Part shown: positions 1-33,896 of the stretch, piece by piece | How positions within the stretch are numbered: the stretch's first letter is position 1 | How the letters are laid out: each line of letters starts with the position of its first letter | Virus record (IMG/VR): IMGVR_UViG_2548876958_000018 | Length of the DNA stretch: 33,896 nt | Reading direction: 5' to 3' (one strand) | Source: a virus | Taxonomy: Duplodnaviria; Heunggongvirae; Uroviricota; Caudoviricetes | The notes under the pieces: model-generated | What the model was told of the DNA's origin: nothing | The model's input: the letters and a program-made list of their open reading frames with translations, nothing else | The model's database searches: none | Translations under genes and position numbers: made by a program

Positions 1-318
1 ATGAAAAAGATAGCTGCTATATCATTAATTAGTATTTTTATTATGTCTGGTTGTGCTGTGCATAATGATGAGACAAGTATCGGTAAATTTGGTCTTGCAT
101 ATAAAAGTAATATTCAGCGTAAACTCGATAACCAATACTACACCGAAGCCGAAGCTTCTTTAGCCAGGGGCAGAATATCTGGTGCAGAAAATATAGTAAA
201 AAATGATGCAGCCCATTTCTGTGTTACTCAGGGCAAAAAAATGCAGATAGTTGACCTGAAGACAGAAGGTGCAGGATTACATGGCGTCGCTCGTCTGACA
301 TTCAAATGTGGAGAGTGA
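1..318 (+). CDS. yegR: small secreted lipoprotein, host flank (YegR-like, 105 aa)
   Basis: 105-aa ORF starting at ATG at position 1; hydrophobic signal peptide with lipobox-like IMSGC; lies outside the left att repeat. Symbol is from recollection of the E. coli yegR-cyaR-yegQ neighbourhood, not verified. Confidence 0.5.
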   Translation: MKKIAAISLISIFIMSGCAVHNDETSIGKFGLAYKSNIQRKLDNQYYTEAEASLARGRISGAENIVKNDAAHFCVTQGKKMQIVDLKTEGAGLHGVARLTFKCGE

Positions 319-475
319 GAATATTTTTTGGTAAGCGTCAAACATGCGCGTTCTGGTTGTGCTTAGCCGGAACCTGTGCGAGCACGATGCCGTTACGTGA
401 AAGGCATCGTGCTATGAAGGGAGATTCTATCGATGTGGTCAATGGAAGACGGTGACCAGGGATAGGGCTTATGCA

Positions 476-503
476 TAAAAAATAAGCCCGTGTAAGGGAG
501 ATT
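476..503. repeat. attL core: 28-bp direct repeat, duplicate of the cyaR 3' end
   Basis: TAAAAAATAAGCCCGTGTAAGGGAGATT is identical to 32363..32390; flanking bases differ on both sides. Confidence 0.85.
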
Positions 504-582
504 TAGGGTGTCACCAGTAGGGGCTTTCAACGGTACAATGCGGGTTTGAGCGGCATAAATTACCACTGAAAGCCCTTAAACG

Positions 583-1596
583 TTACTCTACTGTGGACAC
601 TGTGTGGACACTCTCGGCCTCAGTACCACCTCTTAGCGGATTAAGAGAAATGGCGTCCTGAAGGTACTCTGGCGCAAAATGAGCGTAAACCATAGTTTGC
701 TCAATCCGCGTGTGACCTAGTATCCGTTGTAGCGTGATAATACTTCCTCCATTAATCATGAAATGAGTGGCAAAGCTGTGCCTTAGTGCATGTGTGGCTT
801 GCCCCATTGGCAAATCCGGTTTTATTGCTTTCATTGTTCGTCTGAAGCGAGGGTAATCAGCATCAGGGAATAAAAAACCTCGTTTGTTATCCGCGATCAT
901 TTTGGCAACAGCCTCTGAGATCGGGACGGTGCGTGGTTTGTTTGTTTTCGTTTTAACAAACGTGACGCGGTTATGGATGATATTTTCTGCTTTCAAACGA
1001 GCTGCTTCTCCCCAACGTGCTCCAGTACTCAGGCAAAGAATCGCAATCTTTTTGTTGTCGCCGTCAAGAGCAGCAAGCAGTAAGGCAATTTCTTCCTGCG
1101 TGAGATAGCCTGTGTCTGGTTTTTCCTCCTTAAGCCTTTTTGTCCCTCTGATAGGGTGCTCACCAAAGAATAACTCCGCTTCAATCAGGGCTGTAAACAT
1201 GCCGCTAATACATGTTAAATCACGATTGATACTCGAAGGTTTAATACCCTGACTTCTTCGGGTGGCGCAGTACTGGCTGATAAGCGATTTCGTAATTTGA
1301 AATGCGCATGGGTCATTCGTTATTTTTGTGAAGATTTCAATTTTTCCAAGATTAGATTTCCCATGCTCTTCGTGTTTACCCTTTAAATCCCACCAGATCT
1401 GTGTCAGCTCCGACAGACGTCGCTTGTCTGTTGGTTTTGATAGCCATTCTTTATTGTGGTGGTTGTACAACGTGTATTTCTCGAAAGCGACAGCTTCGCT
1501 TTTCTTATCAAACTTCCTACGGATGCGTTTTCCATTACGTCCAGTAGGGCGGATGTCCACTTCATATCGACCATCATCGAGTTTTTTGATTGCCAT
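583..1596 (-). CDS. int: tyrosine integrase (P2 Int-like, 337 aa)
   Basis: 337-aa ORF ending ~80 bp from attL core; C-terminal tyrosine-recombinase boxes HALRHSFATH and GHTRIEQTMVYAH; co-oriented with the repressor as in P2. Confidence 0.9.
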   Translation of the reverse strand: MAIKKLDDGRYEVDIRPTGRNGKRIRRKFDKKSEAVAFEKYTLYNHHNKEWLSKPTDKRRLSELTQIWWDLKGKHEEHGKSNLGKIEIFTKITNDPCAFQITKSLISQYCATRRSQGIKPSSINRDLTCISGMFTALIEAELFFGEHPIRGTKRLKEEKPDTGYLTQEEIALLLAALDGDNKKIAILCLSTGARWGEAARLKAENIIHNRVTFVKTKTNKPRTVPISEAVAKMIADNKRGFLFPDADYPRFRRTMKAIKPDLPMGQATHALRHSFATHFMINGGSIITLQRILGHTRIEQTMVYAHFAPEYLQDAISLNPLRGGTEAESVHTVSTVE

Positions 1597-1711
1597 CAGA
1601 AAACCCTCCGAGTGGTGTGTTTTTTTGCGACTACTAATCGCTTTTTTCGTGGTGGCTGAAATTTAGCCACCAATAGTAGGCACTTGTGATGAATATATTC
1701 ACGATGAATTG

Positions 1712-2011
1712 TTAACCAGTCTTTTGACCGGAGTGGGGCGACGTTGTTTCGTTTTGCCCAAAGTGTGCGAGAGCGGGCGCAATTTGCCCGGACTCAGGAG
1801 CGATCTGATTGGTCATGAACCATAAAGTGTATTTGGTGAATTGTGGGGTCTGCAGGATGTTCATCATGACATCTGTTGGAGGTGTTGAACGACCACTTTC
1901 ATAGTAACTCAGCGTGCCATACGGAACCCCTGTTAAATCAGCAAGTTGTTGTCTGCTCAAATACTCTGATTTTCGCATTAAGACTATCTTCTCGCTTATC
2001 GTGTTTGACAT
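1712..2011 (-). CDS. C: immunity repressor C (99 aa)
   Basis: 99-aa ORF upstream of int on the same strand, divergent from cox; size and position match P2 C. Confidence 0.8.
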   Translation of the reverse strand: MSNTISEKIVLMRKSEYLSRQQLADLTGVPYGTLSYYESGRSTPPTDVMMNILQTPQFTKYTLWFMTNQIAPESGQIAPALAHFGQNETTSPHSGQKTG

Positions 2012-2044
2012 GGTGTTTAGATCTCAATAGTATTTAGTTTAGAT
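2005..2044 (+). promoter_or_regulatory. candidate early promoter Pe with repressor operator repeats
   Basis: TTGACA at 2005..2010, 17-bp spacer, TAGTAT at 2028..2033; direct repeats GTTTAGAT at 2015..2022 and 2037..2044 (22 bp apart) flank the -10, the arrangement described for P2 C operators; a third TTTAG copy at 2052..2058. Confidence 0.45.
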
Positions 2045-2125
2045 GTAGATTGTTTAGTGCTTGGATGTGGGCACTAAAAGGCATTATAAGACATTAAACG
2101 CAATTCATGAGGGCTAGAGGACGAC

Positions 2126-2401
2126 ATGAGCAAGCAAGTAACACTCATGACTGATGCGATTCCTTATCAGGAGTTCGCAAAACTAATAGGAAAATCGACA
2201 GGAGCGGTTCGTCGGATGATCGATAAAGGAAAGCTGCCTGTAATTGATATGACCGATCCACAATCAGCTTCAGGTCGTGCAGGTGAATATTGGGTATACC
2301 TTCCGGCATGGAATAACGGACTAAAACTGGCTTATGAAAGCCGACCTAAAGAGATTCGTGACGGCTGGTTGATGTGGTTAGGTCTCGGTGAACCACGTTA
2401 A
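2126..2401 (+). CDS. cox: Cox-like excisionase / switch repressor (91 aa)
   Basis: 91-aa ORF, first gene of the rightward early operon, divergent from C. Confidence 0.8.
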   Translation: MSKQVTLMTDAIPYQEFAKLIGKSTGAVRRMIDKGKLPVIDMTDPQSASGRAGEYWVYLPAWNNGLKLAYESRPKEIRDGWLMWLGLGEPR

Positions 2402-2411
2402 GGAGAACCGT

Positions 2412-2582
2412 ATGAATGAGCCTCGTTGTATTGCTCAGTTACTGCGTAACGAAAGCCCCAGGGCGATTGACTTCACCATCACCCACGGTAAGGGGCGTAA
2501 GGGAATCATTATCCGCACCAAAAAACAGAGTCCGTTAAAAAAGGCTCTGACCTTTCTGAAAAGCCGGAGGGTATGGAAATGA
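2412..2582 (+). CDS. small early protein (P2 orf78 position)
   Basis: ATG at 2412 preceded by AGGAG at 2401..2405; basic 56-aa product; the track start at 2388 lacks an RBS and overlaps the cox end. Confidence 0.45.
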   Translation: MNEPRCIAQLLRNESPRAIDFTITHGKGRKGIIIRTKKQSPLKKALTFLKSRRVWK

Positions 2583-3079
2583 CAGTGATGACGCTCAATC
2601 TCGTTGAAAAACAGCCAGCAGCTATGCGCCGGATAATTGGTAAGCATCTTGCCGTTCCTCGCTGGCAGGATACATGTGATTATTATAATCAGATGATGGA
2701 GCGCGAACGGCTAACAGTTTGCTTTCATGCGCAGTTAAAACAGCGTCACGCAACGATGCGTTTTGAAGAAATGAACGACGTCGAACGTGAACGACTGGTA
2801 TGTGCAATTGATGAATTGCGTGGGGCATTCTCAAAACGTCGTCAGGTTGGTGCAAGTGAGTATGCATATATTAGTTTCTTAACAGTCAGTCAGCGTCGTA
2901 CTTTATTTATGCATGCCGGATTGACTGAAAAAGAATTTAACCAGCCATACTGGCGAATTAATGAAGAGTCATGTTACTGGCGTGATGCTTTATTCCGTGC
3001 ATTACGTGAATTATTCAGCCTGTTTGAGTATGCACCGACAATTCTGACGTCGGTAAAACCAGAGCAATATCTGCATTAA
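2579..3079 (+). CDS. B: replication protein B-like (166 aa)
   Basis: ATG at 2579 lies 8 nt after GGAGG (2566..2570) and overlaps the upstream stop (ATGA); 166 aa matches P2 gpB; synteny cox-B-A. Confidence 0.7.
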   Translation: MTVMTLNLVEKQPAAMRRIIGKHLAVPRWQDTCDYYNQMMERERLTVCFHAQLKQRHATMRFEEMNDVERERLVCAIDELRGAFSKRRQVGASEYAYISFLTVSQRRTLFMHAGLTEKEFNQPYWRINEESCYWRDALFRALRELFSLFEYAPTILTSVKPEQYLH

Positions 3080-3142
3080 GTAATTAACCAGAGTTTTTAA
3101 CGCACTTAATCGTGCGGGGCTTCTTTTTGCCTGGAGAAAGTT

Positions 3143-3367
3143 ATGCATACAGTTTCTGAAAATCAGTGCGGTAAATACGCATTACTGCTGCAACAGGCCA
3201 GAACCGAAGCACAGGCCGACGCTGCGACGCGCTTTTCTTCTCATCTTGATGCCATGATTCGCCACATCACAAAGGCGGAGTTATCCCGCGTGGAGATAGT
3301 CGAGCTGCTCAGTCAGGAGTCGGAAAAATTTCACAATATCGGATTGTCTCGCGGGGAGGTGCTTTGA
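3143..3367 (+). CDS. small early protein (P2 orf80 position)
   Basis: 74-aa ORF with GGAG 6 nt upstream; translationally coupled to next ORF. Confidence 0.5.
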
Positions 3368-3669
3368 TGTCCTGTTCTCGTTCAGTTGTATTACTGAATA
3401 ACGCCTTAAAAATCGCCGTTATGAAAAATGGCGATTTGTCTCTTATTCAACTTGGTCTTGATAAAGAAAAACGCGAAATAACTGAGTCTGTTATCGCGAT
3501 TTATCAGAACGAATTAAACCTCCTGTCTGATGTGGTCAATTTGCTTGTTAAACGCGCTGTGTTTCACAAGCAAATCTCCTCCGTGGATGAACTGACGAAA
3601 TTAACGACAGAAATCGCCAGCTATTGCGCTGATGAATTTAAAAACCTTAACGACAAAAGGAACTGGTAA
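3367..3669 (+). CDS. small early protein (P2 orf81 position)
   Basis: ATG at 3367 after GGAGG (3355..3359); TGATG overlap with the upstream stop. Confidence 0.5.
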   Translation: MSCSRSVVLLNNALKIAVMKNGDLSLIQLGLDKEKREITESVIAIYQNELNLLSDVVNLLVKRAVFHKQISSVDELTKLTTEIASYCADEFKNLNDKRNW

Positions 3670-3893
3670 TGCCGGACAACGTAGATTTTATTCAGGCACA
3701 ACAGGCTGAATTACTGGAGCGCCAGATTAACGCGGCAAGGGTAAAACATTGCGGTGCTTCTGCGATGGTTTGCGAAGAGTGTGACGCGCCAATACCTGCT
3801 GCCCGTCGTGCGGCTTATCCGTCAGCCACGCGTTGTGTTTCCTGTCAGTCAGTTTTTGAAGCAAAAAACAAACATTACCGGAGAACGGCATGA
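3669..3893 (+). CDS. DksA/TraR-family C4 zinc-finger protein (P2 orf82 position)
   Basis: 74-aa ORF with CEEC...(17 aa)...CVSC four-cysteine motif typical of TraR/DksA zinc fingers; TAATG coupling. Confidence 0.6.
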   Translation: MPDNVDFIQAQQAELLERQINAARVKHCGASAMVCEECDAPIPAARRAAYPSATRCVSCQSVFEAKNKHYRRTA

Positions 3894-4165
3894 GTATTCG
3901 TATTGAAATTGGCGAACGTTATGTCGTTACCAGTGACAGCTTTCAGTTTATTCTCCACGAGAAAAAGAGAGCTGAAAGCGGTAAAAACGCCGGTCAGGAA
4001 TGGCTGGCGGTGGTTGGTTATTACCCGAAATTAAGCCAGCTCGTTTCCGGCCTGATGCATCACGATATTCTGACCGGAAGCGCAAAGTCTTTTGCTGATT
4101 TAAACGCGCAGGTTGAGCAACTCAGCAAGCGTTGTTCAGAGGCTTTTGGCTCATATGGCCGTTAA
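3890..4165 (+). CDS. small early protein (P2 orf83 position)
   Basis: 91-aa ORF with RBS GGAGA; stop overlaps the A start. Confidence 0.5.
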   Translation: MSIRIEIGERYVVTSDSFQFILHEKKRAESGKNAGQEWLAVVGYYPKLSQLVSGLMHHDILTGSAKSFADLNAQVEQLSKRCSEAFGSYGR

Positions 4166-6427
4166 AGCCTCCGGGCGTTTTGTCCCTCCGTCAGCATTTG
4201 CCGCAGGCACCGGTAAGACGTTTACCGGTGCTTATGCATGGAACGCGCCACGCGAGGCCGTCGGGCGCGAAAGACCCCTTACACGTGACGAGATGCGTCA
4301 GGTGCAAGGTGTTTTATCCACGATTAACCGCCTGCCTTACTTTTTGCGCTCGCTGTTTACTTCACGCTATGACTACATCCGGCGCAATAAAAGCCCGGTG
4401 CACGGGTTTTATTTCCTCACATCCACTTTTCAGCGTCGTTTATGGCCGCGCATTGAGCGTGTGAATCAGCGCCATGAAATGAACACCGACGCGTCGTTGC
4501 TGTTTCTGGCAGAGCGTGATCACTATGCGCGCCTGCCGGGAATGAATGACAAGGAGCTGAAAAAGTTTGCCGCCCGTATCTCATCGCAGCTTTTCATGAT
4601 GTATGAGGAACTCAGCGATGCCTGGGTGGATGCGCATGGCGAGAAAGAATCACTGTTTACGGATGAGGCTCAGGATCACCTGTATGGTCATGTTGCTGGC
4701 GCTGCACGAGCTTTCAATATTTCCCCTCTCTACTGGAAAAAATACCGTAAAAGACAGATGACCACGAGGCAGGCATATTCTGCCATTGCCCGTCTGTTTA
4801 ACGATGAGTGGTGGACTCATCAGCTTAAAGGCCAGCGTATGCGCTGGCATGAAGCGTTACTGATAGCTGTCGGGGAGGTCAATAAAGACCGTTCTCCTTA
4901 TGCCAGTAAACACGCCATTCGTGATGTGCGTGCGCGCCGCCAGGCAAATCTGGAATTTCTTAAATCGTGTGACCTTGAAAACAGGGAAACCGGCGAGCGC
5001 ATCGACCTTATCAGTAAGGTGATGGGCAGTATTTCTAATCCTGAAATTCGCCGGATGGAGCTGATGAACACCATTGCCGGTATTGAGCGTTACGCCGCTG
5101 CAGAGGGTGATGTGGGGATGTTTATCACGCTGACCGCGCCGTCAAAGTATCACCCGACACGTCAGGTAGGAAAAGGCGAAAGTAAAACCGTGCAGCTTAA
5201 TCACGGCTGGAACGATGAGGCATTTAATCCAAAGGATGCGCAGCGTTATCTCTGCCGTATCTGGAGCCTGATGCGCACGGCATTCAAGGATAATGATTTA
5301 CAGGTCTACGGTTTGCGTGTCGTCGAGCCACACCACGACGGAACGCCGCACTGGCATATGATGCTTTTTTGTAATTCACGCCAGCGTAACCAGATTATCG
5401 AAATCATGCGTCGCTATGCGCTCAAAGAGGATGGCGACGAAAGAGGAGCCGCGCGAAACCGTTTTCAGGCAAAACACCTTAACCGGGGCGGTGCTGCGGG
5501 ATATATCGCGAAATACATTTCAAAAAACATCGACGGCTATGCACTGGATGGTCAGCTCGATAACGACACCGGCAGGCCGCTGAAAGACACTGCAGCGGCT
5601 GTTACCGCATGGGCGTCAACGTGGCGCATCCCGCAATTTAAAACGGTTGGCCTGCCGACAATGGGGGCTTACCGTGAACTACGCAAATTGCCGCGCGGCG
5701 TCAGCATTGCTGATGAGTTTGACGAGCGCGTCGAGGCTGCACGCGCCGCCGCAGACAGTGGTGATTTTGCGTTGTATATCAGCGCGCAGGGTGGGGCACA
5801 AATGTCCCGCGCGATTGTCAGACTGTCAGAGTCGCCCGTAGCCCGTCGGATGAAGTTAACGAGTACGAGGAAGAAGTCGAGAGAGTGGTCGGCATTTACG
5901 CGCCGCATCTCGGCGCGCGTCATATTCATATCACCAGAACGACGGACTGGCGCATTGTGCCGAAAGTGCCGGTCGTTGAGCCTTTGACTTTAAAAAGCGG
6001 CATCGCCGCGCCTCGGAGTCCTGTCAATAACTGTGGAAAGCTCACCGGTAGTGATGTTTCGTTACCGGCTCCCACACCTTCTGAGCACGCCGCCGCAGTG
6101 CTTAATCTGGTTGATGACGGTGTTATCGAATGGAATGACCAGGAGGTCGTGAGGGCGCTCAGGGGCGCATTAAAACACGACCTGAGAACACCAAACCGTC
6201 AGCAAAGAAGCGGAAGCCCGTTAAAACCGCATGAAATAGCGCCATCGGCCAGACTGACCCGGTCGGAACGAATGCAAATTACCCGTATCCGCGTTGACCT
6301 TGCTCAGAACGGTATCAGGCCGCAGCGATGGGAGCTTGAGGCGCTGGCGCGTGGGGCAACTGTAAATTACGACGGGAGAAGCTTCAGTTATCCTGTTATA
6401 TGTGATTGGAGAGCGTATGAATTATGA
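4155..6427 (+). pseudogene. A: rolling-circle replication initiator A (HUH endonuclease), interrupted by a -1 frameshift
   Basis: ATG at 4155 overlaps the upstream stop (ATGGCCGTTAA). HUH-type motif TPHWHMMLF and catalytic tyrosine motif GYIAKYISK are present. The reading frame switches between 5765 and 5987: the upstream frame runs to a stop at 5987, while the downstream frame (GTG 5885..6427) is open from 5765. Combined length of about 757 codons is close to P2 gpA (761 aa, from memory). Confidence 0.8.
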
Positions 6428-6482
6428 GATTGTGATAAAAAGTAAATAATTAATATAATGCAATTGCTTAACTGTTTTAAAA

Positions 6483-6513
6483 GGGACAACGTAGTTGTGA
6501 ACTATATTGTCCC
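6483..6513. terminator. hairpin between convergent A and endonuclease genes (possible bidirectional terminator)
   Basis: GGGACAA (6483..6489) pairs with TTGTCCC (6507..6513) across a 17-nt loop in an AT-rich spacer; no clean U-run, so weak. Confidence 0.25.
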
Positions 6514-6520
6514 GGGAGTA

Positions 6521-7576
6521 TTAATTTTTAAATATGGATTGTATGTATTCTATAGTGCTATCTTTAGCTCTGATGTCTTTTAAAGTGTTATTTATGAAAT
6601 CTATTATTCTGTCATTACTTAATAGTGGCGATAACGCATAACATGTTGTTGTGAATGTCATGACGTCACTAAAGCTTAGTGAAACACCTTTTGTCGCAGC
6701 GTTCTCAATCGCAAGAGACTCATCAATATCTAAGTTTGTTGCTCTTGGCCCTTTAAGGAAGATAACTTTTGAAATCCCGGATGCAGATGCTTTTGAAACG
6801 GCGTGATTAACATCTTGATAATTAAATGGTTTGTCTTTCACTTCTATAGAAAGGAAAACTATATCATCATGATATACATCTATGTCCAGTATCTCTTTTG
6901 AGGAGCTACCGGCCTGATTGACGGGATGTGCTTTTATTATCCATCCTCTTTGTTCACCTAATAAATGTAACGAAATTGCGGCAGCAATCGCGCATGTTTC
7001 TCCATCACAAGGATGAGATATAATATTATAAATAATCTTATGGAAATCAAAATTAATTGAGTTCGGCGTTATAACTCTATTGGTTCGCTGTAGGGTAAAA
7101 TATAATGCAATAACAAGCATTTCATAAGCTAAGGTTTGGGTTGTTGCTGCATGTAATATATCAATTGAAAGTTGTTGTAAAACCTTATCATTTCCTCTGC
7201 GCACAGGGTTATCAGAGGAGTGGAGCATGTAACGAGCTGGTTTATTTAGAAATGGCTCATTTGATGCGCCTAACTTACCCTCTAAAAATGGGCCTTCTAC
7301 TTTGCCTACTATTACCGAATGACATAAACTCCTTGCATCATAGGCTCCGTCTACGGGGGCATTAGCTTGTAAAGCCAGAGGGTTAACTCTAGGGTCTGTT
7401 GCTTTTGCAAGTAAACCAGTAATAAGTATATATCTGTATGTAAGGTGGGTGCCTAAAATTACATTTTGAATGGAGACCCATTGATTATTTGTTTTGTAAT
7501 CAGTTAATTTTTTTGCATCGTTGATTGCATTTATAATTACATTATAGGCTTGCTCATGATTTACTAATACTTTCAT
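6521..7576 (-). CDS. putative Type II restriction endonuclease (351 aa)
   Basis: AT-rich ORF directly downstream of, and overlapping by 23 bp, the HTH controller gene; divergent from the methyltransferase; PD-(D/E)xK-like signature DIDVYHDDIVFLSIEVKDK; RBS AAGGA 5 nt before the ATG. Confidence 0.6.
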   Translation of the reverse strand: MKVLVNHEQAYNVIINAINDAKKLTDYKTNNQWVSIQNVILGTHLTYRYILITGLLAKATDPRVNPLALQANAPVDGAYDARSLCHSVIVGKVEGPFLEGKLGASNEPFLNKPARYMLHSSDNPVRRGNDKVLQQLSIDILHAATTQTLAYEMLVIALYFTLQRTNRVITPNSINFDFHKIIYNIISHPCDGETCAIAAAISLHLLGEQRGWIIKAHPVNQAGSSSKEILDIDVYHDDIVFLSIEVKDKPFNYQDVNHAVSKASASGISKVIFLKGPRATNLDIDESLAIENAATKGVSLSFSDVMTFTTTCYALSPLLSNDRIIDFINNTLKDIRAKDSTIEYIQSIFKN

Positions 7577-7868
7577 AGGTGTCCTTTAGTAAGATATCCA
7601 TTGGTAGACCTAATCGGCTTGCAACCACCTCTAATAATTCAAATAGTTCTAAAGCATCTAATCGCCTTTCAAAGCTTTCGATTTTAGATATATCTGATTG
7701 TGATAATCCTAGAAAAATGGCCAATTCTGACTGCGAAAGAGAAGCTTCTTTGCGTAGTTTGGTGAGAAGCTGGACTAGGCACCTGTATCTATGATCATGT
7801 ATAGTTGGTTGTCGTTTTGCCATGTGGTTTAGAAGGTGATTGATTGTGTGTCGATCCTTACCTATCAT
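7554..7868 (-). CDS. controller (C) protein of the R-M system, XRE-family HTH
   Basis: 104-aa ORF with helix-turn-helix segment LSQSELAIFLGLSQSDISKIE; sits in the gap between divergent R and M genes, upstream of and overlapping R; alternative start at Met16 (7823). Confidence 0.65.
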   Translation of the reverse strand: MIGKDRHTINHLLNHMAKRQPTIHDHRYRCLVQLLTKLRKEASLSQSELAIFLGLSQSDISKIESFERRLDALELFELLEVVASRLGLPMDILLKDTYESISKS

Positions 7869-7873
7869 TGGTT

Positions 7874-7892
7874 TTATTCCAAAATCGAATAA
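7874..7892. promoter_or_regulatory. candidate operator (C-box-like inverted repeat) between controller and methyltransferase starts
   Basis: TTATTC-N7-GAATAA dyad at 7874..7892, immediately upstream of the controller start (7868) and before the methyltransferase GTG (7907). Confidence 0.3.
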
Positions 7893-7906
7893 TTGGTGCT
7901 AAAGAA

Positions 7907-8998
7907 GTGAACAAAATTTCAGCGGTGAGCTTATTTACTGGGGCAGGAGGGATGGATGTCGGTTTCTCTAATGCCGGGTTCCGAACAGTTTGGGCCAATG
8001 ATATAGATAAGGATGCATGTGATACATTTAAGCTTAATCATGAATCACCTGTTTTTTGTGGTGATATTGATGAGATGCTAAGTGAATTGTCTGGGCTGAA
8101 AAATATAGGTTGTGTTTTTGGTGGGCCTCCATGCCAAGGATTTTCTGTGGCAGGGAAAATGGACGCTCATGATCCACGTAGTAAGCTGGTTATGTCATTC
8201 ATGCGGGCGGTGGATATAATTCAACCAGAATGCTTTGTTATGGAGAATGTTAAGGCTTTAGCACAGTTGTCCAAATTTGAACCAGTTAGGTGTGAACTGT
8301 TTAAGATGGCTGAAAAGTCAGGCTATCGTTCAGCCTTGCTGGTGCTGAATTCTAAAGATTTTGGCGTTCCTCAGAATAGGGAACGTATGTTTTTTATAGG
8401 GTTTCGTTCCGAAAATGATGTGAAACGAGTTGAGGCGGCGATAAAAAAATACCAATATCTTTCGCCAACAGTTGGTGAGATTATTCGGCCTTTAGGGCGA
8501 GCGGGTAATCCAAATAATTCAAGAGTCTGTAATGCAAGGATTACAAATGCTGCTAAGCCAGTATTACGGAAGTCACCTTACGCGGGAATGATGTTTAACG
8601 GGCAGGGAAGACCAATTAACCCGAATGGGTATGCTTCAACTATAGCTGCTTCTATGGGGGGGAATAGGACACCAATTATTGATGAAGAACACCTTTATGA
8701 TGGCTCAACAAGTTATGTTGAGACTTATCATAATCATCTAATGAATGGTGGTGAGCCAAAAGATATGCACGATGTACCTAGTCGTTTACGTCGACTAACG
8801 ATAGATGAGGCTCTTTTGATTCAAACATTCCCGAGTAATTATGTCTTTGTGGGGAAAAATTCGTCAATTTGGCGTCAGATAGGGAATGCTGTGCCTTGTA
8901 AATTGGCGCAGGCTGTTGCTGCAGGGGTTTTGGATGTCCTTACTGGTAAAACTATTAATGTTCAAAAGAGTCAAACAGAGTTGAGTTTGAATTCGTAA
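7907..8998 (+). CDS. DNA (cytosine-5)-methyltransferase
   Basis: Motif I LFTGAGGMDVGF, motif IV GPPCQGFS, motif VI ENV, motif VIII QNRERMFFIG. Start taken as the in-frame GTG at 7907, which leaves a 330-bp gap to the R start; the track's TTG at 7844 (RBS-like AAGGTG 5 nt upstream) is an alternative that would overlap the controller gene. Confidence 0.9.
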   Translation: MNKISAVSLFTGAGGMDVGFSNAGFRTVWANDIDKDACDTFKLNHESPVFCGDIDEMLSELSGLKNIGCVFGGPPCQGFSVAGKMDAHDPRSKLVMSFMRAVDIIQPECFVMENVKALAQLSKFEPVRCELFKMAEKSGYRSALLVLNSKDFGVPQNRERMFFIGFRSENDVKRVEAAIKKYQYLSPTVGEIIRPLGRAGNPNNSRVCNARITNAAKPVLRKSPYAGMMFNGQGRPINPNGYASTIAASMGGNRTPIIDEEHLYDGSTSYVETYHNHLMNGGEPKDMHDVPSRLRRLTIDEALLIQTFPSNYVFVGKNSSIWRQIGNAVPCKLAQAVAAGVLDVLTGKTINVQKSQTELSLNS

Positions 8999-9154
8999 AA
9001 CGGATCACATTTTCAAACCGATGGATGCAGAATTTAACATTGCTGCATGAGTTTGCATCTTGAAATCATAAGCTGTACTGCTTAGCTTGACCAGAATTGA
9101 TGTGGGTAAGAAGTGGTTATGCACCCGCATTAAAACCGCCCCATTAAGCGGGCG

Positions 9155-9173
9155 GGCGAGGCGGGGAAAGCAC
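9155..9173. other. cos cohesive-end site (19-nt)
   Basis: GGCGAGGCGGGGAAAGCAC matches my recollection of the P2 cohesive end; located beside the 3' end of the portal gene, as at the P2 genome left end. Confidence 0.55.
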
Positions 9174-9342
9174 TGCGCGCTGGCGGTGGTGCTGATTTTA
9201 TTTTTTCAGCGTCTGAGCGCGTCGTGATGGCGTTTAGATTGTTCGCCGGGGCGTTGGTGTGTCTGCGGGCTGTTTTGTGCGGTGGTGAGCGTGTGAGGGC
9301 GTGATGGCGGGGTGTAAAAAAGCCGCCCACAGGCGGCGATGT

Positions 9343-10377
9343 TCAGCCGTTGTCAGTGTCCAGTGAGTAGTTTTTAAAGCGGATGACCTCCTGACCGAGC
9401 CAGCCGTTTATCTCGCGGATCCTGTCCTGTAACGGGATAAGCTCATTGCGGACAAAGACCTTTGCCACTTTCTCAATATCTCCCAGTGACCCGACGTTCT
9501 CCGGCTTGCCGCCCATCAACTGAAAGGGGATACGGTGCGCGTCCAGCAGGTCAGCGGCGCTGGCTTTTTTGATATTAAAAAAATCGTCCTTCGTTGCCAC
9601 TTCACTGAGCGGGATAATTTTAATGCCGTCGGCTTTCCCCTGTGGGGCATAGAGAAACAGATTTTTAAAGTTATTGCGGCCTTTCGACTTAACCATGTTT
9701 TCGCGAAGCATTTCGATATCGTTGCGGTCCTGCACGGCATCGGTGACGTACATGATGTATCCGGCATGTGCGCCGTTTTCGTAATACTTGCGGCGGAACA
9801 GCGTGGCCGACTCATTCAGCCAGGCAGAGTTAAGGGCGCTGAGATATTCCGGCAGGCCGTACAGCTCCTGATTAATATCAGTCTCCAGCAGGTGAAACAC
9901 GGAGCCGGGCGCGAAGGCTGTCGGCTCGTTGAAGGACGGCACCCACCAGTAAACATCCTCCTCCACGCCACGACGGGTATATTTGGCCGGTGAGGTTTCC
10001 AGTCTGATGACCTTACCGGTGGTGCTGTAACGCTTTTCCAGAAACGCATTACCAAACACCAGAAAATCCAGCACAAAGCGGCTGAAATCCTGCTGGGACA
10101 GCCACGGATGCGGGATAAATGTCGAGGCCAGAATATTACGTTTGACGTAAATCGGTGAGCTGTGATGCACGGCAGCACGCAGGCTTTTTGCCAGACCGGT
10201 AAAGCTGACCGGTGGCTCATACCATCTGCCGTTACTGATGCACTCGACGTAATCCAGAATGTCACGGCGGTCGAGTACCGGCACCGGCTCACCAAAGGTG
10301 AATGCCTCCATTTTCGGGGCGCTGGCGGTCATTTTTTTTGCCGTAGGTTGCGGTGTTTTCCCTTTTTTCTTGCTCAT
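9343..10377 (-). CDS. Q: portal protein (344 aa)
   Basis: 344-aa ORF; ATG overlaps the stop of the terminase gene (ATGA); leftward Q-P pair divergent from the O-N-M-L operon as in P2. Confidence 0.85.
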   Translation of the reverse strand: MSKKKGKTPQPTAKKMTASAPKMEAFTFGEPVPVLDRRDILDYVECISNGRWYEPPVSFTGLAKSLRAAVHHSSPIYVKRNILASTFIPHPWLSQQDFSRFVLDFLVFGNAFLEKRYSTTGKVIRLETSPAKYTRRGVEEDVYWWVPSFNEPTAFAPGSVFHLLETDINQELYGLPEYLSALNSAWLNESATLFRRKYYENGAHAGYIMYVTDAVQDRNDIEMLRENMVKSKGRNNFKNLFLYAPQGKADGIKIIPLSEVATKDDFFNIKKASAADLLDAHRIPFQLMGGKPENVGSLGDIEKVAKVFVRNELIPLQDRIREINGWLGQEVIRFKNYSLDTDNG

Positions 10378-12149
10378 CAGTAAAACTCCAGAATGGTGGA
10401 TGTCAGCGGGGTGCTGATACCGGCGGTGAGTGGCTCATTTAACAGGGCGTGCATGGTCGCCCAGGCGAGGTCGGCGTGGCTGGCTTCCTCGCTGCGGCTG
10501 GCCTCATAGGTGGCGCTGCGTCCGCTGCTGGTCATGGTCTTGCGGATAGCCATGAACGAGCTGGTGATGTCGGTGGCGCTGACGTCATATTCCAGACAGC
10601 CACGGCGGATAACGTCTTTGGCCTTGAGCACCATTGCGGTTTTCATTTCCGGCGTGTAGCGGATATCGCGCGCGGCGGGATAGAACGAGCGCACGAGCTG
10701 GAACACACCGACACCGAGGCCGGTGGCATCAATACCGATGTATTCAACGTTATATTTTTCGGTGAGTTTGCGGATGGATTCTGCCTGGGTGGCAAAGTCC
10801 ATGCCTTTCCACTGGTGACGCTCAAGGATCCTGAATTTGCCACCGGCCACCACCGGCGGTGCCAGTACCACGCATCCGGCGCTGTCGCCACGGTGTGACG
10901 GGTCGTAACCAATCCAGACCGGGCGGGAGCCGAACGGATTTGCGGCAAACGGCGCATAGTCTTCCCATTCTTCCAGCGTGTCGACCATGCAGCGTTGCAG
11001 CTCCTCGAACGGGAACACCGACGCCTTGTCGTCAACAAATTCACACATGAACAGGTTTTTAAAATCGTCGGCGCTGTTTTCACGTTTGAGCTGCTCAATG
11101 TCGAACAGCGTGCAACCACCTTTCAGGGCGTCCTCAATGGTGACAATCTGCCGCCACTGGCCGTCCGCACAGAGAAGCCCACCGGCAAGGGCGTTATGAC
11201 TGACGTCGATTTCCACGCGCTCGGCGGCGCTGGCGCGTCCCCGGTTAAACAGTTCACCCGACCAGAACGGGTAGGCGTCGTGCGCCAGCGTGGACGGGGT
11301 GGAGAAATAGGTCGAGCGCAGGTGACTCTGTGAGGCCATACCTGATGCCACCTTACGCAGTACCTGAAAATTCGGGATCCAGAAAATCTCGTCGACGTAC
11401 AGGTCGCCGTTATGGCTCTGCGCGGTGTTGGAGTTGGTGCCGAGAAAAATCAGTTTTGCGCCGTTATTGCCCAGGACAATCGGGTCACCGGTCAGGTCAA
11501 CGTCAACCAGCCGGGCAAAGGCGATGATGTATTCGCGGAACACATACGCCTGCGTTTTACTGGCCGACAGAAAAATCTGGTTATGACCGGTTTTCAGGGC
11601 GCGCAGCAGCGCCTCGCGGGAAAAATAAAACGTCGCGCCAATCTGGCGGGATTTCAGGATATCGCGGATGCGGTGCTCAAGCCCGGCGCGATACCAGTGC
11701 AACTGATAGTCGAAAGACTGCTCAAAGAAAATCTGCTCCAGCTTTTCGATGGCCTCGTCACTGAAAAAATTCTTTTTCGGTTTGCGCCGCCCGCCTTTGT
11801 TGCGGTTAGCGACGTTCGGATTAAGGTCTGCCTCGTTGCCGGTCTGACTGTAACGGTTTACCCGTGCCAGTCGTTCAATCTGGCGTCCGAGCAGGTCAAT
11901 TTCCTTGAAGTCACCGCCGGTTTTCTGCGGTTTGATGATGAGCCGGGTCAGCCGCGCTTCCAGACTCATTTCGACACGGCTGATGGGGGCAACGCTGTCC
12001 CAGCCGTCGCGCTGTTTCCAGCTCTGCACTGTCGGGCGTTTCATCTGCAACATGGCGGCAATCTGCGGCACGGAAAACCCCTGCCAGTACAGCAGCGCCG
12101 CCTGACGACGCGGGTCGTGTAAAAGAGTGGTGTCTGTGGTGATGGTCAT
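10377..12149 (-). CDS. P: terminase large (ATPase) subunit (590 aa)
   Basis: Start chosen at ATG 12149 with GAGGT 5 nt upstream, giving 590 aa (P2 gpP size, from memory); the track ORF extends 10 codons further. Confidence 0.85.
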   Translation of the reverse strand: MTITTDTTLLHDPRRQAALLYWQGFSVPQIAAMLQMKRPTVQSWKQRDGWDSVAPISRVEMSLEARLTRLIIKPQKTGGDFKEIDLLGRQIERLARVNRYSQTGNEADLNPNVANRNKGGRRKPKKNFFSDEAIEKLEQIFFEQSFDYQLHWYRAGLEHRIRDILKSRQIGATFYFSREALLRALKTGHNQIFLSASKTQAYVFREYIIAFARLVDVDLTGDPIVLGNNGAKLIFLGTNSNTAQSHNGDLYVDEIFWIPNFQVLRKVASGMASQSHLRSTYFSTPSTLAHDAYPFWSGELFNRGRASAAERVEIDVSHNALAGGLLCADGQWRQIVTIEDALKGGCTLFDIEQLKRENSADDFKNLFMCEFVDDKASVFPFEELQRCMVDTLEEWEDYAPFAANPFGSRPVWIGYDPSHRGDSAGCVVLAPPVVAGGKFRILERHQWKGMDFATQAESIRKLTEKYNVEYIGIDATGLGVGVFQLVRSFYPAARDIRYTPEMKTAMVLKAKDVIRRGCLEYDVSATDITSSFMAIRKTMTSSGRSATYEASRSEEASHADLAWATMHALLNEPLTAGISTPLTSTILEFY

Positions 12150-12322
12150 GAATACCTCGCCGTGATGAATACACGGCAAGGCTACTGAGTCGCGCCCCGC
12201 GATTCGCTAAGGTGCTGTTGTGTCAGTGATAAGCCATCCGGGACTGATGGCGGAGGATGCGCATCGTCGGGAAACTGATGCCGACATGTGACTCCTCTAA
12301 TCACTATTCAGGACTCCTGACA

Positions 12323-13176
12323 ATGGCAAAAAAAGTCTCAAAATTCTTTCGTATCGGCGTTGAGGGTGACACCTGTGACGGGCGTGTCATCAGTGCGCAG
12401 GATATTCAGGAAATGGCCGAAACCTTTGACCCGCGAGTCTATGGTTGCCGCATTAACCTGGAACATCTGCGCGGCATCCTGCCTGACGGTATTTTTAAGC
12501 GTTATGGCGATGTGGCCGAACTGAAGGCCGAAAAGATTGACGATGATTCGGCGCTGAAAGGCAAATGGGCGCTGTTTGCGAAAATCACCCCGACCGATGA
12601 CCTTATCGCGATGAACAAGGCCGCGCAGAAGGTCTACACCTCAATGGAAATTCAGCCGAACTTTGCCAACACCGGCAAATGTTATCTGGTGGGTCTGGCC
12701 GTCACCGATGACCCGGCAAGCCTCGGCACGGAATACCTGGAATTCTGCCGCACGGCAAAACACAACCCCTGAACCGCTTCAAATTAAGCCCTGAAAACCT
12801 GATTTCAGTGGCAACGCCTGTTGAGCTGGAATTTGAAGACCTGCCTGAAACCGTGTTCACCGCCCTGACCGAAAAGGTGAAATCCATTTTTGGCCGCAAA
12901 CAGGCCAGCGATGACGCCCGTCTGAATGACGTGCATGAAGCGGTGACCGCTGTTGCTGAACATGTGCAGGAAAAACTGAGCGCCACTGAGCAGCGCCTCG
13001 CTGAGATGGAAACCGCCTTTTCCGCACTTAAGCAGGATGTGACTGACAGGGCGGATGAAACCAGTCAGGCATTCACCCGCCTGAAAAACAGTCTCGACCA
13101 CACCGAAAGTCTGACCCAGCAGCGCCGCAGTAAAGCCACCGGCGGTGGCGGTGACGCCCTGATGACGAACTGCTGA
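12323..13176 (+). pseudogene. O: capsid scaffold protein O, interrupted by a -1 frameshift
   Basis: ATG at 12323 (MAKKVSKFF...). Frame stops at TGA 12770..12772 and continues in the -1 frame from 12772 (track ORF 12808..13176). The span is 854 bp, one base short of 284 codons plus stop; the C4 run at 12766..12769 is the likely indel site. Confidence 0.8.
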
Positions 13177-13234
13177 CCGGCGTCAGTCAGTCCGGGAAAA
13201 CCTTCACGATTAACCCTTAATTTCAGGAAAAACT

Positions 13235-14308
13235 ATGCGCCAGGAAACCCGCTTTAAATTTAATGCCTACCTGTCCCGTGTTGCCGAACTGAACGGCATC
13301 GACGCCGGTGATGTGTCGAAAAAATTCACCGTTGAACCGTCGGTCACCCAGACCCTGATGAACACCATGCAGGAGTCCTCTGACTTTCTGACCCGCATCA
13401 ACATTGTGCCGGTCAGCGAAATGAAAGGGGAAAAAATTGGCATCGGTGTCACCGGCTCCATCGCCAGCACCACCGACACCGCCGGTGGCACCGAGCGTCA
13501 GCCGAAGGACTTCTCGAAGCTGGCGTCAAACAAGTACGAATGCGACCAGATTAACTTCGATTTTTATATCCGCTACAAAACGCTGGACCTGTGGGCGCGT
13601 TATCAGGATTTCCAGCTCCGTATCCGTAACGCCATTATCAAACGCCAGTCCCTTGATTTCATCATGGCCGGTTTTAACGGCGTGAAGCGTGCCGAAACCT
13701 CTGACCGCAACAGCAATCCGATGCTGCAGGATGTGGCGGTCGGCTGGCTGCAGAAATACCGCAATGAAGCCCCGGCGCGCGTGATGAGCAAGGTCACTGA
13801 CGAGGAAGGGCACACCACCTCTGAGGTCATCCGCGTGGGTAAGGGCGGTGATTATGCCAGCCTTGATGCACTGGTGATGGATGCGACCAACAACCTGATT
13901 GAGCCGTGGTATCAGGAAGACCCTGACCTTGTGGTGATTGTGGGACGTCAGCTACTGGCGGACAAGTATTTTCCCATCGTCAACAAGGAGCAGGACAACA
14001 GCGAAATGCTGGCCGCTGACGTCATCATCAGCCAGAAACGCATCGGTAACCTGCCGGCGGTACGCGTCCCGTACTTCCCGGCGGATGCGATGCTCATCAC
14101 GAAGCTGGAAAACCTGTCCATCTACTACATGGATGACAGTCATCGCCGCGTGATTGAGGAAAACCCGAAACTTGACCGCGTGGAGAACTACGAGTCAATG
14201 AACATTGATTACGTGGTGGAAGACTACGCCGCCGGTTGTCTGGTGGAAAAAATTAAGGTCGGTGATTTCTCCACACTGGCTAAAGCGACCGCAGAGCCGG
14301 GAGCGTAA
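13235..14308 (+). CDS. N: major capsid protein (357 aa)
   Basis: 357-aa ORF after the scaffold gene; size and order match P2 gpN. Confidence 0.9.
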   Translation: MRQETRFKFNAYLSRVAELNGIDAGDVSKKFTVEPSVTQTLMNTMQESSDFLTRINIVPVSEMKGEKIGIGVTGSIASTTDTAGGTERQPKDFSKLASNKYECDQINFDFYIRYKTLDLWARYQDFQLRIRNAIIKRQSLDFIMAGFNGVKRAETSDRNSNPMLQDVAVGWLQKYRNEAPARVMSKVTDEEGHTTSEVIRVGKGGDYASLDALVMDATNNLIEPWYQEDPDLVVIVGRQLLADKYFPIVNKEQDNSEMLAADVIISQKRIGNLPAVRVPYFPADAMLITKLENLSIYYMDDSHRRVIEENPKLDRVENYESMNIDYVVEDYAAGCLVEKIKVGDFSTLAKATAEPGA

Positions 14309-14311
14309 CCG

Positions 14312-15055
14312 ATGACGAGTCCCGCACAGCGCCACATGATGCGGGTCTCGGCAGCGATGACCGCGCAGCGGGAAGCCGCCCCGCTGCGACATGCAACTGT
14401 CTATGAGCAGATGCTGGTTAAGCTCGCCGCAGACCAGCGCACACTGAAAGCGATTTATTCAAAAGAGCTGAAGGCCGCGAAAAAACGCGAACTGCTGCCG
14501 TTCTGGTTGCCGTGGGTGAACGGCGTGCTGGAGCAGGGCAAAGGCGCACAGGATGACATTCTGATGACGGTCATGCTGTGGCGTCTGGATACCGGAGATA
14601 TTGCCGGTGCGCTGGAGATTGCCCGTTATGCCCTGAAGTACGGTCTGACCATGCCGGGTAAACACCGCCGCACCCCGCCGTACATGTTCACCGAGGAGGT
14701 CGCGCTCGCGGCCATGCGCGCCCACGCTGCCGGTGAATCTGTGGATACCCGCCTGCTGACGGAAACCCTTGAACTGACCGCCACGGCAGACATGCCTGAT
14801 GAAGTGCGCGCAAAGCTGCACAAAATCACCGGTCTGTTTCTGCGTGACGGTGGTGATGCCGCCGGTGCGCTGGCTCACCTGCAACGTGCGACACAGCTCG
14901 ACTGTCAGGCAGGCGTCAAAAAAGAGATTGAACGACTGGAGCGGGAGCTGAAACCGAAGCCGGAGCCGCAGCCAAAAGCGGCCACCCGCGCCCCGCGTAA
15001 GACCCGGAGTGCGACACCGGCAAAACGTGGACGCCCGAAAAAGAAAGCCAGTTAA
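14312..15055 (+). CDS. M: terminase small / endonuclease subunit (247 aa)
   Basis: 247-aa ORF with a basic Lys/Arg/Pro-rich C-terminus; position after N. Confidence 0.8.
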   Translation: MTSPAQRHMMRVSAAMTAQREAAPLRHATVYEQMLVKLAADQRTLKAIYSKELKAAKKRELLPFWLPWVNGVLEQGKGAQDDILMTVMLWRLDTGDIAGALEIARYALKYGLTMPGKHRRTPPYMFTEEVALAAMRAHAAGESVDTRLLTETLELTATADMPDEVRAKLHKITGLFLRDGGDAAGALAHLQRATQLDCQAGVKKEIERLERELKPKPEPQPKAATRAPRKTRSATPAKRGRPKKKAS

Positions 15056-15154
15056 CAACCGAATGCGCCCCGCGCCAGGGCGGCACGTCGGTCAGTGAGG
15101 GTGAATCACCTGACACTGCACCGGCGTCCACCGCCCGACTTTTCAGAGGTAGTC

Positions 15155-15664
15155 ATGATGACGCTGATTATTCCGCGAAAGGAGGCTCCCGTGTCCGGTG
15201 AGGGTACGGTGGTCATCCCGCAACCGGCAGGCGACGAGCCGGTGATTAAAAACACGTTCTTTTTTCCCGATATCGACCCGAAGCGCGTCCGGGAACGTAT
15301 GCGCCTTGAGCAGACCGTCGCCCCCGCCCGTCTGCGTGAGGCTATCAAGTCAGGCATGGCGGAGACGAATGCGGAGCTGTACGAGTACCGCGAACAGAAA
15401 ATTGCCGCCGGTTTTACGCGTCTGGCGGACGTCCCGGCGGACGACATCGACGGTGAAAGCATCAGGGTTTTTTACTACGAGCGCGCCGTGTGTGCGATGG
15501 CGACCGCGTCGCTTTATGAGCGTTATCGCGGCGTGGATGCCAGTGCGAAAGGCGACAAGAAGGCCGACAGCATTGACAGCACCATTGATGAGCTGTGGCG
15601 GGATATGCGCTGGGCAGTGGCGCGAATCCAGGACAAGCCGCGCTGCATCGTGAGTCAAATCTGA
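15155..15664 (+). CDS. L: head completion protein (169 aa)
   Basis: ATG at 15155 after GAGGT (15146..15150) gives 169 aa; the track's upstream extension lacks an RBS. Confidence 0.75.
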   Translation: MMTLIIPRKEAPVSGEGTVVIPQPAGDEPVIKNTFFFPDIDPKRVRERMRLEQTVAPARLREAIKSGMAETNAELYEYREQKIAAGFTRLADVPADDIDGESIRVFYYERAVCAMATASLYERYRGVDASAKGDKKADSIDSTIDELWRDMRWAVARIQDKPRCIVSQI

Positions 15665-15867
15665 TGAAGACCTTTGCGCTACAGGGCGACACGCTCGACG
15701 CCATTTGTGTCCGGTATTACGGGCGCACTGAGGGCGTGGTCGAAGCCGTGCTCGCCGCAAATCCGGGACTGGCTGAACTGGGTGTGGTGCTGCCACACGG
15801 CACCGCCGTCGAACTGCCCGACGTTCAGACCGCGCCCGTGGCTGAAACTGTCAATCTGTGGGAGTAA
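15664..15867 (+). CDS. X: tail protein X (67 aa)
   Basis: ATG at 15664 overlaps the L stop (TGATG); 67-aa product; precedes the lysis cassette. Confidence 0.7.
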   Translation: MKTFALQGDTLDAICVRYYGRTEGVVEAVLAANPGLAELGVVLPHGTAVELPDVQTAPVAETVNLWE

Positions 15868-15870
15868 CGC

Positions 15871-16152
15871 ATGACAGCAGAAGAAAAAAGCGTCCTGTCG
15901 CTTTTCATGATTGGGGTGCTGATTGTTGTCGGCAAGGTGCTTGCCGGTGGTGAACCCATCACCCCGCGTCTGTTTATCGGGCGCATGTTGCTCGGTGGTT
16001 TTGTCTCGATGGTTGCCGGTGTTGTTCTGGTGCAGTTTCCTGACCTGTCACTGCCTGCAGTGTGCGGCATCGGCTCCATGCTGGGTATCGCCGGTTATCA
16101 GGTGATTGAGATTGCCATTCAGCGCCGCTTTAAGGGCAGGGGGAAACCGTAA
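15871..16152 (+). CDS. Y: holin (93 aa)
   Basis: 93-aa protein with hydrophobic membrane segments, immediately upstream of the endolysin. Confidence 0.75.
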   Translation: MTAEEKSVLSLFMIGVLIVVGKVLAGGEPITPRLFIGRMLLGGFVSMVAGVVLVQFPDLSLPAVCGIGSMLGIAGYQVIEIAIQRRFKGRGKP

Positions 16153-16649
16153 TGCCGGTAATTAACACGCATCAGAATATCGCCGCCTTTCTCGACATGC
16201 TGGCGGTATCCGAAGGGACGGCGAATCATCCGCTGACGAAAAACCGTGGCTATGACGTGATAGTCACCGGACTGGACGGGAAGCCGGAAATTTTCACCGA
16301 CTACAGTGACCACCCGTTCGCGCATGGCCGACCGGCGAAGGTCTTTAACCGTCGCGGTGAAAAGTCCACGGCATCCGGTCGCTATCAGCAGCTTTACCTG
16401 TTCTGGCCGCACTACCGCAAACAGCTTGCCCTGCCGGATTTCAGTCCGTTGTCACAGGACAGGCTCGCCATTCAGTTGATCCGCGAACGCGGTGCACTGG
16501 ATGACATCCGGGCGGGACGCATTGAGCGCGCTATTTCACGCTGTCGCAATATCTGGGCGTCCCTGCCGGGAGCCGGTTACGGTCAGCGTGAGCATTCACT
16601 GGAAAAACTGGTCACCGTCTGGCGTACCGCTGGCGGCGTACCGGCTTAA
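16152..16649 (+). CDS. K: endolysin (165 aa)
   Basis: 165-aa soluble protein between the holin and the lysis accessory genes; P2 gpK position. Confidence 0.8.
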   Translation: MPVINTHQNIAAFLDMLAVSEGTANHPLTKNRGYDVIVTGLDGKPEIFTDYSDHPFAHGRPAKVFNRRGEKSTASGRYQQLYLFWPHYRKQLALPDFSPLSQDRLAIQLIRERGALDDIRAGRIERAISRCRNIWASLPGAGYGQREHSLEKLVTVWRTAGGVPA

Positions 16650-16663
16650 ACGGAGTAAACACC

Positions 16664-17089
16664 ATGAAGAAATTATCCCTTTCACTGATGCTGAACGTGT
16701 CGCTGGCGCTGATGCTGGCACTGTCCCTGATTTACCCGCAGAGCGTGGCCGTCAATTTTGTCGCTGCCTGGGCGATTCTGGCGACGGTTATCTGTGTGGT
16801 TGACGGTGGTGTCGGCGTGTATGCCACTGAGTATGTGCTGGAACGCTACGGGCGGGAGCTGCCGCCGGAATCGCTGGCCGTGAAGATTGTCACGGCGCTG
16901 TTTTTGCAGCCGGTGCCGTGGCGCAGACGGGCGGCGGCTCTGGTGGTGATGGTGGCGACGTTTATCGCGCTGGTCGCTGCCGGGTGGATTTTTACCGCGC
17001 TGATTTATCTCGTGGCGTCGCTGTTTTTCCGGCTGATACGCACGGCCTGCCGTCAGCGTCTTGAGGGGCGGGAACTATGTCAAAGCTGA
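16664..17089 (+). CDS. lysA: lysis timing membrane protein LysA-like (141 aa)
   Basis: multi-TM 141-aa protein downstream of the endolysin. Confidence 0.6.
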   Translation: MKKLSLSLMLNVSLALMLALSLIYPQSVAVNFVAAWAILATVICVVDGGVGVYATEYVLERYGRELPPESLAVKIVTALFLQPVPWRRRAAALVVMVATFIALVAAGWIFTALIYLVASLFFRLIRTACRQRLEGRELCQS

Positions 17090-17520
17090 TGATTGCACTG
17101 GTCGTGTTGTTATCGCTGGCGGTGGCGGGGCTGTTTCTGGCGAAGCATGAAAACGCCAGACTGCGCGCCTCACTGGACAGGGCGAACAACGTCGCCAGCG
17201 GGCAGCAGACGACCATCACCATGCTGAAAAATCAGCTTCATGTTGCCCTCACCAGAGCAGACAAAAACGAGCTGGCGCAGGTGGTACTGCGTCAGGAACT
17301 GGAGAACGCCGCGAAGCGTGAAGCACAGCGCGAGAAAACCATCACGAGGTTACTTAATGAAAACGAAGATTTTCGCCGCTGGTACGGCGCTGACCTGCCT
17401 GATGCTGTGCGCCGGTTGCACCAGCGCCCCGCCTGCACCGACGCCAGTGATTGTCCACAACGCCTGCCCAAAAGTGAGTCTTTGCCCGATGCCGGGCAGC
17501 GACCCGGAGACGAACGGTGA
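17077..17520 (+). CDS. lysB: inner-membrane spanin subunit (LysB / Rz-like)
   Basis: N-terminal TM helix followed by a charged coiled-coil-like region; contains the embedded lipoprotein gene in another frame. Confidence 0.65.
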   Translation: MSKLMIALVVLLSLAVAGLFLAKHENARLRASLDRANNVASGQQTTITMLKNQLHVALTRADKNELAQVVLRQELENAAKREAQREKTITRLLNENEDFRRWYGADLPDAVRRLHQRPACTDASDCPQRLPKSESLPDAGQRPGDER

Positions 17521-17647
17521 TTTAAGTGCCGATATCCGGCAGCTTGAGAACGCGCTGGCGCGCTGTGCCAGCCAGGTAAAAATGATTAAACACTGTCAGG
17601 ACGAAAACGATGCTCAAACCCGACAGCCTGCGCAGGGCGCTGACTGA
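17357..17647 (+). CDS. lysC: outer-membrane lipoprotein spanin subunit (LysC / Rz1-like), embedded in lysB
   Basis: ATG at 17357 in the +1 frame of lysB; signal peptide with lipobox LCAGC; Pro-rich; 96 aa; extends past the lysB stop into the R start. Confidence 0.6.
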   Translation: MKTKIFAAGTALTCLMLCAGCTSAPPAPTPVIVHNACPKVSLCPMPGSDPETNGDLSADIRQLENALARCASQVKMIKHCQDENDAQTRQPAQGAD

Positions 17648-18077
17648 TGCCGTCACGGTGCTGAAAACTAACCCCGATATGCTGCGGATATTCGTGGATC
17701 ACGGGAGTATTGCCTCCACGCTGGCGGCGTCGTTGTCATTCGAAAAGCGTTACACGCTCAATGTCATTGTGACCGACTTTACCGGTGATTTTGACCTGCT
17801 CATCGTGCCGGTGCTGGCGTGGCTGCGGGTAAATCAGCCCGACATCATGACCACCGACGCAGGTCAGAAAAAGGGCTTCACGTTTTATGCAGACATCAAC
17901 AATGACAGCAGCTTTGATATCAGCATCAGCCTGATGCTGACCGAGCGAACGCTGGTCAGTGAGGTGGACGGCGCACTGCATGTGAAGAATATCCCGGAAC
18001 CTCCGCCGCCGGAGCCGGTCACCCGCCCGGTGGAGCTTTATATCAATGGCGAACTGGTGAGTAAGTGGGATGAATGA
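17610..18077 (+). CDS. R: tail completion protein R (155 aa)
   Basis: 155-aa ORF; size and order match P2 gpR. Confidence 0.7.
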   Translation: MLKPDSLRRALTDAVTVLKTNPDMLRIFVDHGSIASTLAASLSFEKRYTLNVIVTDFTGDFDLLIVPVLAWLRVNQPDIMTTDAGQKKGFTFYADINNDSSFDISISLMLTERTLVSEVDGALHVKNIPEPPPPEPVTRPVELYINGELVSKWDE

Positions 18078-18522
18078 GTTTAAGCGTTTTGAAGACCGGC
18101 TGACCGGGCTGATTGAATCGCTGTCACCGTCAGGGCGTCGGCGACTGAGCGCCGAACTGGCGAAACGTCTGCGTCAGAGTCAGCAGCGTCGGGTGATGGC
18201 ACAGAAAGCCCCGGACGGCACACCCTACGCGCCACGTCAGCAGCAGAGCGCCAGAAAAAAGACCGGTCGCGTTAAGCGAAAAATGTTTGCGAAACTTATC
18301 ACCAGTCGTTTTTTGCATATCCGCGCCAGCCCGGAACAGGCATCAATGGAATTTTACGGCGGGAAGTCGCCGAAAATCGCCAGTGTGCATCAGTTCGGTC
18401 TGTCGGAAGAAACCCGGAAAGACGGTAAGAAAATTGATTATCCGGCGCGTCCTCTGCTCGGCTTTACCGGTGAGGATGTGCAGATGATTGAAGAGATTAT
18501 CCTGGCTCACCTTGAGCGTTAG
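18070..18522 (+). CDS. S: tail completion protein S (150 aa)
   Basis: 150-aa ORF overlapping the R stop; size and order match P2 gpS. Confidence 0.7.
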   Translation: MNEFKRFEDRLTGLIESLSPSGRRRLSAELAKRLRQSQQRRVMAQKAPDGTPYAPRQQQSARKKTGRVKRKMFAKLITSRFLHIRASPEQASMEFYGGKSPKIASVHQFGLSEETRKDGKKIDYPARPLLGFTGEDVQMIEEIILAHLER

Positions 18523-18551
18523 TTTTATCCAGGCAGAGGCTGATGCGCAAT

Positions 18552-18588
18552 TAAACATTGAGCGGCCATGCTGGTCGCTCAATGTTTA
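18552..18588. terminator. long hairpin between convergent S and moron genes
   Basis: AAACATTGAGCG (18553..18564) pairs perfectly with CGCTCAATGTTT (18576..18587) across an 11-nt loop; no strong U-run, so terminator function uncertain. Confidence 0.35.
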
Positions 18589-18593
18589 GAGGT

Positions 18594-19379
18594 TTATGAG
18601 TGATTTTTATTTGATGCTTTGTATTCTACAACCTTCTTATTGGCGTAAAGGAATTTTGTATATGACAGGAATATAACCAGACCTGAAATGAAATAGATGA
18701 GGGATATTATTAATAATGCTTTTTTTTGGCTGTTATTATCTTTAATCTCCTGACTTAACCATTCCGAGTCCTCCTCGTTTAGCTGTAAGAGCTTATTGCA
18801 GGCGATCTCAGGAAGTGTGTCTTTTATAAATACGTTTCGTAGCCTCTTGCAATCGGCAAGGCTATAAGTTTTATTGAATTCAACTGTTTTATTGTTGAAG
18901 GATAAAAGAACTTTGTCACTATAAACATAGTACATCATATTTTTATATGGTATGCCTATGGCATCTCTTACTATAACGGATTGTTTGTTGTGTATATAAC
19001 ATGCGAAGAGAATATAAATAATGCTGGACAGAATTACAATTATTGTTTTAATTATGTGTGGTGGTTTTGTTATGTCACCCCAGAAGCGAGTAAGAAAAAA
19101 ATACGATGTTTTTAGTTTTCCATCAATCAGCCCCTGCTGTATCATTCTCACATCTTCGATGCCTGATACATTGATTCCGTTAATTATTTTAAATAGTTGA
19201 ATGTCGCGCCATTTTTTGTCGAGCATTTTTAACTTTCTGTCTGAATACTCAAAATTGAAATGATGTGCAATAAACCTCATAAGATTACTTTTACCAAAGG
19301 TAATAAATGTTAATGCTATTAATAAAAATAGATACAAAGAGATAAACCACCACGCATTAGTCACATTATCACTGAACAT
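18594..19379 (-). CDS. AT-rich moron: 261-aa membrane protein with three predicted TM helices, unknown function (P2 orf30 position)
   Basis: Antisense to the flanking tail operon; strongly AT-rich unlike neighbours; hydrophobic segments near residues 10-28, 112-130 and 221-240; no recognisable catalytic motif. Confidence 0.7.
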   Translation of the reverse strand: MFSDNVTNAWWFISLYLFLLIALTFITFGKSNLMRFIAHHFNFEYSDRKLKMLDKKWRDIQLFKIINGINVSGIEDVRMIQQGLIDGKLKTSYFFLTRFWGDITKPPHIIKTIIVILSSIIYILFACYIHNKQSVIVRDAIGIPYKNMMYYVYSDKVLLSFNNKTVEFNKTYSLADCKRLRNVFIKDTLPEIACNKLLQLNEEDSEWLSQEIKDNNSQKKALLIISLIYFISGLVIFLSYTKFLYANKKVVEYKASNKNHS

Positions 19380-19462
19380 TACGCTCTCCTCGAATGTTGT
19401 ATGGTCGTTCTACAAATGAATCCAGATAGCATAACTTTTATATATTGTGCAATCTCACACGC

Positions 19463-20098
19463 ATGAACACTCTCGCAAATATTCAGGAACTCGCGCGCGC
19501 ACTGCGCAACATGATTCGTACCGGCCTTGTCGTCGAAACCAACCTTAAAGCCGGTCGCTGCCGTGTGCAGACCGGTGGCATGTGCACTGACTGGCTTCAG
19601 TGGCTGACCCATCGTGCCGGACGTTCGCGCACATGGTGGGCACCTTCCGTGGGGGAGCAGGTGCTGATTCTGGCTGTGGGCGGTGAACTCGACACGGCGT
19701 TCGTTCTGCCGGGGATTTATTCCGGCGATAACCCCGCGCCGTCTGCGTCGGCGGATGCCCTGCATATCCGTTTCCCTGACGGGGCGGTGATTGAGTATGA
19801 ACCCGAAACCAGTGCACTCACGGTAAGCGGAATTAAAACGGCCAGCGTGACGGCTTCTGATTCTGTTACTGCCACGGTGCCGGTGGTCATGGTGAAAGCA
19901 TCAACCCGCGTCACCCTGGACACACCGGAGGTGGTCTGCACCAACAGGCTGATTACCGGCACGCTGGAAGTGCAGAAGGGCGGGACGATGCACGGCAACA
20001 TTGAACACACCGGCGGTGAACTCTCATCAAACGGTAAGGTACTGCATACCCATAAACACCCCGGCGACAGCGGCGGCACAACCGGGAGCCCTCTATGA
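19463..20098 (+). CDS. V: baseplate central spike protein (211 aa)
   Basis: ATG at 19463 gives 211 aa; first gene of the V-W-J-I-H-G operon. Confidence 0.8.
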   Translation: MNTLANIQELARALRNMIRTGLVVETNLKAGRCRVQTGGMCTDWLQWLTHRAGRSRTWWAPSVGEQVLILAVGGELDTAFVLPGIYSGDNPAPSASADALHIRFPDGAVIEYEPETSALTVSGIKTASVTASDSVTATVPVVMVKASTRVTLDTPEVVCTNRLITGTLEVQKGGTMHGNIEHTGGELSSNGKVLHTHKHPGDSGGTTGSPL

Positions 20099-20442
20099 CA
20101 GCGCGTTATCTCGGAATGAATCGCAGTGATGGCCTGACGGTCACTGACCTTGAGCATATCAGCCAGAGTATCGGCGATATCCTGCGCACACCGGTCGGCT
20201 CACGGGTGATGCGTCGTGATTACGGCTCGTTGCTGGCGTCAATGATTGACCAGCCGCAGACCCCGGCGCTTGAGTTGCAGATTAAGGTCGCCTGTTACAT
20301 GGCGGTGCTGAAATGGGAACCCCGCGTCACGCTGTCATCTGTCACCACGGCGCGCAGTTTTGACGGGCGAATGACGGTCACGTTAACCGGCCAGCACAAC
20401 GACACCGGCCAGCCACTTTCGTTAACCATCCCTGTGAGTTGA
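20095..20442 (+). CDS. W: baseplate wedge protein (gp25-like, 115 aa)
   Basis: 115-aa ORF overlapping the V stop. Confidence 0.8.
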   Translation: MTARYLGMNRSDGLTVTDLEHISQSIGDILRTPVGSRVMRRDYGSLLASMIDQPQTPALELQIKVACYMAVLKWEPRVTLSSVTTARSFDGRMTVTLTGQHNDTGQPLSLTIPVS

Positions 20443-20446
20443 AACC

Positions 20447-21355
20447 ATGCCGATTATCGACCTGAACCAGCTACCCGCACCGGATGTGGTCGAGGAGCTG
20501 GACTTTGAAACCATTCTCGCCGAACGCAAGGCGACACTGATTTCCCTTTACCCGGAAGACCAGCAGGAGGCGGTCGCCCGTACCCTGACGCTGGAATCTG
20601 AGCCTCTCGTCAAACTGCTGGAGGAAAATGCTTATCGTGAGCTTATCTGGCGTCAGCGTGTGAATGAGGCCGCACGGGCGGTAATGCTGGCCTGTGCCGC
20701 CGGTAATGACCTTGATGTGATTGGTGCCAATTACAACACCACGCGCCTGATTATCACCCCGGCAGATGATTCGACCCTCCCGCCGACACCGGCAGTGATG
20801 GAATCTGACACGGATTATCGTCTGCGTATTCAGCAGGCGTTTGAAGGTTTAAGCGTTGCCGGGTCGGTGGGTGCCTATCAGTATCATGGTCGCAGTGCCG
20901 ACGGGCGCGTCGCAGATATCTCTGTCACCAGTCCGTCTCCGGCCTGCGTCACCATCTCTGTGCTGTCACGTGAAAATAACGGTGTCGCATCCGAAGACCT
21001 GCTGGCTGTGGTACGTAACGCCCTTAATGGCGAGGACGTCAGGCCGGTGGCCGACCGCGTGACCGTGCAGTCTGCCGCCATTGTTGAATATCAGATAAAC
21101 GCCACGCTTTACCTTTACCCTGGCCCCGAAAGCGAACCCATCCGCGCCGCCGCCGTGAAAAAACTGGAAGCGTACATCACGGCACAGCACCGGCTGGGGC
21201 GCGACATCCGTCTGTCTGCCATTTATGCCGCTTTGCATGTGGAAGGCGTGCAGCGTGTCGAACTGGCTGCACCACTGGCTGACATCGTGCTCAACAGTAC
21301 GCAGGCGTCTTTCTGTACCGAATACCGCGTCGTGACCGGAGGCTCGGATGAGTGA
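20447..21355 (+). CDS. J: baseplate protein J (302 aa)
   Basis: 302-aa ORF; size and order match P2 gpJ. Confidence 0.8.
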   Translation: MPIIDLNQLPAPDVVEELDFETILAERKATLISLYPEDQQEAVARTLTLESEPLVKLLEENAYRELIWRQRVNEAARAVMLACAAGNDLDVIGANYNTTRLIITPADDSTLPPTPAVMESDTDYRLRIQQAFEGLSVAGSVGAYQYHGRSADGRVADISVTSPSPACVTISVLSRENNGVASEDLLAVVRNALNGEDVRPVADRVTVQSAAIVEYQINATLYLYPGPESEPIRAAAVKKLEAYITAQHRLGRDIRLSAIYAALHVEGVQRVELAAPLADIVLNSTQASFCTEYRVVTGGSDE

Positions 21356-21878
21356 TTCGCGCCTGCTGCCGACCGGTTCATCACCGCTTGAAGTTGCCGC
21401 CGCAAAAGCCTGTGCGGAAATTGAAAAAACGCCGGTCAGGATTCGTGAGCTGTGGAACCCGGACACCTGCCCGGCAAATCTGCTGCCGTGGCTGGCGTGG
21501 GCGTTTTCGGTCGACAGGTGGGATGAAAAGTGGCCGGAAGCGACAAAACGCGCCGTTATCCGCGATGCCTATTTCATCCACTGTCATAAAGGCACTATCG
21601 GCGCAATCCGGCGTGTGGTGGAGCCGCTCGGCTATCTCATCAACGTGACGGAGTGGTGGGAAAACAGTGACCCGCCCGGCACCTTCCGCCTTGATATTGG
21701 TGTACTGGAAAGCGGTATCACAGAGGCAATGTATCAGGAAATGGAACGGCTGATTGCTGATGCCAAACCTGCAAGCCGTCACCTTATTGGTCTGAACATT
21801 ACCCGGGACATTCCCGGCTACCTGTTCGCCGGTGGTGTGGCTTATGACGGCGATGTAATTACGGTTTACCCCGGATAA
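21348..21878 (+). CDS. I: baseplate protein I (176 aa)
   Basis: 176-aa ORF overlapping the J stop. Confidence 0.75.
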   Translation: MSDSRLLPTGSSPLEVAAAKACAEIEKTPVRIRELWNPDTCPANLLPWLAWAFSVDRWDEKWPEATKRAVIRDAYFIHCHKGTIGAIRRVVEPLGYLINVTEWWENSDPPGTFRLDIGVLESGITEAMYQEMERLIADAKPASRHLIGLNITRDIPGYLFAGGVAYDGDVITVYPG

Positions 21879-21888
21879 GTGAGGAATA

Positions 21889-23988
21889 ATGAGCACAAAA
21901 TTCAGAACCGTTATCACCACTGCTGGTGCAGCAAAGCTGGCAGCGGCAACCGCGCCGGGAGGGCGGAAGGTCAACATTACCACGATGGCCGTCGGGGATG
22001 GCGGTGGTAAATTGCCTGTCCCGGATGCCGGACAGACCGGGCTTATCCACGAAGTCTGGCGACATGCGCTGAACAAAATCAGCCAGGACAAACGAAACAG
22101 TAATTATATTATCGCAGAGCTGGTTATTCCGCCGGAGGTGGGCGGTTTCTGGATGCGTGAGCTTGGCCTGTACGATGATGCTGGAACGTTAATTGCCGTG
22201 GCGAACATGGCTGAAAGTTATAAGCCAGCTCTTGCCGAAGGCTCAGGGCGTTCGCAGACCTGCCGCATGGTCATCATCGTCAGCAGTGTGGCCTCAGTGG
22301 CGCTGACCATTGACACCACAACGGTGATGGCAACGCAGGATTACGTTGATGACAAAATTGCAGAACATGAACAGTCACGACGTCACCCGGACGCCTCGCT
22401 GACCGCCAAAGGTTTTACTCAGTTAAGCAGTGCGACCAACAGCACGTCTGAAACACTCGCCGCAACACCAAAAGCGGTAAAAGCAGCATATGACCTTGCT
22501 AACGGGAAATACACTGCACAGGACGCCACCACCGCGCGAAAAGGCCTTGTCCAGCTCAGTAGCGCCACCAACAGCGATTCTGAAACGCTTGCGGCAACGC
22601 CAAAGGCGGTTAAGACAGCGTATGACCTTGCTAACGGGAAATACACTGCACAGGATGCCACCACAGCGCGAAAAGGTCTTGTCCAGCTCAGTAGCGCCAC
22701 CAACAGTGATTCTGAAACGCTGGCTGCAACACCAAAAGCGGTGAAGTCTGCCTATGACAATGCTGAAAAACGTCTTCAGAAAGATCAGAACGGCGCGGAT
22801 ATTCCTGATAAAGATCGCTTCCTGAGTAACATTAATGTTTACAGCAAAGGCGAGGTGGATAAGAAAAAAGGAATGCGGCTGTACGTATTTAACGCGCCGT
22901 CTAATGCTGTTGGTGGAAAGTGGTATCCAGTTATTTTCCGGCGTTCCACTGGTAGCACTGGCGAACTGGCTTCCAGAGTGGTTATTACAACCACATCTGC
23001 CGGTGGTGATTACGCAATGAATAACTGCGAATTTAATGGAATGGTAATGCCCGGAGGTTGGACTGATCGTGGTTCATATGCAGCAGGTTATTTTTCGACA
23101 TATCAGACTAATGAGCGCGCAATCCATTCCATTGTAACAAGCCTGAAAGAAGATGATGTATGCAGCGTTTTTTACGTTGAAGGCAGGGCTTTTCCTGTGC
23201 GAGTTTTTGCCGAAGAAGGGCTAACGGTTATTGTTCCAACTCAGGATTATACCGTCGGTCAAACAACATATAAGTGGGGAGCAACTAATCCCGCGACAGA
23301 AAGCACGAACGCACAAGCCATTCTGGATTTTAACAATGGGCGAGGGTTTTATTGTTCTCACTCAATATTCGGTATTAATGCCATTTTTAGCGGAAATCTG
23401 GGGATTGGAACGGCTAATGCCCTGGGTGGAAATTCAATAGTTTTAGGAGATAACGATACCGGGTTTAAACAAAATGGTGATGGGGTGCTGGATGCTTATG
23501 CTAATGGTGTGCATGTATTCCGCTTTATAAATGGTTCAGCAAGATCATTAAAGGGTATTCAGGCTGGGGAAAGTAAGTTCTTCACACTTTCAAGTGCAAA
23601 TACCGCTGCCCGTAATGCATCATTTAACTTGTGGGGAAATTCGTCAAGACCAACTGTTGCAGAGCTTGGTGATGATTCAGGCTGGCATTTCTATAGTCAG
23701 CGAAATACAGATAACTCGGTGATATTTGCTGTAAACGGTCAGATACAACCAAGCAACTGGGATAACATTGATTCCCGATATGTGAAAGATGTTCGGCTTG
23801 GCTCACAGCAATATTATGGTGTGAACAACTGGCAAACATGGAACTTTCAGTGCCCTTCAGGTCATGTATTGTCTGGTATAAATGTTCAGGATACAGGTTC
23901 CAACTCCGCCGATAATATTGCGGGTGTTTATTACAGACCCGTTCAAAAGTATATAAATGGCACATGGTATAATGTAGCGAGCGTTTAA
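21889..23988 (+). CDS. H: tail fiber protein (699 aa), mosaic with internal tandem repeats
   Basis: Large ORF after I; N-terminal part GC-rich like the rest of the phage, C-terminal about 1.2 kb AT-rich with a Gly/Asn/Ser-rich distal domain; followed by the fiber assembly gene. Confidence 0.85.
22423..22758 (+). repeat. in-frame tandem repeat inside H: 132-bp unit, about 2.5 copies
   Basis: 44-aa unit LSSATNS(T/D)[12 protein letters not shown](A/T)[23 protein letters not shown] repeated from 22423, 22555 and 22687, with a few substitutions. Confidence 0.8.
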
Positions 23989-23989
23989 T

Positions 23990-24517
23990 ATGATGCACTT
24001 AAAGAACATAAAAGCGGGTAACACTAAAACACTGGAACAGTATGAGTTAACAAAGAAGCATGGAGTCATCTGGCTTTACACTGAAGACGGGAAAAACTGG
24101 TATGAGGAAGTGAAGAACTTTCAGTCAGACACAATAAAGATTGTTTACGACGAGAATAATATAATTGTCGGCATCACCCGAGATGCTTCAACGCTTAACC
24201 CTGAAGGTTTTAGCGTTGTCGAGGTTCCTGATATTACTGCCAACCGACGTGCTGATGACTCAGGTAAATGGATGTTTAAGGATGGTGCCGTGATTAAGCG
24301 GATTTATACGGCAGACGAACAGCAGCAACTGGCAGAATCACAAAAGGCAACTTTGCTTTCCGAAGCCGAATCCGTGATTTTGCCGCTGGAGCGCGCTGTC
24401 AGGCTGAATATGGCAACAGATGAGGAACGCAGCCGACTGGAAGCATGGGAACGCTACAGCGTTCTGGTCAGCCGTGTGGATCCTGCAAATCCTGAATGGC
24501 CGGAAATGCCGCAATAA
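23990..24517 (+). CDS. G: tail fiber assembly chaperone (175 aa)
   Basis: 175-aa ORF immediately after the fiber gene; P2 gpG position. Confidence 0.75.
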
Positions 24518-24738
24518 GTTGTATAAGCTCTGGTGTGAGATTACATATCTATGGCACAGAGTAAAGCCTAATCTGACAGGCCGCTCTGTGTCTGGAGTAG
24601 ATTTTAGTAAAGCATTATTTTATTAGTGCAAATTCTAAACAATACATTTTATGTATATGATATCCTGCGGACTTTAATGATTTGGTTTAGGCTAACCAGA
24701 TAACACTGAAGGAATATTTTTGATAATTAAGGTGCGGT

Positions 24739-25332
24739 ATGTTTACTAAGCGACGATTAAAAAATATTAACTGGGAGGCAAGTTCAGTGATTCTTGCTAT
24801 GGTTCTCTTTGCTGGAAATATATTTTATACAAATCATCGTGATGATATAAGCATGGAGGCTGAGAGAGACAGTATCAGAACAATGTTTGCATATGAAATC
24901 GCTAATAACCATCGCGCTCTCACCTTTCTTGATAAAACGAGAAATATTGGCTTTGACGAAAATTCGGAGCATTTTGTTGGCGAGCCTTTTGCCATTAATG
25001 TCAAATCATCAGGGGGACCTCGCTTACAGATTGCATTAAACCAGACTGATAAAGTGTTTAAATCATACTTCAGCGAATTAAGTAAGCTTGATAAAGAGGA
25101 TGTTACTCTTCTTATGGACTATTACCATGAGCAAAGCATCCTGCTGGAGCGTGTAAAATCTACGTTACAGAAGATGAAAAGTGGTAATGATATTAAAGTT
25201 GATATTGATGGTTACTTATTAGAAGAACACTTCATGAATGAGCTTAATCTTTCTAATATTTTGCTTAAACGCTATAGCTATTTATTATCACAGCACGCTA
25301 AAGAACATAAAACAAAAGATTTACATAATTGA
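24739..25332 (+). CDS. AT-rich moron: 197-aa protein with one N-terminal TM anchor, unknown function (P2 Z/fun position)
   Basis: Preceded by a 220-bp AT-rich spacer; N-terminal hydrophobic segment SSVILAMVLFAGNIFY, then a charged, probably helical domain; lies between G and FI. Confidence 0.7.
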   Translation: MFTKRRLKNINWEASSVILAMVLFAGNIFYTNHRDDISMEAERDSIRTMFAYEIANNHRALTFLDKTRNIGFDENSEHFVGEPFAINVKSSGGPRLQIALNQTDKVFKSYFSELSKLDKEDVTLLMDYYHEQSILLERVKSTLQKMKSGNDIKVDIDGYLLEEHFMNELNLSNILLKRYSYLLSQHAKEHKTKDLHN

Positions 25333-25539
25333 TAATCTGCTAATGGTTATTCATGGGGTAACTATGTTTTATATGTAATCCAGCTCAGATGAATTATTGA
25401 TTCTGGATAATAACCGCAGAGCGGCATATACCCTGACAGGCAAATGTCCGCTTCTTGCTCAAAGCAGACTGTCAGATTTGATAACTTTTGGGCTATGTAA
25501 ACTGTCAGTCGGAAAATGAGTGTGTACAAATCAGGACAG

Positions 25540-25566
25540 GCGGGCGAATTGCCCGCATTTTCTTTA
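25540..25566 (+). terminator. candidate intrinsic terminator after the G-FI moron
   Basis: GCGGGC (25540..25545), loop GAATT, GCCCGC (25551..25556), followed by a T-rich tract ATTTTCTTTATCTGTTGTTT. Confidence 0.4.
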
Positions 25567-25661
25567 TCTGTTGTTTCATCCACTGACCAGCCAGGTCAAA
25601 TAGCGTCTCATGCTCTGCACAACAGAAAATAGTTGCACCCATTAACCACGGAGTTAAACGG

Positions 25662-26852
25662 ATGAGTGACTATCATCACGGCGTGCAGGTGCTGGAGATT
25701 AACGACGGCACCCGCGTCATTTCCACCGTATCCACAGCCATTGTCGGCATGGTCTGCACGGCCAGCGATGCGGATGCGGAAACCTTTCCCCTCAATAAAC
25801 CGGTGCTGATTACCAATGTGCAGAGCGCAATTGCAAAGGCCGGTAAAAAAGGCACGCTGGCGGCGTCGTTGCAGGCCATAGCTGACCAGTCAAAACCGGT
25901 CACCGTTGTTGTACGTGTGGAAGACGGCACCGGCGAAGACGAAGAAACGAAACTTGCGCAGACCGTTTCCAATATCATTGGCACCACCGACGAAAACGGT
26001 CAGTACACCGGACTGAAAGCCCTGCTGGCGGCGGAGTCGGTAACCGGTGTTAAACCGCGTATTCTCGGCGTGCCGGGACTGGACACCAAAGAGGTGGCTG
26101 TTGCACTGGCATCAGTCTGTCAGAAGCTGCGCGCTTTCGGATATATCAGCGCATGGGGCTGTAAGACCATTTCCGAGGTGAAAGCCTACCGCCAGAATTT
26201 CAGCCAGCGTGAGCTGATGGTCATCTGGCCGGATTTCCTCGCATGGGATACGGTCACCAGTACCACCGCCACCGCGTATGCCACCGCCCGTGCGCTGGGT
26301 CTGCGCGCTAAAATCGACCAGGAGCAGGGCTGGCATAAAACGCTGTCCAACGTCGGGGTAAACGGTGTTACCGGCATCAGCGCATCCGTCTTCTGGGATT
26401 TGCAGGAGTCCGGCACCGATGCTGACCTGCTTAACGAGTCAGGCGTCACTACGCTGATTCGCCGCGACGGTTTCCGCTTCTGGGGTAACCGTACCTGCTC
26501 CGATGACCCGCTGTTCCTCTTTGAAAACTACACCCGCACCGCGCAGGTGCTGGCCGACACGATGGCTGAGGCGCACATGTGGGCGGTGGACAAGCCCATC
26601 ACCGCAACGCTGATTCACGACATCGTTGACGGCATCAATGCCAAATTTCGTGAGCTGAAAACAAACGGCTATATCGTGGATGCGACCTGCTGGTTCAGCG
26701 AAGAATCCAACGATGCGGAAACCCTCAAGGCCGGAAAACTGTATATCGACTACGACTATACCCCGGTGCCTCCTCTCGAAAACCTGACCCTGCGCCAGCG
26801 TATTACCGATAAATACCTGGCAAATCTGGTCACCTCGGTTAACAGCAATTAA
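25662..26852 (+). CDS. FI: contractile tail sheath protein (396 aa)
   Basis: 396-aa ORF with GGAG RBS; followed by the tube gene. Confidence 0.9.
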   Translation: MSDYHHGVQVLEINDGTRVISTVSTAIVGMVCTASDADAETFPLNKPVLITNVQSAIAKAGKKGTLAASLQAIADQSKPVTVVVRVEDGTGEDEETKLAQTVSNIIGTTDENGQYTGLKALLAAESVTGVKPRILGVPGLDTKEVAVALASVCQKLRAFGYISAWGCKTISEVKAYRQNFSQRELMVIWPDFLAWDTVTSTTATAYATARALGLRAKIDQEQGWHKTLSNVGVNGVTGISASVFWDLQESGTDADLLNESGVTTLIRRDGFRFWGNRTCSDDPLFLFENYTRTAQVLADTMAEAHMWAVDKPITATLIHDIVDGINAKFRELKTNGYIVDATCWFSEESNDAETLKAGKLYIDYDYTPVPPLENLTLRQRITDKYLANLVTSVNSN

Positions 26853-26864
26853 GGAGCCTGACCG

Positions 26865-27383
26865 ATGGCAATGCCGCGCAAACTCAAGTTAATGAACGTC
26901 TTTCTGAACGGCTACAGCTATCAGGGCGTCGCGAAGTCCGTCACGCTACCAAAACTGACCCGTAAGCTCGAAAACTATCGCGGTGCGGGGATGAACGGCA
27001 GCGCACCGGTAGACCTCGGCCTTGATGACGATGCGCTGTCAATGGAGTGGTCGCTCGGTGGCTTCCCGGATTCGGTTATCTGGGAGCTTTACGCAGCAAC
27101 CGGCGTGGATGCCGTGCCGATTCGTTTTGCTGGCTCTTACCAGCGCGACGATACCGGCGAAACGGTTGCCGTCGAAGTGGTCATGCGTGGACGTCAGAAA
27201 GAAATCGATACCGGCGAGGGTAAACAGGGAGAAGACACCGAGTCGAAAATCTCCGTGGTCTGTACCTATTTCCGGCTGACGATGGACGGTAAGGAGCTGG
27301 TCGAAATCGACACCATCAACATGATTGAGAAGGTGAACGGCGTCGACCGGCTGGAGCAACACCGCCGCAATATCGGCCTGTGA
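26865..27383 (+). CDS. FII: tail tube protein (172 aa)
   Basis: 172-aa ORF directly after the sheath gene. Confidence 0.85.
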   Translation: MAMPRKLKLMNVFLNGYSYQGVAKSVTLPKLTRKLENYRGAGMNGSAPVDLGLDDDALSMEWSLGGFPDSVIWELYAATGVDAVPIRFAGSYQRDDTGETVAVEVVMRGRQKEIDTGEGKQGEDTESKISVVCTYFRLTMDGKELVEIDTINMIEKVNGVDRLEQHRRNIGL

Positions 27384-27439
27384 TTTTCATCCGGTCAGCC
27401 TGGCTGACCGGTTAACCCTGATTCAGAAGTGAGAAAACC

Positions 27440-27715
27440 ATGAACAAAGAAAATGTGATTACCCTGGACAATCCGGTCAAACGTGGTGAGCAGGTTATCG
27501 AACAGGTCACGCTGATGAAACCCAGTGCCGGGACGCTGCGCGGTGTCAGTCTGGCTGCGGTCGCGAACTCCGAAGTCGATGCACTGATTAAGGTGCTGCC
27601 GCGCATGACTGCACCGATGCTGACCGAGCAGGAAGTCGCCGCACTGGAACTGCCTGACCTTGTGGCGCTGGCCGGTAAGGTGGTCGGTTTTTTGTCGCCG
27701 AACTCGGTGCAGTGA
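27440..27715 (+). CDS. E: tail assembly chaperone E (91 aa)
   Basis: 91-aa ORF immediately upstream of the tape measure gene. Confidence 0.7.
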   Translation: MNKENVITLDNPVKRGEQVIEQVTLMKPSAGTLRGVSLAAVANSEVDALIKVLPRMTAPMLTEQEVAALELPDLVALAGKVVGFLSPNSVQ

Positions 27716-27867
27716 CGTTCCCGAAAAATCTGTCGGTCGATGACCTGATGGCGGATGTGGCAGTGATATTTCACTGGCCGCCATCAGAACTGTATCCCAT
27801 GAGCCTGACCGAACTCATCACATGGCGCGAAAAGGCGCTCCGGCGAAGCGGAAACACGAATGAGTAA
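27440..27867 (+). CDS. E+E' tail assembly chaperone fusion made by programmed -1 frameshift
   Basis: T6 run followed by G (27688..27694) near the E 3' end; the -1 frame is open from there to TAA at 27865..27867, overlapping the T start; about 142 aa in total. Confidence 0.55.
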
Positions 27868-30307
27868 CAATGTAAAATTACAGGTATTGCTCAGGGCTGT
27901 TGACCAGGCATCCCGCCCGTTTAAATCCATCCGTACAGCGAGCAGGTCGCTGTCGGGGGATATCCGGGAAACACAAAAATCACTGCGCGAGCTGAACGGT
28001 CACGCATCCCGTATTGAGGGATTCCGCAAGACCAGTGCACAGCTCGCCGTGACTGGTCATGCACTTGAAAAGGCACGGCAGGAAGCCGAAGCCCTTGCCA
28101 CACAGTTTAAAAACACCGAACGTCCGACCCGTGCTCAGGCGAAAGTGCTGGAATCCGCAAAGCGTGCGGCGGAGGACTTACAGGCGAAATATAACCGCCT
28201 GACAGATTCCGTTAAACGCCAGCAGCGGGAACTGGCCGCTGTGGGAATTAATACCCGCAATCTTGCACATGATGAGCAGGGACTGAAAAACCGTATCAGT
28301 GAAACCACCGCACAGCTTAACCGTCAGCGTGATGCGCTGGCGCGTGTCAGTGCGCAACAGGCAAAACTTAACGCAGTAAAACAGCGTTATCAGGCCGGAA
28401 AGGAACTGGCCGGAAATATGGCCTCAGTGGGCGCTGCCGGTGTGGGGATTGCGGCGGCGGGAACGATGGCCGGTGTTAAGCTACTGATGCCCGGTTATGA
28501 GTTTGCGCAGAAAAACTCAGAATTGCAGGCCGTGCTAGGTGTGGCAAAAGACTCCGCCGAAATGGCCGCACTCCGCAAGCAGGCGCGCCAGCTCGGCGAC
28601 AATACCGCCGCCTCGGCAGATGATGCAGCCGGTGCGCAGATTATTATTGCGAAAGCCGGTGGGGATGTTGATGCCATTCAGGCGGCAACGCCGGTCACGC
28701 TGAACATGGCGCTGGCGAACCGCCGCACGATGGAAGAAAACGCCGCCCTGTTGATGGGGATGAAATCCGCCTTTCAGCTTTCAAACGATAAGGTCGCTCA
28801 TATCGGGGATGTTCTCTCCATGACGATGAACAAAACCGCCGCCGATTTTGACGGCATGAGCGATGCGCTGACCTATGCCGCACCTGTGGCAAAAAATGCC
28901 GGTGTCAGCATTGAAGAAACCGCCGCAATGGTCGGGGCGCTGCATGATGCAAAAATTACCGGTTCAATGGCGGGGACGGGAAGCCGTGCCGTGTTAAGCC
29001 GCCTGCAGGCACCGACGGGAAAAGCATGGGATGCACTGAAAGAGCTTGGTGTGAAAACCTCAGACAGCAAGGGAAACACCCGGCCAGTATTTACCATTCT
29101 GAAAGAAATGCAGGCCAGTTTTGAGAAAAACCGGCTCGGTACTGCCCAGCAGGCTGAATACATGAAAACCATTTTCGGGGAGGAGGCCAGCTCAGCCGCC
29201 GCCGTGCTGATGACTGCCGCCTCAACCGGAAAGCTGGACAAACTGACCGCTGCGTTTAAAGCCTCAGACGGGAAGACCGCCGAGCTGGTAAATATCATGC
29301 AGGACAACCTCGGCGGTGACTTTAAGGAGTTTCAGTCCGCTTATGAGGCGGTGGGGACAGACCTGTTTGACCAGCAGGAAGGCGCGCTGCGTAAGCTCAC
29401 GCAGACGGCCACAAAGTATGTGTTAAAACTCAACGGCTGGATACAGAAAAACAAATCACTGGCGTCAACCATCGGCCTCATTGTCGGTGGCGCACTGGCG
29501 CTTACTGGCATCATCGGTGCCATTGGTCTTGTAGCCTGGCCGGTTATCACCGGCATTAATGCCATCATCGCGGCAGCAGGCGCAATGGGGGCAATTTTCA
29601 TGACGGTTGGCAGTGCTGTTATGACCGCCATCGGGGCGATTAGCTGGCCGGTTGTGGCCGTGGTGGCCGCCATTGTCGCCGGGGCGTTACTTATCCGTAA
29701 ATACTGGGAGCCTGTCAGCGCATTCTTTGGCGGTGTGGTTGAAGGGCTGAAAGCGGCATTTGCGCCGGTGGGGGAACTGTTCACGCCACTGAAACCGGTG
29801 TTTGACTGGCTGGGTGAAAAGTTACAGGCCGCGTGGCAGTGGTTTAAAAACCTGATTGCCCCGGTCAAAGCCACTCAGGACACCCTGAACAGTTGCCGTG
29901 ACACGGGGGGCATGTTCGGGCAGGCACTGGCTGACGCGCTGATGCTGCCGCTTAATGCGTTCAACAATCTGCGCAGCGGTATTGACTGGGTACTGGAAAA
30001 ACTCGGTGTTATCAACAAAGAGTCAGACACACTTGACCAGACCGCCGCCAGAACTCATGCCGCCACGTATGGCACCGGTGGTTATATTCCGGCGACCAGC
30101 TCTTATGCAGGCTATCAGGCTTATCAGCCGGTCACGGCACCGGCTGGCCGCTCTTATGTGGACCAGAGTAAAAACGAATATCACATCAGCCTGACGGGTG
30201 GTACTGCGCCGGGGACACAGCTTGACCGCCAGTTACAGGATGCGCTCGAAAAATACGAGCGGGATAAACGTGCGCGCGCCCGTGCCAGCATGATGCATGA
30301 CGGTTAA
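27860..30307 (+). CDS. T: tail tape measure protein (815 aa)
   Basis: 815-aa ORF; Ala/Gly-rich with coiled-coil-like N-terminal half and hydrophobic Gly/Ala-rich segments. Confidence 0.9.
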   Translation: MSNNVKLQVLLRAVDQASRPFKSIRTASRSLSGDIRETQKSLRELNGHASRIEGFRKTSAQLAVTGHALEKARQEAEALATQFKNTERPTRAQAKVLESAKRAAEDLQAKYNRLTDSVKRQQRELAAVGINTRNLAHDEQGLKNRISETTAQLNRQRDALARVSAQQAKLNAVKQRYQAGKELAGNMASVGAAGVGIAAAGTMAGVKLLMPGYEFAQKNSELQAVLGVAKDSAEMAALRKQARQLGDNTAASADDAAGAQIIIAKAGGDVDAIQAATPVTLNMALANRRTMEENAALLMGMKSAFQLSNDKVAHIGDVLSMTMNKTAADFDGMSDALTYAAPVAKNAGVSIEETAAMVGALHDAKITGSMAGTGSRAVLSRLQAPTGKAWDALKELGVKTSDSKGNTRPVFTILKEMQASFEKNRLGTAQQAEYMKTIFGEEASSAAAVLMTAASTGKLDKLTAAFKASDGKTAELVNIMQDNLGGDFKEFQSAYEAVGTDLFDQQEGALRKLTQTATKYVLKLNGWIQKNKSLASTIGLIVGGALALTGIIGAIGLVAWPVITGINAIIAAAGAMGAIFMTVGSAVMTAIGAISWPVVAVVAAIVAGALLIRKYWEPVSAFFGGVVEGLKAAFAPVGELFTPLKPVFDWLGEKLQAAWQWFKNLIAPVKATQDTLNSCRDTGGMFGQALADALMLPLNAFNNLRSGIDWVLEKLGVINKESDTLDQTAARTHAATYGTGGYIPATSSYAGYQAYQPVTAPAGRSYVDQSKNEYHISLTGGTAPGTQLDRQLQDALEKYERDKRARARASMMHDG

Positions 30308-30321
30308 GGAGGTGACGAAAA

Positions 30322-30801
30322 ATGATGCTCGCGTTAGGTATGTTTGTTTTTATGCGCCAGACGCTGCCACACCAGACCATGCAGCGTGAATCAGATTATC
30401 GCTGGCCGTCAAATTCCCGTATCGGTAAACGGGATGCCTACCAGTTTCTCGGCGTTGGTGAGGAAAACATGACGCTTGCCGGTGTGCTTTATCCCGAACT
30501 GACCGGCGGCAAGCTGACGATGACCACGCTCAGGATGATGGCTGAGGAAGGCCGGGCGTGGCCGTTGCTGGATGGCACCGGCATGATCTACGGCATGTAT
30601 GTTATCAGCAGGGTGAGTGAAACAGGGAGTATTTTCTTTGCAGACGGCACACCCCGGAAAATTGATTTTACGCTGTCGCTCACCCGCGTTGATGAATCAC
30701 TGGCCGCGCTTTATGGCGATATCGGTAAACAGGCGGAATCGCTCATCGGTAAAGCTGGCAGTATGGCGACCAGATTCACGGGTATGACGGGGGCGGGATA
30801 A
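30322..30801 (+). CDS. U: tail protein U (159 aa)
   Basis: 159-aa ORF after T. Confidence 0.75.
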   Translation: MMLALGMFVFMRQTLPHQTMQRESDYRWPSNSRIGKRDAYQFLGVGEENMTLAGVLYPELTGGKLTMTTLRMMAEEGRAWPLLDGTGMIYGMYVISRVSETGSIFFADGTPRKIDFTLSLTRVDESLAALYGDIGKQAESLIGKAGSMATRFTGMTGAG

Positions 30802-31964
30802 TGCTGGATGCACTGACATTTGATGCAGGCAGTACGCTGACGCCGGATTACATGCTGATGCTCGACAGCAGGGATATTACCGGCAATATCAGCGACCGTC
30901 TGATGAGCATGACTCTGACGGATAACCGGGGCTTTGAGGCTGACCAGCTTGATATTGAACTGAACGATGCCGACGGGCAGGTAGGGCTACCGGTTCGTGG
31001 CGCTGTCCTGACGGTGTATATCGGCTGGAAAGGTTTTGCCCTGGTATGCAAAGGGAAATTTACCGTTGATGAGGTTGAACACCGGGGCGCGCCGGATGTG
31101 GTTACCATCCGCGCCCGAAGTGCAGATTTTCGCGGGACGCTCAATTCCCGCCGTGAAGGCTCATGGCATGACACCACGCTCGGTGCGATTGTTGAGGCGA
31201 TAGCCTCCCGTAACAGGCTGGAAGCCAGTGTTGCTCCGTCACTGGCCGGAATTAAAATCCCGCACATCGACCAGTCGCAGGAGTCTGATGCGAAATTCCT
31301 GACCCGTCTTGCAGAACGCAACGGCGGTGAGGAGTCGGTAAAAATGGGAAAACTGTTGTTTCTCAAAGCGGGGCAGGGGGTGACGGCCAGTGGTAAAAAA
31401 ATCCCGCAGGTCACCATAACCCGCAGCGACGGCGACCGCCATCATTTTGCGATTGCTGACCGTGGAGCCTATACCGGCGTAACGGCAAAGTGGTTACACA
31501 CCAAAGACCCGAAGCCGCAAAAGCAGAAGGTAAAACTGAAACGCAAAAAGAAAGAGAAACACCTGCGCGCACTGGAGCACCCGAAAGCGAAACCAGTCAC
31601 GCAGAAGAAAGCGCCAAAAGTACCGGAAGCGCGCGAAGGTGAATACATGGCTGGTGAGGCTGATAACGTTTTTGCCCTGACCACGGTATATGCCACGAAA
31701 GCGCAGGCTATGCGCGCCGCTCAGGCGAAGTGGGACAAACTGCAACGGGGCGTTGCGGAGTTCTCCATCAGCCTTGCCACTGGTCGGGCAGATATTTACA
31801 CGGAAACGCCGGTTAAAGTGTCAGGCTTTAAGCGCGTCATAGACGAGCAGGACTGGACCATCACTAAGGTGACACATTTTCTGAATAATAGCGGCTTCAC
31901 GACGTCCTTAGAGCTTGAGGTCAGGCTTTCTGATGTGGAGTACGAAACAGAAGATGATGAGTGA
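30801..31964 (+). CDS. D: tail protein D (387 aa)
   Basis: 387-aa ORF; stop/start overlap with U (ATAATG). Confidence 0.8.
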   Translation: MLDALTFDAGSTLTPDYMLMLDSRDITGNISDRLMSMTLTDNRGFEADQLDIELNDADGQVGLPVRGAVLTVYIGWKGFALVCKGKFTVDEVEHRGAPDVVTIRARSADFRGTLNSRREGSWHDTTLGAIVEAIASRNRLEASVAPSLAGIKIPHIDQSQESDAKFLTRLAERNGGEESVKMGKLLFLKAGQGVTASGKKIPQVTITRSDGDRHHFAIADRGAYTGVTAKWLHTKDPKPQKQKVKLKRKKKEKHLRALEHPKAKPVTQKKAPKVPEAREGEYMAGEADNVFALTTVYATKAQAMRAAQAKWDKLQRGVAEFSISLATGRADIYTETPVKVSGFKRVIDEQDWTITKVTHFLNNSGFTTSLELEVRLSDVEYETEDDE

Positions 31965-32045
31965 TATTTTTATTTTATATGTTTGTTTTATAAGGATAAA
32001 TTAACTAAAATGACACCATCAACAAAACCGGAAGAGGTGCTCGCG

Positions 32046-32264
32046 ATGTTTCATTGTCCTTTATGCCAGCATGCCGCACATGCGCGTACAAGTCGCTATA
32101 TCACTGACACGACAAAAGAGCGTTATCACCAGTGTCAGAACGTGAATTGCAGCGCCACGTTCATCACTTATGAGTCGGTACAGCGATACATCGTGAAGCC
32201 GGGAGAAGTCCACGCCGTGAGGCCGCACCCGTTGCCGTCAGGGCAGCAAATTATGTGGATGTGA
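32046..32264 (+). CDS. ogr: late-gene transcription activator Ogr (72 aa zinc finger)
   Basis: ATG at 32046 after GAGGTG; four-Cys motif CPLC...(21 aa)...CQNVNC; last phage gene before attR. Confidence 0.8.
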   Translation: MFHCPLCQHAAHARTSRYITDTTKERYHQCQNVNCSATFITYESVQRYIVKPGEVHAVRPHPLPSGQQIMWM

Positions 32265-32275
32265 TCACAAAAATA

Positions 32276-32299
32276 GCCCCTCAGTCGAGGGGCTTTTTT
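32276..32299 (+). terminator. rho-independent terminator after ogr
   Basis: GCCCCTC stem, AGTC loop, GAGGGGC stem, then T6 (32294..32299). Confidence 0.65.
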
Positions 32300-32362
32300 G
32301 TCGATGTGGTCAATGTGTGGACGTGACCAGAAATAAATCCTTTTATTTCATTGTATTACGCG

Positions 32363-32390
32363 TAAAAAATAAGCCCGTGTAAGGGAGATT
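32363..32390. repeat. attR core: 28-bp direct repeat overlapping the cyaR 3' terminator
   Basis: identical to 476..503. Confidence 0.85.
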
Positions 32391-32450
32391 ACACAGGCTA
32401 AGGAGGTGGTTCCTGGTACAGCTAGCATTTTATGGGTTATGTTTTTCAGC
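32364..32450 (-). ncRNA. cyaR: CyaR (RyeE) Hfq-dependent small RNA
   Basis: Minus-strand sequence GCTGAAAAACATAACCCATAAAATGCTAGCTGTACCAGGAACCACCTCCTTAGCCTGTGTAATCTCCCTTACACGGGCTTATTTTTT matches the CyaR sequence as I recall it, including the terminator hairpin and U-tail; adjacent to yegQ as in E. coli. Confidence 0.85.
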
Positions 32451-32534
32451 GAAACGGATGATAACCTTAATAAATGCAGCTGTATGTGATCGGTTTCTAA
32501 GAATTTTCCATCCGGGAAAAATAATCGAAATTAA

Positions 32535-33896
32535 TCACTTACCGTGGGGATTACGCGTGGTTTCCCCGGAGAAATTACGCATCAGCAGCGCGTAATTGAG
32601 CTCAAGATCCTGCGGGACCGGGAGCCACACAGTATAACCATCGCCTGGTGCTATCGGCATAGCTTCGCCTTTGGCGTTTTCCATGTGCTCAAGGGTAAAA
32701 TTAATGTTGCCTTGCGGCGTCATCAGCTCAAGGCTGTCGCCAACGGAGAATTTATTTTTCACCGCTACCGCCGCGAGGTCCCCCTTGCGCTCACCGGTAA
32801 ACTCACCAACAAACTGCTGGCGGTCAGAAACTGAATAACCGTATTCGTAGTTCTGATAATCGTCGTGAGTATGACGACGCAGGAAACCTTCGGTATAGCC
32901 ACGATGCGCCAGACCTTCCAGAGTTTCCAGCAGGCTGGTATCGAACGGTTTTCCCGCAGCGGCGTCATCGATAGCTTTGCGGTAAACCTGTGCGGTGCGT
33001 GCACAATAGTAGAAAGATTTGGTACGACCTTCGATTTTCAGCGAATGCACGCCCATTTTGGTCAGGCGTTCTACATGGGCGATGGCGCGCAGATCTTTCG
33101 AGTTCATGATGTAAGTGCCGTGCTCATCTTCAAACGCGGTCATATACTCGCCCGGACGCTGGGCCTCTTCGATCATAAACACTTTGTCGGTTGGTGCGCC
33201 GATACCCAGCGTCGGCTCAACATTTTGCACCGGAATCGGCTCGTACTTGTGTACGATGTTGCCAACATCATCTTCTTTCCCTTCCTGGACGTTGTACTCC
33301 CAGCGGCAGGCGTTGGTGCAGGTGCCCTGGTTCGGGTCGCGCTTGTTGATATAGCCAGAGAGCAGGCAGCGACCGGAGTAGGCCATGCACAGCGCGCCGT
33401 GAACGAAGATCTCGATCTCCATATCCGGCACCTGATTGCGGATCTCTTCAATCTCTTCCAGCGACAGCTCGCGAGAGAGGATCACGCGGGTCAGGCCCAT
33501 TTGCTGCCAGAATTTCACCGTCGCCCAGTTCACGGCGTTAGCCTGCACCGAAAGGTGGATCGGCATTTCAGGGAAGTGCTCACGCACCAGCATAATCAGC
33601 CCTGGATCGGACATAATCAGCGCATCCGGCCCCATTTCCACCACCGGTTTCAGGTCACGGATAAAGGTTTTCAGCTTGGCGTTGTGCGGTGCAATGTTGA
33701 CCACGACATAAAACTTTTTCCCCAGCGCGTGGGCTTCATTGATGCCGAGCTGAAGATTTTCGTGGTTGAATTCGTTGTTGCGCACACGCAGGGAATAACG
33801 CGGCTGGCCCGCATAAACAGCATCTGCGCCATAAGCGAAAGCGTAACGCATATTTTTCAGCGTTCCCGCCGGGGAAAGGAGTTCCGGTTTAAACAT
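32535..33896 (-). CDS. yegQ: U32-family peptidase YegQ (453 aa), host gene
   Basis: Complete 453-aa ORF starting with ATG at the window edge (MFKPELLSPAGTLKNMRYAFAYGADAVYAGQPRYSLR...); GC-typical host codon usage; next to cyaR. Confidence 0.85.
   Translation of the reverse strand: MFKPELLSPAGTLKNMRYAFAYGADAVYAGQPRYSLRVRNNEFNHENLQLGINEAHALGKKFYVVVNIAPHNAKLKTFIRDLKPVVEMGPDALIMSDPGLIMLVREHFPEMPIHLSVQANAVNWATVKFWQQMGLTRVILSRELSLEEIEEIRNQVPDMEIEIFVHGALCMAYSGRCLLSGYINKRDPNQGTCTNACRWEYNVQEGKEDDVGNIVHKYEPIPVQNVEPTLGIGAPTDKVFMIEEAQRPGEYMTAFEDEHGTYIMNSKDLRAIAHVERLTKMGVHSLKIEGRTKSFYYCARTAQVYRKAIDDAAAGKPFDTSLLETLEGLAHRGYTEGFLRRHTHDDYQNYEYGYSVSDRQQFVGEFTGERKGDLAAVAVKNKFSVGDSLELMTPQGNINFTLEHMENAKGEAMPIAPGDGYTVWLPVPQDLELNYALLMRNFSGETTRNPHGK

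Follow-up and report, generated by a model that had tools for sequence, protein, structure and literature searches.

The orf82 gene of a P2-like prophage encodes a TraR-family C4 zinc-finger protein that very probably binds host RNA polymerase

We analysed a stretch of 33,896 nucleotides (the window) that sequence comparison identifies as a P2-like (Peduovirus) prophage, and an open reading frame in it that corresponds to orf82 of the Pe early operon. A megablast comparison with phage records showed that the DNA from 2000 to 6500 is 97.5% identical to bacteriophage P2 and 99.4% identical to Peduovirus P24C9. Mapping on the P2 annotation, for which AF063097 was the reference, gave the order cox, B, orf80, orf81, orf82, orf83 and A for the early operon (Table 1). 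A terminator-like hairpin lies in the gap between B and orf80, and expression of the genes from orf80 to A therefore requires readthrough of this hairpin.

Table 1. Features of the window, with the DUF5405 genes of two related elements (positions in the last two rows are those of the elements named)
Feature	Position	Strand	Basis or remark
int	583..1596	-	
C, repressor gene	1712..2011	-	
Pe early promoter, TTGACA-17-TAGTAT	2005..2033	+	promoter scan; coincides with the annotated Pe -35/-10 in P2 AF063097
cox	2126..2401		P2 annotation
B	2573..3079		P2 annotation
terminator-like hairpin, gap between B and orf80	3101..3128	+	the putative rho-independent terminator annotated in P2, 26980..27007
orf80, DUF2732 small protein	3143..3367	+	PF10809
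orf81, DUF5405, translationally coupled to orf82	3367..3669	+	PF17399 E=4.9e-34; P2 annotation
Shine-Dalgarno AAGGA of orf82	3657..3661	+	7 nt 5' of ATG; within the 3' end of orf81
orf82, 74-aa TraR-family C4 zinc-finger protein	3669..3893	+	PF01258, TIGR02419, near-identity to P2 Orf82
orf82 codons 3-8, D-N-V-D-F-I, N-terminal tip motif	3675..3692	+	
orf82 zinc ribbon, C35-x2-C38-N17-C56-x2-C59	3771..3845	+	motif scan; Pfam stretch 35-64
orf83, second DUF5405 protein	3890..4165	+	PF17399 E=2e-13; P2 annotation
A	4155..6427		
SacI-family endonuclease	6521..7576	-	PF09566, 2.7e-76
small HTH controller-like protein	7554..7868	-	
C5 cytosine methyltransferase	7844..8998	+	
ogr	31983..32264		
CyaR/RyeE sRNA gene	32367..32452	-	Rfam RF00112, 100.7 bits
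U32-peptidase gene	32535..33896	-	
DUF5405 gene before A, phage 186 (L004)	3306..3578		
DUF5405 gene before A, Serratia prophage (L003)	4348..4629		

On the right, the prophage meets the host chromosome just past ogr, at the CyaR/RyeE and U32-peptidase genes; the gene order of E. coli K-12 suggests that the peptidase is yegQ-like. A small protein with a lipoprotein-like signal at its start (MKKIAAISLISIFIMSGC) is encoded in the left flank (1..318). Where P2 has tin and old, the window has a type II restriction-modification cassette (6521..8998); orf91 of P2 is absent from the window, and the similarity to P2 ends at about 6395. Two adjacent open reading frames of 261 and 128 aa, the stop of one overlapping the start of the other, lie on the minus strand at 18594..19765, amid plus-strand open reading frames that we take, from the gene order of P2, to be tail and baseplate genes, and no significant Pfam or PADLOC match was found for either of the two. 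Their position is presumably that of orf30 in P2, and in that case they would be a candidate cargo or defence island. An open reading frame of 197 aa at 24739..25332 (+), which had no Pfam or PADLOC match, lies directly 3' of the large open reading frames at 21889..24517, the presumed tail-fibre genes, and we assume that it may occupy the Z/fun slot of P2.

Comparison of gene A with that of P2 showed CACA instead of CA at 5797..5800, a 2-nt insertion that causes a +2 frameshift and splits A into open reading frames at 4113..5987 and 5885..6427. The two extra nucleotides are absent from P2, from P24C9 and from the closest E. coli chromosome (CP019256, 99.9% identical). The insertion reflects either a replication-defective prophage or a sequencing error.

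The orf82 reading frame comprises 74 codons from an ATG start to a TGA stop, and its product has the sequence MPDNVDFIQAQQAELLERQINAARVKHCGASAMVCEECDAPIPAARRAAYPSATRCVSCQSVFEAKNKHYRRTA. The cysteines of Orf82 are found in CEEC at residues 35-38 and in CVSC at residues 56-59, with a spacer of exactly 17 residues between the two pairs. A regular-expression scan of the six frames of the whole window showed that the pattern C-x2-C-x17-C-x2-C occurs a single time, in orf82, and this motif is not a matter of chance because it lies inside a match to the Pfam model zf-dskA_traR. The zinc ribbon encloses P41, P43, R46 and R47, which correspond to P43, P45, R48 and R49 of TraR. The stop codon of orf81 overlaps the start codon of orf82 in the sequence TAATG, and the stop codon of orf82 overlaps the start codon of orf83 in the sequence ATGA. 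No RNA gene was found in or near 3669..3893 with Rfam at the gathering threshold or with ARAGORN. Two overlapping open reading frames, at 3727..3891 (-) and 3754..3906 (+), were without support and were set aside. The first-pass annotation had described a 74-aa protein with a CxxC-N17-CxxC zinc ribbon, located in the early operon between B and A; the protein, its reading frame and the four cysteines C35, C38, C56 and C59 are as described, and the gene does lie between B and A, while it adjoins neither of them, being preceded by orf80 and orf81 and followed by orf83.

The neighbours Orf81 and Orf83 are both matched by DUF5405, although BLASTP gives no alignment between them; if they are paralogues, their sequences would make them very distant ones. 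Both carry the PHROGs label 'replication initiation protein', and we found no experimental basis for this name of DUF5405 proteins. Phage 186 encodes two further proteins between its TraR homologue and A (L004 2725..3306 and 3578..4579), an RNase T-like exonuclease (Orf81) and one resembling PAPS reductase (Orf84), both of which are lacking in P2 and in the window. Because 186 has genes here that P2 and the window lack, this interval is a variable cargo site in a conserved frame.

Sequence models and searches place Orf82 in the TraR branch of the DksA/TraR family. The Pfam model PF01258 (zf-dskA_traR) matched Orf82 with E=3.8e-11 and 43.2 bits, against a cutoff of 24.9, and the NCBIfam model TIGR02419 (C4_traR_proteo, phage/conjugal plasmid C-4 type zinc finger protein) with 76.6 bits, against a cutoff of 59.7; the latter match covers residues 3-64 of Orf82 and model positions 1-64 of 64. 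A match of 1e-31 was obtained with phrog_54, 'DksA-like zinc-finger protein'. A sequence search of the PDB with Orf82 returned TraR (5w1s_M, E=7.5e-10), YbiI (4.7e-7) and DksA (0.083). Comparison of Orf82 with F-plasmid TraR by BLASTP showed 38% identity over residues 1-70, with D3, D6, the prolines, the arginine pair and the four cysteines in register.

Orthology to the individual members of the family was rejected in each case. The equivalog model of F TraR (NF010268) gave 43.6 bits against a cutoff of 108, so that Orf82 is a homologue and not an ortholog of the conjugal TraR, while that of YbiI (NF008243) gave 45.3 bits against a cutoff of 96. The models of DksA gave 20 against 115.5 bits (TIGR02420) and 28.1 against 105 (NF033459), and Orf82 has only 74 aa and a single N-terminal helix.

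With HMMER, 1.84 billion representative proteins were searched exhaustively, which gave 667 relatives of Orf82, and conservation was read from an alignment of 112 proteins, namely 110 representatives of 60-85 aa, Orf82 and F TraR. In this comparison, 101 of the 112 proteins have D3 and 101 have D6, R46 occurs in 110, R47 in 99, P43 in 98 and E64 in 108, and Orf82 has all six; each cysteine of the zinc ribbon is present in 111-112 of the 112. Position 8 is occupied by alanine in 76 of the aligned proteins, by valine in 15, by serine in 6, by isoleucine in 5 and by glycine in 3. The tip of Orf82 reads DxxDxI, so that D3 and D6 fit the DxxDxA consensus while isoleucine stands at position 8 instead of alanine. 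This Ile8 is a variant within the TraR family and no ground for exclusion from it, because P2 Orf82, which has the same I8, is active though weaker than TraR. In addition to D3/D6 and the arginine pair, Orf82 shows the length (about 73 aa), the C4 motif and the proline residues expected of a TraR-family protein.

Comparison of Orf82 with P2 Orf82 (AAD03304.1 / NP_046793.1) showed 72 identical residues out of 74, the differences being E10A and L33M, together with two synonymous changes in the gene; both substitutions fall at positions that are variable in the alignment of 112 proteins. The protein is 100% identical to that of the Peduovirus phages 11W and P24C9, both of which are sequenced isolates. 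A tblastn search (E<=1e-3) found orf82 in 167 phage records. The 3.1-kb segment from 3300 to 6450, which includes orf82, had matches in 1725 of 5426 complete E. coli genomes, and at least 80% of the segment is carried by 1184 of them. Among seven P2-like orf82 sequences, dN/dS was below 1 in 21 of 21 pairs (0.05-0.71), each pair having few differing sites.

An AlphaFold2 model of Orf82 was built on 14 homologues and reached a mean pLDDT of 71, which is moderate confidence. The first homologue search had given mainly near-identical proteins and frameshifted fragments, and five of these sequences (P0007, P0012, P0014, P0028 and P0095) were dropped before modelling. The helices of the model span residues 5-25, 44-49 and 57-68, and these predicted helices match the three elements seen in TraR by cryo-EM, which are an N helix (2-27), a globular domain (28-57) and a C helix (58-73) (PMC6970531). 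A Foldseek search of the PDB with the model returned TraR first (6n57_M, E=1.5e-4, probability 1.00), followed by DksA, TraR 5w1s, YbiI, the Chlamydia Dks protein and DksA2, and no unrelated fold in the PDB had a significant score. Global superposition of the model on TraR was poor (TM about 0.49, rmsd 11 Å), probably because the orientation of the helices is undefined when an elongated protein is modelled alone, without RNA polymerase. The predicted fold is taken as supporting evidence.

The literature already describes this gene, the family to which it belongs and what its product does biochemically, for a protein with 2 differences in 74 residues. The five TraR homologues tested by Gopalkrishnan et al. 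2022 (mBio 13:e00952-22, PMC9239242) included P2 Orf82. When expressed from pTrc with IPTG, P2 Orf82 complemented a dksA deletion on minimal medium (PMC9239242). The purified protein inhibited rrnB P1 with an IC50 of 250 nM without ppGpp, against about 50 nM for TraR, and was thus about 5-fold less potent than TraR on this promoter in vitro (PMC9239242); the authors explained part of this difference by the absence of the A8 of DxxDxA. P2 Orf82 competed with labelled DksA for RNA polymerase at 0.65-1 µM, equal to TraR (PMC9239242), and this competition places P2 Orf82 at the DksA site on RNA polymerase. Transcription of thrABC and argI was activated about 2- to 4-fold by P2 Orf82, as it was by all of the homologues except lambda Orf73 (PMC9239242). 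Overexpression led to growth arrest according to Liu, Saha and Haggard-Ljungquist 1993, as this work is cited in PMC9239242. The authors of the 2022 study placed orf82 under Pe along with the replication genes and proposed that it diverts host resources during lytic growth (PMC9239242). We found no functional work on Orf82 in the literature beyond the 2022 mBio paper.

These publications and the results above bear on the remaining claims of the first-pass annotation. Conservation in P2-like phages agrees with the 167 phage records and with the dN/dS values below 1, and the resemblance to DksA/TraR that a structural comparison was to look for was seen, TraR being the first Foldseek match and DksA and YbiI coming after it. 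The suggestion that such a protein can bind RNA polymerase and reprogram host transcription has been demonstrated for P2 Orf82, which is 97% identical (PMC9239242). The description as functionally under-studied is outdated for the biochemistry, because the comparison with DksA/TraR and the transcription assays on rRNA promoters were published in 2022 (PMC9239242), while it still applies to the role of the protein during P2 infection.

Taken as a whole, orf82 is very probably a gene of a P2-like prophage for a TraR-family protein that binds host RNA polymerase and not DNA. We infer its residue-level contacts from the solved structures of TraR with RNA polymerase and from conservation. The N-terminal helix (residues 5-25, approximately) would enter the secondary channel and bring D3 and D6 near the active site; neither TraR nor lambda Orf73 functions without these two residues. 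The globular domain of the zinc ribbon, with R46 and R47, would sit at the channel entrance on the beta-prime rim helices and beta-prime Si3, while the C-terminal helix (about residues 57-68) would contact the beta lobe-Si1 and rotate it. Comparison of the residues of the Si3 interface showed that E46, R49 and K50 of TraR are A44, R47 and A48 in Orf82, so that the arginine alone is kept; the E46A substitution in TraR makes inhibition mildly weaker and halves activation. The conformational changes would destabilise short-lived open complexes and would thereby inhibit the promoters of rRNA and ribosomal-protein genes, whereas promoters of the thrABC and argI type would be stimulated, all of these effects being expected without ppGpp.

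At entry into lytic growth, orf82 is expressed from Pe in one operon with B and A, the replication genes, and its product probably curbs the synthesis of host ribosomes and so makes resources available to the phage. In lambda, Orf73 slows the growth of the host and gives a larger burst (PMC9239242), and it is from this homologue that we infer a benefit of Orf82 to P2 in vivo; the homologue in phage 186, Orf80, is annotated as not essential. The activity of the variant in the window, with A10 and M33, is predicted from that of P2 Orf82, and the same sequence is present in isolated phages. Given the +2 frameshift in gene A, this copy of orf82 may sit in a replication-defective element.

This reading was weighed against several others. 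It seems rather unlikely that the main targets of Orf82 would be promoters of the phage (Pe, Pc, ogr and late) instead of the rRNA promoters of the host. F TraR raises transcription from F-element promoters in vitro, as reported in PMC9239242, whose authors suggested that other homologues might regulate the promoters of their own phages, and orf82 lies in the operon that controls the lysis-lysogeny switch. However, effects on host promoters were shown directly for P2 Orf82, and an action on phage promoters is compatible with the preferred explanation, to which it would add without replacing it. We consider it unlikely that the physiological form of Orf82 is a complex with one of its co-translated neighbours, Orf80 (DUF2732), Orf81 or Orf83 (DUF5405), and we give equally little weight to the proposal that such a partner would strengthen, target, gate or switch off the action of Orf82 on RNA polymerase, by analogy with QisA-TraR-QtiQ of VP882. 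In VP882, TraR (gp61) forms a complex with QisA, the product of an adjacent co-transcribed gene, the two together cause a growth arrest far stronger than that by TraR alone, and QtiQ inactivates the complex (bioRxiv 10.64898/2026.07.27.740977). The stop/start overlaps across orf81, orf82 and orf83 in the window would fit such a partnership, as would the weaker inhibition by P2 Orf82 alone than by TraR and the order DUF2732, TraR homologue, DUF5405 and A, which is kept in phage 186 (Orf79, Orf80 and Orf83) and in the Serratia prophage L003, whose TraR homologues are only about 50% identical. A DUF2732 family member lies directly 5' of the TraR homologue in the 186-type phages, Orf79 being that of 186. 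On the other side, P2 Orf82 needs no partner for its activity as a purified protein in vitro or for complementation of a dksA null mutant, and conserved order in a compact operon is no proof of physical interaction. QisA (gp60, 199 aa) is unrelated to DUF2732 and DUF5405, and because it belongs to neither family, the partner idea draws on analogy and gene order only; a search for relatives of QisA in P2 gave no Pfam match for QisA and no BLASTP alignment with gpB.

It is very unlikely that orf82 is an unexpressed passenger, without current function, in a decaying element. The essential, cis-acting gene A is split by the 2-nt insertion (CA within 5797..5800), which would point to decay, but the frameshift may be an artefact of sequencing or may have arisen very recently, orf82 is intact with its ribosome-binding site, the Pe promoter and the repressor gene C all in place, and the Orf82 protein is identical to that of viable phages. 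An accessory role in P2 DNA replication, in which the zinc finger would bind DNA or replication proteins and the effect on RNA polymerase would be incidental, appears extremely improbable. It is suggested by the location of orf82 among the replication genes B and A, by the label 'replication initiation protein' that PHROGs gives to the DUF5405 neighbours, and by the VP882 preprint, which notes that DksA promotes DNA replication and that TraR proteins are unstudied in that respect (bioRxiv 10.64898/2026.07.27.740977). However, TraR and DksA bind RNA polymerase and do so without DNA binding, according to PMC9239242, the residues that contact RNA polymerase are conserved in Orf82, the homologue in 186 was annotated as dispensable, and the PHROG labels of the neighbours are names only.

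With the action on host RNA polymerase as the preferred explanation, orf82 receives a secure annotation as the gene of a TraR-family RNA polymerase regulator, which is neither DksA nor YbiI nor a DNA-binding factor. An effect of Orf82 on host physiology after derepression of the prophage could be broadly relevant, because the 3.1-kb segment is common in the species, most of it being found in at least 1184 of the 5426 complete E. coli genomes. The residual interest of the gene lies in its role in vivo and in a possible partnership with the conserved DUF2732 and DUF5405 neighbours, and such a partner module, if true, would give a first function to these two widespread families.

Comparison with known systems showed that P2 Orf82 and Orf82 of the window share the gene, the operon position, the DxxDxI tip and the zinc ribbon, whereas the prophage of the window differs from P2 in its cargo genes and in its frameshifted A. 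F-plasmid TraR (PDB 5W1S and 6N57) resembles Orf82 in its length (73 aa instead of 74), its three-part architecture and its C4 spacing, with D3, D6, P41/P43, R46/R47, Q60 and E64 of Orf82 in register, and in its independence from ppGpp, which was shown for P2 Orf82. It differs in that its A8 is isoleucine and its E46/K50 are alanines in Orf82, and in that the traR gene lies in a conjugative transfer operon while orf82 belongs to the early operon of a phage. Lambda Orf73 and VP882 Orf61 (TraR_VP882) are TraR homologues of phages, with early lytic expression and inhibition of rRNA promoters; both have divergent sequences, and neither lambda nor VP882 was among the organisms and matches listed by the tblastn search with orf82 (E<=1e-3). 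Lambda Orf73 shows little activation of thrABC and argI, whereas P2 Orf82 activates both. TraR of VP882 acts together with QisA, and QtiQ inactivates it; no such partners are known for P2.

The two E. coli proteins of the family are more distant. YbiI (PDB 2KGO) is likewise small, its length being 88 aa by that of the NF008243 model, and its C4 zinc ribbon belongs to the same family, and orf82 is labelled 'TraR/YbiI family' in some phage records. DksA binds at the same secondary-channel site as Orf82, carries a DxxD tip and a C4 zinc finger as Orf82 does, and regulates the same set of promoters, whereas it has 151 aa, a two-helix coiled coil and a need of ppGpp for full activity, in place of the single N-terminal helix and the ppGpp-independent action of Orf82.

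Follow-up and report, generated by a model that had tools for sequence, protein, structure and literature searches.

The window, which is the whole stretch of 33,896 nucleotides analysed here, is a segment of Escherichia coli chromosome with yegR at 1-318 and yegQ at 32535-33896, and its right flank (32391-33896) is 100% identical to that of K-12. A P2-like prophage of 31.9 kb (476-32390) lies between these two genes. Its boundaries and its cargo are as follows.

476-503, no strand assigned: left att core, a 28-bp direct repeat with 32363-32390
6521-8998, no strand assigned: intact cargo of the gpA-gpQ hotspot, three genes
6521-7576, minus strand: SacI-family restriction endonuclease
7554-7868, minus strand: HTH controller-like protein
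7844-8998, plus strand: C5 cytosine methyltransferase
32363-32390, no strand assigned: right att core repeat

By tblastn, 39 of the 42 P2 proteins queried are matched in the window, in P2 gene order; those without a match are the accessory fun(Z), tin and old, and orf91 has no match as a separate gene. The identity of the backbone is mostly 93-100%, the exceptions being orf30 (85%), G (89%) and H, which is mosaic. In its gene order, att repeats and backbone homologues the element is a P2-like (Peduovirus) prophage. All P2 backbone proteins are full length except A and O, and the integrase, the repressor C, cox, the att sites and the tail and lysis genes are intact. The positions of tin and old are taken by the restriction endonuclease, the HTH protein and the methyltransferase; the gpA-gpQ locus is a known defence hotspot (PMC9122126).

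The replication initiator gene A, which is the main subject of this study, is interrupted. The features that describe it are as follows.

4155-5987, plus strand: truncated gene A ORF encoding 610 aa, native gpA residues 1-548 followed by 62 out-of-frame residues and a TGA stop
5349-5357, plus strand: HUH motif of the rolling-circle endonuclease (H399-W-H401), located before the break and inside PF05840
5502-5516, plus strand: active-site tyrosine pair Y450-I-A-K-Y454, upstream of the break
5797-5800, plus strand: the lesion, a tandem dinucleotide duplication, CA to CACA (intact genes GGGGCAAATG, window GGGGCACAAATG)
5799-5987, plus strand: out-of-frame tail QMSRAIVRLSESPVARRMKLTSTRKKSREW...SLSL with the premature stop at 5985-5987
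5801-6427, plus strand: 3' part of gene A displaced into the -1 frame, encoding native residues 549-756 with 0 internal stops
6004-6027, plus strand: P2 ori, a 24-mer identical to the annotated nick region of P2 (NC_001895 position 29892)

The start of gene A is the ATG at 4155, a TTG at 4113 merely lengthening the mechanical ORF, and the A frame ends as ...CRKCRSLSL at a TGA stop that is in phase with 4155 and 5766. Behind a TGA at 5762-5764, the -1 frame stays open from 5765 until it reaches its own stop at 6425-6427, and it contains ...NVPRDCQTVRVARSPSDEVNEYEEEVERVVGIYAPHLG.... When P2 gpA was used as a tblastn query, residues 1-563 matched in frame 3 with 96.8% identity and residues 538-754 matched in frame 2 with 88.5% identity (E = 1.7e-112); the two matches lie in different frames, and the -1 frame is therefore the authentic C-terminal coding part of gpA and not a chance ORF. 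Deletion of one CA in silico gives a gpA of 756 aa and a stop (757 codons) that reads ...ISAQGGANVPRDCQTV... as in P2 and exactly regains the consensus ...GGANVPRD..., the frame change falling after Ala548, at the codon 548/549 split. An earlier reading of this DNA from its letters and open reading frames, referred to here as the sequence-only reading, had placed the stop of the A frame at 5987 behind a junk-like tail, had described the -1 frame as open and protein-like from 5765 through 6427, had located the HUH and tyrosine motifs upstream of the break and had estimated a combined length of about 757 codons. All of this is borne out by direct reading of the coordinates, by the tblastn match to P2 gpA, by the positions of the HWH and YIAKY motifs and by the length of the repaired gene. 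The single uninterrupted ORF of about 750-770 codons is lacking in the window, and gene A as it stands there is a pseudogene of the Phage_GPA family, not an intact member.

The two duplicated copies occupy 5797-5798 and 5799-5800, directly 5' of a run of three adenines at 5800-5802, in the context GGGGCA(CA)AATG. Aligned against gene A of Peduovirus P24C9, Yersinia phage L-413C and Escherichia phage 720R8, all three of them intact, the window has gap-free flanks and exactly one indel, the subject spans of intact A genes being 2 nt shorter than that of the window, and the same +2 (CA) difference is present in whole-prophage comparisons with P2, P24C9, 13TMH22, BS74R-D and XH989. The window gene is otherwise colinear with several intact orthologues, and the indel, which is +2 relative to four phage genes and 13TMH22, is not a multiple of 3. 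The change of CA to CACA is an event of the type expected from replication slippage, and the frame shift after Ala548 yields a 610-aa product in which the catalytic domain is complete and the C-terminal 208 residues are absent.

In the truncated product, the match to Phage_GPA (PF05840) extends over residues 133-462 and covers profile positions 1-321 of 321 (E = 1.2e-122, 409 bits with a cut-off of 31.4), and the HUH and Y-x-x-x-Y motifs of the gpA family are both in the A frame. The equivalent of the P2 nick is at approximately window position 6015, which is 28 nt beyond the premature stop and inside the gene's own coding sequence. The residues lost from the product are 549-756. Scans against Pfam and NCBIfam placed no domain in this region and a PDB sequence search found no relative with a solved structure; the NCBIfam scan of the complete repaired gpA gave no family. 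A single-sequence AlphaFold model of residues 549-756 has a mean pLDDT of 53 and is confident only at about 698-748, where a helix-helix-hairpin is predicted, the remainder being largely predicted as disordered; a Foldseek search of the PDB with this model gave no match with E <1, and literature searches on domain mapping of the gpA C terminus found nothing usable. Among P2-type phage isolates the lost region shows about 90% identity. In Yersinia enterocolitica phages 97% of it can be aligned, with about 50% identity, and in Klebsiella phages its first approximately 90 aa are 43-46% identical. Its dN/dS is 0.19-0.45, as compared with 0.07 for the N-terminal part. Of its 208 residues, about 170 or more are retained in the phage isolates compared over it. 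Judged by these comparisons, the lost region behaves as functional coding sequence would.

A truncated gpA comprising residues 1-548 and the tail might nevertheless still be a working initiator or nickase, in which case the lesion would be phenotypically mild or the protein might even have been retained for function. The complete Pfam catalytic domain and the intact HUH motif, tyrosines and ori are compatible with such an activity, as are the lower constraint on the C-terminal region and its mostly low-confidence or disordered model, and in some other prophages hotspot cargo cuts A short at its 3' end, as in XH989, where it has 673 codons. Natural A genes also differ in size at their very 3' end, with lengths of 709 to 769 aa. 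The XH989 prophage, however, is itself defective, with a frameshifted O. The retention of most of the lost residues in the phage isolates compared, the absence of the insertion from all 75 phage records, a dN/dS below 1 for the lost region, its approximately 50% identity in distant P2-like phages and the limitation of the allele to one small lineage also argue against a residual function, which we consider unlikely. Because the lost region stays in frame in every phage isolate examined, we infer that the truncated gpA is plausibly unable to support rolling-circle replication. It is established from P2 genetics that P2 gpA acts in cis, and the defect in A would therefore be reparable only by recombination and not by complementation from a co-infecting phage. 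The gpA protein makes its nick at the ori inside the gene that encodes it and is joined covalently to the 5' end (PMC8537503).

The second backbone gene that is not full length in this prophage is O, and the change in it was missed by the sequence-only reading.

12766-12769, plus strand: gene O (capsid scaffold/protease) frameshift, CCCC here, CCCCC in P2 and CCCTC in P24C9 and 13TMH22

This change from C5 to C4 splits O near residue 146-149 into an ORF of 149 aa (12323-12772) and a -1-frame remainder that extends to 13176, and it is predicted to prevent phage production independently of the lesion in A. The C4 segment of O was found in 0 of 95 phage records. The exact 149-aa N-terminal fragment of O is indexed in 121 blocks of the assembly collection and occurs in many P2-like prophages that have an intact A and varied hotspot cargo (SIR2, retron, AAA_13, HIRAN and others). 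A 141-nt O segment identical to that of the window is present in three complete E. coli genomes, and in the two that were inspected, BS74R-D and XH989, O is annotated as "frameshifted." The C4 allele sits on O backgrounds that are as far from the window as the intact alleles are, and this diversity favors recurrent slippage from C5 to C4 over one haplotype; a single haplotype spread by descent was ruled out by the differing backgrounds. The lesion site in O reads AAC CCC TGA, at which tRNA-Pro, if it re-paired one base back (-1) on C-CCC at the stop, would restore exactly the wild-type gpO.

It could be supposed from these sequences that neither frameshift is fully lethal and that the prophage is leaky or conditionally competent, the 610-aa gpA still nicking ori and slippage of tRNA-Pro restoring gpO. 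We regard this combination as very unlikely; if it were true, the recurrence of C4 on many P2-like backgrounds could reflect tolerance and not only a mutational hotspot.

The CA insertion is present in none of the 1,686 copies of the segment, which occur in 1,485 of 5,426 complete E. coli genomes, and the best matches among these genomes are 97.5% identical to the segment, the difference being the 2-base gap. All 75 phage records with a match to the lesion site also lack it. In genome_contigs (two scans), viral_contigs and metagenome_contigs, scans for the exact pattern of the insertion allele gave 0 matches; the strain is absent from those collections. In contig assemblies from NCBI and Logan sources, however, an exact-sequence look-up found the exact 610-aa product in five contigs, the longest of 229 kb. 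A Logan contig of SRR15361848 is 100% identical to window positions 1-20772 (20.7 kb), both frameshifts included. The Logan assembly of SRR12769930 also contains the CA duplication, with 100% identity over window positions 1-9175; an adjoining contig, which includes the O frameshift, differs from the window by only 2 SNPs between 9151 and 13480. There are then 111 SNPs across 13480-17608, after which the sequence is again identical up to 20772. This divergent patch of 4.1 kb indicates that in SRR12769930 the same prophage lineage is represented by a second, distinct strain that has a recombination tract, and the presence of both frameshifts in the second strain indicates that both are inherited mutations. 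The frameshift in A is therefore reproduced in independent read sets or strains (SRR15361848, SRR12769930 and the NCBI assembly); the NCBI assembly may have been made from the SRR15361848 reads, and only SRR12769930 is certainly independent.

These data bear on whether the insertion is an artefact of sequencing or assembly and the true A gene is intact. That neither the 5,426 complete E. coli genomes nor the 75 phage records contain the insertion, and that the second frameshift of the window is at a homopolymer, a typical error site of some platforms, could both be read in this way. The same 610-aa product and the same DNA are nevertheless found in Logan assemblies of two SRA runs and in the NCBI assembly, a strain distinguished by its recombination patch has both frameshifts, and the duplication of a CA dinucleotide outside any repeat is not a typical platform error. 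An artefact is accordingly highly improbable and was discarded on the basis of reproducibility across other assemblies and strains. The CACA allele is confined to one small lineage.

The nature of the lesion differs from that originally proposed, which was that a single base had been lost somewhere between 5765 and 5885, the A run at 5800-5802 being the likeliest place. The run exists in the window as described, the break adjoins it, and the -1 frame downstream fits a 1-bp deletion as well as a 2-bp insertion. The parts of the proposal that stand are accordingly the frameshift itself, the -1 frame downstream and a position within 3 nt of the chosen site; the missing base does not, CA being duplicated instead. 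The type of lesion was misjudged because a +2 insertion and a -1 deletion give the same downstream frame. Alignment with intact P2-family A genes, which had been suggested as a check, showed two extra bases rather than one missing. The run of three adenines is identical in every intact homologue and a run of four is present in none, all intact homologues are exactly 2 bases shorter with perfect flanks, and removal of CA yields the exact consensus protein. A one-base deletion at this run, which would call for an intact relative reading GGGGCACAAAATG, is ruled out by the homologue alignments, and we give the loss of one base practically no chance. As the lesion consists of two extra bases, the proposed refutation of the frameshift, that resequencing would show an extra base, was mis-specified.

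Programmed recoding, by -1 ribosomal frameshifting or transcriptional slippage within 5765-5987, could in principle yield a full-length gpA, since the two frames overlap by 223 nt and a shift anywhere in the overlap joins them, but we put its probability at next to nothing and a programmed -1 site was rejected on both heptamer and conservation grounds, because 5760-5990 has neither an in-frame X XXY YYZ slippery heptamer nor a homopolymer of 5 or more, the homologues are single ORFs without the two-frame arrangement (0 of 1,686 genomic and 0 of 75 phage copies), and a shift anywhere except at the lesion would replace native residues.

The closest relative of the early region is in E. coli 13TMH22 (NZ_CP019256.1), which has the yegR site and the SacI-type restriction-modification cargo in common with the window. 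Window positions 1-9200 differ from 13TMH22 by 5 SNPs and the CA and by nothing else. The 13TMH22 A allele (WP_148124245.1, 756 aa) is identical to that of the window except that it lacks the CA duplication and has one SNP, at 6096; this is a private Ala-to-Val change of 13TMH22, the window holding the P2-like consensus codon. The displaced 3' part of A in the window has accumulated no stops and no extra changes. The near-identity to an intact allele and the unchanged 3' part indicate that the frameshift in A is very recent. In the 13TMH22 prophage, unlike that of the window, O is intact; what disrupts that element is IS3, inserted in int, and an IS26 resistance region lying in the tail genes.

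Taken together, these results make it very probable that gene A carries a real, heritable duplication of CA and is a recent pseudogene in a decaying P2-like prophage. The duplication is found in a prophage lineage that has a second frameshift, in the essential gene O, and that has kept int, the repressor, cox, att, the other morphogenetic genes and the cargo. The P2 prophage is non-inducible, and the most likely reading is that a repressed prophage of this non-inducible kind is undergoing neutral decay or domestication. Such early-stage decay is ordinary in prophages and a known kind of event. With A and O both broken, the prophage is to be annotated as defective and should be listed neither among functional P2-like phages nor among P4 helpers; from known P2/P4 biology it should be useless as a helper for P4-type satellites without gpO. 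The consequence is mainly for annotation, the locus being a gpA pseudogene through a 2-bp duplication. The prophage also illustrates cleanly how prophage decay begins, with two point frameshifts and the rest intact, including the restriction-modification cargo, and the CACA allele can conveniently serve to mark the lineage of strains in which it occurs.

As compared with the gpA of P2 (NP_046795.1, 761 aa), a cis-acting HUH rolling-circle initiator with ori in its own gene, the repaired gpA of the window is 97.4% identical over the first 745 colinear residues. The window gene resembles that of P2 in its HUH and Y-x-x-x-Y motifs, its place after orf83 in the early operon and its nick-site 24-mer but is interrupted after codon 548 by the 2-bp duplication. 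The last approximately 10 residues of the window gpA differ from those of P2 because the 3' end abuts different hotspot cargo. The prophages of XH989/XH987 (NZ_CP102679.1) are also P2-like elements at yegR-yegQ that have a gpA without its C terminus and the same C4 frameshift in O as the window. In these, however, the 3' end of A is replaced by SIR2/ATPase cargo at codon ~673, and the prophages are only about 97% identical to that of the window. E. coli K-12 carries a cryptic P2 remnant (ogrK/yegZ) at yegR-yegQ, and the window prophage has the same integration site as this remnant. In a 2026 survey of defective P2-like elements, replication genes were the core genes most often pseudogenised and defence genes were conserved (PMC13586616). 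The window prophage is like those elements in having an inactivated replication gene and intact defence genes in the hotspot, in agreement with published surveys of defective P2-like elements that keep their defence genes. Unlike the defective P2-like prophages and the K-12 remnant, it is at an early stage of decay, with two point frameshifts only, no deletions and all other backbone proteins at full length.

Gene A is not the only frameshifted gene in this prophage. A second frameshift lies in gene O, where a C5-to-C4 contraction at 12766-12769 leaves a 149-aa N-terminal fragment, with the remainder of the gene in the -1 frame. The features discussed here are as follows.

1-318, yegR flank
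476-503 and 32363-32390, 28-bp att direct repeat bounding the prophage
6521-8998, SacI-family restriction endonuclease, small HTH (controller-like) protein and C5 cytosine methyltransferase, all intact
12323-13176, gene O (capsid scaffold/protease), frameshifted, lesion at 12766-12769
18594-19379, orf30 homologue
19379-19765, minus strand, 128-aa ORF adjoining the orf30 homologue, between S and V
21889-23988, gene H (tail fibre)
23990-24517, gene G
24739-25332, plus strand, 197-aa ORF between G and FI
32535-33896, yegQ flank

In the index of public assemblies, 121 blocks hold the 149-aa O fragment in its exact sequence, and none of 95 phage records contains it. It occurs in P2-like prophages of many different backgrounds, with varied hotspot cargo and an intact A. 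The lesion site reads AAC-CCC-TGA, and, judging from the sequence, slippage of tRNA-Pro by -1 at this point would give back gpO in its wild-type form. In several further prophages with the C4 allele of O (L012, which is GCA_030036515.1, CP121347.1, together with L016 and L019), terminase, capsid or L genes are also split; either these prophages have decayed further or the assemblies behind them are error-prone.

Both frameshifts are present in a second strain, represented by contigs L010 and L020 of the Logan assembly of SRR12769930. Its contigs differ from the window by 111 SNPs in a 4.1-kb tract (13480-17608) that spans genes N-M-L-X-Y-K-lysA-lysB, whereas the flanks of this tract are near-identical, and therefore a recombination tract separates the two strains. 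One strain gained this tract after the two had diverged from an ancestor that already carried both frameshifts.

Gene H has a mosaic structure when compared with P2. Identity is 96% over the N-terminal 251 aa of its product and 62% in the C-terminal part, with no P2 match for the middle, and the ORF encodes 699 aa rather than the 669 aa of P2. This mosaicism is a typical exchange of host-range modules. The 197-aa ORF, which has no Pfam match, occupies the position of P2 fun(Z); it and the 128-aa ORF are accessory loci. In the gpA-gpQ defence hotspot, where P2 carries tin and old, this prophage has instead the SacI-family restriction-modification cassette, and the same cassette occurs at 99.3-99.7% identity in ~20 complete E. 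coli genomes.

The prophage lies between yegR and yegQ, where K-12 has its cryptic P2 remnant. P2-like prophages at this same site in two other E. coli strains have decayed differently: that of 13TMH22 has an IS3 in int and an IS26 resistance island, and that of XH989 has a truncated A and a frameshifted O.

Follow-up and report, generated by a model that had tools for sequence, protein, structure and literature searches.

The window, which is the whole 33,896-nucleotide stretch of DNA analysed here, carries a whole P2-like prophage from attL to attR (positions 477 to 32390), as delimited by att cores and gene order. The exact 27-nt P2 attP core is found at 477 to 503 and again at 32364 to 32390, and the genes follow the order int-C-cox-B-A-(RM)-cos-Q-P-O-N...D-ogr, where RM is a restriction-modification (R-M) cassette. 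The prophage is flanked by yegR and by a Peptidase_U32 gene (yegQ). The left landmark of the cassette is P2 gene A for the replication endonuclease (4155 to 6427, plus strand), which is collinear with the intact 756-aa A protein of strain 13TMH22 and is frameshifted relative to it by a 2-bp insertion (CA) at 5797 to 5798, the open reading frame (ORF) being broken into 4113 to 5987 and 5885 to 6427. Gene O of the prophage is likewise frameshifted. The right landmark is the P2 cos cohesive-end 19-mer (9155 to 9173, plus strand), an exact match to GGCGAGGCGGGGAAAGCAC, which NC_001895 labels as cosL/cosR. For an ORF in the Z/fun slot (24739 to 25332) and for the orf30 homologue, Pfam and PADLOC searches were uninformative.

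The annotation of P2 puts orf91-tin-old between gene A and cos, and the initial annotation rightly took this segment to be the slot in which the cassette lies. Set against P2 and three other P2-like phages with other cargo (tin/old, Dcm plus paraMORC3, and others), the P2-like homology ends at 6380 to 6396, at least 31 nt before the gene A stop (6427), and restarts at 9114 to 9140. The homology breakpoints and the GC content define a variable cargo segment at 6397 to 9113, which carries the cassette in place of orf91-tin-old. Its AT-richness is borne out by a GC content of 38.5% over 6428 to 9154 compared with about 55% in the flanks; per 500-bp window, the cassette has 36 to 41% and the flanks 50 to 59%. 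The P2 genes in this gpA-cos/gpQ slot are likewise AT-rich, non-essential cargo and exclude other phages, but they encode Old (an ATPase nuclease) and Tin, whereas the cargo here is a classical R-M system. The gpA-gpQ region has been described as a hotspot of anti-phage cargo with 1,650 gene arrangements (Rousset et al. 2022, PMC9122126), and together with the position between A and cos this upholds the view of a prophage-encoded defence module at a known hotspot.

Three ORFs are present in the ORF listing where the initial annotation had placed them. The first, ecoT38IR (6521 to 7576, minus strand), encodes a Type IIP restriction endonuclease of 351 residues with a PD-(D/E)XK fold. The protein is identical over 351/351 residues to the EcoT38I restriction endonuclease (PDB ID 7E8R, chain A) and matches the RE_SacI family (Pfam ID PF09566) over its full length with an E value of 1.9e-76. 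The D...EVK signature noticed in the raw sequence corresponds to D233...E245-V-K247 and is invariant in 120 homologues. An AlphaFold2 model built from a 120-sequence alignment reached a pLDDT of 95 (40.5 from the single sequence) and supports the proposed nuclease fold, with an alpha-beta-beta-beta-alpha-beta core that carries the D...(D/E)xK catalytic motif. The full-length match places the protein with the SacI/BanII-type enzymes, although typical RE_SacI family members in our comparison are only 38 to 45% identical to it. The SacI site GAGCTC is a subset of GRGCYC; unlike it, the EcoT38I site known from the literature is degenerate.

On the opposite strand, ecoT38IM (7907 to 8998, plus strand) encodes a C5-cytosine DNA methyltransferase. 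The mechanically called ORF runs from 7844 to 8998, and starting it at GTG 7907 gives a protein of 363 residues that exactly matches a UniProt entry filed under Peduovirus P2 (accession no. Q83VT0_9CAUD), which does not itself bear the name EcoT38I. The protein matches the Pfam family PF00145 at 1.3e-66 (225.7 bits, cut-off 22) as well as TIGR00675, and its best solved relative is M.HaeIII. The motifs I (FTGAGG), IV (PPCQ), VI (ENV) and VIII (QNRER), which had been read from the sequence, are all confirmed, and motif X (GNAVP) is also present; in the 363-aa protein they lie at residues 10, 75, 113, 156 and 326, respectively. The published rare codons of EcoT38I comprise AUA at codon 15 of the endonuclease and GGG at codons 12 and 15 of the methyltransferase (PMC6456624, table 3). 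Codon 15 of the endonuclease gene is AUA here, and the two GGG codons of the methyltransferase gene fall into register only from GTG 7907, which, with the Q83VT0 match, supports the start codon proposed.

The third gene, ecoT38IC (minus strand), encodes a controller protein with an XRE-type helix-turn-helix (HTH) domain. The mechanically called ORF (7554 to 7868) starts at ATG 7868 and has 104 codons, but comparison of homologous sequences indicates that translation probably begins at ATG 7823, which would give a protein of 89 residues (7554 to 7823). ATG 7823 is kept in six systems, two of which have AGG or ATT in place of ATG 7868, and indels occur between the two positions. Residues 21 to 104 of the long ORF are identical (84/84) to PDB ID 2EF8, chain A. 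The protein matches the Pfam family HTH_3, and its matches to the solved controllers C.BclI and C.AhdI are weak (E values of 0.015 and 0.046). The gene is located directly upstream of ecoT38IR in the same orientation, an arrangement kept in the six homologous systems, and overlaps it by 23 bp, as claimed.

The methyltransferase gene and the C-R unit are thus head to head, with the controller gene inside the gap and overlapping the nuclease gene, and the cassette is situated between A and Q of a P2-type prophage. With the methyltransferase starting at GTG 7907, the gap between the two enzyme genes is exactly 330 bp, as had been computed, and the EcoT38I system is reported to have a gap of 330 nt (attributed to Kita et al., 2003). 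This system is said to have been cloned, characterised and mapped to the P2-prophage slot by Kita, Kawakami and Tanaka in 2003 (J Bacteriol 185:2296), its chromosomal site, locI, reportedly being beside yegR/yegQ, as here. The nuclease, the methyltransferase and the layout are the same as in EcoT38I of Escherichia coli TH38, with no difference at the protein level, and both cassettes lie in a P2 prophage between A and Q/cos. The prophages are less alike: the one described here is near-complete and has frameshifted A and O genes, while those of the TH38 strains are, to judge by the title of that 2003 work, variously deleted and defective.

We conclude, with a probability of about 0.96, that the cassette is the EcoT38I Type II R-M system, which a P2-like prophage inserted at yegR/yegQ carries in its cos-proximal hotspot as lysogenic-conversion cargo. 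The name, which had been offered tentatively, is borne out by the 7E8R and Q83VT0 identities and by the rare codons, and we found no evidence contradicting it. The reading as a controller-regulated Type II system is upheld, since a nuclease of the PD-(D/E)XK type is combined with an m5C methyltransferase and with an HTH controller that has a conserved operator upstream. GRGCYC is reportedly the recognition sequence of EcoT38I, again from the 2003 work, and because the proteins are 100% identical, cleavage of this sequence and its cytosine methylation are implied for the enzymes encoded here. The prophage appears defective, and the supposed prophage-encoded defence may for this reason be, in practice, a chromosomal R-M system.

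The dyad TTATTC-N7-GAATAA, previously pointed out as a candidate binding site, is present at 7874 to 7892 and is the sole perfect copy in the window. It is located 51 nt upstream of ATG 7823, with the -10 of the M-proximal promoter-like site on one side and the methyltransferase start codon on the other. In a gap as AT-rich as this one, a 6+6 dyad is within chance expectation (one observed, shuffle mean 0.79, at least one in 48% of shuffles), and its significance comes from conservation across systems rather than from its occurrence alone. The 16-nt core (7876 to 7891) is invariant in six systems, whose nucleases are 57 to 100% identical, amid variable intergenic DNA, and the operator sequence TATTCGATTTTGGAAT is unchanged across them, suggesting a C-box operator. 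Allowing up to 3 mismatches revealed no second, weaker copy in the vicinity, nor was a double box with a central GTG of the C.PvuII/C.AhdI class found. Since the operator is 51 nt from the conserved ATG, a leaderless controller mRNA is improbable; no sequence stood out convincingly as the -10 of a C-R promoter.

A single palindromic operator is shared with the C.EcoRV-like and C.EcoO109I-like systems (motifs 7/8/10), as is the small XRE-type gene upstream of the nuclease gene, co-transcribed with it, and the location of the operator in a divergent M/C-R control region (Sorokin et al. 2009, PMC2632904). The TATTC-N7-GAATA sequence of the operator, by contrast, appears specific to the EcoT38I clade. 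EcoO109I likewise resides on a P2/P4-type element.

Towards the methyltransferase gene, a putative promoter TTGATT-17-TATCAT is located at 7840 to 7868 (plus strand). The -10 of this site and the "ATG" at 7868 are reverse complements; in the homologues, the -35 always keeps its TTG, and the -10 remains TA-rich. Within the controller ORF, a 32-nt island (7774 to 7805) shows invariance at the nucleotide level, in stretches of 15 and 16 nt, and includes the palindrome ATGATCAT. All 10 third codon positions in the island are invariant, versus 13/73 in the rest of the gene (Fisher p 4.7e-7), a pattern that points to strong purifying selection on synonymous sites. The island coincides with a second promoter-like site on the plus strand, TAGGCA-18-TATAGT (7776 to 7805), and would most likely hold the main methyltransferase promoter, opposing the C-R transcript. 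We found no prior description of the island in the papers covered by our search.

In the mechanism we propose, M.EcoT38I, a monomeric C5-cytosine methyltransferase, would methylate the GRGCYC sites of the host, the specificity being taken from the literature, and R.EcoT38I, the SacI-family PD-(D/E)XK enzyme, would cut unmethylated GRGCYC in incoming DNA. The controller would be translated from the nuclease transcript, with which its gene overlaps, and would bind the single operator in the divergent control region. This operator would be placed downstream of the M-direction promoter or promoters and upstream of the C-R unit, and with this placement rising controller levels would switch C-R on and the methyltransferase down. 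The resulting delay of the nuclease would let a new host be methylated first. A dual activator/repressor role of the controller in R-M expression is reportedly known from the work of Kita et al. in 2003. Binding at the dyad, the sites of the promoters and the way in which regulation runs are inferred here or taken from the literature.

Alternatively, the product of the HTH gene could be an antitoxin, or an XRE-type repressor of phage or host origin, unconnected with R-M control. The database matches lean this way: the best NCBIfam matches, far below the cut-off, are HipB/Y4mF antitoxins and the RstR phage repressor, and the top PADLOC match is HTH_VI, the matches to the PADLOC Control_protein models being weak (2e-4). 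However, the gene is always found between the methyltransferase and nuclease genes, overlapping the latter, and it accompanies them in non-phage contexts in Enterobacter and Pseudoalteromonas (our loci L006 and L010), where both the M-C-R order and the C-R overlap are kept. The dyad upstream of it is conserved along with the R-M module, and the prophage already has its own immunity repressor C (1712 to 2011) and cox (2126 to 2401). C.EcoT38I is moreover among the REBASE-listed C proteins for which an upstream motif has been predicted (PMC2632904). A repressor or antitoxin is therefore exceedingly improbable, and we retain the assignment as an R-M controller. A silent relic, with genes that are intact and unexpressed or expressed as an orphan methyltransferase only, would fit the decay indicated by the two prophage frameshifts; it is nevertheless very unlikely, since each of the three ORFs has its full length and encodes a product identical to a characterised or crystallised protein, the control region is at least 99.5% identical to that in 19 other genomes, and an intact nuclease beside a silent methyltransferase would be lethal.

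A different question is whether the cassette is mainly a selfish addiction module that stabilises itself and the nearby prophage DNA through post-segregational killing, with defence being secondary. Intact cassettes in visibly decaying prophages speak for this, as in the present one with its broken A and O genes and in that of strain 13TMH22, where IS3 splits the integrase gene and IS26 cuts the tail region. In Pseudescherichia, a homologous M-C-R module lies between yegQ and yegS, with nothing of P2 beside it except remnants, about 60 nt long, of cos and gene A. Addiction and defence are compatible, however, as the same enzymes do both, and anti-phage systems that have been validated by experiment are concentrated in this slot (PMC9122126). 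We consider a primarily addictive role possible but rather doubtful, and keep to the reading of the cassette as EcoT38I carried by the prophage as lysogenic-conversion cargo.

As a discovery, the locus is of limited importance: EcoT38I has been known since 2003, the nuclease and controller sequences are crystallised (PDB), and the gpA-cos hotspot has been known since 2022. The presence of this system in the P2 slot is already known, and its rediscovery is correct but ordinary. The locus is valuable as a positive control, because the raw sequence gave the R-M cassette, the controller, the GTG start and the system name. The side observations are increments to a known system. For R-M regulation, the conserved operator, the synonymously constrained island in the controller gene and the likely shorter controller are useful; for phage-borne defence, these are the avoidance of GRGCYC in P2-like phages and the R-M system as the last survivor of a decayed prophage.

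Among 5,426 complete E. coli genomes, 20 contain the cassette at 99.5% identity or more, in every case adjoined by gene A. A megablast comparison with 50,697 phage records gave no match, the known occurrences of the cassette being only prophages in bacterial genomes. Homologous M-C-R modules, with nuclease identities down to 57%, are likewise found between A and cos in Serratia and in further enterobacteria. The P2-like genomes contain 0 to 5 GRGCYC sites per approximately 33 kb, compared with 14 to 28 expected, a depletion stronger than that of any other among 64 comparable degenerate hexamers. As GRGCYC is almost purged from them, P2-like phages could carry, deliver and survive EcoT38I without self-restriction, and the R-M module may persist after the decay of its prophage, as the remnant in Pseudescherichia illustrates. 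A joint reading, in which EcoT38I-family modules and P2-like phages would be long-term partners instead of being associated by chance and the main methyltransferase promoter would lie in the island, is tentative, and we would not expect all of it to hold. The idea that the depletion is specific to cassette carriers was rejected, as P2 itself and PhiR44_1 have zero sites. The P2-like genomes avoid 6-bp palindromes in general (360 observed versus 565 expected), with GRGCYC being the extreme case.

The cassette in the slot between P2 gene A and cos is the already published EcoT38I restriction-modification (R-M) system, in its published location, and the observations on regulation and site avoidance described here are modest increments to a known system. 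The endonuclease R is an intact PD-(D/E)XK nuclease. It is identical over 351 of 351 residues to an entry deposited as "EcoT38I restriction endonuclease" (PDB ID 7E8R), an enzyme that has been characterised. The methyltransferase M, when read from GTG 7907 (363 aa), equals UniProt entry Q83VT0 residue for residue, an entry filed under phage P2, and the helix-turn-helix (HTH) controller protein C is identical to the chain in PDB ID 2EF8 (84/84 residues). The defining paper on EcoT38I is that of Kita, Kawakami, and Tanaka (2003, J Bacteriol 185:2296), which reportedly gives the specificity as GRGCYC and describes a dual role of C. The identity can also be checked independently against a published tabulation of rare codons in R-M genes of E. 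coli (PMC6456624), in which the EcoT38I entry has AUA as codon 15 of R, and GGG as both codon 12 and codon 15 of M. The genes in the window reproduce this pattern exactly, in the case of M only with the start at GTG 7907. The EcoT38I name, which the initial annotation had suggested, is thus correct, both by the sequence identity of R and M and by the rare codons.

The ORF list confirms the coordinates claimed for the three genes. R (6521-7576, 351 aa) and C (7554-7868, 104 aa) lie on the minus strand, and M (7844-8998, 384 aa from TTG) on the plus strand. The overlap of the small HTH ORF with the 351-aa ORF measures 23 bp as described, and taking GTG 7907 as the M start leaves exactly 330 bp between the divergent R and M start codons. 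The AT-richness that had been noticed corresponds to a GC content of 36 to 41%, compared with 50 to 59% on either side (500-bp windows). R belongs to the SacI restriction endonuclease family (Pfam ID PF09566, 1.9e-76) and M to the C5 cytosine methylase family (Pfam ID PF00145, 1.3e-66), and C matches HTH_3, with NCBIfam and PADLOC in agreement with Pfam. M is an intact m5C methyltransferase, in which all of the motifs claimed (I, IV, VI, and VIII) are found, plus motif X. The D...EVK signature of R is present as D233, E245, and K247. The structure of R, predicted from 120 aligned SacI-family homologues, has a pLDDT of 95, and residues D231, D233, E245, K247, D248, and K249 are invariant in 120/120 homologues. 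The model and the invariant catalytic residues uphold the PD-(D/E)xK reading, and the nuclease fold on which the R-M interpretation depended is present.

The window spans an entire P2-like prophage with its host flanks, inserted between yegR (1-318) on the left and the Peptidase_U32 gene yegQ (32535-33896) on the right. Exact copies of the 27-nt P2 attP core at 477-503 and 32364-32390 bound the prophage, whose gene order is that of P2. According to its annotation, P2 itself has orf91, tin, and old in the stretch from gene A to the right cohesive end, and the homology breakpoints agree with the proposal that this slot is occupied here by the cassette. Homology to P2 and three other P2-like phages ends at about 6396, 31 nt short of the gene A stop codon, and homology to P2-like phages is back at 9114-9140, to the left of an exact match to the P2 cos 19-mer (9155-9173). 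The P2-like phages compared hold unrelated cargo in the slot, for example, Dcm plus paraMORC3. The slot had been called a known hotspot, in line with Rousset et al. (2022, PMC9122126), who describe anti-phage systems as concentrated in a hotspot at the cos-proximal gpA-gpQ region and give 1,650 gene arrangements for its 18,150 occurrences.

The dyad TTATTC-N7-GAATAA, proposed to be the binding site of the controller, is found at 7874-7892. Taken alone, a perfect 6+6 dyad is not surprising in the AT-rich 330-bp gap, where one is observed against a shuffle mean of 0.79 and at least one occurs in 48% of shuffles. Therefore, we aligned the control regions of homologous modules with R identities of 79, 74, 65, 60, and 57%. 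The order of M followed by C-R, with C overlapping R, is kept in all five homologues, in P2-like prophages as well as in non-phage contexts, and two nucleotide islands are absolutely conserved. Across the six aligned systems, island 1 is TATTCGATTTTGGAAT (7876-7891), the dyad core. It stands out from surrounding intergenic DNA that varies, as expected of a C-box operator, making TATTCGATTTTGGAAT a putative operator. The dyad is located 51 nt upstream of the conserved start of C, with the promoter-like site or sites directed toward M on one side and the M start codon on the other. The window holds no other perfect copy, and no weaker one lies nearby at up to 3 mismatches, and the putative operator is hence grouped with the single-palindrome C systems, unlike the double box of C.PvuII (PMC2632904).

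Island 2 (7774-7805) comprises 32 nt within the C reading frame and is invariant in the six systems, the R proteins of which are 57 to 100% identical. Its third codon positions are invariant in 10/10 cases, compared with 13/73 elsewhere in C (Fisher P = 4.7e-7). The island overlaps a plus-strand promoter-like site facing M (TAGGCA-18-TATAGT) and contains a GATC site within the palindrome ATGATCAT. The conservation, together with the promoter-like match, suggests an M promoter embedded in the C gene. A second promoter-like site in the M direction (TTGATT-17-TATCAT, 7840-7868) ends just before the dyad, and its -10-like TATCAT holds the reverse complement of the "ATG" at 7868. This ATG is lost in two homologues, being AGG in the metagenomic contig and ATT in Serratia fonticola, and the stretch between ATG 7868 and ATG 7823 contains indels among the homologues, whereas ATG 7823 and everything downstream are conserved. 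This pattern makes ATG 7823 the most likely start of C, with a predicted length of 89 aa. This start agrees with the chain that was crystallised, which spans residues 21-104 of the long C ORF; the databases contain the C protein in 104-, 89-, and 73-aa versions.

The HTH protein C is conserved, and its translation is coupled to that of R. By analogy with C-controlled systems generally (PMC2632904), and in line with what Kita et al. reportedly described, M would be made first in a new host cell, from its own promoter or promoters, while C would build up slowly and bind the palindrome. The bound C may then activate the weak C-R promoter and obstruct M transcription, with restriction setting in only once the chromosome is protected. 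We rejected an unrelated phage repressor as the identity of the HTH protein, as the prophage carries C and cox genes of its own and the HTH gene accompanies M and R outside phages.

That the cassette is a silent relic is unlikely, given that its proteins are full-length and identical to characterised or crystallised ones and that the control region is conserved. Some support exists for the cassette being mainly an addiction module, a role compatible with defence, as it stays intact within decaying prophages and also in a Pseudescherichia locus with only scraps of P2 around it. The homologous module there (GCA_032004355.1, L007 4368-7298; R 65% identical) has the M-C-R arrangement and is located between yegQ and yegS without a prophage. 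Its flanks contain fragments of about 60 nt that match cos (window 9119-9180) and gene A (window 5976-6036) of P2. Judging from these remnants, a P2 prophage at this same chromosomal site seems to have decayed, with the module surviving last.

Further EcoT38I-like modules are found in the same A-to-Q/cos slot of a Serratia fonticola prophage and of a metagenomic P2-like contig, and in Yersinia aldovae, where the module adjoins ogr/D instead; their R proteins are 57 to 79% identical to that of the window. The cassette itself occurs at an identity of at least 99.5% in 20 of 5,426 complete E. coli genomes, always on the chromosome and always adjoining gene A, and the search of the phage collection gave no match. 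E. coli 13TMH22 (L001 12925-15199 and 37146-39809) has the same EcoT38I-bearing prophage, with the integrase interrupted by IS3 and, in place of the tail region, an IS26-flanked aac(3)-IIe resistance segment adjoining oqxB; its R-M cassette is 100% identical to that of the window. In four complete E. coli assemblies (NZ_AP027697.1, NZ_CP146507.1, NZ_CP062876.1, and NZ_CP075640.1), the cassette is at exactly 2244-4944, meaning that these records begin at base 1 of P2 gene A, an artefact that presumably arises when chromosomes are rotated automatically to start at a "replication" gene.

The 32-kb prophage contains a single GRGCYC site and the host yegQ another, compared with 18 to 28 expected. 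P2 and PhiR44_1 have none, and two other relatives have 5 (L003) and 1 (L005), with 14 to 28 expected across the set including the window. In both P2 and the window, no other of the 64 degenerate hexamer families sharing its shape (NxNNxN) is as depleted as GRGCYC. The depletion is a lineage trait independent of cassette carriage. The non-palindromic members GAGCCC and GGGCTC are likewise missing, so general palindrome avoidance is not the full explanation.

Relative to two close relatives, gene A carries a +2-bp frameshift (CA insertion, 5797-5798; ORFs 4113-5987 and 5885-6427) and gene O a -1-bp frameshift (about 12766-12769; ORFs 12257-12772 and 12808-13176). Both genes are essential in P2. 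Either the prophage is defective or these are sequence errors. Between S and V, in an AT-rich island (18500-19500), a 261-aa ORF (18594-19379, minus strand) has the place and size of P2 orf30, which is non-essential, and yields no significant family match in Pfam or PADLOC. A 197-aa ORF (24739-25332, plus strand), in an AT-rich island (24500-25500), occupies the second cargo slot of P2, Z/fun, which lies between G and FI. For this ORF, searches of Pfam and PADLOC gave no match; phage PhiR44_1 has an ORF of the same size at this position, annotated as hypothetical.

What the first reader, a model, noticed from the sequence alone, without database searches (positions are those of the whole stretch)
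12712..12810. Capsid scaffold gene O is split by a -1 frameshift at a C-run
The O frame ends with TGA at 12770..12772 right after a C4 run (12766..12769), and the protein continues in the -1 frame to 13176. The total span is 854 bp, exactly one base short of 284 codons plus stop. This is a second homopolymer-associated frameshift in an essential gene, the same signature as in A, which argues for either systematic homopolymer sequencing error or a decaying, defective prophage.
Basis: seen in the sequence. Interest (0 to 1): 0.5.

Follow-up and report, generated by a model that had tools for sequence, protein, structure and literature searches.

The report
Frameshifted scaffold gene in decaying prophage
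A P2-like prophage in an E. coli chromosome has lost one C from a five-C run in its capsid scaffold/protease gene O, which, with a separate 2-base insertion in replication gene A, makes it an ordinary, recently disabled prophage rather than a sequencing artefact or a new mechanism.

Summary
O starts at 12323, hits TGA at 12770-12772 right after a C4 run (12766-12769), and continues in the -1 frame to 13176. That is 854 bp instead of 855.

P2, the nearest intact allele (strain KL53, identical apart from this base), all 94 phage records and about 1500 complete E. coli genomes have C5 here.

The loss appears to be a real mutation, not a systematic homopolymer error:
- Only 1 of 104 comparable runs of 5 or more bases differs from P2.
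- The window is base-for-base identical to an NCBI draft contig and to two later, separately sequenced SRA assemblies.
- The second lesion, in A, is a CA dinucleotide insertion (5797-5800), not a homopolymer change. It occurs only in this lineage.

The other 38 P2-homologous genes compared and both 27-bp att cores are intact, so this looks like a prophage at an early stage of decay.

The same C5-to-C4 change recurs on at least 11 O haplotypes elsewhere. Several of those are noisy assemblies, and a few are clean genomes where NCBI's PGAP annotation pipeline calls O a "frameshifted" pseudogene. Its frequency is about 0.2%, not clearly above control runs.

There is no sign of programmed frameshifting. 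Ordinary; low interest.

The parts
12323..12772 (+). 5' piece of gene O: 149 codons plus a premature TGA. It encodes the whole gpO protease domain (residues 1-141, O*) plus 8 residues.
   Evidence: 100% identical to P2 gpO 1-149; PF05929 positions 1-143. Domain limits are from PMC7552001.
12766..12769 (+). C4 run, the site of the 1-base deletion. It is C5 in P2, in KL53, in all phage records and in about 99.8% of complete E. coli genomes that carry the gene.
12770..12772 (+). Premature stop TGA. Together with the preceding CCC it forms a CCC_UGA 'shifty stop'.
   Evidence: The shift-proneness of CCC_UGA (+1, usually 2% or less) is from PMC3082878.
12769..13176 (+). 3' piece of gene O in the -1 frame: codons 150-284 plus the normal stop. 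It carries the scaffolding domain (residues 195-284).
   Evidence: gpO 146-284 at 12757-13173, frame 1, no stops; PF05929 positions 158-268.
12808..13176 (+). The 122-aa GTG-initiated ORF that gene callers report for the 3' piece. No Shine-Dalgarno-like sequence is visible upstream.
   Evidence: The upstream sequence was read.
4155..5987 (+). 5' piece of replication gene A (610-aa product). It goes out of frame after about codon 547.
5797..5800 (+). CACA where P2 and all complete E. coli records with this segment have CA: a 2-base insertion that frameshifts A.
5768..6427 (+). 3' piece of gene A in the other frame (P2 gpA residues 538-754 plus the end).
477..503 (+). attL core, AAAAAATAAGCCCGTGTAAGGGAGATT.
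   Evidence: the identical 27-mer at both ends., 8 places the P2 homology from 476.
32364..32390 (+). attR core, the identical 27-mer. The host gene yegQ follows.

Best explanation
The window holds a complete P2-like prophage integrated between yegR and yegQ of an E. coli chromosome. In this bacterial lineage one C:G pair has been lost from a C5 run at codons 148-150 of gene O, most plausibly by replication slippage. Translation now stops at UGA after residue 149. The product is the protease domain (gpO 1-141 plus 8 residues) without the middle region or the C-terminal scaffolding domain (195-284), which the cited literature describes as absolutely required for P2 procapsid assembly. A second, independent lesion, a CA insertion, truncates the replication initiator A. 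The prophage therefore keeps its immunity genes, integrase, att sites, restriction-modification cargo and all other structural genes. It is predicted to be unable to replicate or to build heads: a cryptic prophage at a very early stage of decay. Shown here: the lesion, its reproducibility, the absence of a general homopolymer problem, and the intactness of everything else. Inferred: the slippage origin and the loss of function.
For: There is a one-base gap at the C run against P2 and KL53, and KL53's O gene is otherwise identical, with 0 mismatches. The window is 100% identical, with no gaps, to NCBI contig AIBX01000252.1 over 20,450 bp, to Logan SRR15361848 over 15,987 bp (both lesions present) and to Logan SRR12769930 over 9,175 bp (A lesion present). 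Only 1 of 104 comparable homopolymer runs of 5 or more bases differs from P2. The other 38 P2 proteins with a match in the window align full length, or nearly so (the tail-fibre protein H is diverged in the middle but is one intact 699-aa ORF), with no stops. The A lesion is a +2 CA insertion found in 0 of 1488 complete E. coli records and on only 5 contigs of the 15-billion-protein collection, all of the same prophage. PGAP annotates the same O lesion in complete RefSeq genomes as a 'frameshifted' pseudogene. All 94 phage records with this segment have C5. IMG/VR has 0 C4 contigs against at least 120 C5 contigs. gpO domain roles and essentiality come from PMC7552001.
Against: I could not see raw reads, so a reproducible platform-specific miscall is not formally excluded. 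The same C5-to-C4 change also turns up in assemblies that are clearly noisy, with several other -1 homopolymer deletions, so this run is error-prone on some platforms. The three datasets that match the window may be the same strain or close siblings. They are independent sequencing experiments but not independent mutations. Loss of function is inferred from the literature and was not tested. A -1 slip of the P-site tRNA-Pro on C_CCC_UGA would regenerate exactly wild-type gpO, so the allele could be slightly leaky.
Confidence: 0.86

Rival explanations
1. Sequencing or assembly artefact: the strain really has C5, and the base was under-called in a homopolymer (454, Ion Torrent or nanopore style error).
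For: C5-to-C4 at this exact site occurs in several GenBank and Logan assemblies that also carry 2-4 other -1 deletions in runs of 5 or more bases within about 15 kb: L004, L006, L008, L009 and L012. The NCBI assembly accession suggests a draft from around 2012-2013 (my inference), a period when 454 data were common (my knowledge).
Against: In the window 103 of 104 other comparable runs are unchanged, including G6, G7 and A/T7-8 runs. The identical sequence comes from three separate datasets, including SRA runs whose accession numbers suggest submission years later (my inference). The companion lesion in A is a dinucleotide insertion, which is not a homopolymer miscall.
Confidence: 0.09
2. Functional split or leaky allele. 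The stop lies just past the gpO autocleavage site (141/142). The cell would make a free protease domain (1-149), a scaffold fragment (163-284) by reinitiation at GTG 12808, and some full-length gpO by a -1 P-site slip on C_CCC_UGA. The gene would still work, as a recoded or two-piece scaffold/protease.
For: The break falls in the linker between the protease and scaffold domains. A -1 re-pairing of tRNA-Pro from CCC (12767-12769) to CCC (12766-12768) followed by CTG would give exactly the wild-type sequence ...KHNP-LNRF... (read). CCC_UGA is a documented shifty stop in E. coli. The C4 allele recurs on at least 11 haplotypes, some in otherwise intact prophages: L010, L011 and ST2350.
Against: The documented slippage at CCC_UGA is +1 and usually 2% or less. 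Here +1 leads to a dead-end 7-codon tail (ORF 12663-12794). There is no canonical X_XXY_YYZ heptamer, no Shine-Dalgarno-like stimulator and no significant downstream structure (z = -1.24). No sequence change accompanies C4 relative to C5 alleles (KL53 is otherwise identical). C4 is absent from all 94 phage records and from IMG/VR, and is present in about 0.2% of complete genomes, similar in order to control runs at 0/1483 and 1/1512. No ribosome-binding site is visible upstream of GTG 12808. A scaffold is needed in stoichiometric amounts.
Confidence: 0.04

Closest known systems
Bacteriophage P2 gene O (gpO, capsid scaffolding protein / head maturation serine protease; Pfam PF05929 Phage_GPO)
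   Same: Same gene at the same place in the P2 late operon (P-Q divergent from O-N-M-L). The DNA is 99.1% identical to P2. Residues 1-149 are 100% and residues 146-284 are 97.8% identical to P2 gpO.
   Different: One C is missing from the C5 run at codons 148-150, so the ORF is split into a 149-codon piece and a 135-codon piece in different frames. P2 and every phage record examined have one 284-codon ORF.
'Frameshifted' GPO-family pseudogenes annotated by PGAP in complete E. coli genomes (ST2350, BS74R-D, XH989/XH987)
   Same: The same C4 allele across the same 83-bp context. In those records O is annotated as a frameshifted pseudogene inside P2-like prophages.
   Different: They have different O haplotypes (12-15 substitutions from the window), different cargo genes and different chromosomal contexts, so they are independent events. 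None carries the CA insertion in A.
The P2 remnant of E. coli K-12 (D' fragment plus ogrK between yegR and yegQ)
   Same: Same chromosomal site: in both, P2-type sequence lies between yegR and yegQ.
   Different: K-12 keeps only about 0.5 kb (a gpD C-terminal fragment and ogrK). The window keeps the full ~32-kb prophage with just two small lesions, an early rather than a terminal stage of decay.
The genuine programmed -1 frameshift of P2 (E/E' tail chaperone genes)
   Same: It is in the same prophage. Both involve a -1 change of frame within a short run of one base.
   Different: E/E' uses a canonical slippery heptamer, T_TTT_TTG, conserved here at 27688-27694 and annotated in the P2 record. 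The O site has no such heptamer, and the C4 state is rare and absent from the phage records examined.

Membership tests
GPO family capsid scaffolding protein / serine peptidase (PF05929) | Significant match to the family profile | tested here: met
   the 5' piece scores 255.7 bits (profile positions 1-143) and the 3' piece 77.6 bits (positions 158-268). The cutoff is 33.6.
GPO family capsid scaffolding protein / serine peptidase (PF05929) | One uninterrupted ORF of about 284 codons joining the protease and scaffold domains | tested here: not met
   TGA after codon 149, and the rest is in the -1 frame. It is a disrupted member (pseudogene), not an intact one.
GPO family capsid scaffolding protein / serine peptidase (PF05929) | Protease domain with its catalytic residues (Ser107 in P2 gpO) | tested here: met
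   residues 1-149 are 100% identical to P2 gpO, so Ser107 is present. The role of S107 is from PMC7552001.
Programmed -1 ribosomal frameshift site | Canonical slippery heptamer X_XXY_YYZ | tested here: not met
   the site is A_ACC_CCU_GA. Only a P-site slip on C_CCC is possible, with a stop codon in the A site.
Programmed -1 ribosomal frameshift site | Stimulatory downstream structure or upstream Shine-Dalgarno-like element | tested here: not met
   the downstream 88 nt fold with z = -1.24, and 23 of 200 shuffles fold as well. No AGGAGG-like motif appears upstream.
Programmed -1 ribosomal frameshift site | The frameshifted arrangement is conserved among homologues, including functional phages | tested here: not met
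   0 of 94 phage records, 0 against at least 120 in IMG/VR, and 4 of 1507 complete E. coli records.
Homopolymer sequencing artefact | Other homopolymer runs in the same assembly are also mis-sized | tested here: not met
   1 of 104 comparable runs of 5 or more bases is changed in the window. Noisy assemblies with the same C4 show 4-5 changes in 47-65 runs.
Homopolymer sequencing artefact | Not reproducible in independent sequencing of the same lineage | tested here: not met
   there are zero differences between the window and NCBI AIBX01000252.1, Logan SRR15361848 and Logan SRR12769930. Raw reads could not be inspected.
Defective (cryptic) P2-like prophage | Integrated phage genome bounded by att repeats in a host chromosome | tested here: met
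   P2 synteny from 476 to 32390, identical 27-bp cores at both ends, and yegR and yegQ flanks.
Defective (cryptic) P2-like prophage | At least one essential phage gene is inactivated | tested here: met
   O and A are both frameshifted. Both are marked essential in the P2 record and literature.
Defective (cryptic) P2-like prophage | Inability to produce infectious phage | not testable with these tools
   This needs a plaque or induction assay on the source strain.

The most novel reading that the evidence does not exclude
The C4 allele might not be dead. The deletion sits in the linker just after the gpO self-cleavage site and creates a C_CCC_UGA shifty stop. A -1 slip of the peptidyl-tRNA-Pro there would restore exactly wild-type gpO. 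Termination would yield a free protease domain, and reinitiation at GTG 12808 would yield a scaffold-only fragment. That resembles the protease-plus-nested-scaffold arrangement of lambda-like phages. Its recurrence on at least 11 haplotypes, some in otherwise intact prophages, would then reflect a tolerated or switchable state of the head gene rather than pure decay.
Probability: 0.04. Interest if true: 0.5.

Novelty: already known. Interest (0 to 1): 0.12.

Why it matters
It matters mainly for annotation and data quality. O at 12323-13176 and A at 4155-6427 should be annotated as frameshifted pseudogenes of a cryptic P2-like prophage, not "corrected" and not called as four separate genes. The prophage should not be counted as intact or inducible.

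It is also a clean example of the first steps of prophage domestication. There are two small lesions in essential genes while immunity, integrase, att sites and a SacI-type restriction-modification cargo stay intact. At the same chromosomal site E. coli K-12 retains only a D'-ogrK stump.

A practical by-product: C5-to-C4 at this site, together with T6/A6-to-5 changes in Q, P, N, L, Y and S, is a quick marker of homopolymer-noisy assemblies of P2-like prophages.

Tried and rejected
- **Systematic homopolymer error.** Rejected for this window by the run-by-run comparison with P2 and by identity to independent assemblies.
- **Single ancestral C4 allele spread by descent.** Rejected. Eleven distinct O haplotypes carry C4, 6-19 substitutions apart, with different cargo genes.
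- **Special mutational hot spot.** Not supported. C4 is in 4 of 1507 complete E. coli records, about 3 independent events since XH987 and XH989 look clonal. Two artificial control deletions gave 0/1483 (C5 in gene L) and 1/1512 (G5 in gene P). The numbers are too small to claim enrichment.
- **Programmed frameshift.** No heptamer, no stimulator and no conservation. The known CCC_UGA slippage goes +1, the wrong direction.
- **Identifying the source strain from the literature.** A search for the accession (AIBX..., GCA_000447005) found nothing.
- **Primary gpO domain papers.** I tried to read Chang et al. 2008 and 2009 (PMC2186210, PMC2655311). They are not held, so domain boundaries are taken from the discussion in PMC7552001.
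- **Malformed query.** One literature query failed on a too-short term.

Full report
**What is in the sequence.** The window is an E. coli chromosomal segment carrying a complete P2-like prophage. It is collinear with phage P2 (NC_001895):
- window 476-6396 matches P2 24355-30273 (att, int, C, cox, B, A);
- window 9155-22616 matches P2 1-13461 (cos, Q, P, O, N ... H);
- window 25447-32390 matches P2 17433-24382 (FI ... D, ogr, att).

Identical 27-bp att cores (AAAAAATAAGCCCGTGTAAGGGAGATT) lie at 477-503 and 32364-32390. The right flank is yegQ, 100% identical to K-12. Related contigs show yegS and yegR on the left.

**The observation.** Gene O opens with ATG at 12323 and reads ...AAA CAC AAC CCC TGA. 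The C run is at 12766-12769 and the stop at 12770-12772. tblastn with P2 gpO places residues 1-149 at 12323-12769 (frame 2, 100% identity). Residues 146-284 are at 12757-13173 (frame 1, 97.8%), ending at the normal stop at 13174-13176. The total is 854 bp against 855 in P2. DNA alignment shows one gap, in the run: C4 here and C5 in P2 and in the KL53 prophage. Pfam PF05929 is divided between the two pieces.

**Real change or error?** Three lines of evidence say it is real.
- Of 104 homopolymer runs of 5 or more bases that can be compared with P2, only this one differs. The window keeps G7, G6 and A/T7-8 runs, and all other P2-homologous genes are full length.
- The window has zero differences from NCBI contig AIBX01000252.1 (GCA_000447005.2; 20,450 bp). 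It also has zero differences from Logan assemblies of two later SRA runs: SRR15361848 (15,987 bp, containing both lesions) and SRR12769930 (9,175 bp, containing the A lesion).
- The companion lesion in A is not a homopolymer event. It is a 2-base insertion, GGGGCACAAATG against GGGGCAAATG, at 5797-5800. It is absent from all 1488 complete E. coli records with this segment. It is present on only five contigs of the large collection, and the two loci fetched from them are identical to the window.

Raw reads were not available, so a small residual chance of artefact remains.

**How recent and how damaging.** The nearest intact O allele (strain KL53) is identical to the window's O apart from the missing C, so nothing has accumulated since the deletion. 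The other 38 P2 proteins with a match in the window align full length, or nearly so, without stops; the tail-fibre protein H is diverged in the middle but is one intact 699-aa ORF. C, cox and ogr are 100% identical to P2, and int 99.7%.

By the literature, gpO residues 1-141 are the maturation protease. Residues 195-284 are the internal scaffold, absolutely required for P2 procapsid assembly, and gpO is essential for viable P2 and P4 particles (PMC7552001). The stop after residue 149 therefore leaves a protease domain with no scaffold. A is the essential replication initiator and goes out of frame after about codon 547 of 761.

The most likely state is a cryptic prophage at the very start of decay. 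It would still confer immunity and still carries its cargo. At the same yegR/yegQ site K-12 retains only a gpD fragment and ogrK.

**The same change elsewhere.** The exact 149-aa and 122-aa products are on 69 and 76 contigs of the 15-billion-protein collection. The fetched examples, plus four complete RefSeq genomes, carry C4 on 11 different O haplotypes with different cargo genes, so the change has arisen many times.

Several of these assemblies are evidently noisy. L004, L006, L008, L009 and L012 each have 3-4 other -1 deletions in T6, A6 and A5 runs of Q, P, N, L, Y, lysC or S, and further 1-base deletions next to shorter runs. There C4 is probably an error. Others are clean: L010, L011, ST2350 and XH989. 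In the RefSeq genomes PGAP labels O a frameshifted pseudogene.

The frequency is low: 4 of 1507 complete E. coli records, 0 of 94 phage records, and 0 against at least 120 in IMG/VR. Two control runs with an artificial 1-base deletion gave 0/1483 and 1/1512. I cannot claim a hot spot.

**Recoding considered.** The deletion happens to create CCC_UGA, a documented shifty stop in E. coli. That slippage is +1 and usually 2% or less (PMC3082878). Here +1 gives only seven more codons. A -1 slip of tRNA-Pro onto the preceding C_CC would regenerate wild-type gpO exactly. However:
- there is no canonical heptamer and no Shine-Dalgarno-like stimulator;
- there is no significant downstream structure (z = -1.24);
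- there is no accompanying sequence change;
- C4 is not conserved in any phage record examined.

By contrast, the genuine P2 E/E' frameshift site T_TTT_TTG is present at 27688-27694. I give the functional or leaky reading about 4%.

**Verdict.** The comparison with A is inaccurate in kind. This is a known type of feature, a frameshift pseudogene in a cryptic P2-like prophage, and is of low interest beyond annotation and assembly quality control.

Noticed in passing
window 5797-5800 (gene A, 4155-6427): Replication gene A is frameshifted by a 2-base CA insertion (CACA versus CA), not by a homopolymer change. It is absent from 1488 complete E. coli records and is found on only 5 contigs of the large protein collection; the two loci fetched from them (L133, L134) are identical to the window.
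   Followed up: yes
window 6521-8998: The cargo in the P2 old/tin position is a SacI-family restriction endonuclease (6521-7576, minus strand), a small HTH controller-like protein (7554-7868, minus strand) and a C-5 cytosine methyltransferase (ORF from 7844, or 7952 as called in Logan loci, to 8998). All three are intact, and the methylase contains an unbroken G7 run at 8656-8662.
   Followed up: partly
loci L004-L012, L135-L137 (O gene): The same C5-to-C4 change sits on 11 different O haplotypes in prophages with different defence cargo (SIR2+DUF87, a HIRAN-domain protein, retron Ec48, AAA_13 and others). Many of these assemblies also have -1 deletions in T6/A6 runs of Q, P, N, L, Y and S, a signature of homopolymer-noisy assemblies.
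   Followed up: yes
L138 (E. coli K-12 MG1655, yegR-yegQ interval): At the same integration site K-12 keeps only a C-terminal gpD fragment and ogrK. This is the terminal stage of the decay that is just starting in the window.
   Followed up: partly
window 12767-12772: The deletion creates CCC_UGA, a known +1 shifty stop in E. coli. The +1 frame ends after 7 codons, whereas a -1 slip on C_CCC would restore wild-type gpO. No stimulatory elements were found.
   Followed up: partly
window 27688-27694: The genuine P2 programmed -1 frameshift heptamer for E/E' (T_TTT_TTG) is conserved.
   Followed up: partly
window 24739-25332: A 197-aa ORF with no Pfam match lies between tail-fibre assembly gene G and FI, where P2 carries fun(Z). 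It is probably another cargo gene.
   Followed up: partly
window 22420-22758: There is an internal imperfect direct repeat of about 207 bp (86% identity, offset 132 bp) inside tail-fibre gene H (21889-23988). H is an intact 699-aa ORF that diverges from P2 H after residue 251.
   Followed up: no

Follow-up and report, generated by a model that had tools for sequence, protein, structure and literature searches.

At the end of the lysis cassette of the virus considered here, a short reading frame with the features of a lipoprotein gene starts inside one gene and ends inside the next. The locus raises the question whether this frame, lysC, is a gene at all and, if so, where it begins, what its product does together with that of lysB, the gene in which it starts, and to which class of gene architecture the two belong. 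In the following, the window denotes the whole stretch of DNA that was analysed, 33,896 nucleotides of a virus of the Caudoviricetes (IMG/VR record IMGVR_UViG_2548876958_000018). With a probability of about 95%, lysB and lysC form a two-component spanin of a P2-like (Peduovirus) prophage with an 'overlapped' gene architecture, an assignment made from sequence. The features of the locus are, in order of position:

15871-16152, plus strand: Y holin (PF04550 holin, 2.6e-42; phrog_175)
16152-16649, plus strand: K endolysin (phrog_90)
16664-17089, plus strand: lysA (phrog_162; P2 annotation)
17077..17520, plus strand: lysB, predicted i-spanin (inner-membrane subunit), ATG to TGA, 147 aa
17086..17142, plus strand: LysB transmembrane anchor from hydropathy, codons 4-22, LMIALVVLLSLAVAGLFLA
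17346..17349, plus strand: GAGG, Shine-Dalgarno sequence of lysC, within lysB and 7 nt 5' of the lysC ATG
17357..17647, plus strand: lysC, predicted o-spanin (outer-membrane lipoprotein precursor), ATG to TGA, 96 aa
17357..17416, plus strand: predicted LysC signal peptide, residues 1-20, an MKTK n-region followed by a hydrophobic core
17357..17520, plus strand: dual-coding segment of 164 nt, in which frame 1 gives the C-terminus of LysB and frame 2 the N-terminus of LysC
17405..17419, plus strand: predicted lipobox L-C-A-G-C, LysC residues 17-21, with Cys21 at 17417-17419, followed by Thr22
17500..17502, plus strand: CGA, LysB Arg142, where P2 has a TGA stop (alignments, mutation scan)
17521..17609, plus strand: lysC-only stretch of 89 nt, from the lysB stop to the R start
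17610..17647, plus strand: lysC/R overlap of 38 nt, encoding the LysC C-terminal tail and the R N-terminus in different frames
17610..18077, plus strand: R, tail completion/terminator protein (PF06891 P2_Phage_GpR, 2.2e-44)

Y holin, K endolysin and lysA are located directly upstream of lysB and lysC, with lysA overlapping the start of lysB by 13 nt, and the neighbours of the pair are assigned to the holin, endolysin, gpR and gpS families of P2. The frame of lysC is +1 relative to lysB, i.e. shifted one base to the right. The first-pass annotation of this DNA had placed lysC in a different frame starting inside lysB, at coordinates that the sequence and open reading frames of 16200-18300 show to be exact to the base, and had described it as running past the lysB stop into R. 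It does so: the overlap of 164 nt with lysB makes up 56% of lysC, and 127 of its 291 nt (44%) lie beyond the lysB stop, comprising 89 nt on their own and a further 38 nt within R. The latter gene (ATG at 17610) is read in the third frame; it is the downstream neighbour of the spanin pair and no part of the spanin.

The open +1 frame was considered as proof of lysC and dropped after a simulation in which lysB was recoded synonymously, since the frame remained free of stop codons over the overlap in 93% of the trials. A spacer of 89 nt stayed open in 23% of the trials, and a shuffled segment of 288 nt in 3.8%. The first two figures favour a reading of lysC as an incidental open frame and not a gene, which persists since the sequences of LysB and R seldom give rise to stops in the +1 frame. 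The pattern of conservation argues against it. We compared 33 related loci: 15 come from phage records and 16 from prophages found by scanning bacterial genomes, to which P2 and the window are added. They cover the genera Escherichia, Salmonella, Yersinia, Klebsiella, Erwinia, Kosakonia, Kluyvera, Pluralibacter, Burkholderia, Pseudomonas and Aeromonas. In 33 of 33 loci the o-spanin gene is found in the +1 frame, overlaps the i-spanin gene by 146-176 nt, and has its start at the homologous position. Within a panel of 17 sequences in which R was located (the window and 16 phage loci), the gene extends past the i-spanin stop to the annotated starts of R. The identity of LysC among the 33 loci decreases to about 35%, and over this range the signal peptide is retained and ten residues are invariant (M1, G9, L15, C21, C37, C43, L56, A66, C70 and Q81), four of them cysteines.

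The distribution of nucleotide diversity (pi) was analysed in 23 distinct sequences from enterobacteria, aligned without gaps. In DNA that belongs to lysB only, pi has its peak at lysB codon position 3 (0.51, compared to 0.29 and 0.33 at the other positions). Within the lysB/lysC overlap it is lowered at all three phases (0.10, 0.17 and 0.24), and in the 89 nt that belong to lysC only it is highest at lysC codon position 3 (0.44, versus 0.21 and 0.13). The lysC/R overlap tracks the frame of R, with a pi of 0.41 at R position 3, and DNA coding for R only behaves likewise. Hence the 3-base periodicity of diversity changes its frame at each gene boundary. The counts of variable sites follow the same pattern: 75 of 146 sites vary in the overlap compared to 200 of 240 in lysB-only DNA (p = 4e-11), and at lysB position 3 the fraction falls from 79/80 to 29/49 (p = 3e-9), such that the wobble freedom of lysB is lost exactly at the start of lysC. 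In the lysC-only stretch, which is free of other genes, 27 of 30 sites at position 3 are variable but only 25 of 59 at the other two positions (Fisher p = 1e-5). Both frames are constrained in the overlap and are therefore under purifying selection; together with the switching periodicity this identifies lysC as a real gene under selection. A mutation scan found no single-base nonsense mutation of lysC within the overlap that is silent in lysB. LysC also matches curated models far above their cut-offs, namely NF038368 P2_Rz1 ('Rz1-like lysis system protein LysC'; 8.9e-38, 128.4 bits, cut-off 27) and Pfam PF23793 LysC (2.3e-17, 63.1 bits, cut-off 27). We therefore regard an incidental origin of the frame as practically negligible. 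The locus serves as a clear illustration of dual coding, in which periodicity switches at the boundaries and collapses inside the overlap.

The start of lysC is annotated differently in other records, and the true o-spanin could be either shorter (52 aa, from Met45 at 17489) or longer (135 aa, from an ATG at 17240) than the 96 aa given here. The shorter form corresponds to the 159-nt 'Rz1/o-spanin' that is annotated from the internal ATG in P24E6b, SEN1 and Midge; MLG42 and ST512-KPC3phi13.2 likewise carry shortened coding sequences, though from other internal starts, and the family phrog_952 covers only residues 36-96 of LysC. A protein of this kind would have neither signal peptide nor lipobox and could not get to the outer membrane, and conservation extends over the 44 residues that it leaves out, among them the invariant C21, C37 and C43. 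The longer form draws on the window itself, in which the frame is open back to 17228. A start at ATG 17240 is excluded in the relatives, because a stop codon directly precedes the conserved ATG in Wphi, P24E6b and several other, distant relatives; it would also put the signal peptide behind 39 charged residues. Two further observations favour 17357 over either alternative, namely the Shine-Dalgarno sequence 7 nt upstream of it, with a purine-rich counterpart (GAGG, GAGGA or AGAGG) at the equivalent place in the lysC homologues, and the mature Wphi o-spanin of 76 aa (Kongari et al., PMC6139136), which implies cleavage at Cys21. Both alternative starts are extremely unlikely. Among the phage records inspected, two have no lysC annotated, and in five the 'Rz1/LysC' coding sequence is shortened to 48-57 aa and has no signal peptide. 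The practical value of the locus is thus one of annotation: overlapped o-spanin genes are still often missed or shortened.

A different role for the 3' part of lysC is suggested by the P2 record, which lists a 'putative transcription attenuator' at 8399-8417, inside lysC. The matching segment of the window, 17554-17572, can form an 8-bp hairpin, and the region might accordingly be mainly a regulatory RNA, an attenuator that tunes the tail genes R and S, with coding as its secondary function. However, no T-run follows the stem at 17554-17572, and a terminator scan made no call there. The fold of the surrounding 81 nt is no better than that of shuffled sequences (z = 0.26; 114 of 200 shuffles at least as good), and the stretch has the protein-coding periodicity of the lysC frame. 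A mainly regulatory function is therefore very unlikely.

The product of lysB consists of an N-terminal transmembrane helix, a long helical domain that is predicted to be periplasmic, and a disordered C-terminal tail. The highest 19-residue Kyte-Doolittle mean (2.86) is found at residues 4-22, and a single-sequence AF2 model has a helix over residues 2-115 with a mean pLDDT of 77. The predicted topology is N-in, C-out. Two cysteines, C120 and C126, are located in the predicted periplasmic part. LysB matches the NCBIfam equivalog TIGR03495 phage_LysB ('Rz-like lysis system protein LysB') with 2.7e-49 and 166.9 bits (cut-off 92.75), as well as phrog_89, an Rz-like spanin family (5.6e-60). The Pfam scan of LysB (E <= 0.01) returned DUF5937 alone, below threshold. 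LysC matches phrog_456 (1.2e-31), and both proteins are placed in PHROG spanin families; the PHROG match to a second spanin family, phrog_214, is weak (1.9e-4). The C-terminus of LysB differs in length among the related loci, as the stop codon has moved (137-155 aa), with LysC untouched.

LysC begins with MKTKIFAAGTALTCLMLCAGC, and the residues after Cys21 are TSAPPAPTPVIV…. The LCAGC lipobox that the first-pass annotation had pointed out is present at residues 17-21, in a non-canonical form: position -3 is Cys18, giving the tetrad CAGC. Since -3 is a cysteine, LysC matches neither the strict consensus [LVI][ASTVI][GAS]C (DOLOP-type) nor PROSITE PS00013-like and G+LPP-like lipobox patterns. 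The tetrads in the 33 loci are CAGC (21 loci), LSGC (6), LCAC (3), CVGC (2) and LAGC (1). Cys21 is invariant in all of them and lines up with the canonical lipoboxes (LSGC and LAGC) that distant homologues have. Because of this conservation and alignment the lipoprotein assignment is kept despite the mismatch to the consensus, and Cys21 is the predicted acylated residue of LysC. Judged from the alignment, a lipobox is predicted family-wide at this position, with a variant form in the P2/186 branch. Other o-spanin lipoboxes outside the consensus, one of them validated, have been documented by Kongari et al. (PMC6139136).

The cysteine at -3 (CAGC or CVGC) is kept in the enterobacterial P2/186 branch, whereas the tetrad of distant relatives is canonical (LSGC or LAGC). 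The nucleotides of the lipobox also encode a conserved motif of LysB, …VRRLHQ…, which probably limits the choice of lipobox residues. More economically, Cys18 can be read as just the residue that the overlapping frame of LysB permits. It is very unlikely that Cys18 has a function of its own, for example in processing by SPII and Lgt and thereby in the timing of lysis, or that the lysC hairpin at 17554-17572 attenuates transcription of R and S. Either would add an extra regulatory layer to a textbook locus, and attenuation by the hairpin would couple the dosage of lysis genes and tail genes.

The predicted mature LysC has 76 aa. Outer-membrane sorting by the Lol system requires that the residue at +2 is not Asp. 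The residue at this position is Thr in LysC, and T, G, N, S, I or A, never D, over the 33 loci. The protein had been described as Pro-rich. This holds for the linker after Cys21, with 8 prolines among the first 30 mature residues, but less so for the mature protein overall (9 of 76 residues, 12%). The C-terminal half is helical over residues 56-88 in a single-sequence AF2 model, with low confidence (mean pLDDT 51). The mature part contains four further cysteines, C37, C43, C70 and C80, the first three of which are invariant. LysB thereby contributes two and mature LysC four predicted periplasmic cysteines, which would be on hand for intermolecular disulfides.

The window is a P2-like prophage. 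Its bases 476-32390 align to the whole of P2 (NC_001895) with about 97% nucleotide identity; the alignment is permuted at attP, as expected of an integrated copy, and host DNA is found on both flanks. In the P2 record, lysB is located at 7922-8347 and lysC at 8202-8492. Both phages share the gene order Y, K, lysA, lysB, lysC, R, S, the +1 frame, a LysC of 96 aa and a lysC/R overlap of 38 nt, and the proteins are 94% (LysB) and 96% (LysC) identical. Apart from a few amino-acid substitutions in LysB and LysC, the difference is in the length of LysB, which has 141 aa in P2 and 147 aa here, with an overlap between lysB and lysC of 146 nt and 164 nt, respectively. The six additional codons are due to a single C/T difference at 17500, which is synonymous in lysC (AGC/AGT, Ser48). 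The Peduovirus P24E6b also has the 147-aa form of LysB, and the LysB homologue of Wphi is identical at 131 of 141 residues.

The same 571 bp are found in 1604 of 5426 complete E. coli genomes (about 30%), in which PGAP labels lysB and lysC, and relatives of LysC occur in 277 phage records. The pair is an ordinary, already known and characterised P2 pair with curated family models. That it is known biology had been said from the outset, and this is borne out; the locus is of little research interest of its own. The P2 record describes lysB and lysC as 'nonessential; affects timing of lysis', and a mild loss-of-function phenotype is therefore expected in ordinary laboratory culture. The defect of spanin mutants is mild in shaken laboratory cultures, which the entry in the P2 record fits.

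The mechanism that we propose follows established spanin biology. As the sequence shows, lysC is translated in the +1 frame from its own Shine-Dalgarno sequence and ATG inside lysB. By analogy with established spanin work (PMC6139136), LysB would be an inner-membrane protein of type II whose C-terminal domain is periplasmic. Processing of LysC would, as is established for other o-spanins, comprise cleavage by signal peptidase II and acylation of Cys21, and the Lol system would bring the protein to the outer membrane, into its inner leaflet. The periplasmic domains of both proteins may then bind each other to form a bridge that is threaded through the peptidoglycan mesh, as indicated for lambda by experiments on Rz/Rz1. 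When the wall has been degraded by the K endolysin that the Y holin releases, the LysB/LysC complexes would be freed, and the freed complex would merge the inner membrane with the outer one, as described for spanins (PMC6139136). As lysis by the phage ends, the LysB/LysC bridge would break the outer membrane.

The remaining question is the class of gene architecture. The overlapped class is reportedly also credited to Summer 2007, and Markov et al. 2004 is said to be the primary lysC paper. Two-component spanins have been divided into three classes (Kongari et al. 2018, PMC6139136): embedded, with the o-spanin gene wholly within the i-spanin gene as in lambda Rz/Rz1; overlapped, with the o-spanin gene extending past the i-spanin stop, for which P2 is the named prototype; and separated, with genes that do not overlap, as in T4. 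P2 is the experimentally tested overlapped system, and the 15 members of the P2 o-spanin family are all overlapped (PMC6139136). For example, lysB and lysC of Wphi are overlapped in the +1 frame by 146 nt, and code for a mature o-spanin of 76 aa and for an i-spanin whose periplasmic domain is 74% helix with two coiled-coil segments (PMC6139136). The P2 layout has been set 'in contrast' to that of lambda: lysC starts in the +1 frame inside lysB, and its stop is within R in another frame (PMC3091744).

By this definition lysB and lysC of the window are overlapped, with a +1 frame, 164 nt shared and 127 nt beyond the stop. The first-pass annotation had instead labelled the architecture nested or embedded, i.e. 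a pair of the lambda type in which the lipoprotein gene is entirely inside the i-spanin gene. Like Rz1 in Rz, lysC indeed starts inside lysB in the +1 frame; its stop at 17647, however, is 127 nt past that of lysB at 17520, such that just 56% of the gene is inside, and all 33 relatives share this layout, which by definition is the overlapped one, exemplified by P2 (PMC6139136). We also note that no match of LysB or LysC to the lambda Rz or Rz1 Pfam families was found in the Pfam scan (E <= 0.01), in which LysC matched PF23793 LysC alone. The embedded label is contradicted by the description it came with, since that description itself has lysC passing the lysB stop into R, and we give a lambda-type embedded pair next to no weight. 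The earlier interpretation is therefore partly supported. It is right in substance, in that LysB and LysC are a Rz/Rz1-like pair of an inner-membrane protein and a predicted lipoprotein, and wrong in the architecture label.

The comparison with lambda shows likenesses at several levels. Each pair combines a type II inner-membrane protein, whose periplasmic domain is helical, with a small outer-membrane lipoprotein rich in proline (predicted for LysB and LysC); the lipoprotein gene has its start within the first gene and is read in the +1 frame. Each pair also closes its lysis cassette, and the mechanism is presumed to be the same. They differ in that Rz1 does not leave Rz at all, whereas 127 nt of lysC lie past the end of lysB, and the gene reaches into its downstream neighbour. 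Mature Rz1 has about 40 aa and is largely unstructured, whereas mature LysC has 76 aa, a predicted helical C-terminal half and four further cysteines. LysB and LysC are functional analogues of Rz and Rz1, with a relationship in sequence that is not demonstrable. PseT.3/PseT.2 of T4 (separated) and gp11 of T1 (unimolecular) share with the pair the disruption of the outer membrane via a periplasm-spanning link with a lipoprotein anchor (PMC6139136). The spanin genes of T4, however, do not overlap, and in T1 a single protein carries both anchors.

A group of observations concerns how the gene for the o-spanin lipoprotein, lysC, is annotated in public phage records. Five of these (P24E6b, SEN1, Midge, MLG42 and ST512-KPC3phi13.2) carry a truncated CDS named Rz1, LysC or o-spanin, which begins at an internal start and encodes only 48-57 aa. 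The start used in three of the five is Met45, an internal methionine downstream of the lipobox, and the truncated annotations lack both the signal peptide and the lipobox. The coordinates of these CDSs, by locus, are:

L002, 2390-2548
L004 and L006, 1033-1191
L009, 1018-1191
L016, 1045-1191

In two further records, Cartapus and LPM4 (loci L010 and L014), lysC is not annotated at all. The full-length lysC frame is intact in all seven. The family phrog_952, which spans 62 positions, appears to have been built from truncated o-spanin entries of this kind.

The length of the partner protein, the i-spanin LysB, is set by a single C/T polymorphism at position 17500 of the window: TGA ends the protein at 141 aa, whereas CGA extends it to 147 aa. 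P2 and Wphi have TGA at the matching site (141 aa), while P24E6b has CGA as in the window (147 aa). The change is silent in lysC. Among the relatives the LysB C-terminus shifts with its stop codon, giving proteins of 137 to 155 aa; the length of LysC is constant at 96 aa in most enterobacterial relatives. Also inside lysC lies the counterpart of a feature of the P2 record:

17554-17572, counterpart of the "putative transcription attenuator" (P2 8399-8417)

This segment forms an 8-bp hairpin, GCTGGCGC-GCT-GTGCCAGC; it has no T-run, is not picked up by the terminator scan, and the fold z-score of the region is 0.26.

An assembly labelled Vagococcus sp. WN89Y contains two P2-like lysB/lysC loci, with LysC identities of 82% and 72%:

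L020, NZ_JBQPOM010000032.1
L031, NZ_JBQPOM010000054.1

Vagococcus is a Gram-positive genus without an outer membrane, and the presence of such loci under its name therefore suggests that the assembly is contaminated or mislabelled. A Phormidium tenue contig (L034) gives a weak, partial LysC match (43% over residues 14-66).

Comparison with P2 delimits the prophage and its host flanks:

1-475 and 32391-33896, host flanks
~476 and ~32390, att core junctions (P2 coordinates 24355 and 24382)
32535-33896, minus strand, peptidase U32 family protein (PF01136 at 5e-89)

The peptidase ORF comprises 453 aa and ends at the last base of the window. Within the prophage, the slot of the P2 tin/old accessory genes (window 6397-9126) is occupied by a type II restriction-modification system:

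6521-7576, minus strand, SacI-family endonuclease (PF09566 at 1.9e-76; PADLOC REase_II at 2e-252)
7554-7868, minus strand, small HTH controller protein
7844-8998, plus strand, C5 cytosine methyltransferase (PF00145 at 1.3e-66)

In the Z/fun slot, about 0.86 kb without P2 match is substituted (24591-25446), containing a single ORF, and an Orf30-like gene lies between the tail gene S and V:

24739-25332, plus strand, 197-aa ORF (sole match phrog_3829, unknown function)
18594-19379, minus strand, Orf30-like gene, 261 aa (phrog_2407, unknown function)

Searches of Pfam and PADLOC gave no match for the former; the Orf30-like protein has no significant match in Pfam, NCBIfam or PADLOC. Its gene, on the opposite strand, is AT-rich (GC 0.33 versus ~0.57 in the surroundings) and harbors a cluster of sigma-70-like promoter matches. 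Finally, the C-terminal part of the tail-fibre gene H (22616-23943) diverges from P2, with patches of 73-86% identity and some stretches without match, whereas the remaining late region is ~97% identical to that of P2.

Follow-up and report, generated by a model that had tools for sequence, protein, structure and literature searches.

orf30 of a P2-like prophage encodes a predicted three-pass membrane protein and is a candidate for anti-phage defence

P2 belongs to the best-studied temperate phages. Few of its annotated genes lack a role in the searchable literature, and orf30 is among them; we found there no functional study of the gene and no experiment on it. This raises the question of what is encoded by the AT-rich gene which lies, in antisense orientation, between two tail genes of a P2-like prophage. 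We have addressed this question in a window of 33,896 nucleotides, i.e. the whole stretch of DNA that was analysed, starting from a sequence-only reading which had suggested a membrane-acting effector at this position.

The antisense open reading frame of 261 amino acids described in that reading is indeed present, with an ATG start and a GAGGAG Shine-Dalgarno sequence at 19386-19391 on the minus strand. Its AT-richness is equally clear, with a GC content of 0.322 (GC3 0.355) as compared to about 0.58 (0.57-0.59) in the flanks. We estimate that chance alone would keep 261 codons open in DNA of 32% GC with a probability of ~1e-9, based on a stop frequency of ~0.076 per codon. The uncharacterised orf30 of P2 had been mentioned as an analogue at this position. 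The position is correct, but the gene is not a mere analogue, as it is orf30 itself. In detail, the region spanning S, orf30 and V (18400-19600) is 93% identical to P2 at the DNA level with identical flanks, the protein is 85% identical to P2 Orf30 and, in a PHROG search, its residues 1-261 match positions 1-261 of the phrog_2407 profile (E 8e-144). Its position is that of the orthologous group as well, since in a P2-like phage it lies antisense and is flanked by the tail-completion gene S and the baseplate gene V. The gene in the window is this prophage's allele of P2 orf30. The P2 counterpart (AF063097 9439..10224, AAD03281), which carries the GenBank label "nonessential", agrees with it in its length of 261 amino acids, in lying antisense between S and V, in the hairpin and in the pV control region, and differs from it only allelically. 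The closest published phage allele, from Peduovirus P24A7b, shows a DNA identity of 99.6%. As orf30 has long been annotated in P2, it is a known gene and no new discovery. No function is assigned to it in the sequence libraries or the literature searched, in agreement with the earlier description. The features of the locus are compiled in Table 1.

Table 1. Features of the S-orf30-V locus and predicted parts of the Orf30 protein (positions refer to the window)
Feature	Position	Strand	Remarks
Gene S (tail completion)	18070..18522	+	Closes the P2 O operon; conserved flank on the left; P2 annotation AF063097
Variable S-V cassette	18527..19462		~936 bp, GC ~0.34
Hairpin between convergent S and orf30	18551..18589		Candidate bidirectional terminator
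orf30 CDS	18594..19379	-	261 aa, ATG start; ortholog of P2 Orf30 (AAD03281)
Basic C-terminal tail (aa 243-261)	18597..18653	-	Predicted cytoplasmic
TM3 (aa 221-242)	18654..18719	-	Hydropathy 2.58; within single long model helix 202-260
Loop 2 (aa 131-220)	18720..18989	-	Predicted periplasmic; four beta strands plus helices
TM2 (aa 109-130)	18990..19055	-	Hydropathy 2.49; helix 109-133 in AF2 model
Loop 1 (aa 29-108)	19056..19295	-	Predicted cytoplasmic helical domain with family motif
TM1 (aa 10-28)	19296..19352	-	Hydropathy; preceded by short acidic N-terminus, predicted periplasmic
Divergent control region, orf30 ATG to V ATG	19380..19462		83 nt; orf30 Shine-Dalgarno and pV Ogr site
Gene V (baseplate spike)	19463..20098	+	Opens the V operon; conserved flank on the right

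It had also been suggested that the gene interrupts the late tail operon. This is not the case, as the two genes next to it are not part of the same late operon: according to the P2 GenBank annotation, S closes the O operon and V opens a separate Ogr-activated one, starting from the ATG at 19463 and not from the TTG at 19445 given in the ORF-finder list. orf30 is thus placed between operons, in the interval from the putative O-operon terminator to the pV promoter. On the S side, the segment 18540-18600 folds with -29.7 kcal/mol on the plus strand (z -6.45, with 0 of 200 shuffles as good) and with -21.3 kcal/mol on the minus strand (z -4.67). These folding energies confirm the hairpin that had been placed at 18552..18588, but its stem is longer than the 12 bp then given and comprises 13 perfect pairs, or 18 pairs including an extension with one G-U. 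In P2 the hairpin is labelled 'putative rho-independent terminator for O operon', and our terminator scan did not call it, as a T-run of 5 in 8 is lacking. The 71-nt spacer between S and orf30 is conserved, with a JC distance of 0.024 as compared to a dS of 0.157 for orf30.

The control region on the other side of the gene is likewise strongly conserved (JC 0.026) and contains a stretch of 49 nt that is invariant in nine alleles. In this upstream region, by which the gene had been said to be bracketed, a promoter scan revealed no convincing sigma-70 promoter; in distant relatives, a candidate -35/-10 pair is located 23-24 nt before the start codon. As no promoter was recognised, the expression of orf30 in the lysogen is something that we infer. 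Late expression driven by Ogr from the dyad-like activator site was considered and rejected. The P2-annotated Ogr site of the pV late promoter (~19394-19421) lies 15 nt from the orf30 ATG and its centre is only ~28 nt away, and since Ogr sites are found ~55 nt upstream of a start, transcription would begin inside orf30.

To describe the occupancy of the S-V slot we used 79 viral contigs with near-identical gpS, 21 of which carry orf30 whereas 50 (~63%) are empty. In the phages with an empty slot an unrelated spacer of ~66-69 bp stands in place of the cassette, and in an alignment to one of them, S164, identity is lost a few bases past the S stop codon and returns at the V ATG. A transposon-like insertion was rejected as an origin, as the cassette ends show neither target duplication nor repeat and the whole spacer is replaced. 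In E. coli, orf30 is found at 482 of 1803 P2-type prophage places (~27%). The moron-like character attributed to the gene is therefore upheld by the features that we took from the definition reportedly given by Juhala et al. in 2000, namely a deviant base composition, presence or absence at a fixed site among close relatives (21/79 and 482/1803) and a terminator of its own, here predicted from the stable and conserved hairpin that follows directly after the orf30 stop codon on the orf30 strand.

Sister P2-like phages carry different cargo in the slot. L123, L125 and L128 contain a PARIS-like pair of an AriA/AriB-like ATPase and a DUF4435 protein, and L117 contains a Thoeris-like pair of ThsA_Macro and ThsB_TIR. 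Further cargo comprises 8xMP, a protein of 377-389 amino acids with two TM helices, a 280-aa protein and more unknowns. As half of the cargo types are without an assigned function, the guilt by association that can be drawn from this neighbourhood is only moderate. In P2-like phages, horizontal acquisition is recognised at three sites, namely the orf30, Z/fun and TO regions (PMC3091744), and the main studies on P2 hotspots give no specific analysis of the S-V slot.

Orf30 belongs to a family of proteins of 250-270 amino acids in Enterobacterales that are 17-39% identical. Six of the eight members sampled are antisense in the S-V slot, and diverged relatives occupy this slot in phages of Yersinia, Pectobacterium, Cronobacter and E. 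coli. Since relatives as deeply diverged as these share the same slot, the family is an old resident of it rather than a recent import, so that the earlier statement that the gene is inserted between S and V is only half right. AT-richness was rejected as proof of recent acquisition as well, because the low GC content is kept in all diverged family members.

Profile searches of Orf30 in Pfam, NCBIfam and PADLOC gave noise only, the N-terminal TM match to DUF6535 (E 7.8e-4) being below the cut-off. In detail, PADLOC-DB v2 returned no defence family for Orf30 at E <= 10, and over 25 relatives PADLOC gave one stray weak match, to HamA (E 0.0067). A profile search of the PDB sequences returned nothing, genome contigs scanned with the close-family profile yielded no relatives, a tblastn search with the distant E. 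coli member P0042 gave no match in the phage collection, and a word-indexed protein search with wide alignment retrieved only seven proteins. The closest approach to a named family is DUF6216 (PF19723), an uncharacterised bacterial membrane-protein family with a profile of 270 positions and thus a length similar to that of Orf30. It is matched by 5 of 25 Orf30-family members (best E 8.7e-7), three of which are colinear with it over most of their length, e.g. residues 43-235 of P0041 with profile positions 50-255, but the individually listed relatives score 12-22 bits and stay under the gathering cut-off of 27.3 bits. The window protein itself gave no DUF6216 match in the Pfam search and is not assigned to this family, and the sole paper found to mention DUF6216 does not appear to address its function.

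The structure model obtained with AF2 is confident (pLDDT 87, pTM 0.76). In a fold search it found no match in PDB or BFVD, the top entries being membrane proteins of the Claudin/TARP type. The three TM helices and the lack of an enzymatic motif proposed in the sequence-only reading both hold, and the Kyte-Doolittle 19-residue peaks are all above 2.1 (2.14 at aa 11-29, 2.49 at aa 109-127 and 2.58 at aa 221-239). Among 25 family members the N-terminus contains 0.0 K/R and has a net charge of -1.6, with net charges of +5.0 for loop 1, -0.1 for loop 2 and +1.8 for the tail. We therefore predict a three-pass inner-membrane protein with its N-terminus out and its C-terminus in, and the three strong TM segments together with the charge bias point to the inner-membrane location seen in the exclusion class. 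Near the membrane the charge bias separates the two large loops poorly, with 1.6-2.1 K/R on both sides of TM2, so that this topology is founded mainly on the cysteine pair and the net charge.

Both loops carry conserved features. The AF2 model places helices at 48-67, 74-86 and 91-94 in loop 1, which contains the family motif D-x-Q-L-F-[RK]-x3-G-[IV]-N-V-x4-D-A...G-x-L; G68 and G87 are invariant in the family and G29, Q61 and D76 nearly so, as is K254 in the tail. The strands of loop 2 lie within 141-173, followed by the only cysteines of this loop, C177 (18849-18851) and C194 (18798-18800). Exactly two loop-2 cysteines are found in all 25 family members, the second in one invariant column (C194). 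The first occupies one column in 22 of them, and in the remaining three members it precedes this column by three positions. This pattern suggests that C177 and C194 probably form a disulfide. Architecture, motif and cysteine pair are preserved down to 17-25% identity.

Comparison of nine alleles gave a dN/dS of 0.46 for orf30 and of 0.084 for S, and the dN of orf30 is ~9 times that of S, suggesting that selection on orf30 is purifying but weak. The N-terminus together with TM1 evolves fastest (dN/dS 1.27), as compared to 0.34 for loop 1 and 0.28 for loop 2, and the allelic differences from P2 are concentrated in the N-terminus, TM1 and TM2. The non-essentiality of orf30 in P2 and a dN/dS that is relaxed in comparison with its neighbours would both be expected if the gene were a functionless passenger, i.e. 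an AT-rich ORF that was acquired horizontally and has simply persisted. We regard this as extremely improbable, as the reading frame is intact in 461 of the 464 complete E. coli genomes that carry it (8.6% of 5426), dN/dS is well under 1 in both loops, the protein features named above survive deep divergence and packaging constrains the size of a phage genome.

A lone intact copy of an orf30-family gene was found in Enterobacter cloacae between CyaR and yegS, which is the P2 attachment site; the same site holds a P2 remnant in E. coli K-12 and is also where the prophage of the window is integrated. This copy was presumably retained after loss of its prophage, and its fixation indicates that the protein is not overtly toxic. 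The retention of a single gene in this chromosome, its chromosomal presence in the E. coli genomes counted above and the lack of any sequence feature that ties orf30 specifically to phages would also suit a lysogenic-conversion factor unrelated to phages, which changes envelope physiology, e.g. resistance to colicins, contact-dependent toxins or envelope stress, or fitness in colonisation. However, the characterised accessory genes of P2 and the recognisable cargo of the slot are anti-phage, and the fast evolution of orf30, fastest in the N-terminus and TM1, is more reminiscent of an arms race, so that we consider a conversion factor of this kind distinctly unlikely.

Alternatively, orf30 might help the lytic cycle of P2 itself, either by tuning the timing of lysis like the non-essential membrane protein LysA or by stopping progeny from injecting into infected or lysing cells. 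The gene follows the lysis cassette at a distance of 1.5 kb and is a neighbour of the late promoter pV, and in several relatives its end abuts or overlaps S without an intervening terminator (3 nt in L012, 11 nt in L101 and an overlap in L099), so that its expression would in some way be coupled to late transcription. Nevertheless, such a role is very unlikely in our view: orf30 runs opposite to both late operons and is not far enough from the Ogr site to be driven by it, the phages with an empty slot are viable without any gene in it, no phage remains that the E. cloacae copy could serve, and the protein has no holin or antiholin match in Pfam or PHROGs and is encoded outside the lysis cassette.

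We tentatively propose, at somewhat less than an even chance, that the orf30 product is an anti-phage protein which is expressed from the prophage and acts at the level of the envelope, and we favour superinfection exclusion as the form of this action. Orf30 would be produced by the prophage at a time when the late operons are not expressed, and would shield the lysogen from other phages at the level of the envelope. Its periplasmic domain might hinder the entry of the phage genome or act on an entry factor of the inner membrane, and the conserved cytoplasmic loop may anchor or regulate the protein. With the same reserve, the whole family could be seen as a single-protein anti-phage system in which a disulfide-stabilised periplasmic domain meets the phage and the cytoplasmic loop transduces or anchors the response, its fold being unseen in PDB and BFVD and its members being long-standing residents of a defence hotspot between S and V, with the lone copy at the cyaR site of E. 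cloacae. The role in abortive infection or superinfection exclusion that had been suggested from the sequence is made more plausible because the same slot holds PARIS-like and Thoeris-like systems in sister phages, because orf30 evolves fast and because E. cloacae retains a single intact copy at a P2 attachment site.

Exclusion and abortive infection are indistinguishable from sequence. In the latter case Orf30 would sit idle in the inner membrane, sense infection via its cytoplasmic loop or periplasmic domain and then oligomerise and depolarise or permeabilise the membrane, so that the cell dies before phage release. Membrane helices combined with two conserved soluble domains would fit a sensor and effector in one chain, and the cargo of the slot includes membrane proteins (8xMP and the two-TM protein) as well as PARIS-like and Thoeris-like systems of the abortive type. 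We nevertheless consider an abortive effector unlikely, as Orf30 resembles neither the known membrane effectors nor any of the PADLOC models, its conserved and probably disulfide-bonded periplasmic domain suits an action at the envelope better than cytoplasmic sensing, and the lone copy has become fixed in the E. cloacae chromosome and is thus not overtly toxic.

Superinfection exclusion remains the form that we favour, and by analogy with the cargo of the slot elsewhere, and in view of the lone E. cloacae copy, orf30 appears to be a good candidate for a defence gene. It now has a defined family, a topology model and a set of conserved residues, together with a confident model of a structure that has no known relatives. 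If the proposal is true, Orf30 would represent a new membrane-based defence family and the S-V slot could be mined for others, among them the two-TM protein of 377-389 amino acids, the 280-aa protein and the further unknowns of the slot.

Among the accessory proteins of P2, Old is a soluble nuclease-ATPase, Tin targets the replication proteins of T-even phages and fun(Z) blocks T5. Like orf30, the three genes are non-essential cargo of variable slots in P2, but they have no sequence relationship to it and Orf30 is a membrane protein without an enzymatic motif. Old and tin are phage-exclusion genes of P2 with confirmed anti-phage activity (PMC9122126), and fun(Z) is listed under 'phage exclusion' (PMC3091744). 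Holins and antiholins are proteins of ~70-150 amino acids encoded in the lysis cassette, whereas Orf30 has 261 amino acids and loops of 80-90 residues; membership in this class was rejected, as the gene is located outside the Y-K-lysABC cassette on the opposite strand and the protein has no Pfam or PHROG holin match. Tab of phage JBD26 was rejected as a relative too, being a protein of 83 amino acids that is encoded between terminase genes of a Mu-like phage.

HK97 gp15 is said to have been described by Cumby et al. in 2012, in a paper cited as ref. 27 of PMC10884400, as an inner-membrane moron that mediates superinfection exclusion. It is encoded among the tail genes of a temperate phage, is located in the inner membrane and has no enzymatic domain. 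Searches with Pfam, PHROGs, PADLOC and predicted fold gave no homology of Orf30 to inner-membrane exclusion morons of this kind, and Orf30 is much larger than gp15, with three TM helices and two folded loops. As an analogy, exclusion morons of the HK97 gp15 type nevertheless offer a plausible working model for Orf30.

The window ORF can be identified as phage P2 orf30 itself. In a megablast search against phage genomes, the entire stretch 18400-19600 was found in 20 Peduovirus records, with 99.6% identity to Peduovirus P24A7b and 93% to bacteriophage P2, whose GenBank record labels the counterpart of the ORF as orf30, 'nonessential'. The sequence-only reading had mentioned P2 orf30 as occurring at this position, which is right as to the site, but with 85% protein identity to P2 Orf30 the window ORF is not a mere analogue. 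The gene is therefore already annotated rather than new, although it had been described correctly. The antisense ORF has a Shine-Dalgarno sequence (GAGGAG) 6 nt 5' of its ATG and a GC content of 0.322 (GC3 0.355) compared with 0.57-0.59 in the neighbouring genes, and its hydropathy profile (Kyte-Doolittle, 19 residues) has three peaks, 2.14 at aa 11-29, 2.49 at aa 109-127 and 2.58 at aa 221-239, in agreement with the three TM helices proposed. The hairpin next to it is also real: positions 18540-18600 fold with -29.7 kcal/mol on the plus strand (z -6.45; 0/200 shuffles as good) and -21.3 kcal/mol on the minus strand (z -4.67).

One point has to be corrected, namely that the ORF interrupts the late tail operon. 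The P2 record labels the hairpin 'putative rho-independent terminator for O operon' and the spacer on the other side of orf30 'activator binding site; activation of pV promoter', and V heads its own operon (V, W, J, I, H, G). orf30 thus sits in the gap between two late operons and no operon is interrupted. The protein matches phrog_2407 (label: function unknown) end to end with E 8e-144 and has no meaningful match in Pfam, NCBIfam or PADLOC. In the searchable literature on P2-like phages Orf30 appears only as 'unknown', and orf30, the TO region and Z/fun are given as the three sites of horizontal acquisition (PMC3091744; PMC6823313). The P2 hotspot studies consulted, which analysed other loci, nowhere mention orf30 and do not specifically describe the slot between the tail genes S and V (PMC9122126; bioRxiv 10.1101/2024.10.15.618418; PMC13586616).

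Features of the window prophage and of related loci (window positions unless a contig is named)
Feature	Position	Strand	Remark
orf30 ORF	18594..19379	-	261 codons, ATG start
Hairpin	18552-18588		13 perfect pairs, extendable to 18 with one G-U
CyaR	32367-32452	-	Rfam 100.7 bits
att repeats	469-503 and 32356-32390		35 nt, 94% identical
cos-proximal (old/tin) hotspot	6521-8998		AT-rich; type II restriction-modification module
SacI-family endonuclease	6521-7576	-	E 1.9e-76
HTH controller-like protein	7554-7868	-	
C5 cytosine methyltransferase	7844-8998	+	E 1.3e-66
Z/fun slot gene	24739-25332	+	AT-rich (GC ~0.34-0.40); 197 aa, N-terminal hydrophobic segment (by eye)
Tail-fibre gene H	21889-23988		
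Tandem repeats in H	22408-22764		three of 132 nt, 75-82% identical; encoded unit begins 'KG(F/L)x'
Empty-slot stretch S164	L002 1624-1689		compared with window 18523-19462
Lone Orf30-family gene, E. cloacae (P0031)	L014 4769-5879		
PARIS-like pair	L123/L125 ~4444-6845; L128 1057-3563		AAA_15/AAA_21 ATPase plus DUF4435
Thoeris-like pair	L117 4444-6248		ThsA_Macro (2-TM) plus ThsB_TIR

Nine alleles were compared, namely those of the window, of P2, of five further phages and of two prophages in E. coli. By the Nei-Gojobori method dN/dS is 0.46 in orf30 and 0.084 in S; for V, where only P2 and the other seven alleles were used, it is about 0.12. In mean dN, orf30 exceeds S ninefold. Different parts of the protein are constrained to different degrees, with dN/dS values of 1.27 for the N-terminus plus TM1, 0.34 for loop 1, 0.66 for TM2, 0.28 for loop 2 and 0.51 for TM3 plus the tail. 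orf30 is a real gene under selection, fast-evolving but constrained, and that it should have no function is highly improbable. Both flanking spacers have changed far less than the synonymous sites of orf30 (dS 0.157), with Jukes-Cantor distances of 0.024 on the hairpin side and 0.026 in the control spacer on the V side, where a block of 49 nt is invariant; both are hence functional sequence. Of 5426 complete E. coli genomes 464 contain orf30 DNA, with all copies chromosomal and labelled 'hypothetical protein', and in 461 of the 464 it is full length. The P2-type S gene was found in 1576 genomes, at 1803 places altogether, which means that orf30 is present in about 27% of such prophages.

Orf30 has few close homologues: 5.8 billion sequences contain only 5 clusters of them at 90% identity. 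When 1.84 billion representatives were searched with a profile, 44 relatives were obtained at E <= 1e-3, of which about 25 are full length (250-270 aa). The relatives share 17-39% identity with the window protein, originate from Enterobacter, Pectobacterium, Yersinia, Cronobacter and E. coli and are without exception annotated as 'hypothetical'. Genomic context was examined for eight members. Four (P0042 from E. coli, P0026 from Yersinia, P0006 and P0041) lie antisense in the S-V slot, P0023 (Pectobacterium) lies in the slot with three extra genes on the S side and P0036 (Cronobacter) with two on the V side; P0005 (Enterobacter) is at a contig end where the context is unclear, and P0031 (E. 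cloacae) is found outside any phage. The S and V proteins of the six slot phages have 47-51% and 72-84% identity, respectively, to those of the window; for the Orf30 relative the best local tblastn alignment gives 22-37% and covers only part of the protein in two of the six. This marks the family as an old occupant of the slot that diverges fast. All sampled genes have a GC content of 0.32-0.36 whatever their flanks (0.46-0.63), so that AT-richness is a maintained property and is ruled out as a mark of recent import.

Conservation and charge were analysed in an alignment of 25 family sequences. G68, G87, C194 and I212 are invariant and G29, Q61, D76 and K254 almost so, and loop 1 contains the motif D-x-Q-L-F-[RK]-x3-G-[IV]-N-V-x4-D-A. 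Across the family the N-terminus contains no Lys or Arg (net charge -1.6), and the net charge is +5.0 for loop 1, -0.1 for loop 2 and +1.8 for the tail. Loop 2 has exactly two cysteines in conserved columns in 25/25 sequences (C177 and C194 in the window), loop 1 a mean of 0.36. This pattern suggests that the N-terminus and loop 2 are periplasmic and loop 1 and the tail cytoplasmic, and C177 and C194 probably form a disulfide. The AlphaFold2 model built from this alignment is confident (pLDDT 87, pTM 0.76) and shows a long helix 4-40 comprising TM1 and its continuation, three short helices in loop 1, a four-stranded sheet (141-173) plus two helices in loop 2, and a 59-residue helix 202-260 that spans TM3 from periplasm to cytoplasm. 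A conserved periplasmic domain with a putative disulfide would suit contact with entry machinery, and for this reason we tentatively favour an exclusion-type mechanism, at somewhat under an even chance; that Orf30 is instead an abortive membrane effector we consider unlikely.

Occupancy of the S-V slot was compared in 79 viral contigs that encode a gpS at least 99% identical to the window's. The slot is an empty 69-nt spacer in 50 of them and contains orf30 in 21; in five it holds an antisense gene for a protein of 389 aa that has two TM helices at its C-terminal end, in two an antisense gene for a soluble protein of 280 aa, and in one a 253-nt spacer. orf30 is therefore optional. Neither the 389-aa nor the 280-aa protein matches Pfam or PADLOC. 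In empty-slot phages an unrelated short spacer replaces everything from just past the S stop codon to the V ATG, and no repeats were found at the cassette junctions; the pattern fits an exchange through recombination in the conserved flanks. These phages lack the P2-type O-operon hairpin and have a different, GC-rich one immediately 5' of V, and their activator half-site (TGTGCCAT...) adjoins the stop codon of S. A P2-type cassette thus supplies its terminator itself, together with a pV control region in a version of its own.

In a second clade, consisting of loci seeded with Yersinia-type gpS, the slot is more varied. It contains Orf30-family genes at five loci, an 8xMP (PF24838) membrane protein at two (L106, L107), PARIS-like pairs with a PADLOC AriA match of up to E 3e-41, a Thoeris-like pair, and about ten further cargoes of no assigned kind (GC 0.32-0.41). 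The S-V slot can thus be regarded as a cargo hotspot that includes known defence-type systems.

Some of the cargo is recurrent, mostly antisense and AT-rich. A 377-389-aa protein with two C-terminal TM helices occurs in two phage clades (L035, L041, L053, L056, L089, slot 1271 nt; L119) and the 280-aa soluble protein in L042 and L051 (slot 1043 nt); these and the 8xMP protein have no PADLOC match. Elsewhere in the window, the 197-aa gene in the Z/fun slot, which has no Pfam match, is a second uncharacterised cargo gene.

A complete P2-like prophage, about 31.9 kb long, is bounded by the att repeats of the window. Its integration site is the 3' end of cyaR, an sRNA gene, and the sequence beyond the repeats is host chromosome. 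The lone E. cloacae gene P0031 occupies the same integration site, standing alone between cyaR (Rfam 101.5 bits) and yegS. Homology between E. cloacae and E. coli K-12 ends exactly at the cyaR 3' end and resumes at yegS, and in K-12 this interval is occupied by the P2 remnant PR-X (ogrK, yegZ), which begins inside the cyaR 3' end. The P0031 gene is intact, it has the same neighbours in 24/24 contigs examined, and members of its cluster are represented by 60-96 contigs each. No att duplication is left around the locus, and from its position we read P0031 as the only gene that remains of a P2-like prophage now decayed. Such a copy argues that the protein benefits its host without the rest of the phage; that the role lies in host physiology unrelated to phages seems to us quite unlikely.

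Anti-phage defence, as put forward in the sequence-only reading, is a reasonable hypothesis, and it is better supported with the present comparisons. Orf30 would be made in the lysogen while the flanking late operons are silent, and would act on other phages at the envelope. In lytic growth convergent or overlapping late transcription would turn orf30 down; several relatives have a gene whose end adjoins S or runs into it. That orf30 serves the lytic cycle of P2 itself we regard as very unlikely. Expression is the weakest link of the proposal. No recognisable sigma-70 promoter was found 5' of orf30 in the P2-type spacer, while two distant family members have a reasonable -35/-10 pair 23-24 nt 5' of the start codon. 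The annotated Ogr site was rejected as a driver of orf30, as it lies only 15 nt from the ATG, which is too close.

orf30 is a tractable and widespread gene in a model phage. Its family is now defined, and a topology model, targets for mutation and a supporting genomic context are available. As to known families, the Pfam search found DUF6216, itself an uncharacterised family, among Orf30 relatives only and not for the window protein, and the individually listed matches score under the cut-off. Five of the 25 family members match DUF6216 (best E 8.7e-7), and three of these five align with it colinearly over most of their length.

Follow-up and report, generated by a model that had tools for sequence, protein, structure and literature searches.

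A conserved, mobile gene in the P2 Z/fun slot encodes a predicted bitopic membrane protein and possible exclusion factor

Introduction

The Z/fun slot of P2 has been known for decades as a site for cargo genes. Apart from Fun(Z), a protein that prevents T5 from growing and makes cells sensitive to FUdR, most of its contents have received little study; the large screens of recent years have focused on the other P2 hotspot, old/tin. What does this slot hold in a P2-like prophage of the class Caudoviricetes, and what might its cargo do? The window analyzed here is the whole 33,896-nt stretch of IMG/VR record IMGVR_UViG_2548876958_000018, and the locus in question spans positions 24518 to 25661. 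The original prediction, made from the letters alone, placed a single AT-rich open reading frame (ORF) here and proposed that its 197-aa product is a single-gene anti-phage or exclusion factor, a role that we treat as a hypothesis. Because the cassette comprises 856 bp and a single gene, the proposal is unusually cheap to test.

The Z/fun slot and the borders of the cassette

The locus is the P2 Z/fun slot, as had been claimed. It lies between G and FI, where P2 carries fun(Z), with a tail fiber assembly protein to the left (Caudo_TAP, E = 3e-35) and a tail sheath protein to the right (Phage_sheath_1, E = 1e-33). Its description as a variable cargo hotspot is likewise borne out: other P2-like phages hold different genes at this position, including a SMEK-domain protein, a NUDIX protein plus a phosphatase, orf44, and further genes. 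The present cassette adds one more cargo to this known hotspot.

Comparison with five P2-like phages that carry other cargo (P2, Wphi, 12474III, P24C9, and P2-EC58) was used to set the borders of the insert. The foreign cassette occupies 24591..~25446 (856 bp), has sharp borders at 24590/24591 and about 25446/25447, and consists of one gene with an AT-rich leader. Its GC content is 0.34, compared to 0.45–0.56 for the flanks. The single AT-rich cargo ORF was found where it had been predicted, on the plus strand at 24739..25332 (197 aa, GC 0.347), with a GC content of 35% against 54% in the flanks and a GC3 of 0.32 against 0.684 in FI, whose overall GC is 0.565.

Two flanking elements that had been attributed to the gene required revision. 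The upstream spacer of about 220 bp is AT-rich as described (221 bp, GC 0.348), but its first 73 bp (24518..24590, GC 0.45) are conserved P2 backbone, and the cassette-specific AT-rich leader, which is missing from P2-like phages with other cargo, is limited to 24591..24738 on the plus strand (GC 0.30). The candidate terminator does form a hairpin followed by a T-run, but it too belongs to the conserved P2 backbone and not to the insert. Both elements were placed outside the insert because they are shared with P2-like phages carrying other cargo.

The left flank (24518..24590, plus strand) covers the backbone 3′ of G with the left inverted repeat and hairpin region; similarity to the five P2-like phages ends at 24590. 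It matches the feature that AJ512683 and AJ512679 label 'left inverted repeat' and folds at -25.4 kcal/mol (z = -3.2). Downstream of the ORF, a cassette-specific 3′ region (25333..25446, plus strand) moves with the gene, as indicated by nucleotide similarity to homolog loci; similarity to a Pantoea island and an E. cloacae plasmid (L009 and L015) extends from the ORF on to about 25470–25475. The right inverted repeat of the Z region (25447..25535, plus strand) is common to all P2-like phages compared, whatever their cargo, and is annotated as 'right inverted repeat' in AJ512683. It opens with a hairpin, (G)TCCGCTT...AAGCAGAC, followed by CTGTCAGATT, which is an inverted copy of AATCTGACAG in the left flank (inverted pair 24570–24588 / 25460–25478). 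The locus therefore has the organization of a Z-region cassette, with foreign low-GC DNA between conserved left and right inverted repeats.

Other P2 Z cassettes, namely Fun(Z), the ORFs of P2-EC30, EC45, EC46, and EC58 (AJ512676–AJ512683), and Wphi orf44, share with it the G–FI slot, the conserved inverted-repeat flanks, a low-GC foreign composition, and their own expression signals. The right hairpin motif is intact here, and the left hairpin, unlike that of the other Z cassettes, is degenerate in its 3′ arm. None of the AJ5126xx Z-region records in the phage collection encodes the 197-aa protein.

Whether the ORF is the P2 fun product itself had been left open by the original prediction. 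The genomic slot is identical, which would suit Fun(Z) or a diverged relative that excludes T5 likewise. However, Fun(Z) has 528 aa, is encoded on the opposite strand, and is unrelated in sequence (best BLASTP match to NP_046777, E = 2.2 over 32 residues), and P2 is not among the phage records that encode the 197-aa protein. Homology to Fun(Z) is refuted by these sequence comparisons, and this identity has essentially no chance of being correct.

Conservation and distribution of the gene

Full-length homologs with 53–98% identity were identified in six enterobacterial genera, and more remote homologs have 23–41% identity to the 197-aa protein. The ORF is under purifying selection, with dN/dS values of 0.08–0.18 in comparison to six homologs. 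Together, the dN/dS values and the homologs down to 23% identity show that 24739..25332 is a genuine gene and not a chance ORF. The protein also has a full-length match to PHROG 3829 (E = 6.6e-135, positions 1–197 of 197). The ORF is a real, conserved, and mobile gene.

A search of 5426 complete E. coli genomes yielded 1017 that match the region, and the full cassette is present in 201 of them (3.7% of the complete genomes). Among phages, 13 records encode the protein. P2, Wphi, and most relatives lack it and carry other cargo in its place, as expected for an accessory gene that is not essential to the phage. Outside P2-like phages, homologs occur as single genes in several settings. P4-like satellites in Pantoea and in two Kosakonia genomes carry one following the primase, a site reported as a minor P4 defense hotspot (PMC13586616). 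Another homolog ends a lambdoid prophage, adjoining a C5 methylase plus a DUF4928 protein; one more is found in an AlpA island, and plasmids and a conjugative element carry others. As a unit, the cassette is portable and occurs on several kinds of mobile element.

Expression signals and the late operon

A ribosome-binding site (AAGGTG, 24729–24734) lies 5 nt before the ATG. The sole promoter site returned by the consensus scan, at 24700–24727, was rejected, as it would remove this ribosome-binding site. A candidate weak sigma-70 promoter on the plus strand, proposed by inference, combines a -35 element TTCTAA (24633–24638), a 17-bp spacer, and a -10 element TATGAT (24656–24661); it fits 8 of 12 consensus positions and falls under the scan threshold. 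The TATGAT block and a TTTTTGATAATTAAGGnG block are both kept in the leader of the Pantoea homolog, and the conserved box at 24656 appears to be the better candidate for the promoter.

Downstream, the terminator scan identified the intrinsic backbone terminator at 25540..25566 on the plus strand (GCGGGC-GAATT-GCCCGC plus a T-run, hairpin 25540–25556), which folds at -15.1 kcal/mol (z = -2.5) and is kept in P2, Wphi, and others. It stands directly upstream of the Ogr-activated pF promoter and ends rightward transcription before pF. The pF late promoter region and FI leader (25569..25661, plus strand) were transferred from the P2 annotation by alignment, with a predicted Ogr activator site at ~25569–25594 and a transcription start at ~25636 (17555–17583 and 17626 in P2). 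A search for non-coding RNA in the region returned a sub-threshold snoRNA match only.

The ORF is co-oriented with the late V–G operon and directly follows H and G, the terminator scan found no canonical terminator between G and the ORF, and this cassette has a degenerate version of the left hairpin that is completed in other cassettes. This arrangement would suit an accessory of the late phage life cycle, with a part in tail-fiber function, lysis timing, or keeping progeny off lysed cells. Against it, P2 and most P2-like phages do without the gene, and G allele and cargo vary independently: R18C, HQ103, and pro147 share the G allele and carry other cargo, and the same cargo stands beside divergent G N-termini. 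Tail genes are also lacking from the satellites, plasmids, and islands in which homologs reside. Coupling to tail-fiber type was rejected on these observations, and we regard a late life-cycle role as very improbable.

Predicted architecture and topology

The claim of an N-terminal membrane anchor followed by a helical domain is backed by both hydropathy and an AlphaFold2 model (pLDDT 83.5, pTM 0.72). A first model built from close homologs alone had a pLDDT of 69.6, which rose to 83.5 when distant homologs were added. Residues 12–31 (codons 24772..24831, plus strand) form the single predicted membrane helix, WEASSVILAMVLFAGNIFYT, and the top 19-residue Kyte-Doolittle windows begin at residues 10–14. 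This is the best-conserved segment of the family, with a mean majority-residue frequency of 0.74 compared to 0.57–0.67 for the other helices. Its conserved positions include W12, E13, and S16, and R47, Y52, N57, and L117 are invariant. Residues 32–197 (codons 24832..25329, plus strand) are modeled as an up-down four-helix bundle with a 25-residue loop (67–91), predicted to face the periplasm. Helix 12–66 is unbroken in the model, so that the membrane helix runs into the bundle. According to the model, the protein consists of this helix and a bundle of roughly 165 residues, and nothing else; the C-terminus ends ~10–20 residues past the bundle, with neither a second membrane helix nor a cytoplasmic output module. 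No enzymatic domain was found by domain searches or in the model. The product is therefore predicted to be a small bitopic inner-membrane protein with a short basic N-tail and one conserved membrane helix.

Charge rules applied across the family predict a cytoplasmic N-tail and a bundle that faces the periplasm. N-tails have 2–8 K/R and 0–1 D/E in 24 of 25 members (2–8 in the distant members), the exception, P0052, being N-terminally truncated. Past the membrane helix, the next 15 residues carry a net negative charge in 19 of the 25, no net charge in four, and a net positive charge in two; if K/R alone are counted, the topology of the enterobacterial members is ambiguous. Beyond the membrane helix, exactly two cysteines are present in five of the six full-length distant members, and in four of these five they are 4–5 residues apart; such pairs fit an oxidizing compartment. 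The predicted cytoplasmic tail of 11 residues would be too short to hold a sensor or an enzyme on the cytoplasmic side.

Matches in databases and literature

Comparison with PADLOC models, which had been suggested as a check on a defense role, gave no known or candidate defense model for the protein in PADLOC-DB v2.0.0 at E values up to 10. Among the 25 family members, PADLOC v2 returned four scattered single-member matches, all with E >= 0.0028 and none of them consistent. The PD-T4, PD-lambda, and PD-T7 models, which originate in functional selections that used T4, lambda-vir, and T7, do not match the 197-aa protein. A PHROGs scan at E values up to 1 returned PHROG 3829 alone, a family of unknown function, so that membership says nothing on mechanism. 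Pfam had no match for the query or for any of the 25 members. Foldseek searches of PDB and BFVD gave no match at E <= 0.001, the hits being generic helical bundles only. No sequence or fold link to known exclusion or defense proteins was therefore found across PADLOC v2, PHROGs, Pfam, BFVD, and PDB.

Two weak matches were examined and rejected. NCBIfam YydG is noise (E = 0.03, 13.8 bits against a cut-off of 300). YhcB/ZapG (DUF1043) was suggested only by a weak profile match of the last helix to PDB 6un9 (E = 0.021), which we consider chance similarity; DUF1043 matches none of the 25 members, and the basic N-tail predicts a topology opposite to that of the YhcB/ZapG anchor, which is N-out, C-in. 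Among the papers searched, none mentions WP_001443367, WP_088550475, A0A376P8H3, or phrog_3829, and accessions of the family are absent from the DefensePredictor supplements.

Neighboring genes and the AC1 lysogen

Several distant homologs adjoin genes with defense-related domains. P0049 lies 39 bp downstream of a TIR gene that matches PADLOC PDC-S66 (E = 2e-112), which we take to be part of a PADLOC single-gene candidate series; other distant homologs have as neighbors a Cap4 nuclease-domain protein, or a putAbiC-domain protein and an HD-domain protein. The P0049 arrangement prompted the idea that the protein is the effector of a TIR system. Neither the window nor the other contexts examined contain a TIR gene, P0049 being the sole TIR-adjacent branch, and the predicted location of the bundle is periplasmic; for these two reasons the idea was rejected as a general explanation. 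TIR-associated membrane effectors such as those of the AC1 system and type II Thoeris differ in having an adjacent TIR gene, which is absent beside the 197-aa gene.

Phage AC1 carries a copy that is 93.9% identical to the 197-aa protein. An AC1 lysogen of E. coli C was protected against lambda and LF82_P8 only, and this protection was reproduced by a cloned TIR locus from the other hotspot, not from the Z slot (PMC9122126). The panel was taken to be the eight phages of the Methods of that paper (lambda, T4, P1, 186cIts, CLB_P2, LF82_P8, AL505_P2, and T7). Proteins of the AC1 TIR locus were translated and looked over by eye only. The lysogen thus showed no protection that needs the 197-aa gene as its explanation, which is weak negative evidence on an antiviral role.

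A rival proposal is a membrane effector of abortive infection. In such a mechanism the membrane helix would oligomerize once infection is sensed by the bundle, the membrane would be depolarized, and the cell would die before phage release. The best-conserved membrane helix has a small-residue spacing, S16-x3-A20, that is typical of helix-helix packing, membrane effectors are frequent in defense systems (PMC9122126), and distant homologs adjoin the TIR, putAbiC-domain, and Cap4 nuclease-domain proteins described above. However, with a predicted cytoplasmic part of ~11 residues the protein would be unable to detect phage products in the cytoplasm or nucleotides made by a TIR protein, the gene almost always occurs by itself and lacks a conserved partner, and the PDC-S66 neighbor stands beside one branch only. 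We consider abortive infection distinctly unlikely.

A function in lysogenic conversion that is unrelated to phages was also weighed, in which the protein would serve envelope fitness as an orphan bacteriocin or toxin immunity protein or as a stress or colonization factor. The RefSeq entry, WP_001443367, is labeled 'hypothetical' or 'lysogenic conversion protein', and the predicted membrane-anchored periplasmic domain resembles some bacteriocin immunity proteins, such as that for colicin M. In two contexts, Rhs and CdiA toxin loci are found a few kb away from a copy of the gene, and the AC1 lysogen had no antiviral phenotype requiring the gene. P2 hotspots also bear cargo other than defense genes, for example cytolethal distending toxin (PMC9122126). 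On the other side, no cognate toxin gene is adjacent to a homolog in any of about 15 contexts, and the family is distributed over phages, satellites, and plasmids, in places where antiviral cargo is enriched. The 'lysogenic conversion protein' name was set aside as a seemingly evidence-free label; the same words are applied to unrelated Z-region ORFs in the AJ5126xx records. Conversion of this kind seems unlikely, though less so than abortive infection. If the gene proves not to be antiviral, it would be a clear example that hotspot location alone is insufficient evidence of defense.

Proposed function

The reading that we favor, which we hold to be plausible and somewhat short of probable, is that the protein is an envelope-level exclusion factor. 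The location in a cargo hotspot, independent carriage by mobile elements, and frequent defense-gene neighbors point in this direction, as do the predicted periplasmic topology and a model that contains the bundle and membrane helix only. The protein would be made in the lysogen from its own candidate promoter and, late in infection, probably also by read-through from the V-W-J-I-H-G operon. The bundle may bind a periplasmic or inner-membrane component of genome delivery, either a host channel or the incoming ejection or tape-measure proteins, and a superinfecting phage would be stopped before its DNA reaches the cytoplasm. The prophage would benefit without the cell being killed, and the target phages may be a narrow set.

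Known superinfection-exclusion proteins offer a comparison. Lactococcal Sie2009, HK97 gp15, T4 Sp and Imm, and P22 SieA have an inner-membrane anchor and the bulk of the protein outside the cytoplasm, and hydropathy, charge distribution, and the structural model predict the same for the 197-aa protein. As here, they are small, non-enzymatic, prophage-borne accessory proteins (see also PMC10883804). They differ in having no sequence similarity to the 197-aa protein (PHROGs) and no specific structure match (BFVD and PDB). If envelope exclusion is the true function, the protein would represent a new family in a defense class that is largely missed by present detection tools, because such proteins lack recognizable domains, and it would help to predict how susceptible clinical and veterinary E. 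coli are to phages.

A more detailed and correspondingly more tentative proposal, which we think rather less likely to be right than exclusion as such, is that the protein is the founder of an undescribed family of periplasm-facing antiviral proteins. The bundle would recognize a genome-delivery part of the phage or the host channel, and the unusually conserved membrane helix would block DNA translocation. The hairpin-bracketed cassette, on this view among the commonest Z-slot cargoes in E. coli (about a fifth of matching genomes), would be shuttled among P2-like phages, P4-like satellites, lambdoid prophages, and plasmids.

The fold also resembles the sensor domains of chemoreceptors and histidine kinases (Tar, Tsr, PcaY, and PilJ), which likewise have an up-down four-helix bundle continuous with a membrane helix. 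These sensors have in addition a second membrane helix and a cytoplasmic signaling module, both lacking in the 197-aa protein, and none of the 25 members matches the 4HB_MCP / TarH Pfam models. The resemblance is generic, since de novo designed bundles, talin, and cytochrome oxidase subunit 3 score equally well or better.

A foreign cassette in the Z/fun slot

The open reading frame proposed in the original prediction is present at 24739..25332 on the plus strand (197 codons, an open frame of 594 nt), with a ribosome-binding site (AAGGTG, + strand) 5 nt before the ATG. The upstream gene encodes a tail fibre assembly protein (Pfam Caudo_TAP, E = 3e-35) and the downstream gene a tail sheath protein (Phage_sheath_1, E = 1e-33), and the same interval in phage P2 is annotated as fun(Z). 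The assignment of this locus to the P2 Z/fun slot was therefore correct. The gene is compositionally foreign and as AT-rich as had been described, with a GC content of 0.347 and GC3 of 0.32 versus 0.565 and 0.684 in the sheath gene FI; sliding GC values are 0.29-0.39 across 24500-25500 versus 0.52-0.62 on both sides. An open frame of 594 nt at 35% GC is not expected to arise by chance, and pairwise Nei-Gojobori comparisons with six homologues from differing genomic contexts gave dN/dS of 0.08-0.18 wherever dS was unsaturated. The open reading frame is a real gene.

Insert boundaries were mapped by BLASTN against sequences with other cargo in the slot: P2, Wphi, vB_EcoM-12474III, P24C9, and the Z-region records of P2-EC58 and P2-EC45. 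Similarity on the left stops at 24590 in every comparison and restarts on the right at 25440-25447 in all except P2-EC45 (~25534), which delimits a foreign cassette of 856 bp at 24591..~25446 (GC 0.34). These limits divide the AT-rich upstream spacer of the original prediction: the part inside the insert is AT-rich, but the first 73 bp (GC 0.45) are conserved P2 backbone and include what AJ512683 and AJ512679 annotate as the left inverted repeat. Similarly, the predicted terminator is a canonical intrinsic terminator (hairpin at 25540-25556 plus a T-run) but belongs to the backbone rather than the insert, as every P2-like phage in the comparison shares it. It lies directly upstream of the Ogr-binding site (~25569-25594) and start site (~25636) of the pF promoter, both transferred from the P2 annotation by alignment. 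A 45-aa ORF at 25505-25642 (minus strand), annotated as hypothetical in some P2-like phage records (e.g., PhiR44_1), overlaps this terminator and promoter region, where P2's own annotation has no gene; it is probably conserved only through the underlying regulatory DNA.

In each Z-slot cassette compared, a hairpin stands at either end, and the two have a common stem (GTCYGCT/AGCRGAC); in the window they lie at 24553-24592 and 25446-25478. In P2-like phages a larger inverted repeat (AATCTGACAG ... CTGTCAGATT) encloses the hairpins. The left hairpin has a degenerate 3' arm in the window, whereas other cassettes complete it (GTCCGCTC...GAGCGGAC). The same unit of left hairpin, gene, and right hairpin is also found on an Enterobacter cloacae IncFII plasmid (contig L015, 7792..8630) and in a Pantoea AlpA island (contig L009, 7793..8735), with no P2 structural genes or remnants of G, H, FI, or FII near the unit on either. 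The bracketed unit is thus portable beyond P2, in agreement with the title of Nilsson et al. 2004 and the annotation of its records.

No canonical terminator was detected between the G stop codon and the ORF. Since the gene and the late operon share a strand, late read-through into it is plausible, and such a transcript would stop at the backbone terminator at 25540. The cassette leader is 148 bp long with 30% GC. Its best candidate promoter, TTCTAA-17-TATGAT (24633-24661, plus strand), matches 8 of 12 consensus positions, has a -10 block conserved with the Pantoea copy, and is a candidate for expression in the lysogen.

A small family without a characterized relative

The original prediction left open whether the protein is the P2 fun product. 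P2 Fun(Z), a 528-aa protein, is read from the opposite strand, the best E value in a BLASTP comparison with it was 2.2, and P2 is absent from the 13 phage records that encode the 197-aa protein; identity with Fun(Z) has a negligible probability. Searches of Pfam, NCBIfam, and the defence models of PADLOC-DB v2.0.0 produced no meaningful match, and scanning each of the 25 sequences in a diverse alignment of the family produced no consistent match in Pfam or PADLOC. The sole match was to PHROG 3829 (full-length, E = 6.6e-135), which has no assigned function; for every other named family compared, the sequence or profile test failed. RefSeq names for WP_001443367 and WP_088550475 are "hypothetical" or "lysogenic conversion protein." The latter wording is shared with unrelated Z-region ORFs in 2003-era AJ5126xx records and is therefore a positional label, not functional evidence. 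None of the papers searched mentions these two accessions or PHROG 3829.

A word-indexed search identified 38 relatives in Escherichia, Pantoea, Pluralibacter, Salmonella, Kosakonia, and Enterobacter, the full-length ones being 53-98% identical. An exhaustive phmmer search through 1.84 billion cluster representatives returned only 20 clusters at E <= 0.001, including ~200-aa relatives at 23-41% identity, and sampling of one genome per species recovered the family in only three species, indicating that it is small and restricted. Of 5426 complete E. coli genomes, 201 have the whole cassette together with both flanks, always on the chromosome; they make up about one fifth of the 1017 with any match to the region. 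The exact protein is found on 329 contigs. Truncated 99-aa versions in the same cluster (P0060 and P0062) were recorded on ~40 E. coli contigs, so some lineages carry a disrupted copy.

Predicted structure and topology

Hydropathy analysis confirmed the proposed N-terminal anchor as a single membrane-spanning segment at approximately residues 12-31. The protein has no cysteines and no lipobox, and because its only Ala/Gly site has Phe at residue -3, signal peptidase cleavage is unlikely. AlphaFold2 predictions from close homologues alone were unconvincing (pLDDT 69.6), while adding distant relatives gave five concordant models (best pLDDT 83.5, pTM 0.72) that bear out the helical domain. In the model, one helix (12-66) continues from the membrane into the first bundle helix and is followed by a 25-residue loop and helices at 92-116, 119-148, and 151-178. 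Foldseek found no match in the PDB or BFVD at E <= 0.001, and the predicted fold is a membrane-tethered four-helix bundle without a specific relative.

A basic N-tail (2-8 K/R, 0-1 D/E) is present in 24 of 25 members, with 2-8 K/R within tails of 10-24 residues in distant members; the exception, P0052, is N-terminally truncated and lacks the tail. Over the 15 residues that follow the membrane helix, the net charge is negative in 19 of the 25 members, zero in four, and positive in two (P0036 and P0047). Under the positive-inside rule, this charge pattern predicts a cytoplasmic N-tail and a periplasmic bundle. In five of the six distant members that are full-length, the region after the membrane helix contains exactly two cysteines, and in four of these five they are 4-5 residues apart, which fits an oxidising compartment.

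The membrane helix is the best conserved part of the 25-member alignment (mean majority-residue frequency of 0.74 vs 0.57-0.67 in other helices), and W12, E13, S16, V17, A20, M21, and F24 are invariant across enterobacterial members. This conservation suggests a role beyond anchoring. Oligomerisation of the conserved helix would suit an abortive-infection membrane effector, an unlikely alternative: in the predicted topology, a cytoplasmic tail of 11 residues would be unable to detect events in the cytoplasm or to work on nucleic acids. Given this short tail and the lack of an enzymatic domain, the protein would have to act through a binding partner in the inner membrane or the periplasm.

Genomic contexts and possible function

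Outside P2-like phages the gene again occurs as lone cargo. In Pantoea ananatis, Kosakonia sp. SOY2, and K. oryzendophytica it immediately follows the primase of P4-like satellites, beside the end of the element, and this site has been reported as a minor P4 defence hotspot (PMC13586616). Other settings are a lambdoid prophage end in Salmonella, beside a C5 methylase and DUF4928; the AlpA-type island in Pantoea; a Pantoea locus beside ArdB/KlcA-type antirestriction and RadC genes; the E. cloacae IncFII plasmid; small Limnobaculum contigs with resolvase and ParB genes; a conjugative-transfer region (distant homologue P0057); and, for distant homologues, a variable slot beside ahpCF in Proteus (P. 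mirabilis), once adjoining putAbiC-domain and HD-domain proteins (contig L021, 4046-6591). The distant homologue P0049 (33% identical) is 39 bp downstream of a 290-aa TIR protein on the same strand (contig L022, 7090-8657). The TIR protein matches the PADLOC candidate PDC-S66 (E = 2e-112). The pair adjoins an integrase within an enterobacterial island and, in this branch alone, may form a two-gene unit. Another distant homologue is divergent from a Cap4 nuclease domain protein on a contig that carries ParA (contig L027, 4162-6220). Together, these defence-type neighbours and contexts form a consistent guilt-by-association signal, short of proof. With the gene in such varied settings, a role in the phage life cycle is very improbable.

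The P2 Z/fun slot is known for phage-exclusion cargo. That, together with carriage by phages, satellites, and plasmids, leads us to favour, tentatively, superinfection exclusion at the envelope: the protein would bind an inner-membrane or periplasmic partner and hinder genome delivery by a superinfecting phage. In phage AC1, the Z/fun slot contains a copy with 93.9% identity. The E. coli C lysogen of AC1 was resistant to just two members of a phage panel, lambda and LF82_P8, and a cloned TIR locus from AC1's other hotspot reproduced this resistance (Rousset et al., PMC9122126). This is real negative evidence against an antiviral reading, and a conversion function without antiviral action, for example orphan immunity against a toxin that acts in the periplasm, is conceivable though rather doubtful. 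The AC1 panel did not include a T5-like phage (PMC9122126), so an exclusion specificity as narrow as that of Fun(Z) could have escaped it.

Comparison with known cargo and other loci of the prophage

By every feature tested, the cassette fits as a member of the P2 Z-region cargo, a known class, while the protein family itself is uncharacterized. The protein resembles membrane-anchored exclusion proteins in predicted architecture only and chemoreceptor sensor domains in generic fold only. The value of the gene is that it is common, compact, and easy to test; nothing about it is surprising so far.

Between A and Q, the old/tin hotspot of the prophage is occupied by a restriction-modification pair of the SacI type. 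This type II pair consists of a SacI-family endonuclease (6521-7576, minus strand; Pfam RE_SacI E = 3e-76, PADLOC REase_II E = 2e-251) and a C5 cytosine methyltransferase (7844-8998, plus strand). The prophage has a third cargo site in the S-V slot, where orf30 lies in P2. It holds a gene of unknown function, a 261-aa ORF at 18594-19379 on the minus strand, opposite to the late genes, with no PADLOC match and no significant Pfam match (sub-threshold DUF6535 only, E 8e-4). AC1 has an equal-sized ORF in the same slot (contig L026, 23136-23921). In the tail fibre gene H, translation of 22400-22750 revealed a ~46-residue segment in three tandem copies.

Follow-up and report, generated by a model that had tools for sequence, protein, structure and literature searches.

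CTGTCAG copies upstream of FI in a P2-like phage genome belong to a probable IS481-related cargo cassette

Results

An inserted element carries the CTGTCAG copies

We analyzed a 33,896-nucleotide stretch of Caudoviricetes DNA (IMG/VR record IMGVR_UViG_2548876958_000018), hereafter the window, and found that the CTGTCAG copies upstream of the tail sheath gene FI lie at the right end of an inserted element. Sequence comparisons make it probable that 24520–25528 is an old, non-autonomous, IS481-related cargo transposon that now forms the Z/fun hotspot, and that the boxes in its inverted repeats (TIRs) are putative transposase sites. By alignment, the two direct copies of ACTGTCAG correspond to the right TIR's inner and outer box, with mirror counterparts in the left TIR. 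A preliminary description had listed CTGACAG at 25433–25439 and ACTGTCAG at 25468–25475 and 25501–25508, the latter two 33 bp apart from start to start and all three upstream of the terminator and FI, and each of these points was verified. The "spacer" between the moron and FI in which it had placed them corresponds instead to the right end of the element. The exact 8-mer repeat, with ACTGTCAG present twice, is found here and in P2 itself, whereas most P2-like relatives have TTGTCAG as the outer copy.

The TIRs are approximately 86 bp long and consist, from the outside in, of a tip (5'-TGTAT(T/G)AGCTC), an outer box (CTGAC-, positions 21–27), an inner box (AATCTGACAG, positions 51–60) and a 28-nt inner module adjoining the cargo (Table 1). 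The distance from the outer to the inner box is 33 bp, equal to three helical turns. The left outer box, degenerate in the window, reads CTTACAT or CTGACAT in relatives. The G stop codon (24515–24517) falls within the left copy of the target duplication, and the two copies agree at five of seven positions. The 197-aa cargo ORF has an N-terminal hydrophobic segment and matches phrog_3829, which is of unknown function (E = 6.6e-135). Searches of Pfam, NCBIfam and PADLOC gave no match for this ORF, and no transposase domain was found in it.

Table 1 Features of the window between G and FI
Feature	Position	Strand	Basis or remark
Gene G, tail fibre assembly	23990..24517	+	ORF list; 'tail fiber assembly protein' in E. 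coli matches; P2 G-end homology
Left target-duplication copy AATAAGT, degenerate, 7 bp	24513..24519	.	Empty- vs. filled-site comparison
Whole element, 1009 bp (TIR-A + cargo + TIR-B)	24520..25528	.	Probable transposase-less cargo cassette, mobile insertion cassette type
Left TIR, A-type inner module, GTGCCA-like loop, tip TGTATAAGCTC	24520..24605	+	Alignment with right repeat and AJ512683.1
Left outer box, degenerate ATTACAT	24540..24546	+	Positions 21–27 from tip
Left inner box CTGACAG, mirror of 25469–25475	24573..24579	+	Positions 54–60 from tip
AT-rich cargo	24606..25442	+	Promoter-like site 24700–24727; 197-aa ORF 24739–25332
Third motif copy CTGACAG	25433..25439	+	Cargo-specific, 3 nt outside conserved repeat
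Right TIR, B-type inner module, GAGCGA-like loop, tip TGTACACACTC (minus strand)	25443..25528	-	Repeat alignment, A/B typing
Right inner box CTGACAG (minus strand)	25469..25475	-	Positions 54–60 from tip; within ACTGTCAG 25468–25475
Right outer box CTGACAG (minus strand)	25502..25508	-	Positions 21–27 from tip; within ACTGTCAG 25501–25508
Right target-duplication copy AATCAGG, degenerate, 7 bp	25529..25535	.	Empty- vs. filled-site comparison
Intrinsic terminator (GCGGGCGAATTGCCCGC + T-run)	25540..25566	+	Directly after G stop codon in empty-site phages
Counterpart of P2 'activator binding site; activation of pF promoter'	25569..25597	+	Positional alignment, NC_001895 17555–17583
Tail sheath gene FI	25662..26852	+	ORF list, homology

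The preliminary description had also named compositional coincidence as a possible reading. CTGTCAG is over-represented in the window (13 occurrences vs. 2.96 expected), and, at this background rate, the window-wide probability of three copies within 76 bp is approximately 8e-4. Among first-order Markov shuffles, 72% held at least one 7-mer three times within 80 bp, with a mean of 1.3 such clusters per shuffle vs. four in the real window, and the motif cluster alone had no significance once corrected for testing all heptamers. The significance of the motif comes from the comparison among ends of the element family, rather than from clustering alone. In 141 distinct ends, the direct copies sit at fixed positions (21–27 and 54–60) and are among the most conserved, so that a meaningless cluster of a common word is scarcely credible. 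Coincidence was rejected on these grounds for the two direct copies, which hold the best-conserved positions in many genomes, and stays the likeliest reading of the third copy taken alone. Only loci that share this cargo (L014, L031 and others) have that copy; the sequence of other cargos is unrelated there, and identity between cargos at its columns is approximately 0.3–0.5.

Empty sites define an insertion at the Z/fun hotspot

Six G/FI loci (L007, L016, L043, L048, L068 and L071) were empty, containing neither repeats nor element, and in these loci 2 nt separate the G stop codon from the terminator. The empty site reads C+AATAAAT (or AATAAAC)+ACAGGCGGGC and the filled site reads C+AATAAGT+element+AATCAGG+ACAGGCGGGC, which amounts to the empty site plus the element plus exactly 7 bp. 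Relative to these empty-junction P2-like phages, 24520–25528 appears as an insertion whose geometry fits a degenerate 7-bp duplication. The motifs, whose conservation upstream of FI the preliminary description had proposed to check, were present in P2 and the filled-site relatives but missing in the empty-site phages.

At the P2 site, at least 28 cargo length classes (1017–3967 bp), unrelated to each other, lie between the same two TIRs, and the inner boundary of the cargo is sharp. Among P2-like phages, conservation of the TIRs does not exceed that of the adjacent 3' end of G or of the pF region. A comparison of cargo-linked with backbone-linked flank polymorphism was confounded, the loci with the same cargo also being the closest phages.

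The repeats at this locus are already known as the Z/fun inverted repeats (moron position 2, G to FI), with the same sequences. They are annotated in GenBank records AJ512676–AJ512683 (Nilsson, Karlsson and Haggard-Ljungquist, Mol Biol Evol 2004). In AJ512683.1 (P2-EC58), the features at 3–115 and 1743–1833, labelled 'left' and 'right inverted repeat', align to the left and right TIRs, and BLAST hits to the window repeat carry the label 'right inverted repeat'. The P2 hotspot is described in Wiles 2013 and in the iLund4u preprint, and the repeats are absent from both descriptions. For the other P2 hotspot, recent work explicitly leaves the recombination pathway open (PMC9122126). The literature searched contained no occurrence of the repeat sequences and no connection of IS481 with either the P2 hotspot or defence cassettes. 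In the portions of the literature examined, we found neither the empty-site geometry and 7-bp duplication nor the repeats outside P2 and the IS481-family tip identity.

The same repeats bound cargo cassettes outside P2

TIRs of this family also enclose cargo cassettes at other sites in Enterobacterales, and the family matches 686 plasmid records. At least 34 paired elements of 727–7510 bp were identified in a metagenome scan and two loci in a species-level genome scan with an exact 22-mer pattern, neither scan being a census. Perfect 7-bp duplications were found in at least 11 independent cassette insertions, and examples with duplications outside P2 include E. coli CEC15 (GATTATC), a MAG (CACTATT) and E. 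coli CFE299 (GATAGC).

Across the 141 distinct (non-identical) ends of this family, information was highest in the tip, both boxes and the block at positions 49–74, and conservation collapsed past approximately position 88. The inner box reads CTGACAG in 111 of the 141 ends, and the outer box keeps the CTGAC core. With the adjoining half of the inner module, the inner box, as its core, makes up the most conserved block of the family (positions 49–74), and the variable, cargo-linked sequence begins immediately inside it. An inner boundary this sharp, and identical among unrelated cargos, is more than transposition alone explains.

The cargos examined carry defence-like and metabolic genes, with ORFs for an alkyl sulfatase, a channel, a reverse transcriptase, an ATPase with HNH, a patatin, OppA and similar proteins. 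Neither the eight largest paired elements nor the ORFs beside unpaired ends yielded a transposase, and when 581 ORFs were clustered, only neighbouring integrases, tail proteins and invertases recurred. Box-bearing cassettes also adjoin integrase, hha/H-NS, toxin and plasmid genes. P4-type integrase genes adjoin some of them, and, regarding the psu-int hotspot of satellite P4, no such repeat was found in P4 itself. P2 and non-P2 cassette cargos in our sample shared a single match (622 nt, 87% identity).

An autonomous IS481-family element shares the cassette tips

We identified an autonomous IS of 1201–1203 bp in E. coli, E. albertii and their plasmids (e.g., NZ_CP148401.1, 986471–987671). Its left repeat, TGTATTAGCTCAGAC(C/T)TGATCTGACAG, is identical at 27 of 27 nt to many cassette tips, as in the right end of the CEC15 cassette compared with the left repeat of the IS at L138. 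The 358-aa transposase scored 285.6 bits against the NCBIfam IS481 model NF033577 (cut-off 224), and its gene is labelled 'IS481 family transposase' in RefSeq. In Pfam, it matched HTH_29 and rve_3, with an additional rve match of 27.1 bits that falls under the gathering score. Three of five IS copies had perfect 7-bp duplications (CATTAAA, CCTTAAT and TTTTAGC). The tips in the window agree with the IS repeat at 18 (left) and 15 (right) of 27 positions, retaining TGTA, CTC and the box positions, and the right outer box corresponds to an internal block, TGATCTGACA, conserved in both inverted repeats of the IS481-family IS. A transposon of the Tn552/Tn7/Mu type (long ends, TGT tips, 6–7 bp duplications) had been a candidate and was dropped after the IS481-family partner turned up.

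The cassettes resemble this IS in the terminal 27 bp including the CTGACAG box, in their 5'-TGT...ACA-3' ends and in 7-bp duplications of AT-rich targets. Unlike the IS, they have no transposase, their repeats extend over approximately 86 rather than 27 bp, and these repeats additionally contain a directly repeated second box and an inner module of type A or B. The IS repeats have the outer box only, the left one also containing an inverted second copy at positions 51–57. Overall, the family combines IS-matching tips, a 7-bp duplication of IS length and passenger genes without a transposase, as in mobile insertion cassettes; the window copy matches the tips in part only, and its duplication geometry is exact.

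Regulatory and RNA-level readings of the motifs

The preliminary description had suggested a binding array for a regulatory protein. It was probably right about the kind of site, the protein most likely being a transposase and not a regulator of FI or the moron. An operator-like array controlling FI (late operon) or moron expression is very unlikely: the two direct copies, 33 bp apart, share a helical face, are accompanied by an inverted copy and show conservation across P2 and filled-site relatives, but they lie upstream of the terminator, with the pF activator site and start annotated in P2 downstream of it. Moreover, empty-site phages without the motifs keep the terminator–promoter–FI arrangement with an FI that is 94–99% identical (99% in five of six), the same boxes occur in cassettes beside genes unrelated to FI, and mirror boxes occupy the other end of the element. 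Sites for Ogr and related late activators are partial dyads centred approximately 55 bp upstream of the late transcription start. In the window, which is a different sequence allele from P2, this start is expected by position at approximately 25636–25638 (NC_001895, 17626–17628), and the motifs are located approximately 130 and 165 bp upstream of it, beyond the terminator. Compared with the Ogr-activated pF of P2, the motifs are in the same neighbourhood but 60–135 bp further upstream, inside the inserted element, and they have no evident part in FI expression. Highly improbable, too, is a role at the RNA level, in which the repeats pair in read-through late transcripts or hairpins fold as an RNase III site, insulator or terminator. 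The predicted duplex of the two repeats reaches −50.3 kcal/mol vs. −33.2 ± 4.7 in shuffles (z = −3.7), and the arms of the inner module are 75% pairable vs. 25–43% in shifted controls. However, any 60%-identical inverted repeat yields such a duplex score, the cofold z is only −1.9, compensatory changes are almost absent, the small hairpins have no trailing T-run, and conservation acts at the sequence level, peaking in the unpaired boxes. With Rfam, only CyaR (32367–32452) was detected in the whole window at the gathering threshold, and a permissive scan of 24400–25700 gave only a chance snoRNA hit in the cargo.

Cargo exchange at the inner modules

A reading compatible with a transposon origin, which we regard as possible but rather unlikely, is that the boxes or their block belong to sites at which cargo is exchanged by site-specific recombination; Nilsson et al. 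reportedly imply such an interpretation of the repeats. Core-like sites A (TCCGCTC-TGTGCCAG-GAGCGGA) and B (TCTGCTT-TGAGCGAG-GAGCGGA) would bound each cargo, with the outer arm remaining with the backbone and the inner arm moving with the cargo. The step between cargo and backbone falls at the same dinucleotide beside the inner arm for at least 28 P2 cargos, and cassettes downstream of a tail-fibre gene, a second host site, share this position; the inner arm AGCGGAC is 70–90% conserved among unrelated cargos. Wherever a cassette could be classified, its two ends were of different types, one A and the other B (29 of 29 metagenome pairs listed, plus L084, L087 and L088); at the P2 site, all left ends that could be typed are A and all such right ends are B, and 23 of 31 classes were typed at both ends. 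Long cassettes additionally contain A and B modules on their own, in back-to-back doublets that separate sub-cargos and lack both tips and boxes. In addition, different cargos share the insertion site and duplication at each of three host sites: the G/FI junction of P2, the 3' end of a tail-fibre gene, and a point 30 bp downstream of P4-type integrase genes. On the other hand, no recombinase is encoded in the cassettes examined, the A/B asymmetry could be a plain inherited difference between left and right repeats, and short-homology recombination in the most conserved 26-nt block would yield the same step. The inverted arms of the module covary weakly (75% paired, few compensatory changes), and the internal doublets, which have no CTGACAG boxes, imply that the boxes are dispensable for the module. 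No integrase of the kind expected for integron- or Xer-type sites was found in or beside the P2 cassette, and inspection of the sequence revealed no resemblance to the dif/pdif or attC consensus. An extension of this idea, which we regard as more doubtful still, is that the TIRs form a two-layer device in which the tip and boxes plant an acceptor by means of the IS481-family transposase, and A and B serve as heterospecific sites for swapping cargo. The acceptor would be planted just after stop codons in phages, satellites/islands and plasmids, as a natural equivalent of recombinase-mediated cassette exchange. If true, this would explain the turnover of defence genes at the Z/fun, P4-type-integrase and tail-fibre hotspots, and the TIR profile would be a sequence handle to harvest new defence cargos.

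Discussion

Our analysis favours an IS481-related cargo transposon as the source of the repeats between G and FI. The cassette would be an old insertion that separated the G stop codon from the terminator preceding the FI promoter, and an IS481-family transposase supplied in trans would bind the boxes. We infer mobilisation in trans because the tips are identical to those of the IS and the duplications are of equal length. Inverted repeats of IS elements are generally bipartite, with an internal part that binds transposase and a tip that serves catalysis, and it is because of this general organization that transposase binding is assigned to the boxes. The two sites of each end would share a helical face, and cleavage and strand transfer would take place at the TGTA tip. 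The tips and the duplication in the window are degenerate, and this copy may therefore never move again. It looks like a fossil to judge from its sequence, and its present role is therefore probably to provide conserved arms for cargo replacement, either by short homology or by a site-specific recombinase.

The G/FI (Z/fun) locus is a classic hotspot, holding morons and anti-phage defence genes, and the turnover of its content has so far gone unexplained. If the hotspot is a transposase-less derivative of an IS481-type element, this gives a testable mechanism, with the transposase, the box sites and the inner modules as candidate components. One vehicle would tie together hotspots in phages, islands and plasmids, with reverse-transcriptase, Septu-like, patatin/TIR-like and metabolic cargos: elements of a single family carry these cargos beside integrases and tail-fibre genes and on hundreds of plasmids. 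The repeat profile can be used to mine cargo genes.

Several known systems share parts of this organization. As far as the 2004 records of Nilsson et al. and the consulted portions of the earlier literature go, the repeats were apparently taken as flanks resembling recombination sites. Integron attC cassettes, Acinetobacter pdif modules and engineered recombinase-mediated cassette exchange are similar in their sharp constant boundaries, A/B modules and doublets. Compared with such recombinase-bounded cassettes, the family described here has no integrase or attI, no XerC/D-like sequence and weak structural covariation, so that the likeness is one of resemblance only. The TnsB sites of Tn7, the L1–L3/R1–R3 sites of Mu and the 116-bp repeats of Tn552 likewise have a 5'-TGT tip and short boxes at whole helical turns within an end of approximately 100 bp; these elements differ from the family in using TnsB, MuA or TniA rather than an IS481 transposase and in producing 5-bp rather than 7-bp duplications. 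From the portions of the literature consulted, further parallels are mobile insertion cassettes such as MIC231 of Bacillus cereus, the Aeromonas qnrS2 cassette and the Tn3-derived TIMEs, which carry passengers within IS-type repeats without a transposase, produce duplications of the length of the parental IS, and are presumed to be mobilized in trans. Unlike the MIC and TIME elements covered there, the present family is derived from IS481 and has much longer, composite repeats. Its further difference from the classical MICs described in these sources is a fixed resident copy with dozens of alternative cargos, implying frequent replacement in situ.

Results

Within this P2-like prophage, a moron ORF whose sole match was phrog_3829 (unknown function), with no match in Pfam, NCBIfam or PADLOC, lies between G and FI. 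The preliminary description had reported CTGTCAG motifs, one of them inverted, in the spacer behind this ORF, and their positions and spacing were reproduced exactly (see table). In the tail fibre gene H, a unit of ~43 aa occurs in three tandem copies (22300-22760).

Features of the prophage window and, in the last row, of loci collected for comparison (L numbers)
Feature	Position	Remarks
H	21889-23988	
G	23990-24517	
Left terminal inverted repeat	24520-24605 (+)	
Mirror of outer box, left repeat	24540-24546	degenerate ATTACAT (relatives: CTGACAT or CTTACAT)
Mirror of inner box, left repeat	24573-24579	CTGACAG
Sigma-70-like site	24700-24727	ahead of moron ORF
Moron ORF	24739-25332	AT-rich; 197 aa; N-terminal hydrophobic segment
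CTGACAG copy	25433-25439	
Right terminal inverted repeat	25443-25528 (-)	
ACTGTCAG copies	25468-25475 and 25501-25508	33 bp apart
Terminator	25540-25556	followed by T-run
pF activator-site counterpart	~25569-25597	by position
pF start counterpart	~25636-25638	by position
FI	25662-26852	
B-A doublets	L184 3360-3447; L100 ~945-1020; L101; L178; L122 ~2065-2136	28-nt inner modules back-to-back, ~17 nt apart

The CTGTCAG heptamer occurs 13 times in the window against ~3 expected, and given this background the chance of three copies within 76 bp is ~8 × 10−4 window-wide. Once all heptamers are counted, the cluster is unremarkable: when the window was shuffled under a first-order Markov model, 72% of the shuffles had some 7-mer three times within 80 bp, and the window itself holds four such clusters. 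With both strands counted, two other 7-mers each occur three times within 80 bp: CGCTCAA at 18512-18582, where its intergenic copies are dyad-like, and ATTACGC at 32550-32596, downstream of CyaR. The full-length CyaR/RyeE sRNA gene (100.7 bits) lies at 32367-32452 (-), near the right end and beyond the prophage late genes, a position in keeping with a P2-type attachment region, which in E. coli lies beside cyaR.

The motif observation is real, and its meaning was gained only through comparison. In a BLAST search of the G-FI spacer against phages, homology to P2-like phages with other morons started at ~25433-25447. The P2-EC58 'Z-region' record AJ512683.1 carries a 'left inverted repeat' and a 'right inverted repeat' annotated around the moron, as do further records of its series. 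The left repeat of the window aligns with the reverse complement of the right one and with these annotated features, most strongly in the block AATCTGACAG(T/G)C(C/T)GCT, and both ACTGTCAG copies fall within the right repeat. P2 likewise has ACTGTCAG twice, but in most relatives the outer copy reads TTGTCAG, not CTGTCAG. The 25433 copy, the third in the preliminary description, lies in cargo-specific sequence common only to loci with the same cargo.

We compared 80 loci, each with a close homologue of FI on a viral contig. In six, the junction is empty, with the G stop codon followed by 2 nt and then the terminator, and no inverted repeats are present at all. Cargo in the filled loci falls into at least 28 length classes (1017-3967 bp), every one of which has the same left end (TGTATGAGCTC...AATCTGACAGTCCGCTCTGTGCCAGGAGCGGAC) and a right end (...GTCCGCTTTTCGCTCAAAGCAGACTGTCAGATTTGATAGCGTTTGGGCTATGTAAATTGTCAG...GAGTACA); similarity between classes stops abruptly at the cargo side. 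The empty site reads C-AATAAAT-ACAGGCGGGC and the filled site C-AATAAGT-[TGTAT...TACA]-AATCAGG-ACAGGCGGGC, so that the filled site exceeds the empty site and the element together by exactly 7 bp, with duplicate 7-mers agreeing at 5 of 7 positions. These alignments indicate that the repeats and their cargo are an insertion.

Mosaicism extends to the sequence immediately downstream of the cassette, since the pF activator/promoter region (25566-25640, compared with L083 2550-2630 and with the empty-site loci L016, L068 and L071) comes in two alleles that differ widely, one of the window type, ATCTGTTGTTTCATCCACTGACCAGCCAGG, the other of the P2 type, ACCGGTGGTTGTGCTGTCGATTAGCCAACCGG, and each is found with filled and empty sites. 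In an invertase-bearing P2-like sub-lineage (L002, L003, L015 and others; E. coli matches H61-H69), a serine recombinase (invertase) gene lies directly upstream of FI with no cassette, and homology to the window is limited to the last ~90 bp before FI.

Outside P2, an exact-match scan for the right-repeat core, with one genome per species, found two places: a MAG, where the flanks read CACTATT, and Pantoea, where an unpaired end (L085 4063-4158) follows a truncated P4-type integrase downstream of smpB, by smpB/ssrA. Megablast found a 2.1-kb segment bounded by the repeats in E. coli CEC15 (NZ_CP133657, L087 3959-6087), with both ends reading TGTATTAGCTCAGA... and a perfect direct repeat, GATTATC, at the flanks; in E. 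coli CFE299 the flanks are GATAGC. The CEC15 cassette sits in an array of orphan CDI toxin genes (CdiA-CT/immunity modules). Metagenomes, scanned with the tip sequence and then with a profile of the ends, yielded at least 34 paired elements of 727-7510 bp, and no fewer than 11 independent insertions are flanked by perfect duplications of 7 bp (CTTAATA, AATGATA, GCTGAGT, GTTTATC, ATTTATT, GATAAAG, AATCAAG, CCTGATA, CTTTATC and others). The repeat is matched in 686 plasmid records, mostly Klebsiella, and in 2230 of 5426 complete E. coli genomes, where P2-like prophages presumably account for the majority. No transposase was found in any cargo examined; the products encoded are a reverse transcriptase and partner, an ATPase+HNH pair, patatin-like proteins, an exonuclease and metabolic/transport proteins. 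Elements typically lie 0-30 bp from a neighbour's stop codon, the neighbours being genes for a P4-type integrase, tail fibre or XRE-type regulator, hha, or H-NS. Judged by its ends and flanks, the element behaves as a transposon outside P2. At no fewer than 13 loci (L100, L104, L105, L147 and others), cassettes with different cargos occupy the same site ~30 bp downstream of a P4-type integrase stop codon, which may reflect a target preference or hint at the exchange enzyme.

Certain metagenome matches comprised the terminal ~30 nt only and were located at contig ends, where multicopy elements typically lie. A complete IS copy (L138 7524-8726; 1203 bp) codes for a 358-aa transposase scoring 285.6 bits against the curated IS481-family model (cut-off 224), with Pfam HTH_29 and rve_3, and full-length copies of ~81% DNA identity in E. 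coli genomes and plasmids are annotated 'IS481 family transposase'. Its left repeat, TGTATTAGCTCAGAC(C/T)TGATCTGACAG, and right repeat, TGTATTAGTCGCGAC(T/C)(T/A)GATCTGACA(C/T), are both bipartite: the tip TGTATTAG and the internal block GATCTGACA are conserved. Of five IS copies examined, three have perfect 7-bp duplications (CATTAAA, CCTTAAT, TTTTAGC). Across 27 nt, many of the cassette tips show no difference from the left repeat of the IS, so the outer box of the cassettes corresponds to the internal block of the IS repeat; the unusual 7-bp duplication is also common to both. We suggest that the cassettes may be mobilised in trans. Of 5426 complete E. coli genomes, 5350 match the 1.2-kb IS partially by blastn, at a median of 2 places, and 77 have full-length copies. 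Locus L117 (2726-2772) holds a 47-bp perfect palindrome of only two facing IS tips, TGTATTAGCTCAGACTTGATCTG-N-CAGATCAAGTCTGAGCTAATACA, which looks like a minimal element or a relic of abutted ends.

An information profile was built from 141 distinct ends, 96 from metagenomes (among the matches listed) and 45 from the P2 site. Information peaks at the tip (TGTA, CTC), at the outer box (positions 21-27 from the tip; CTGAC) and above all at positions 49-74 (CTAATCTGACAG TC.GCT.TG.GC.A); the inner box (positions 54-60) is CTGACAG in 111 ends. Conservation is poor between the two boxes, and past ~position 88 the sequence is random. IS ends are in general bipartite, and by this analogy the paired fixed-position boxes, three helical turns apart at each end, are probably transposase-binding sites.

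Discussion

The preliminary description offered a regulatory protein-binding array or coincidence. An array that binds protein is still the probable reading, for a transposase or recombination; a role in regulating FI or the moron is contradicted. The motifs lie upstream of the terminator. For the FI promoter pF, phage P2 (NC_001895) has an annotated activator-binding site and an annotated transcription start, and the window counterparts of both lie downstream of the terminator. Filled-site relatives upstream of FI have the boxes but the six empty junctions lack them, and empty-site phages keep the terminator-promoter-FI arrangement intact; identical boxes also recur in unrelated genomic contexts. 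Chance is ruled out for both direct copies and is the simplest explanation of the third. For a role of the repeats in RNA, the duplex and cofold z-scores (-3.7 and -1.9) offer no support beyond an imperfect inverted repeat, with no Rfam match and few compensatory changes.

The window tips match the IS repeat at 18/27 and 15/27 positions, and the duplication has decayed, so the phage copy is probably an immobile fossil. All P2 cargos have this one decayed duplication in common. L100 and L105 share the same GATAAAG duplication by an integrase gene with cargos of 3389 bp and 1400 bp, and five loci at a site after a tail-fibre gene have four different cargo lengths. One duplication or site with different cargos, at three host sites, implies that in-situ cargo replacement far outpaces cassette transposition. 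Replacement has a step-like boundary. In the inner module, the outer arm and loop show at least 90% constancy, the two positions that follow are hypervariable, and the inner arm AGCGGAC, despite travelling with the cargo, is 70-90% conserved. Among the matches listed, each classifiable cassette pairs a single 'A' module, with the loop GTGCCA, with a single 'B' module, whose loop is GAGCGA. The pattern fits an exchange that is site-specific and uses core-like sites of two kinds, although no recombinase was found and the module arms covary weakly; short-homology recombination within the 26-nt most conserved block, which includes the inner CTGACAG box, fits equally well.

Transposase-less mobile insertion cassettes are an established concept. 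The Z/fun inverted repeats have been in GenBank since 2004, and the hotspot is well known (PMC3573123; bioRxiv 10.1101/2024.10.15.618418). In the literature consulted, we found no description of the repeats as the ends of a transposon that left a 7-bp duplication, of an IS481-family IS from which tips and outer box derive, of a widespread defence/accessory-cargo family in phages, islands and plasmids, or of the A/B inner modules; the 2004 paper that accompanies the GenBank repeats may anticipate part of this. Inside long cassettes, B-A doublets without tips or CTGACAG boxes lie between sub-cargos, and these resemble REPIN/BIME doublets or recombination sites.
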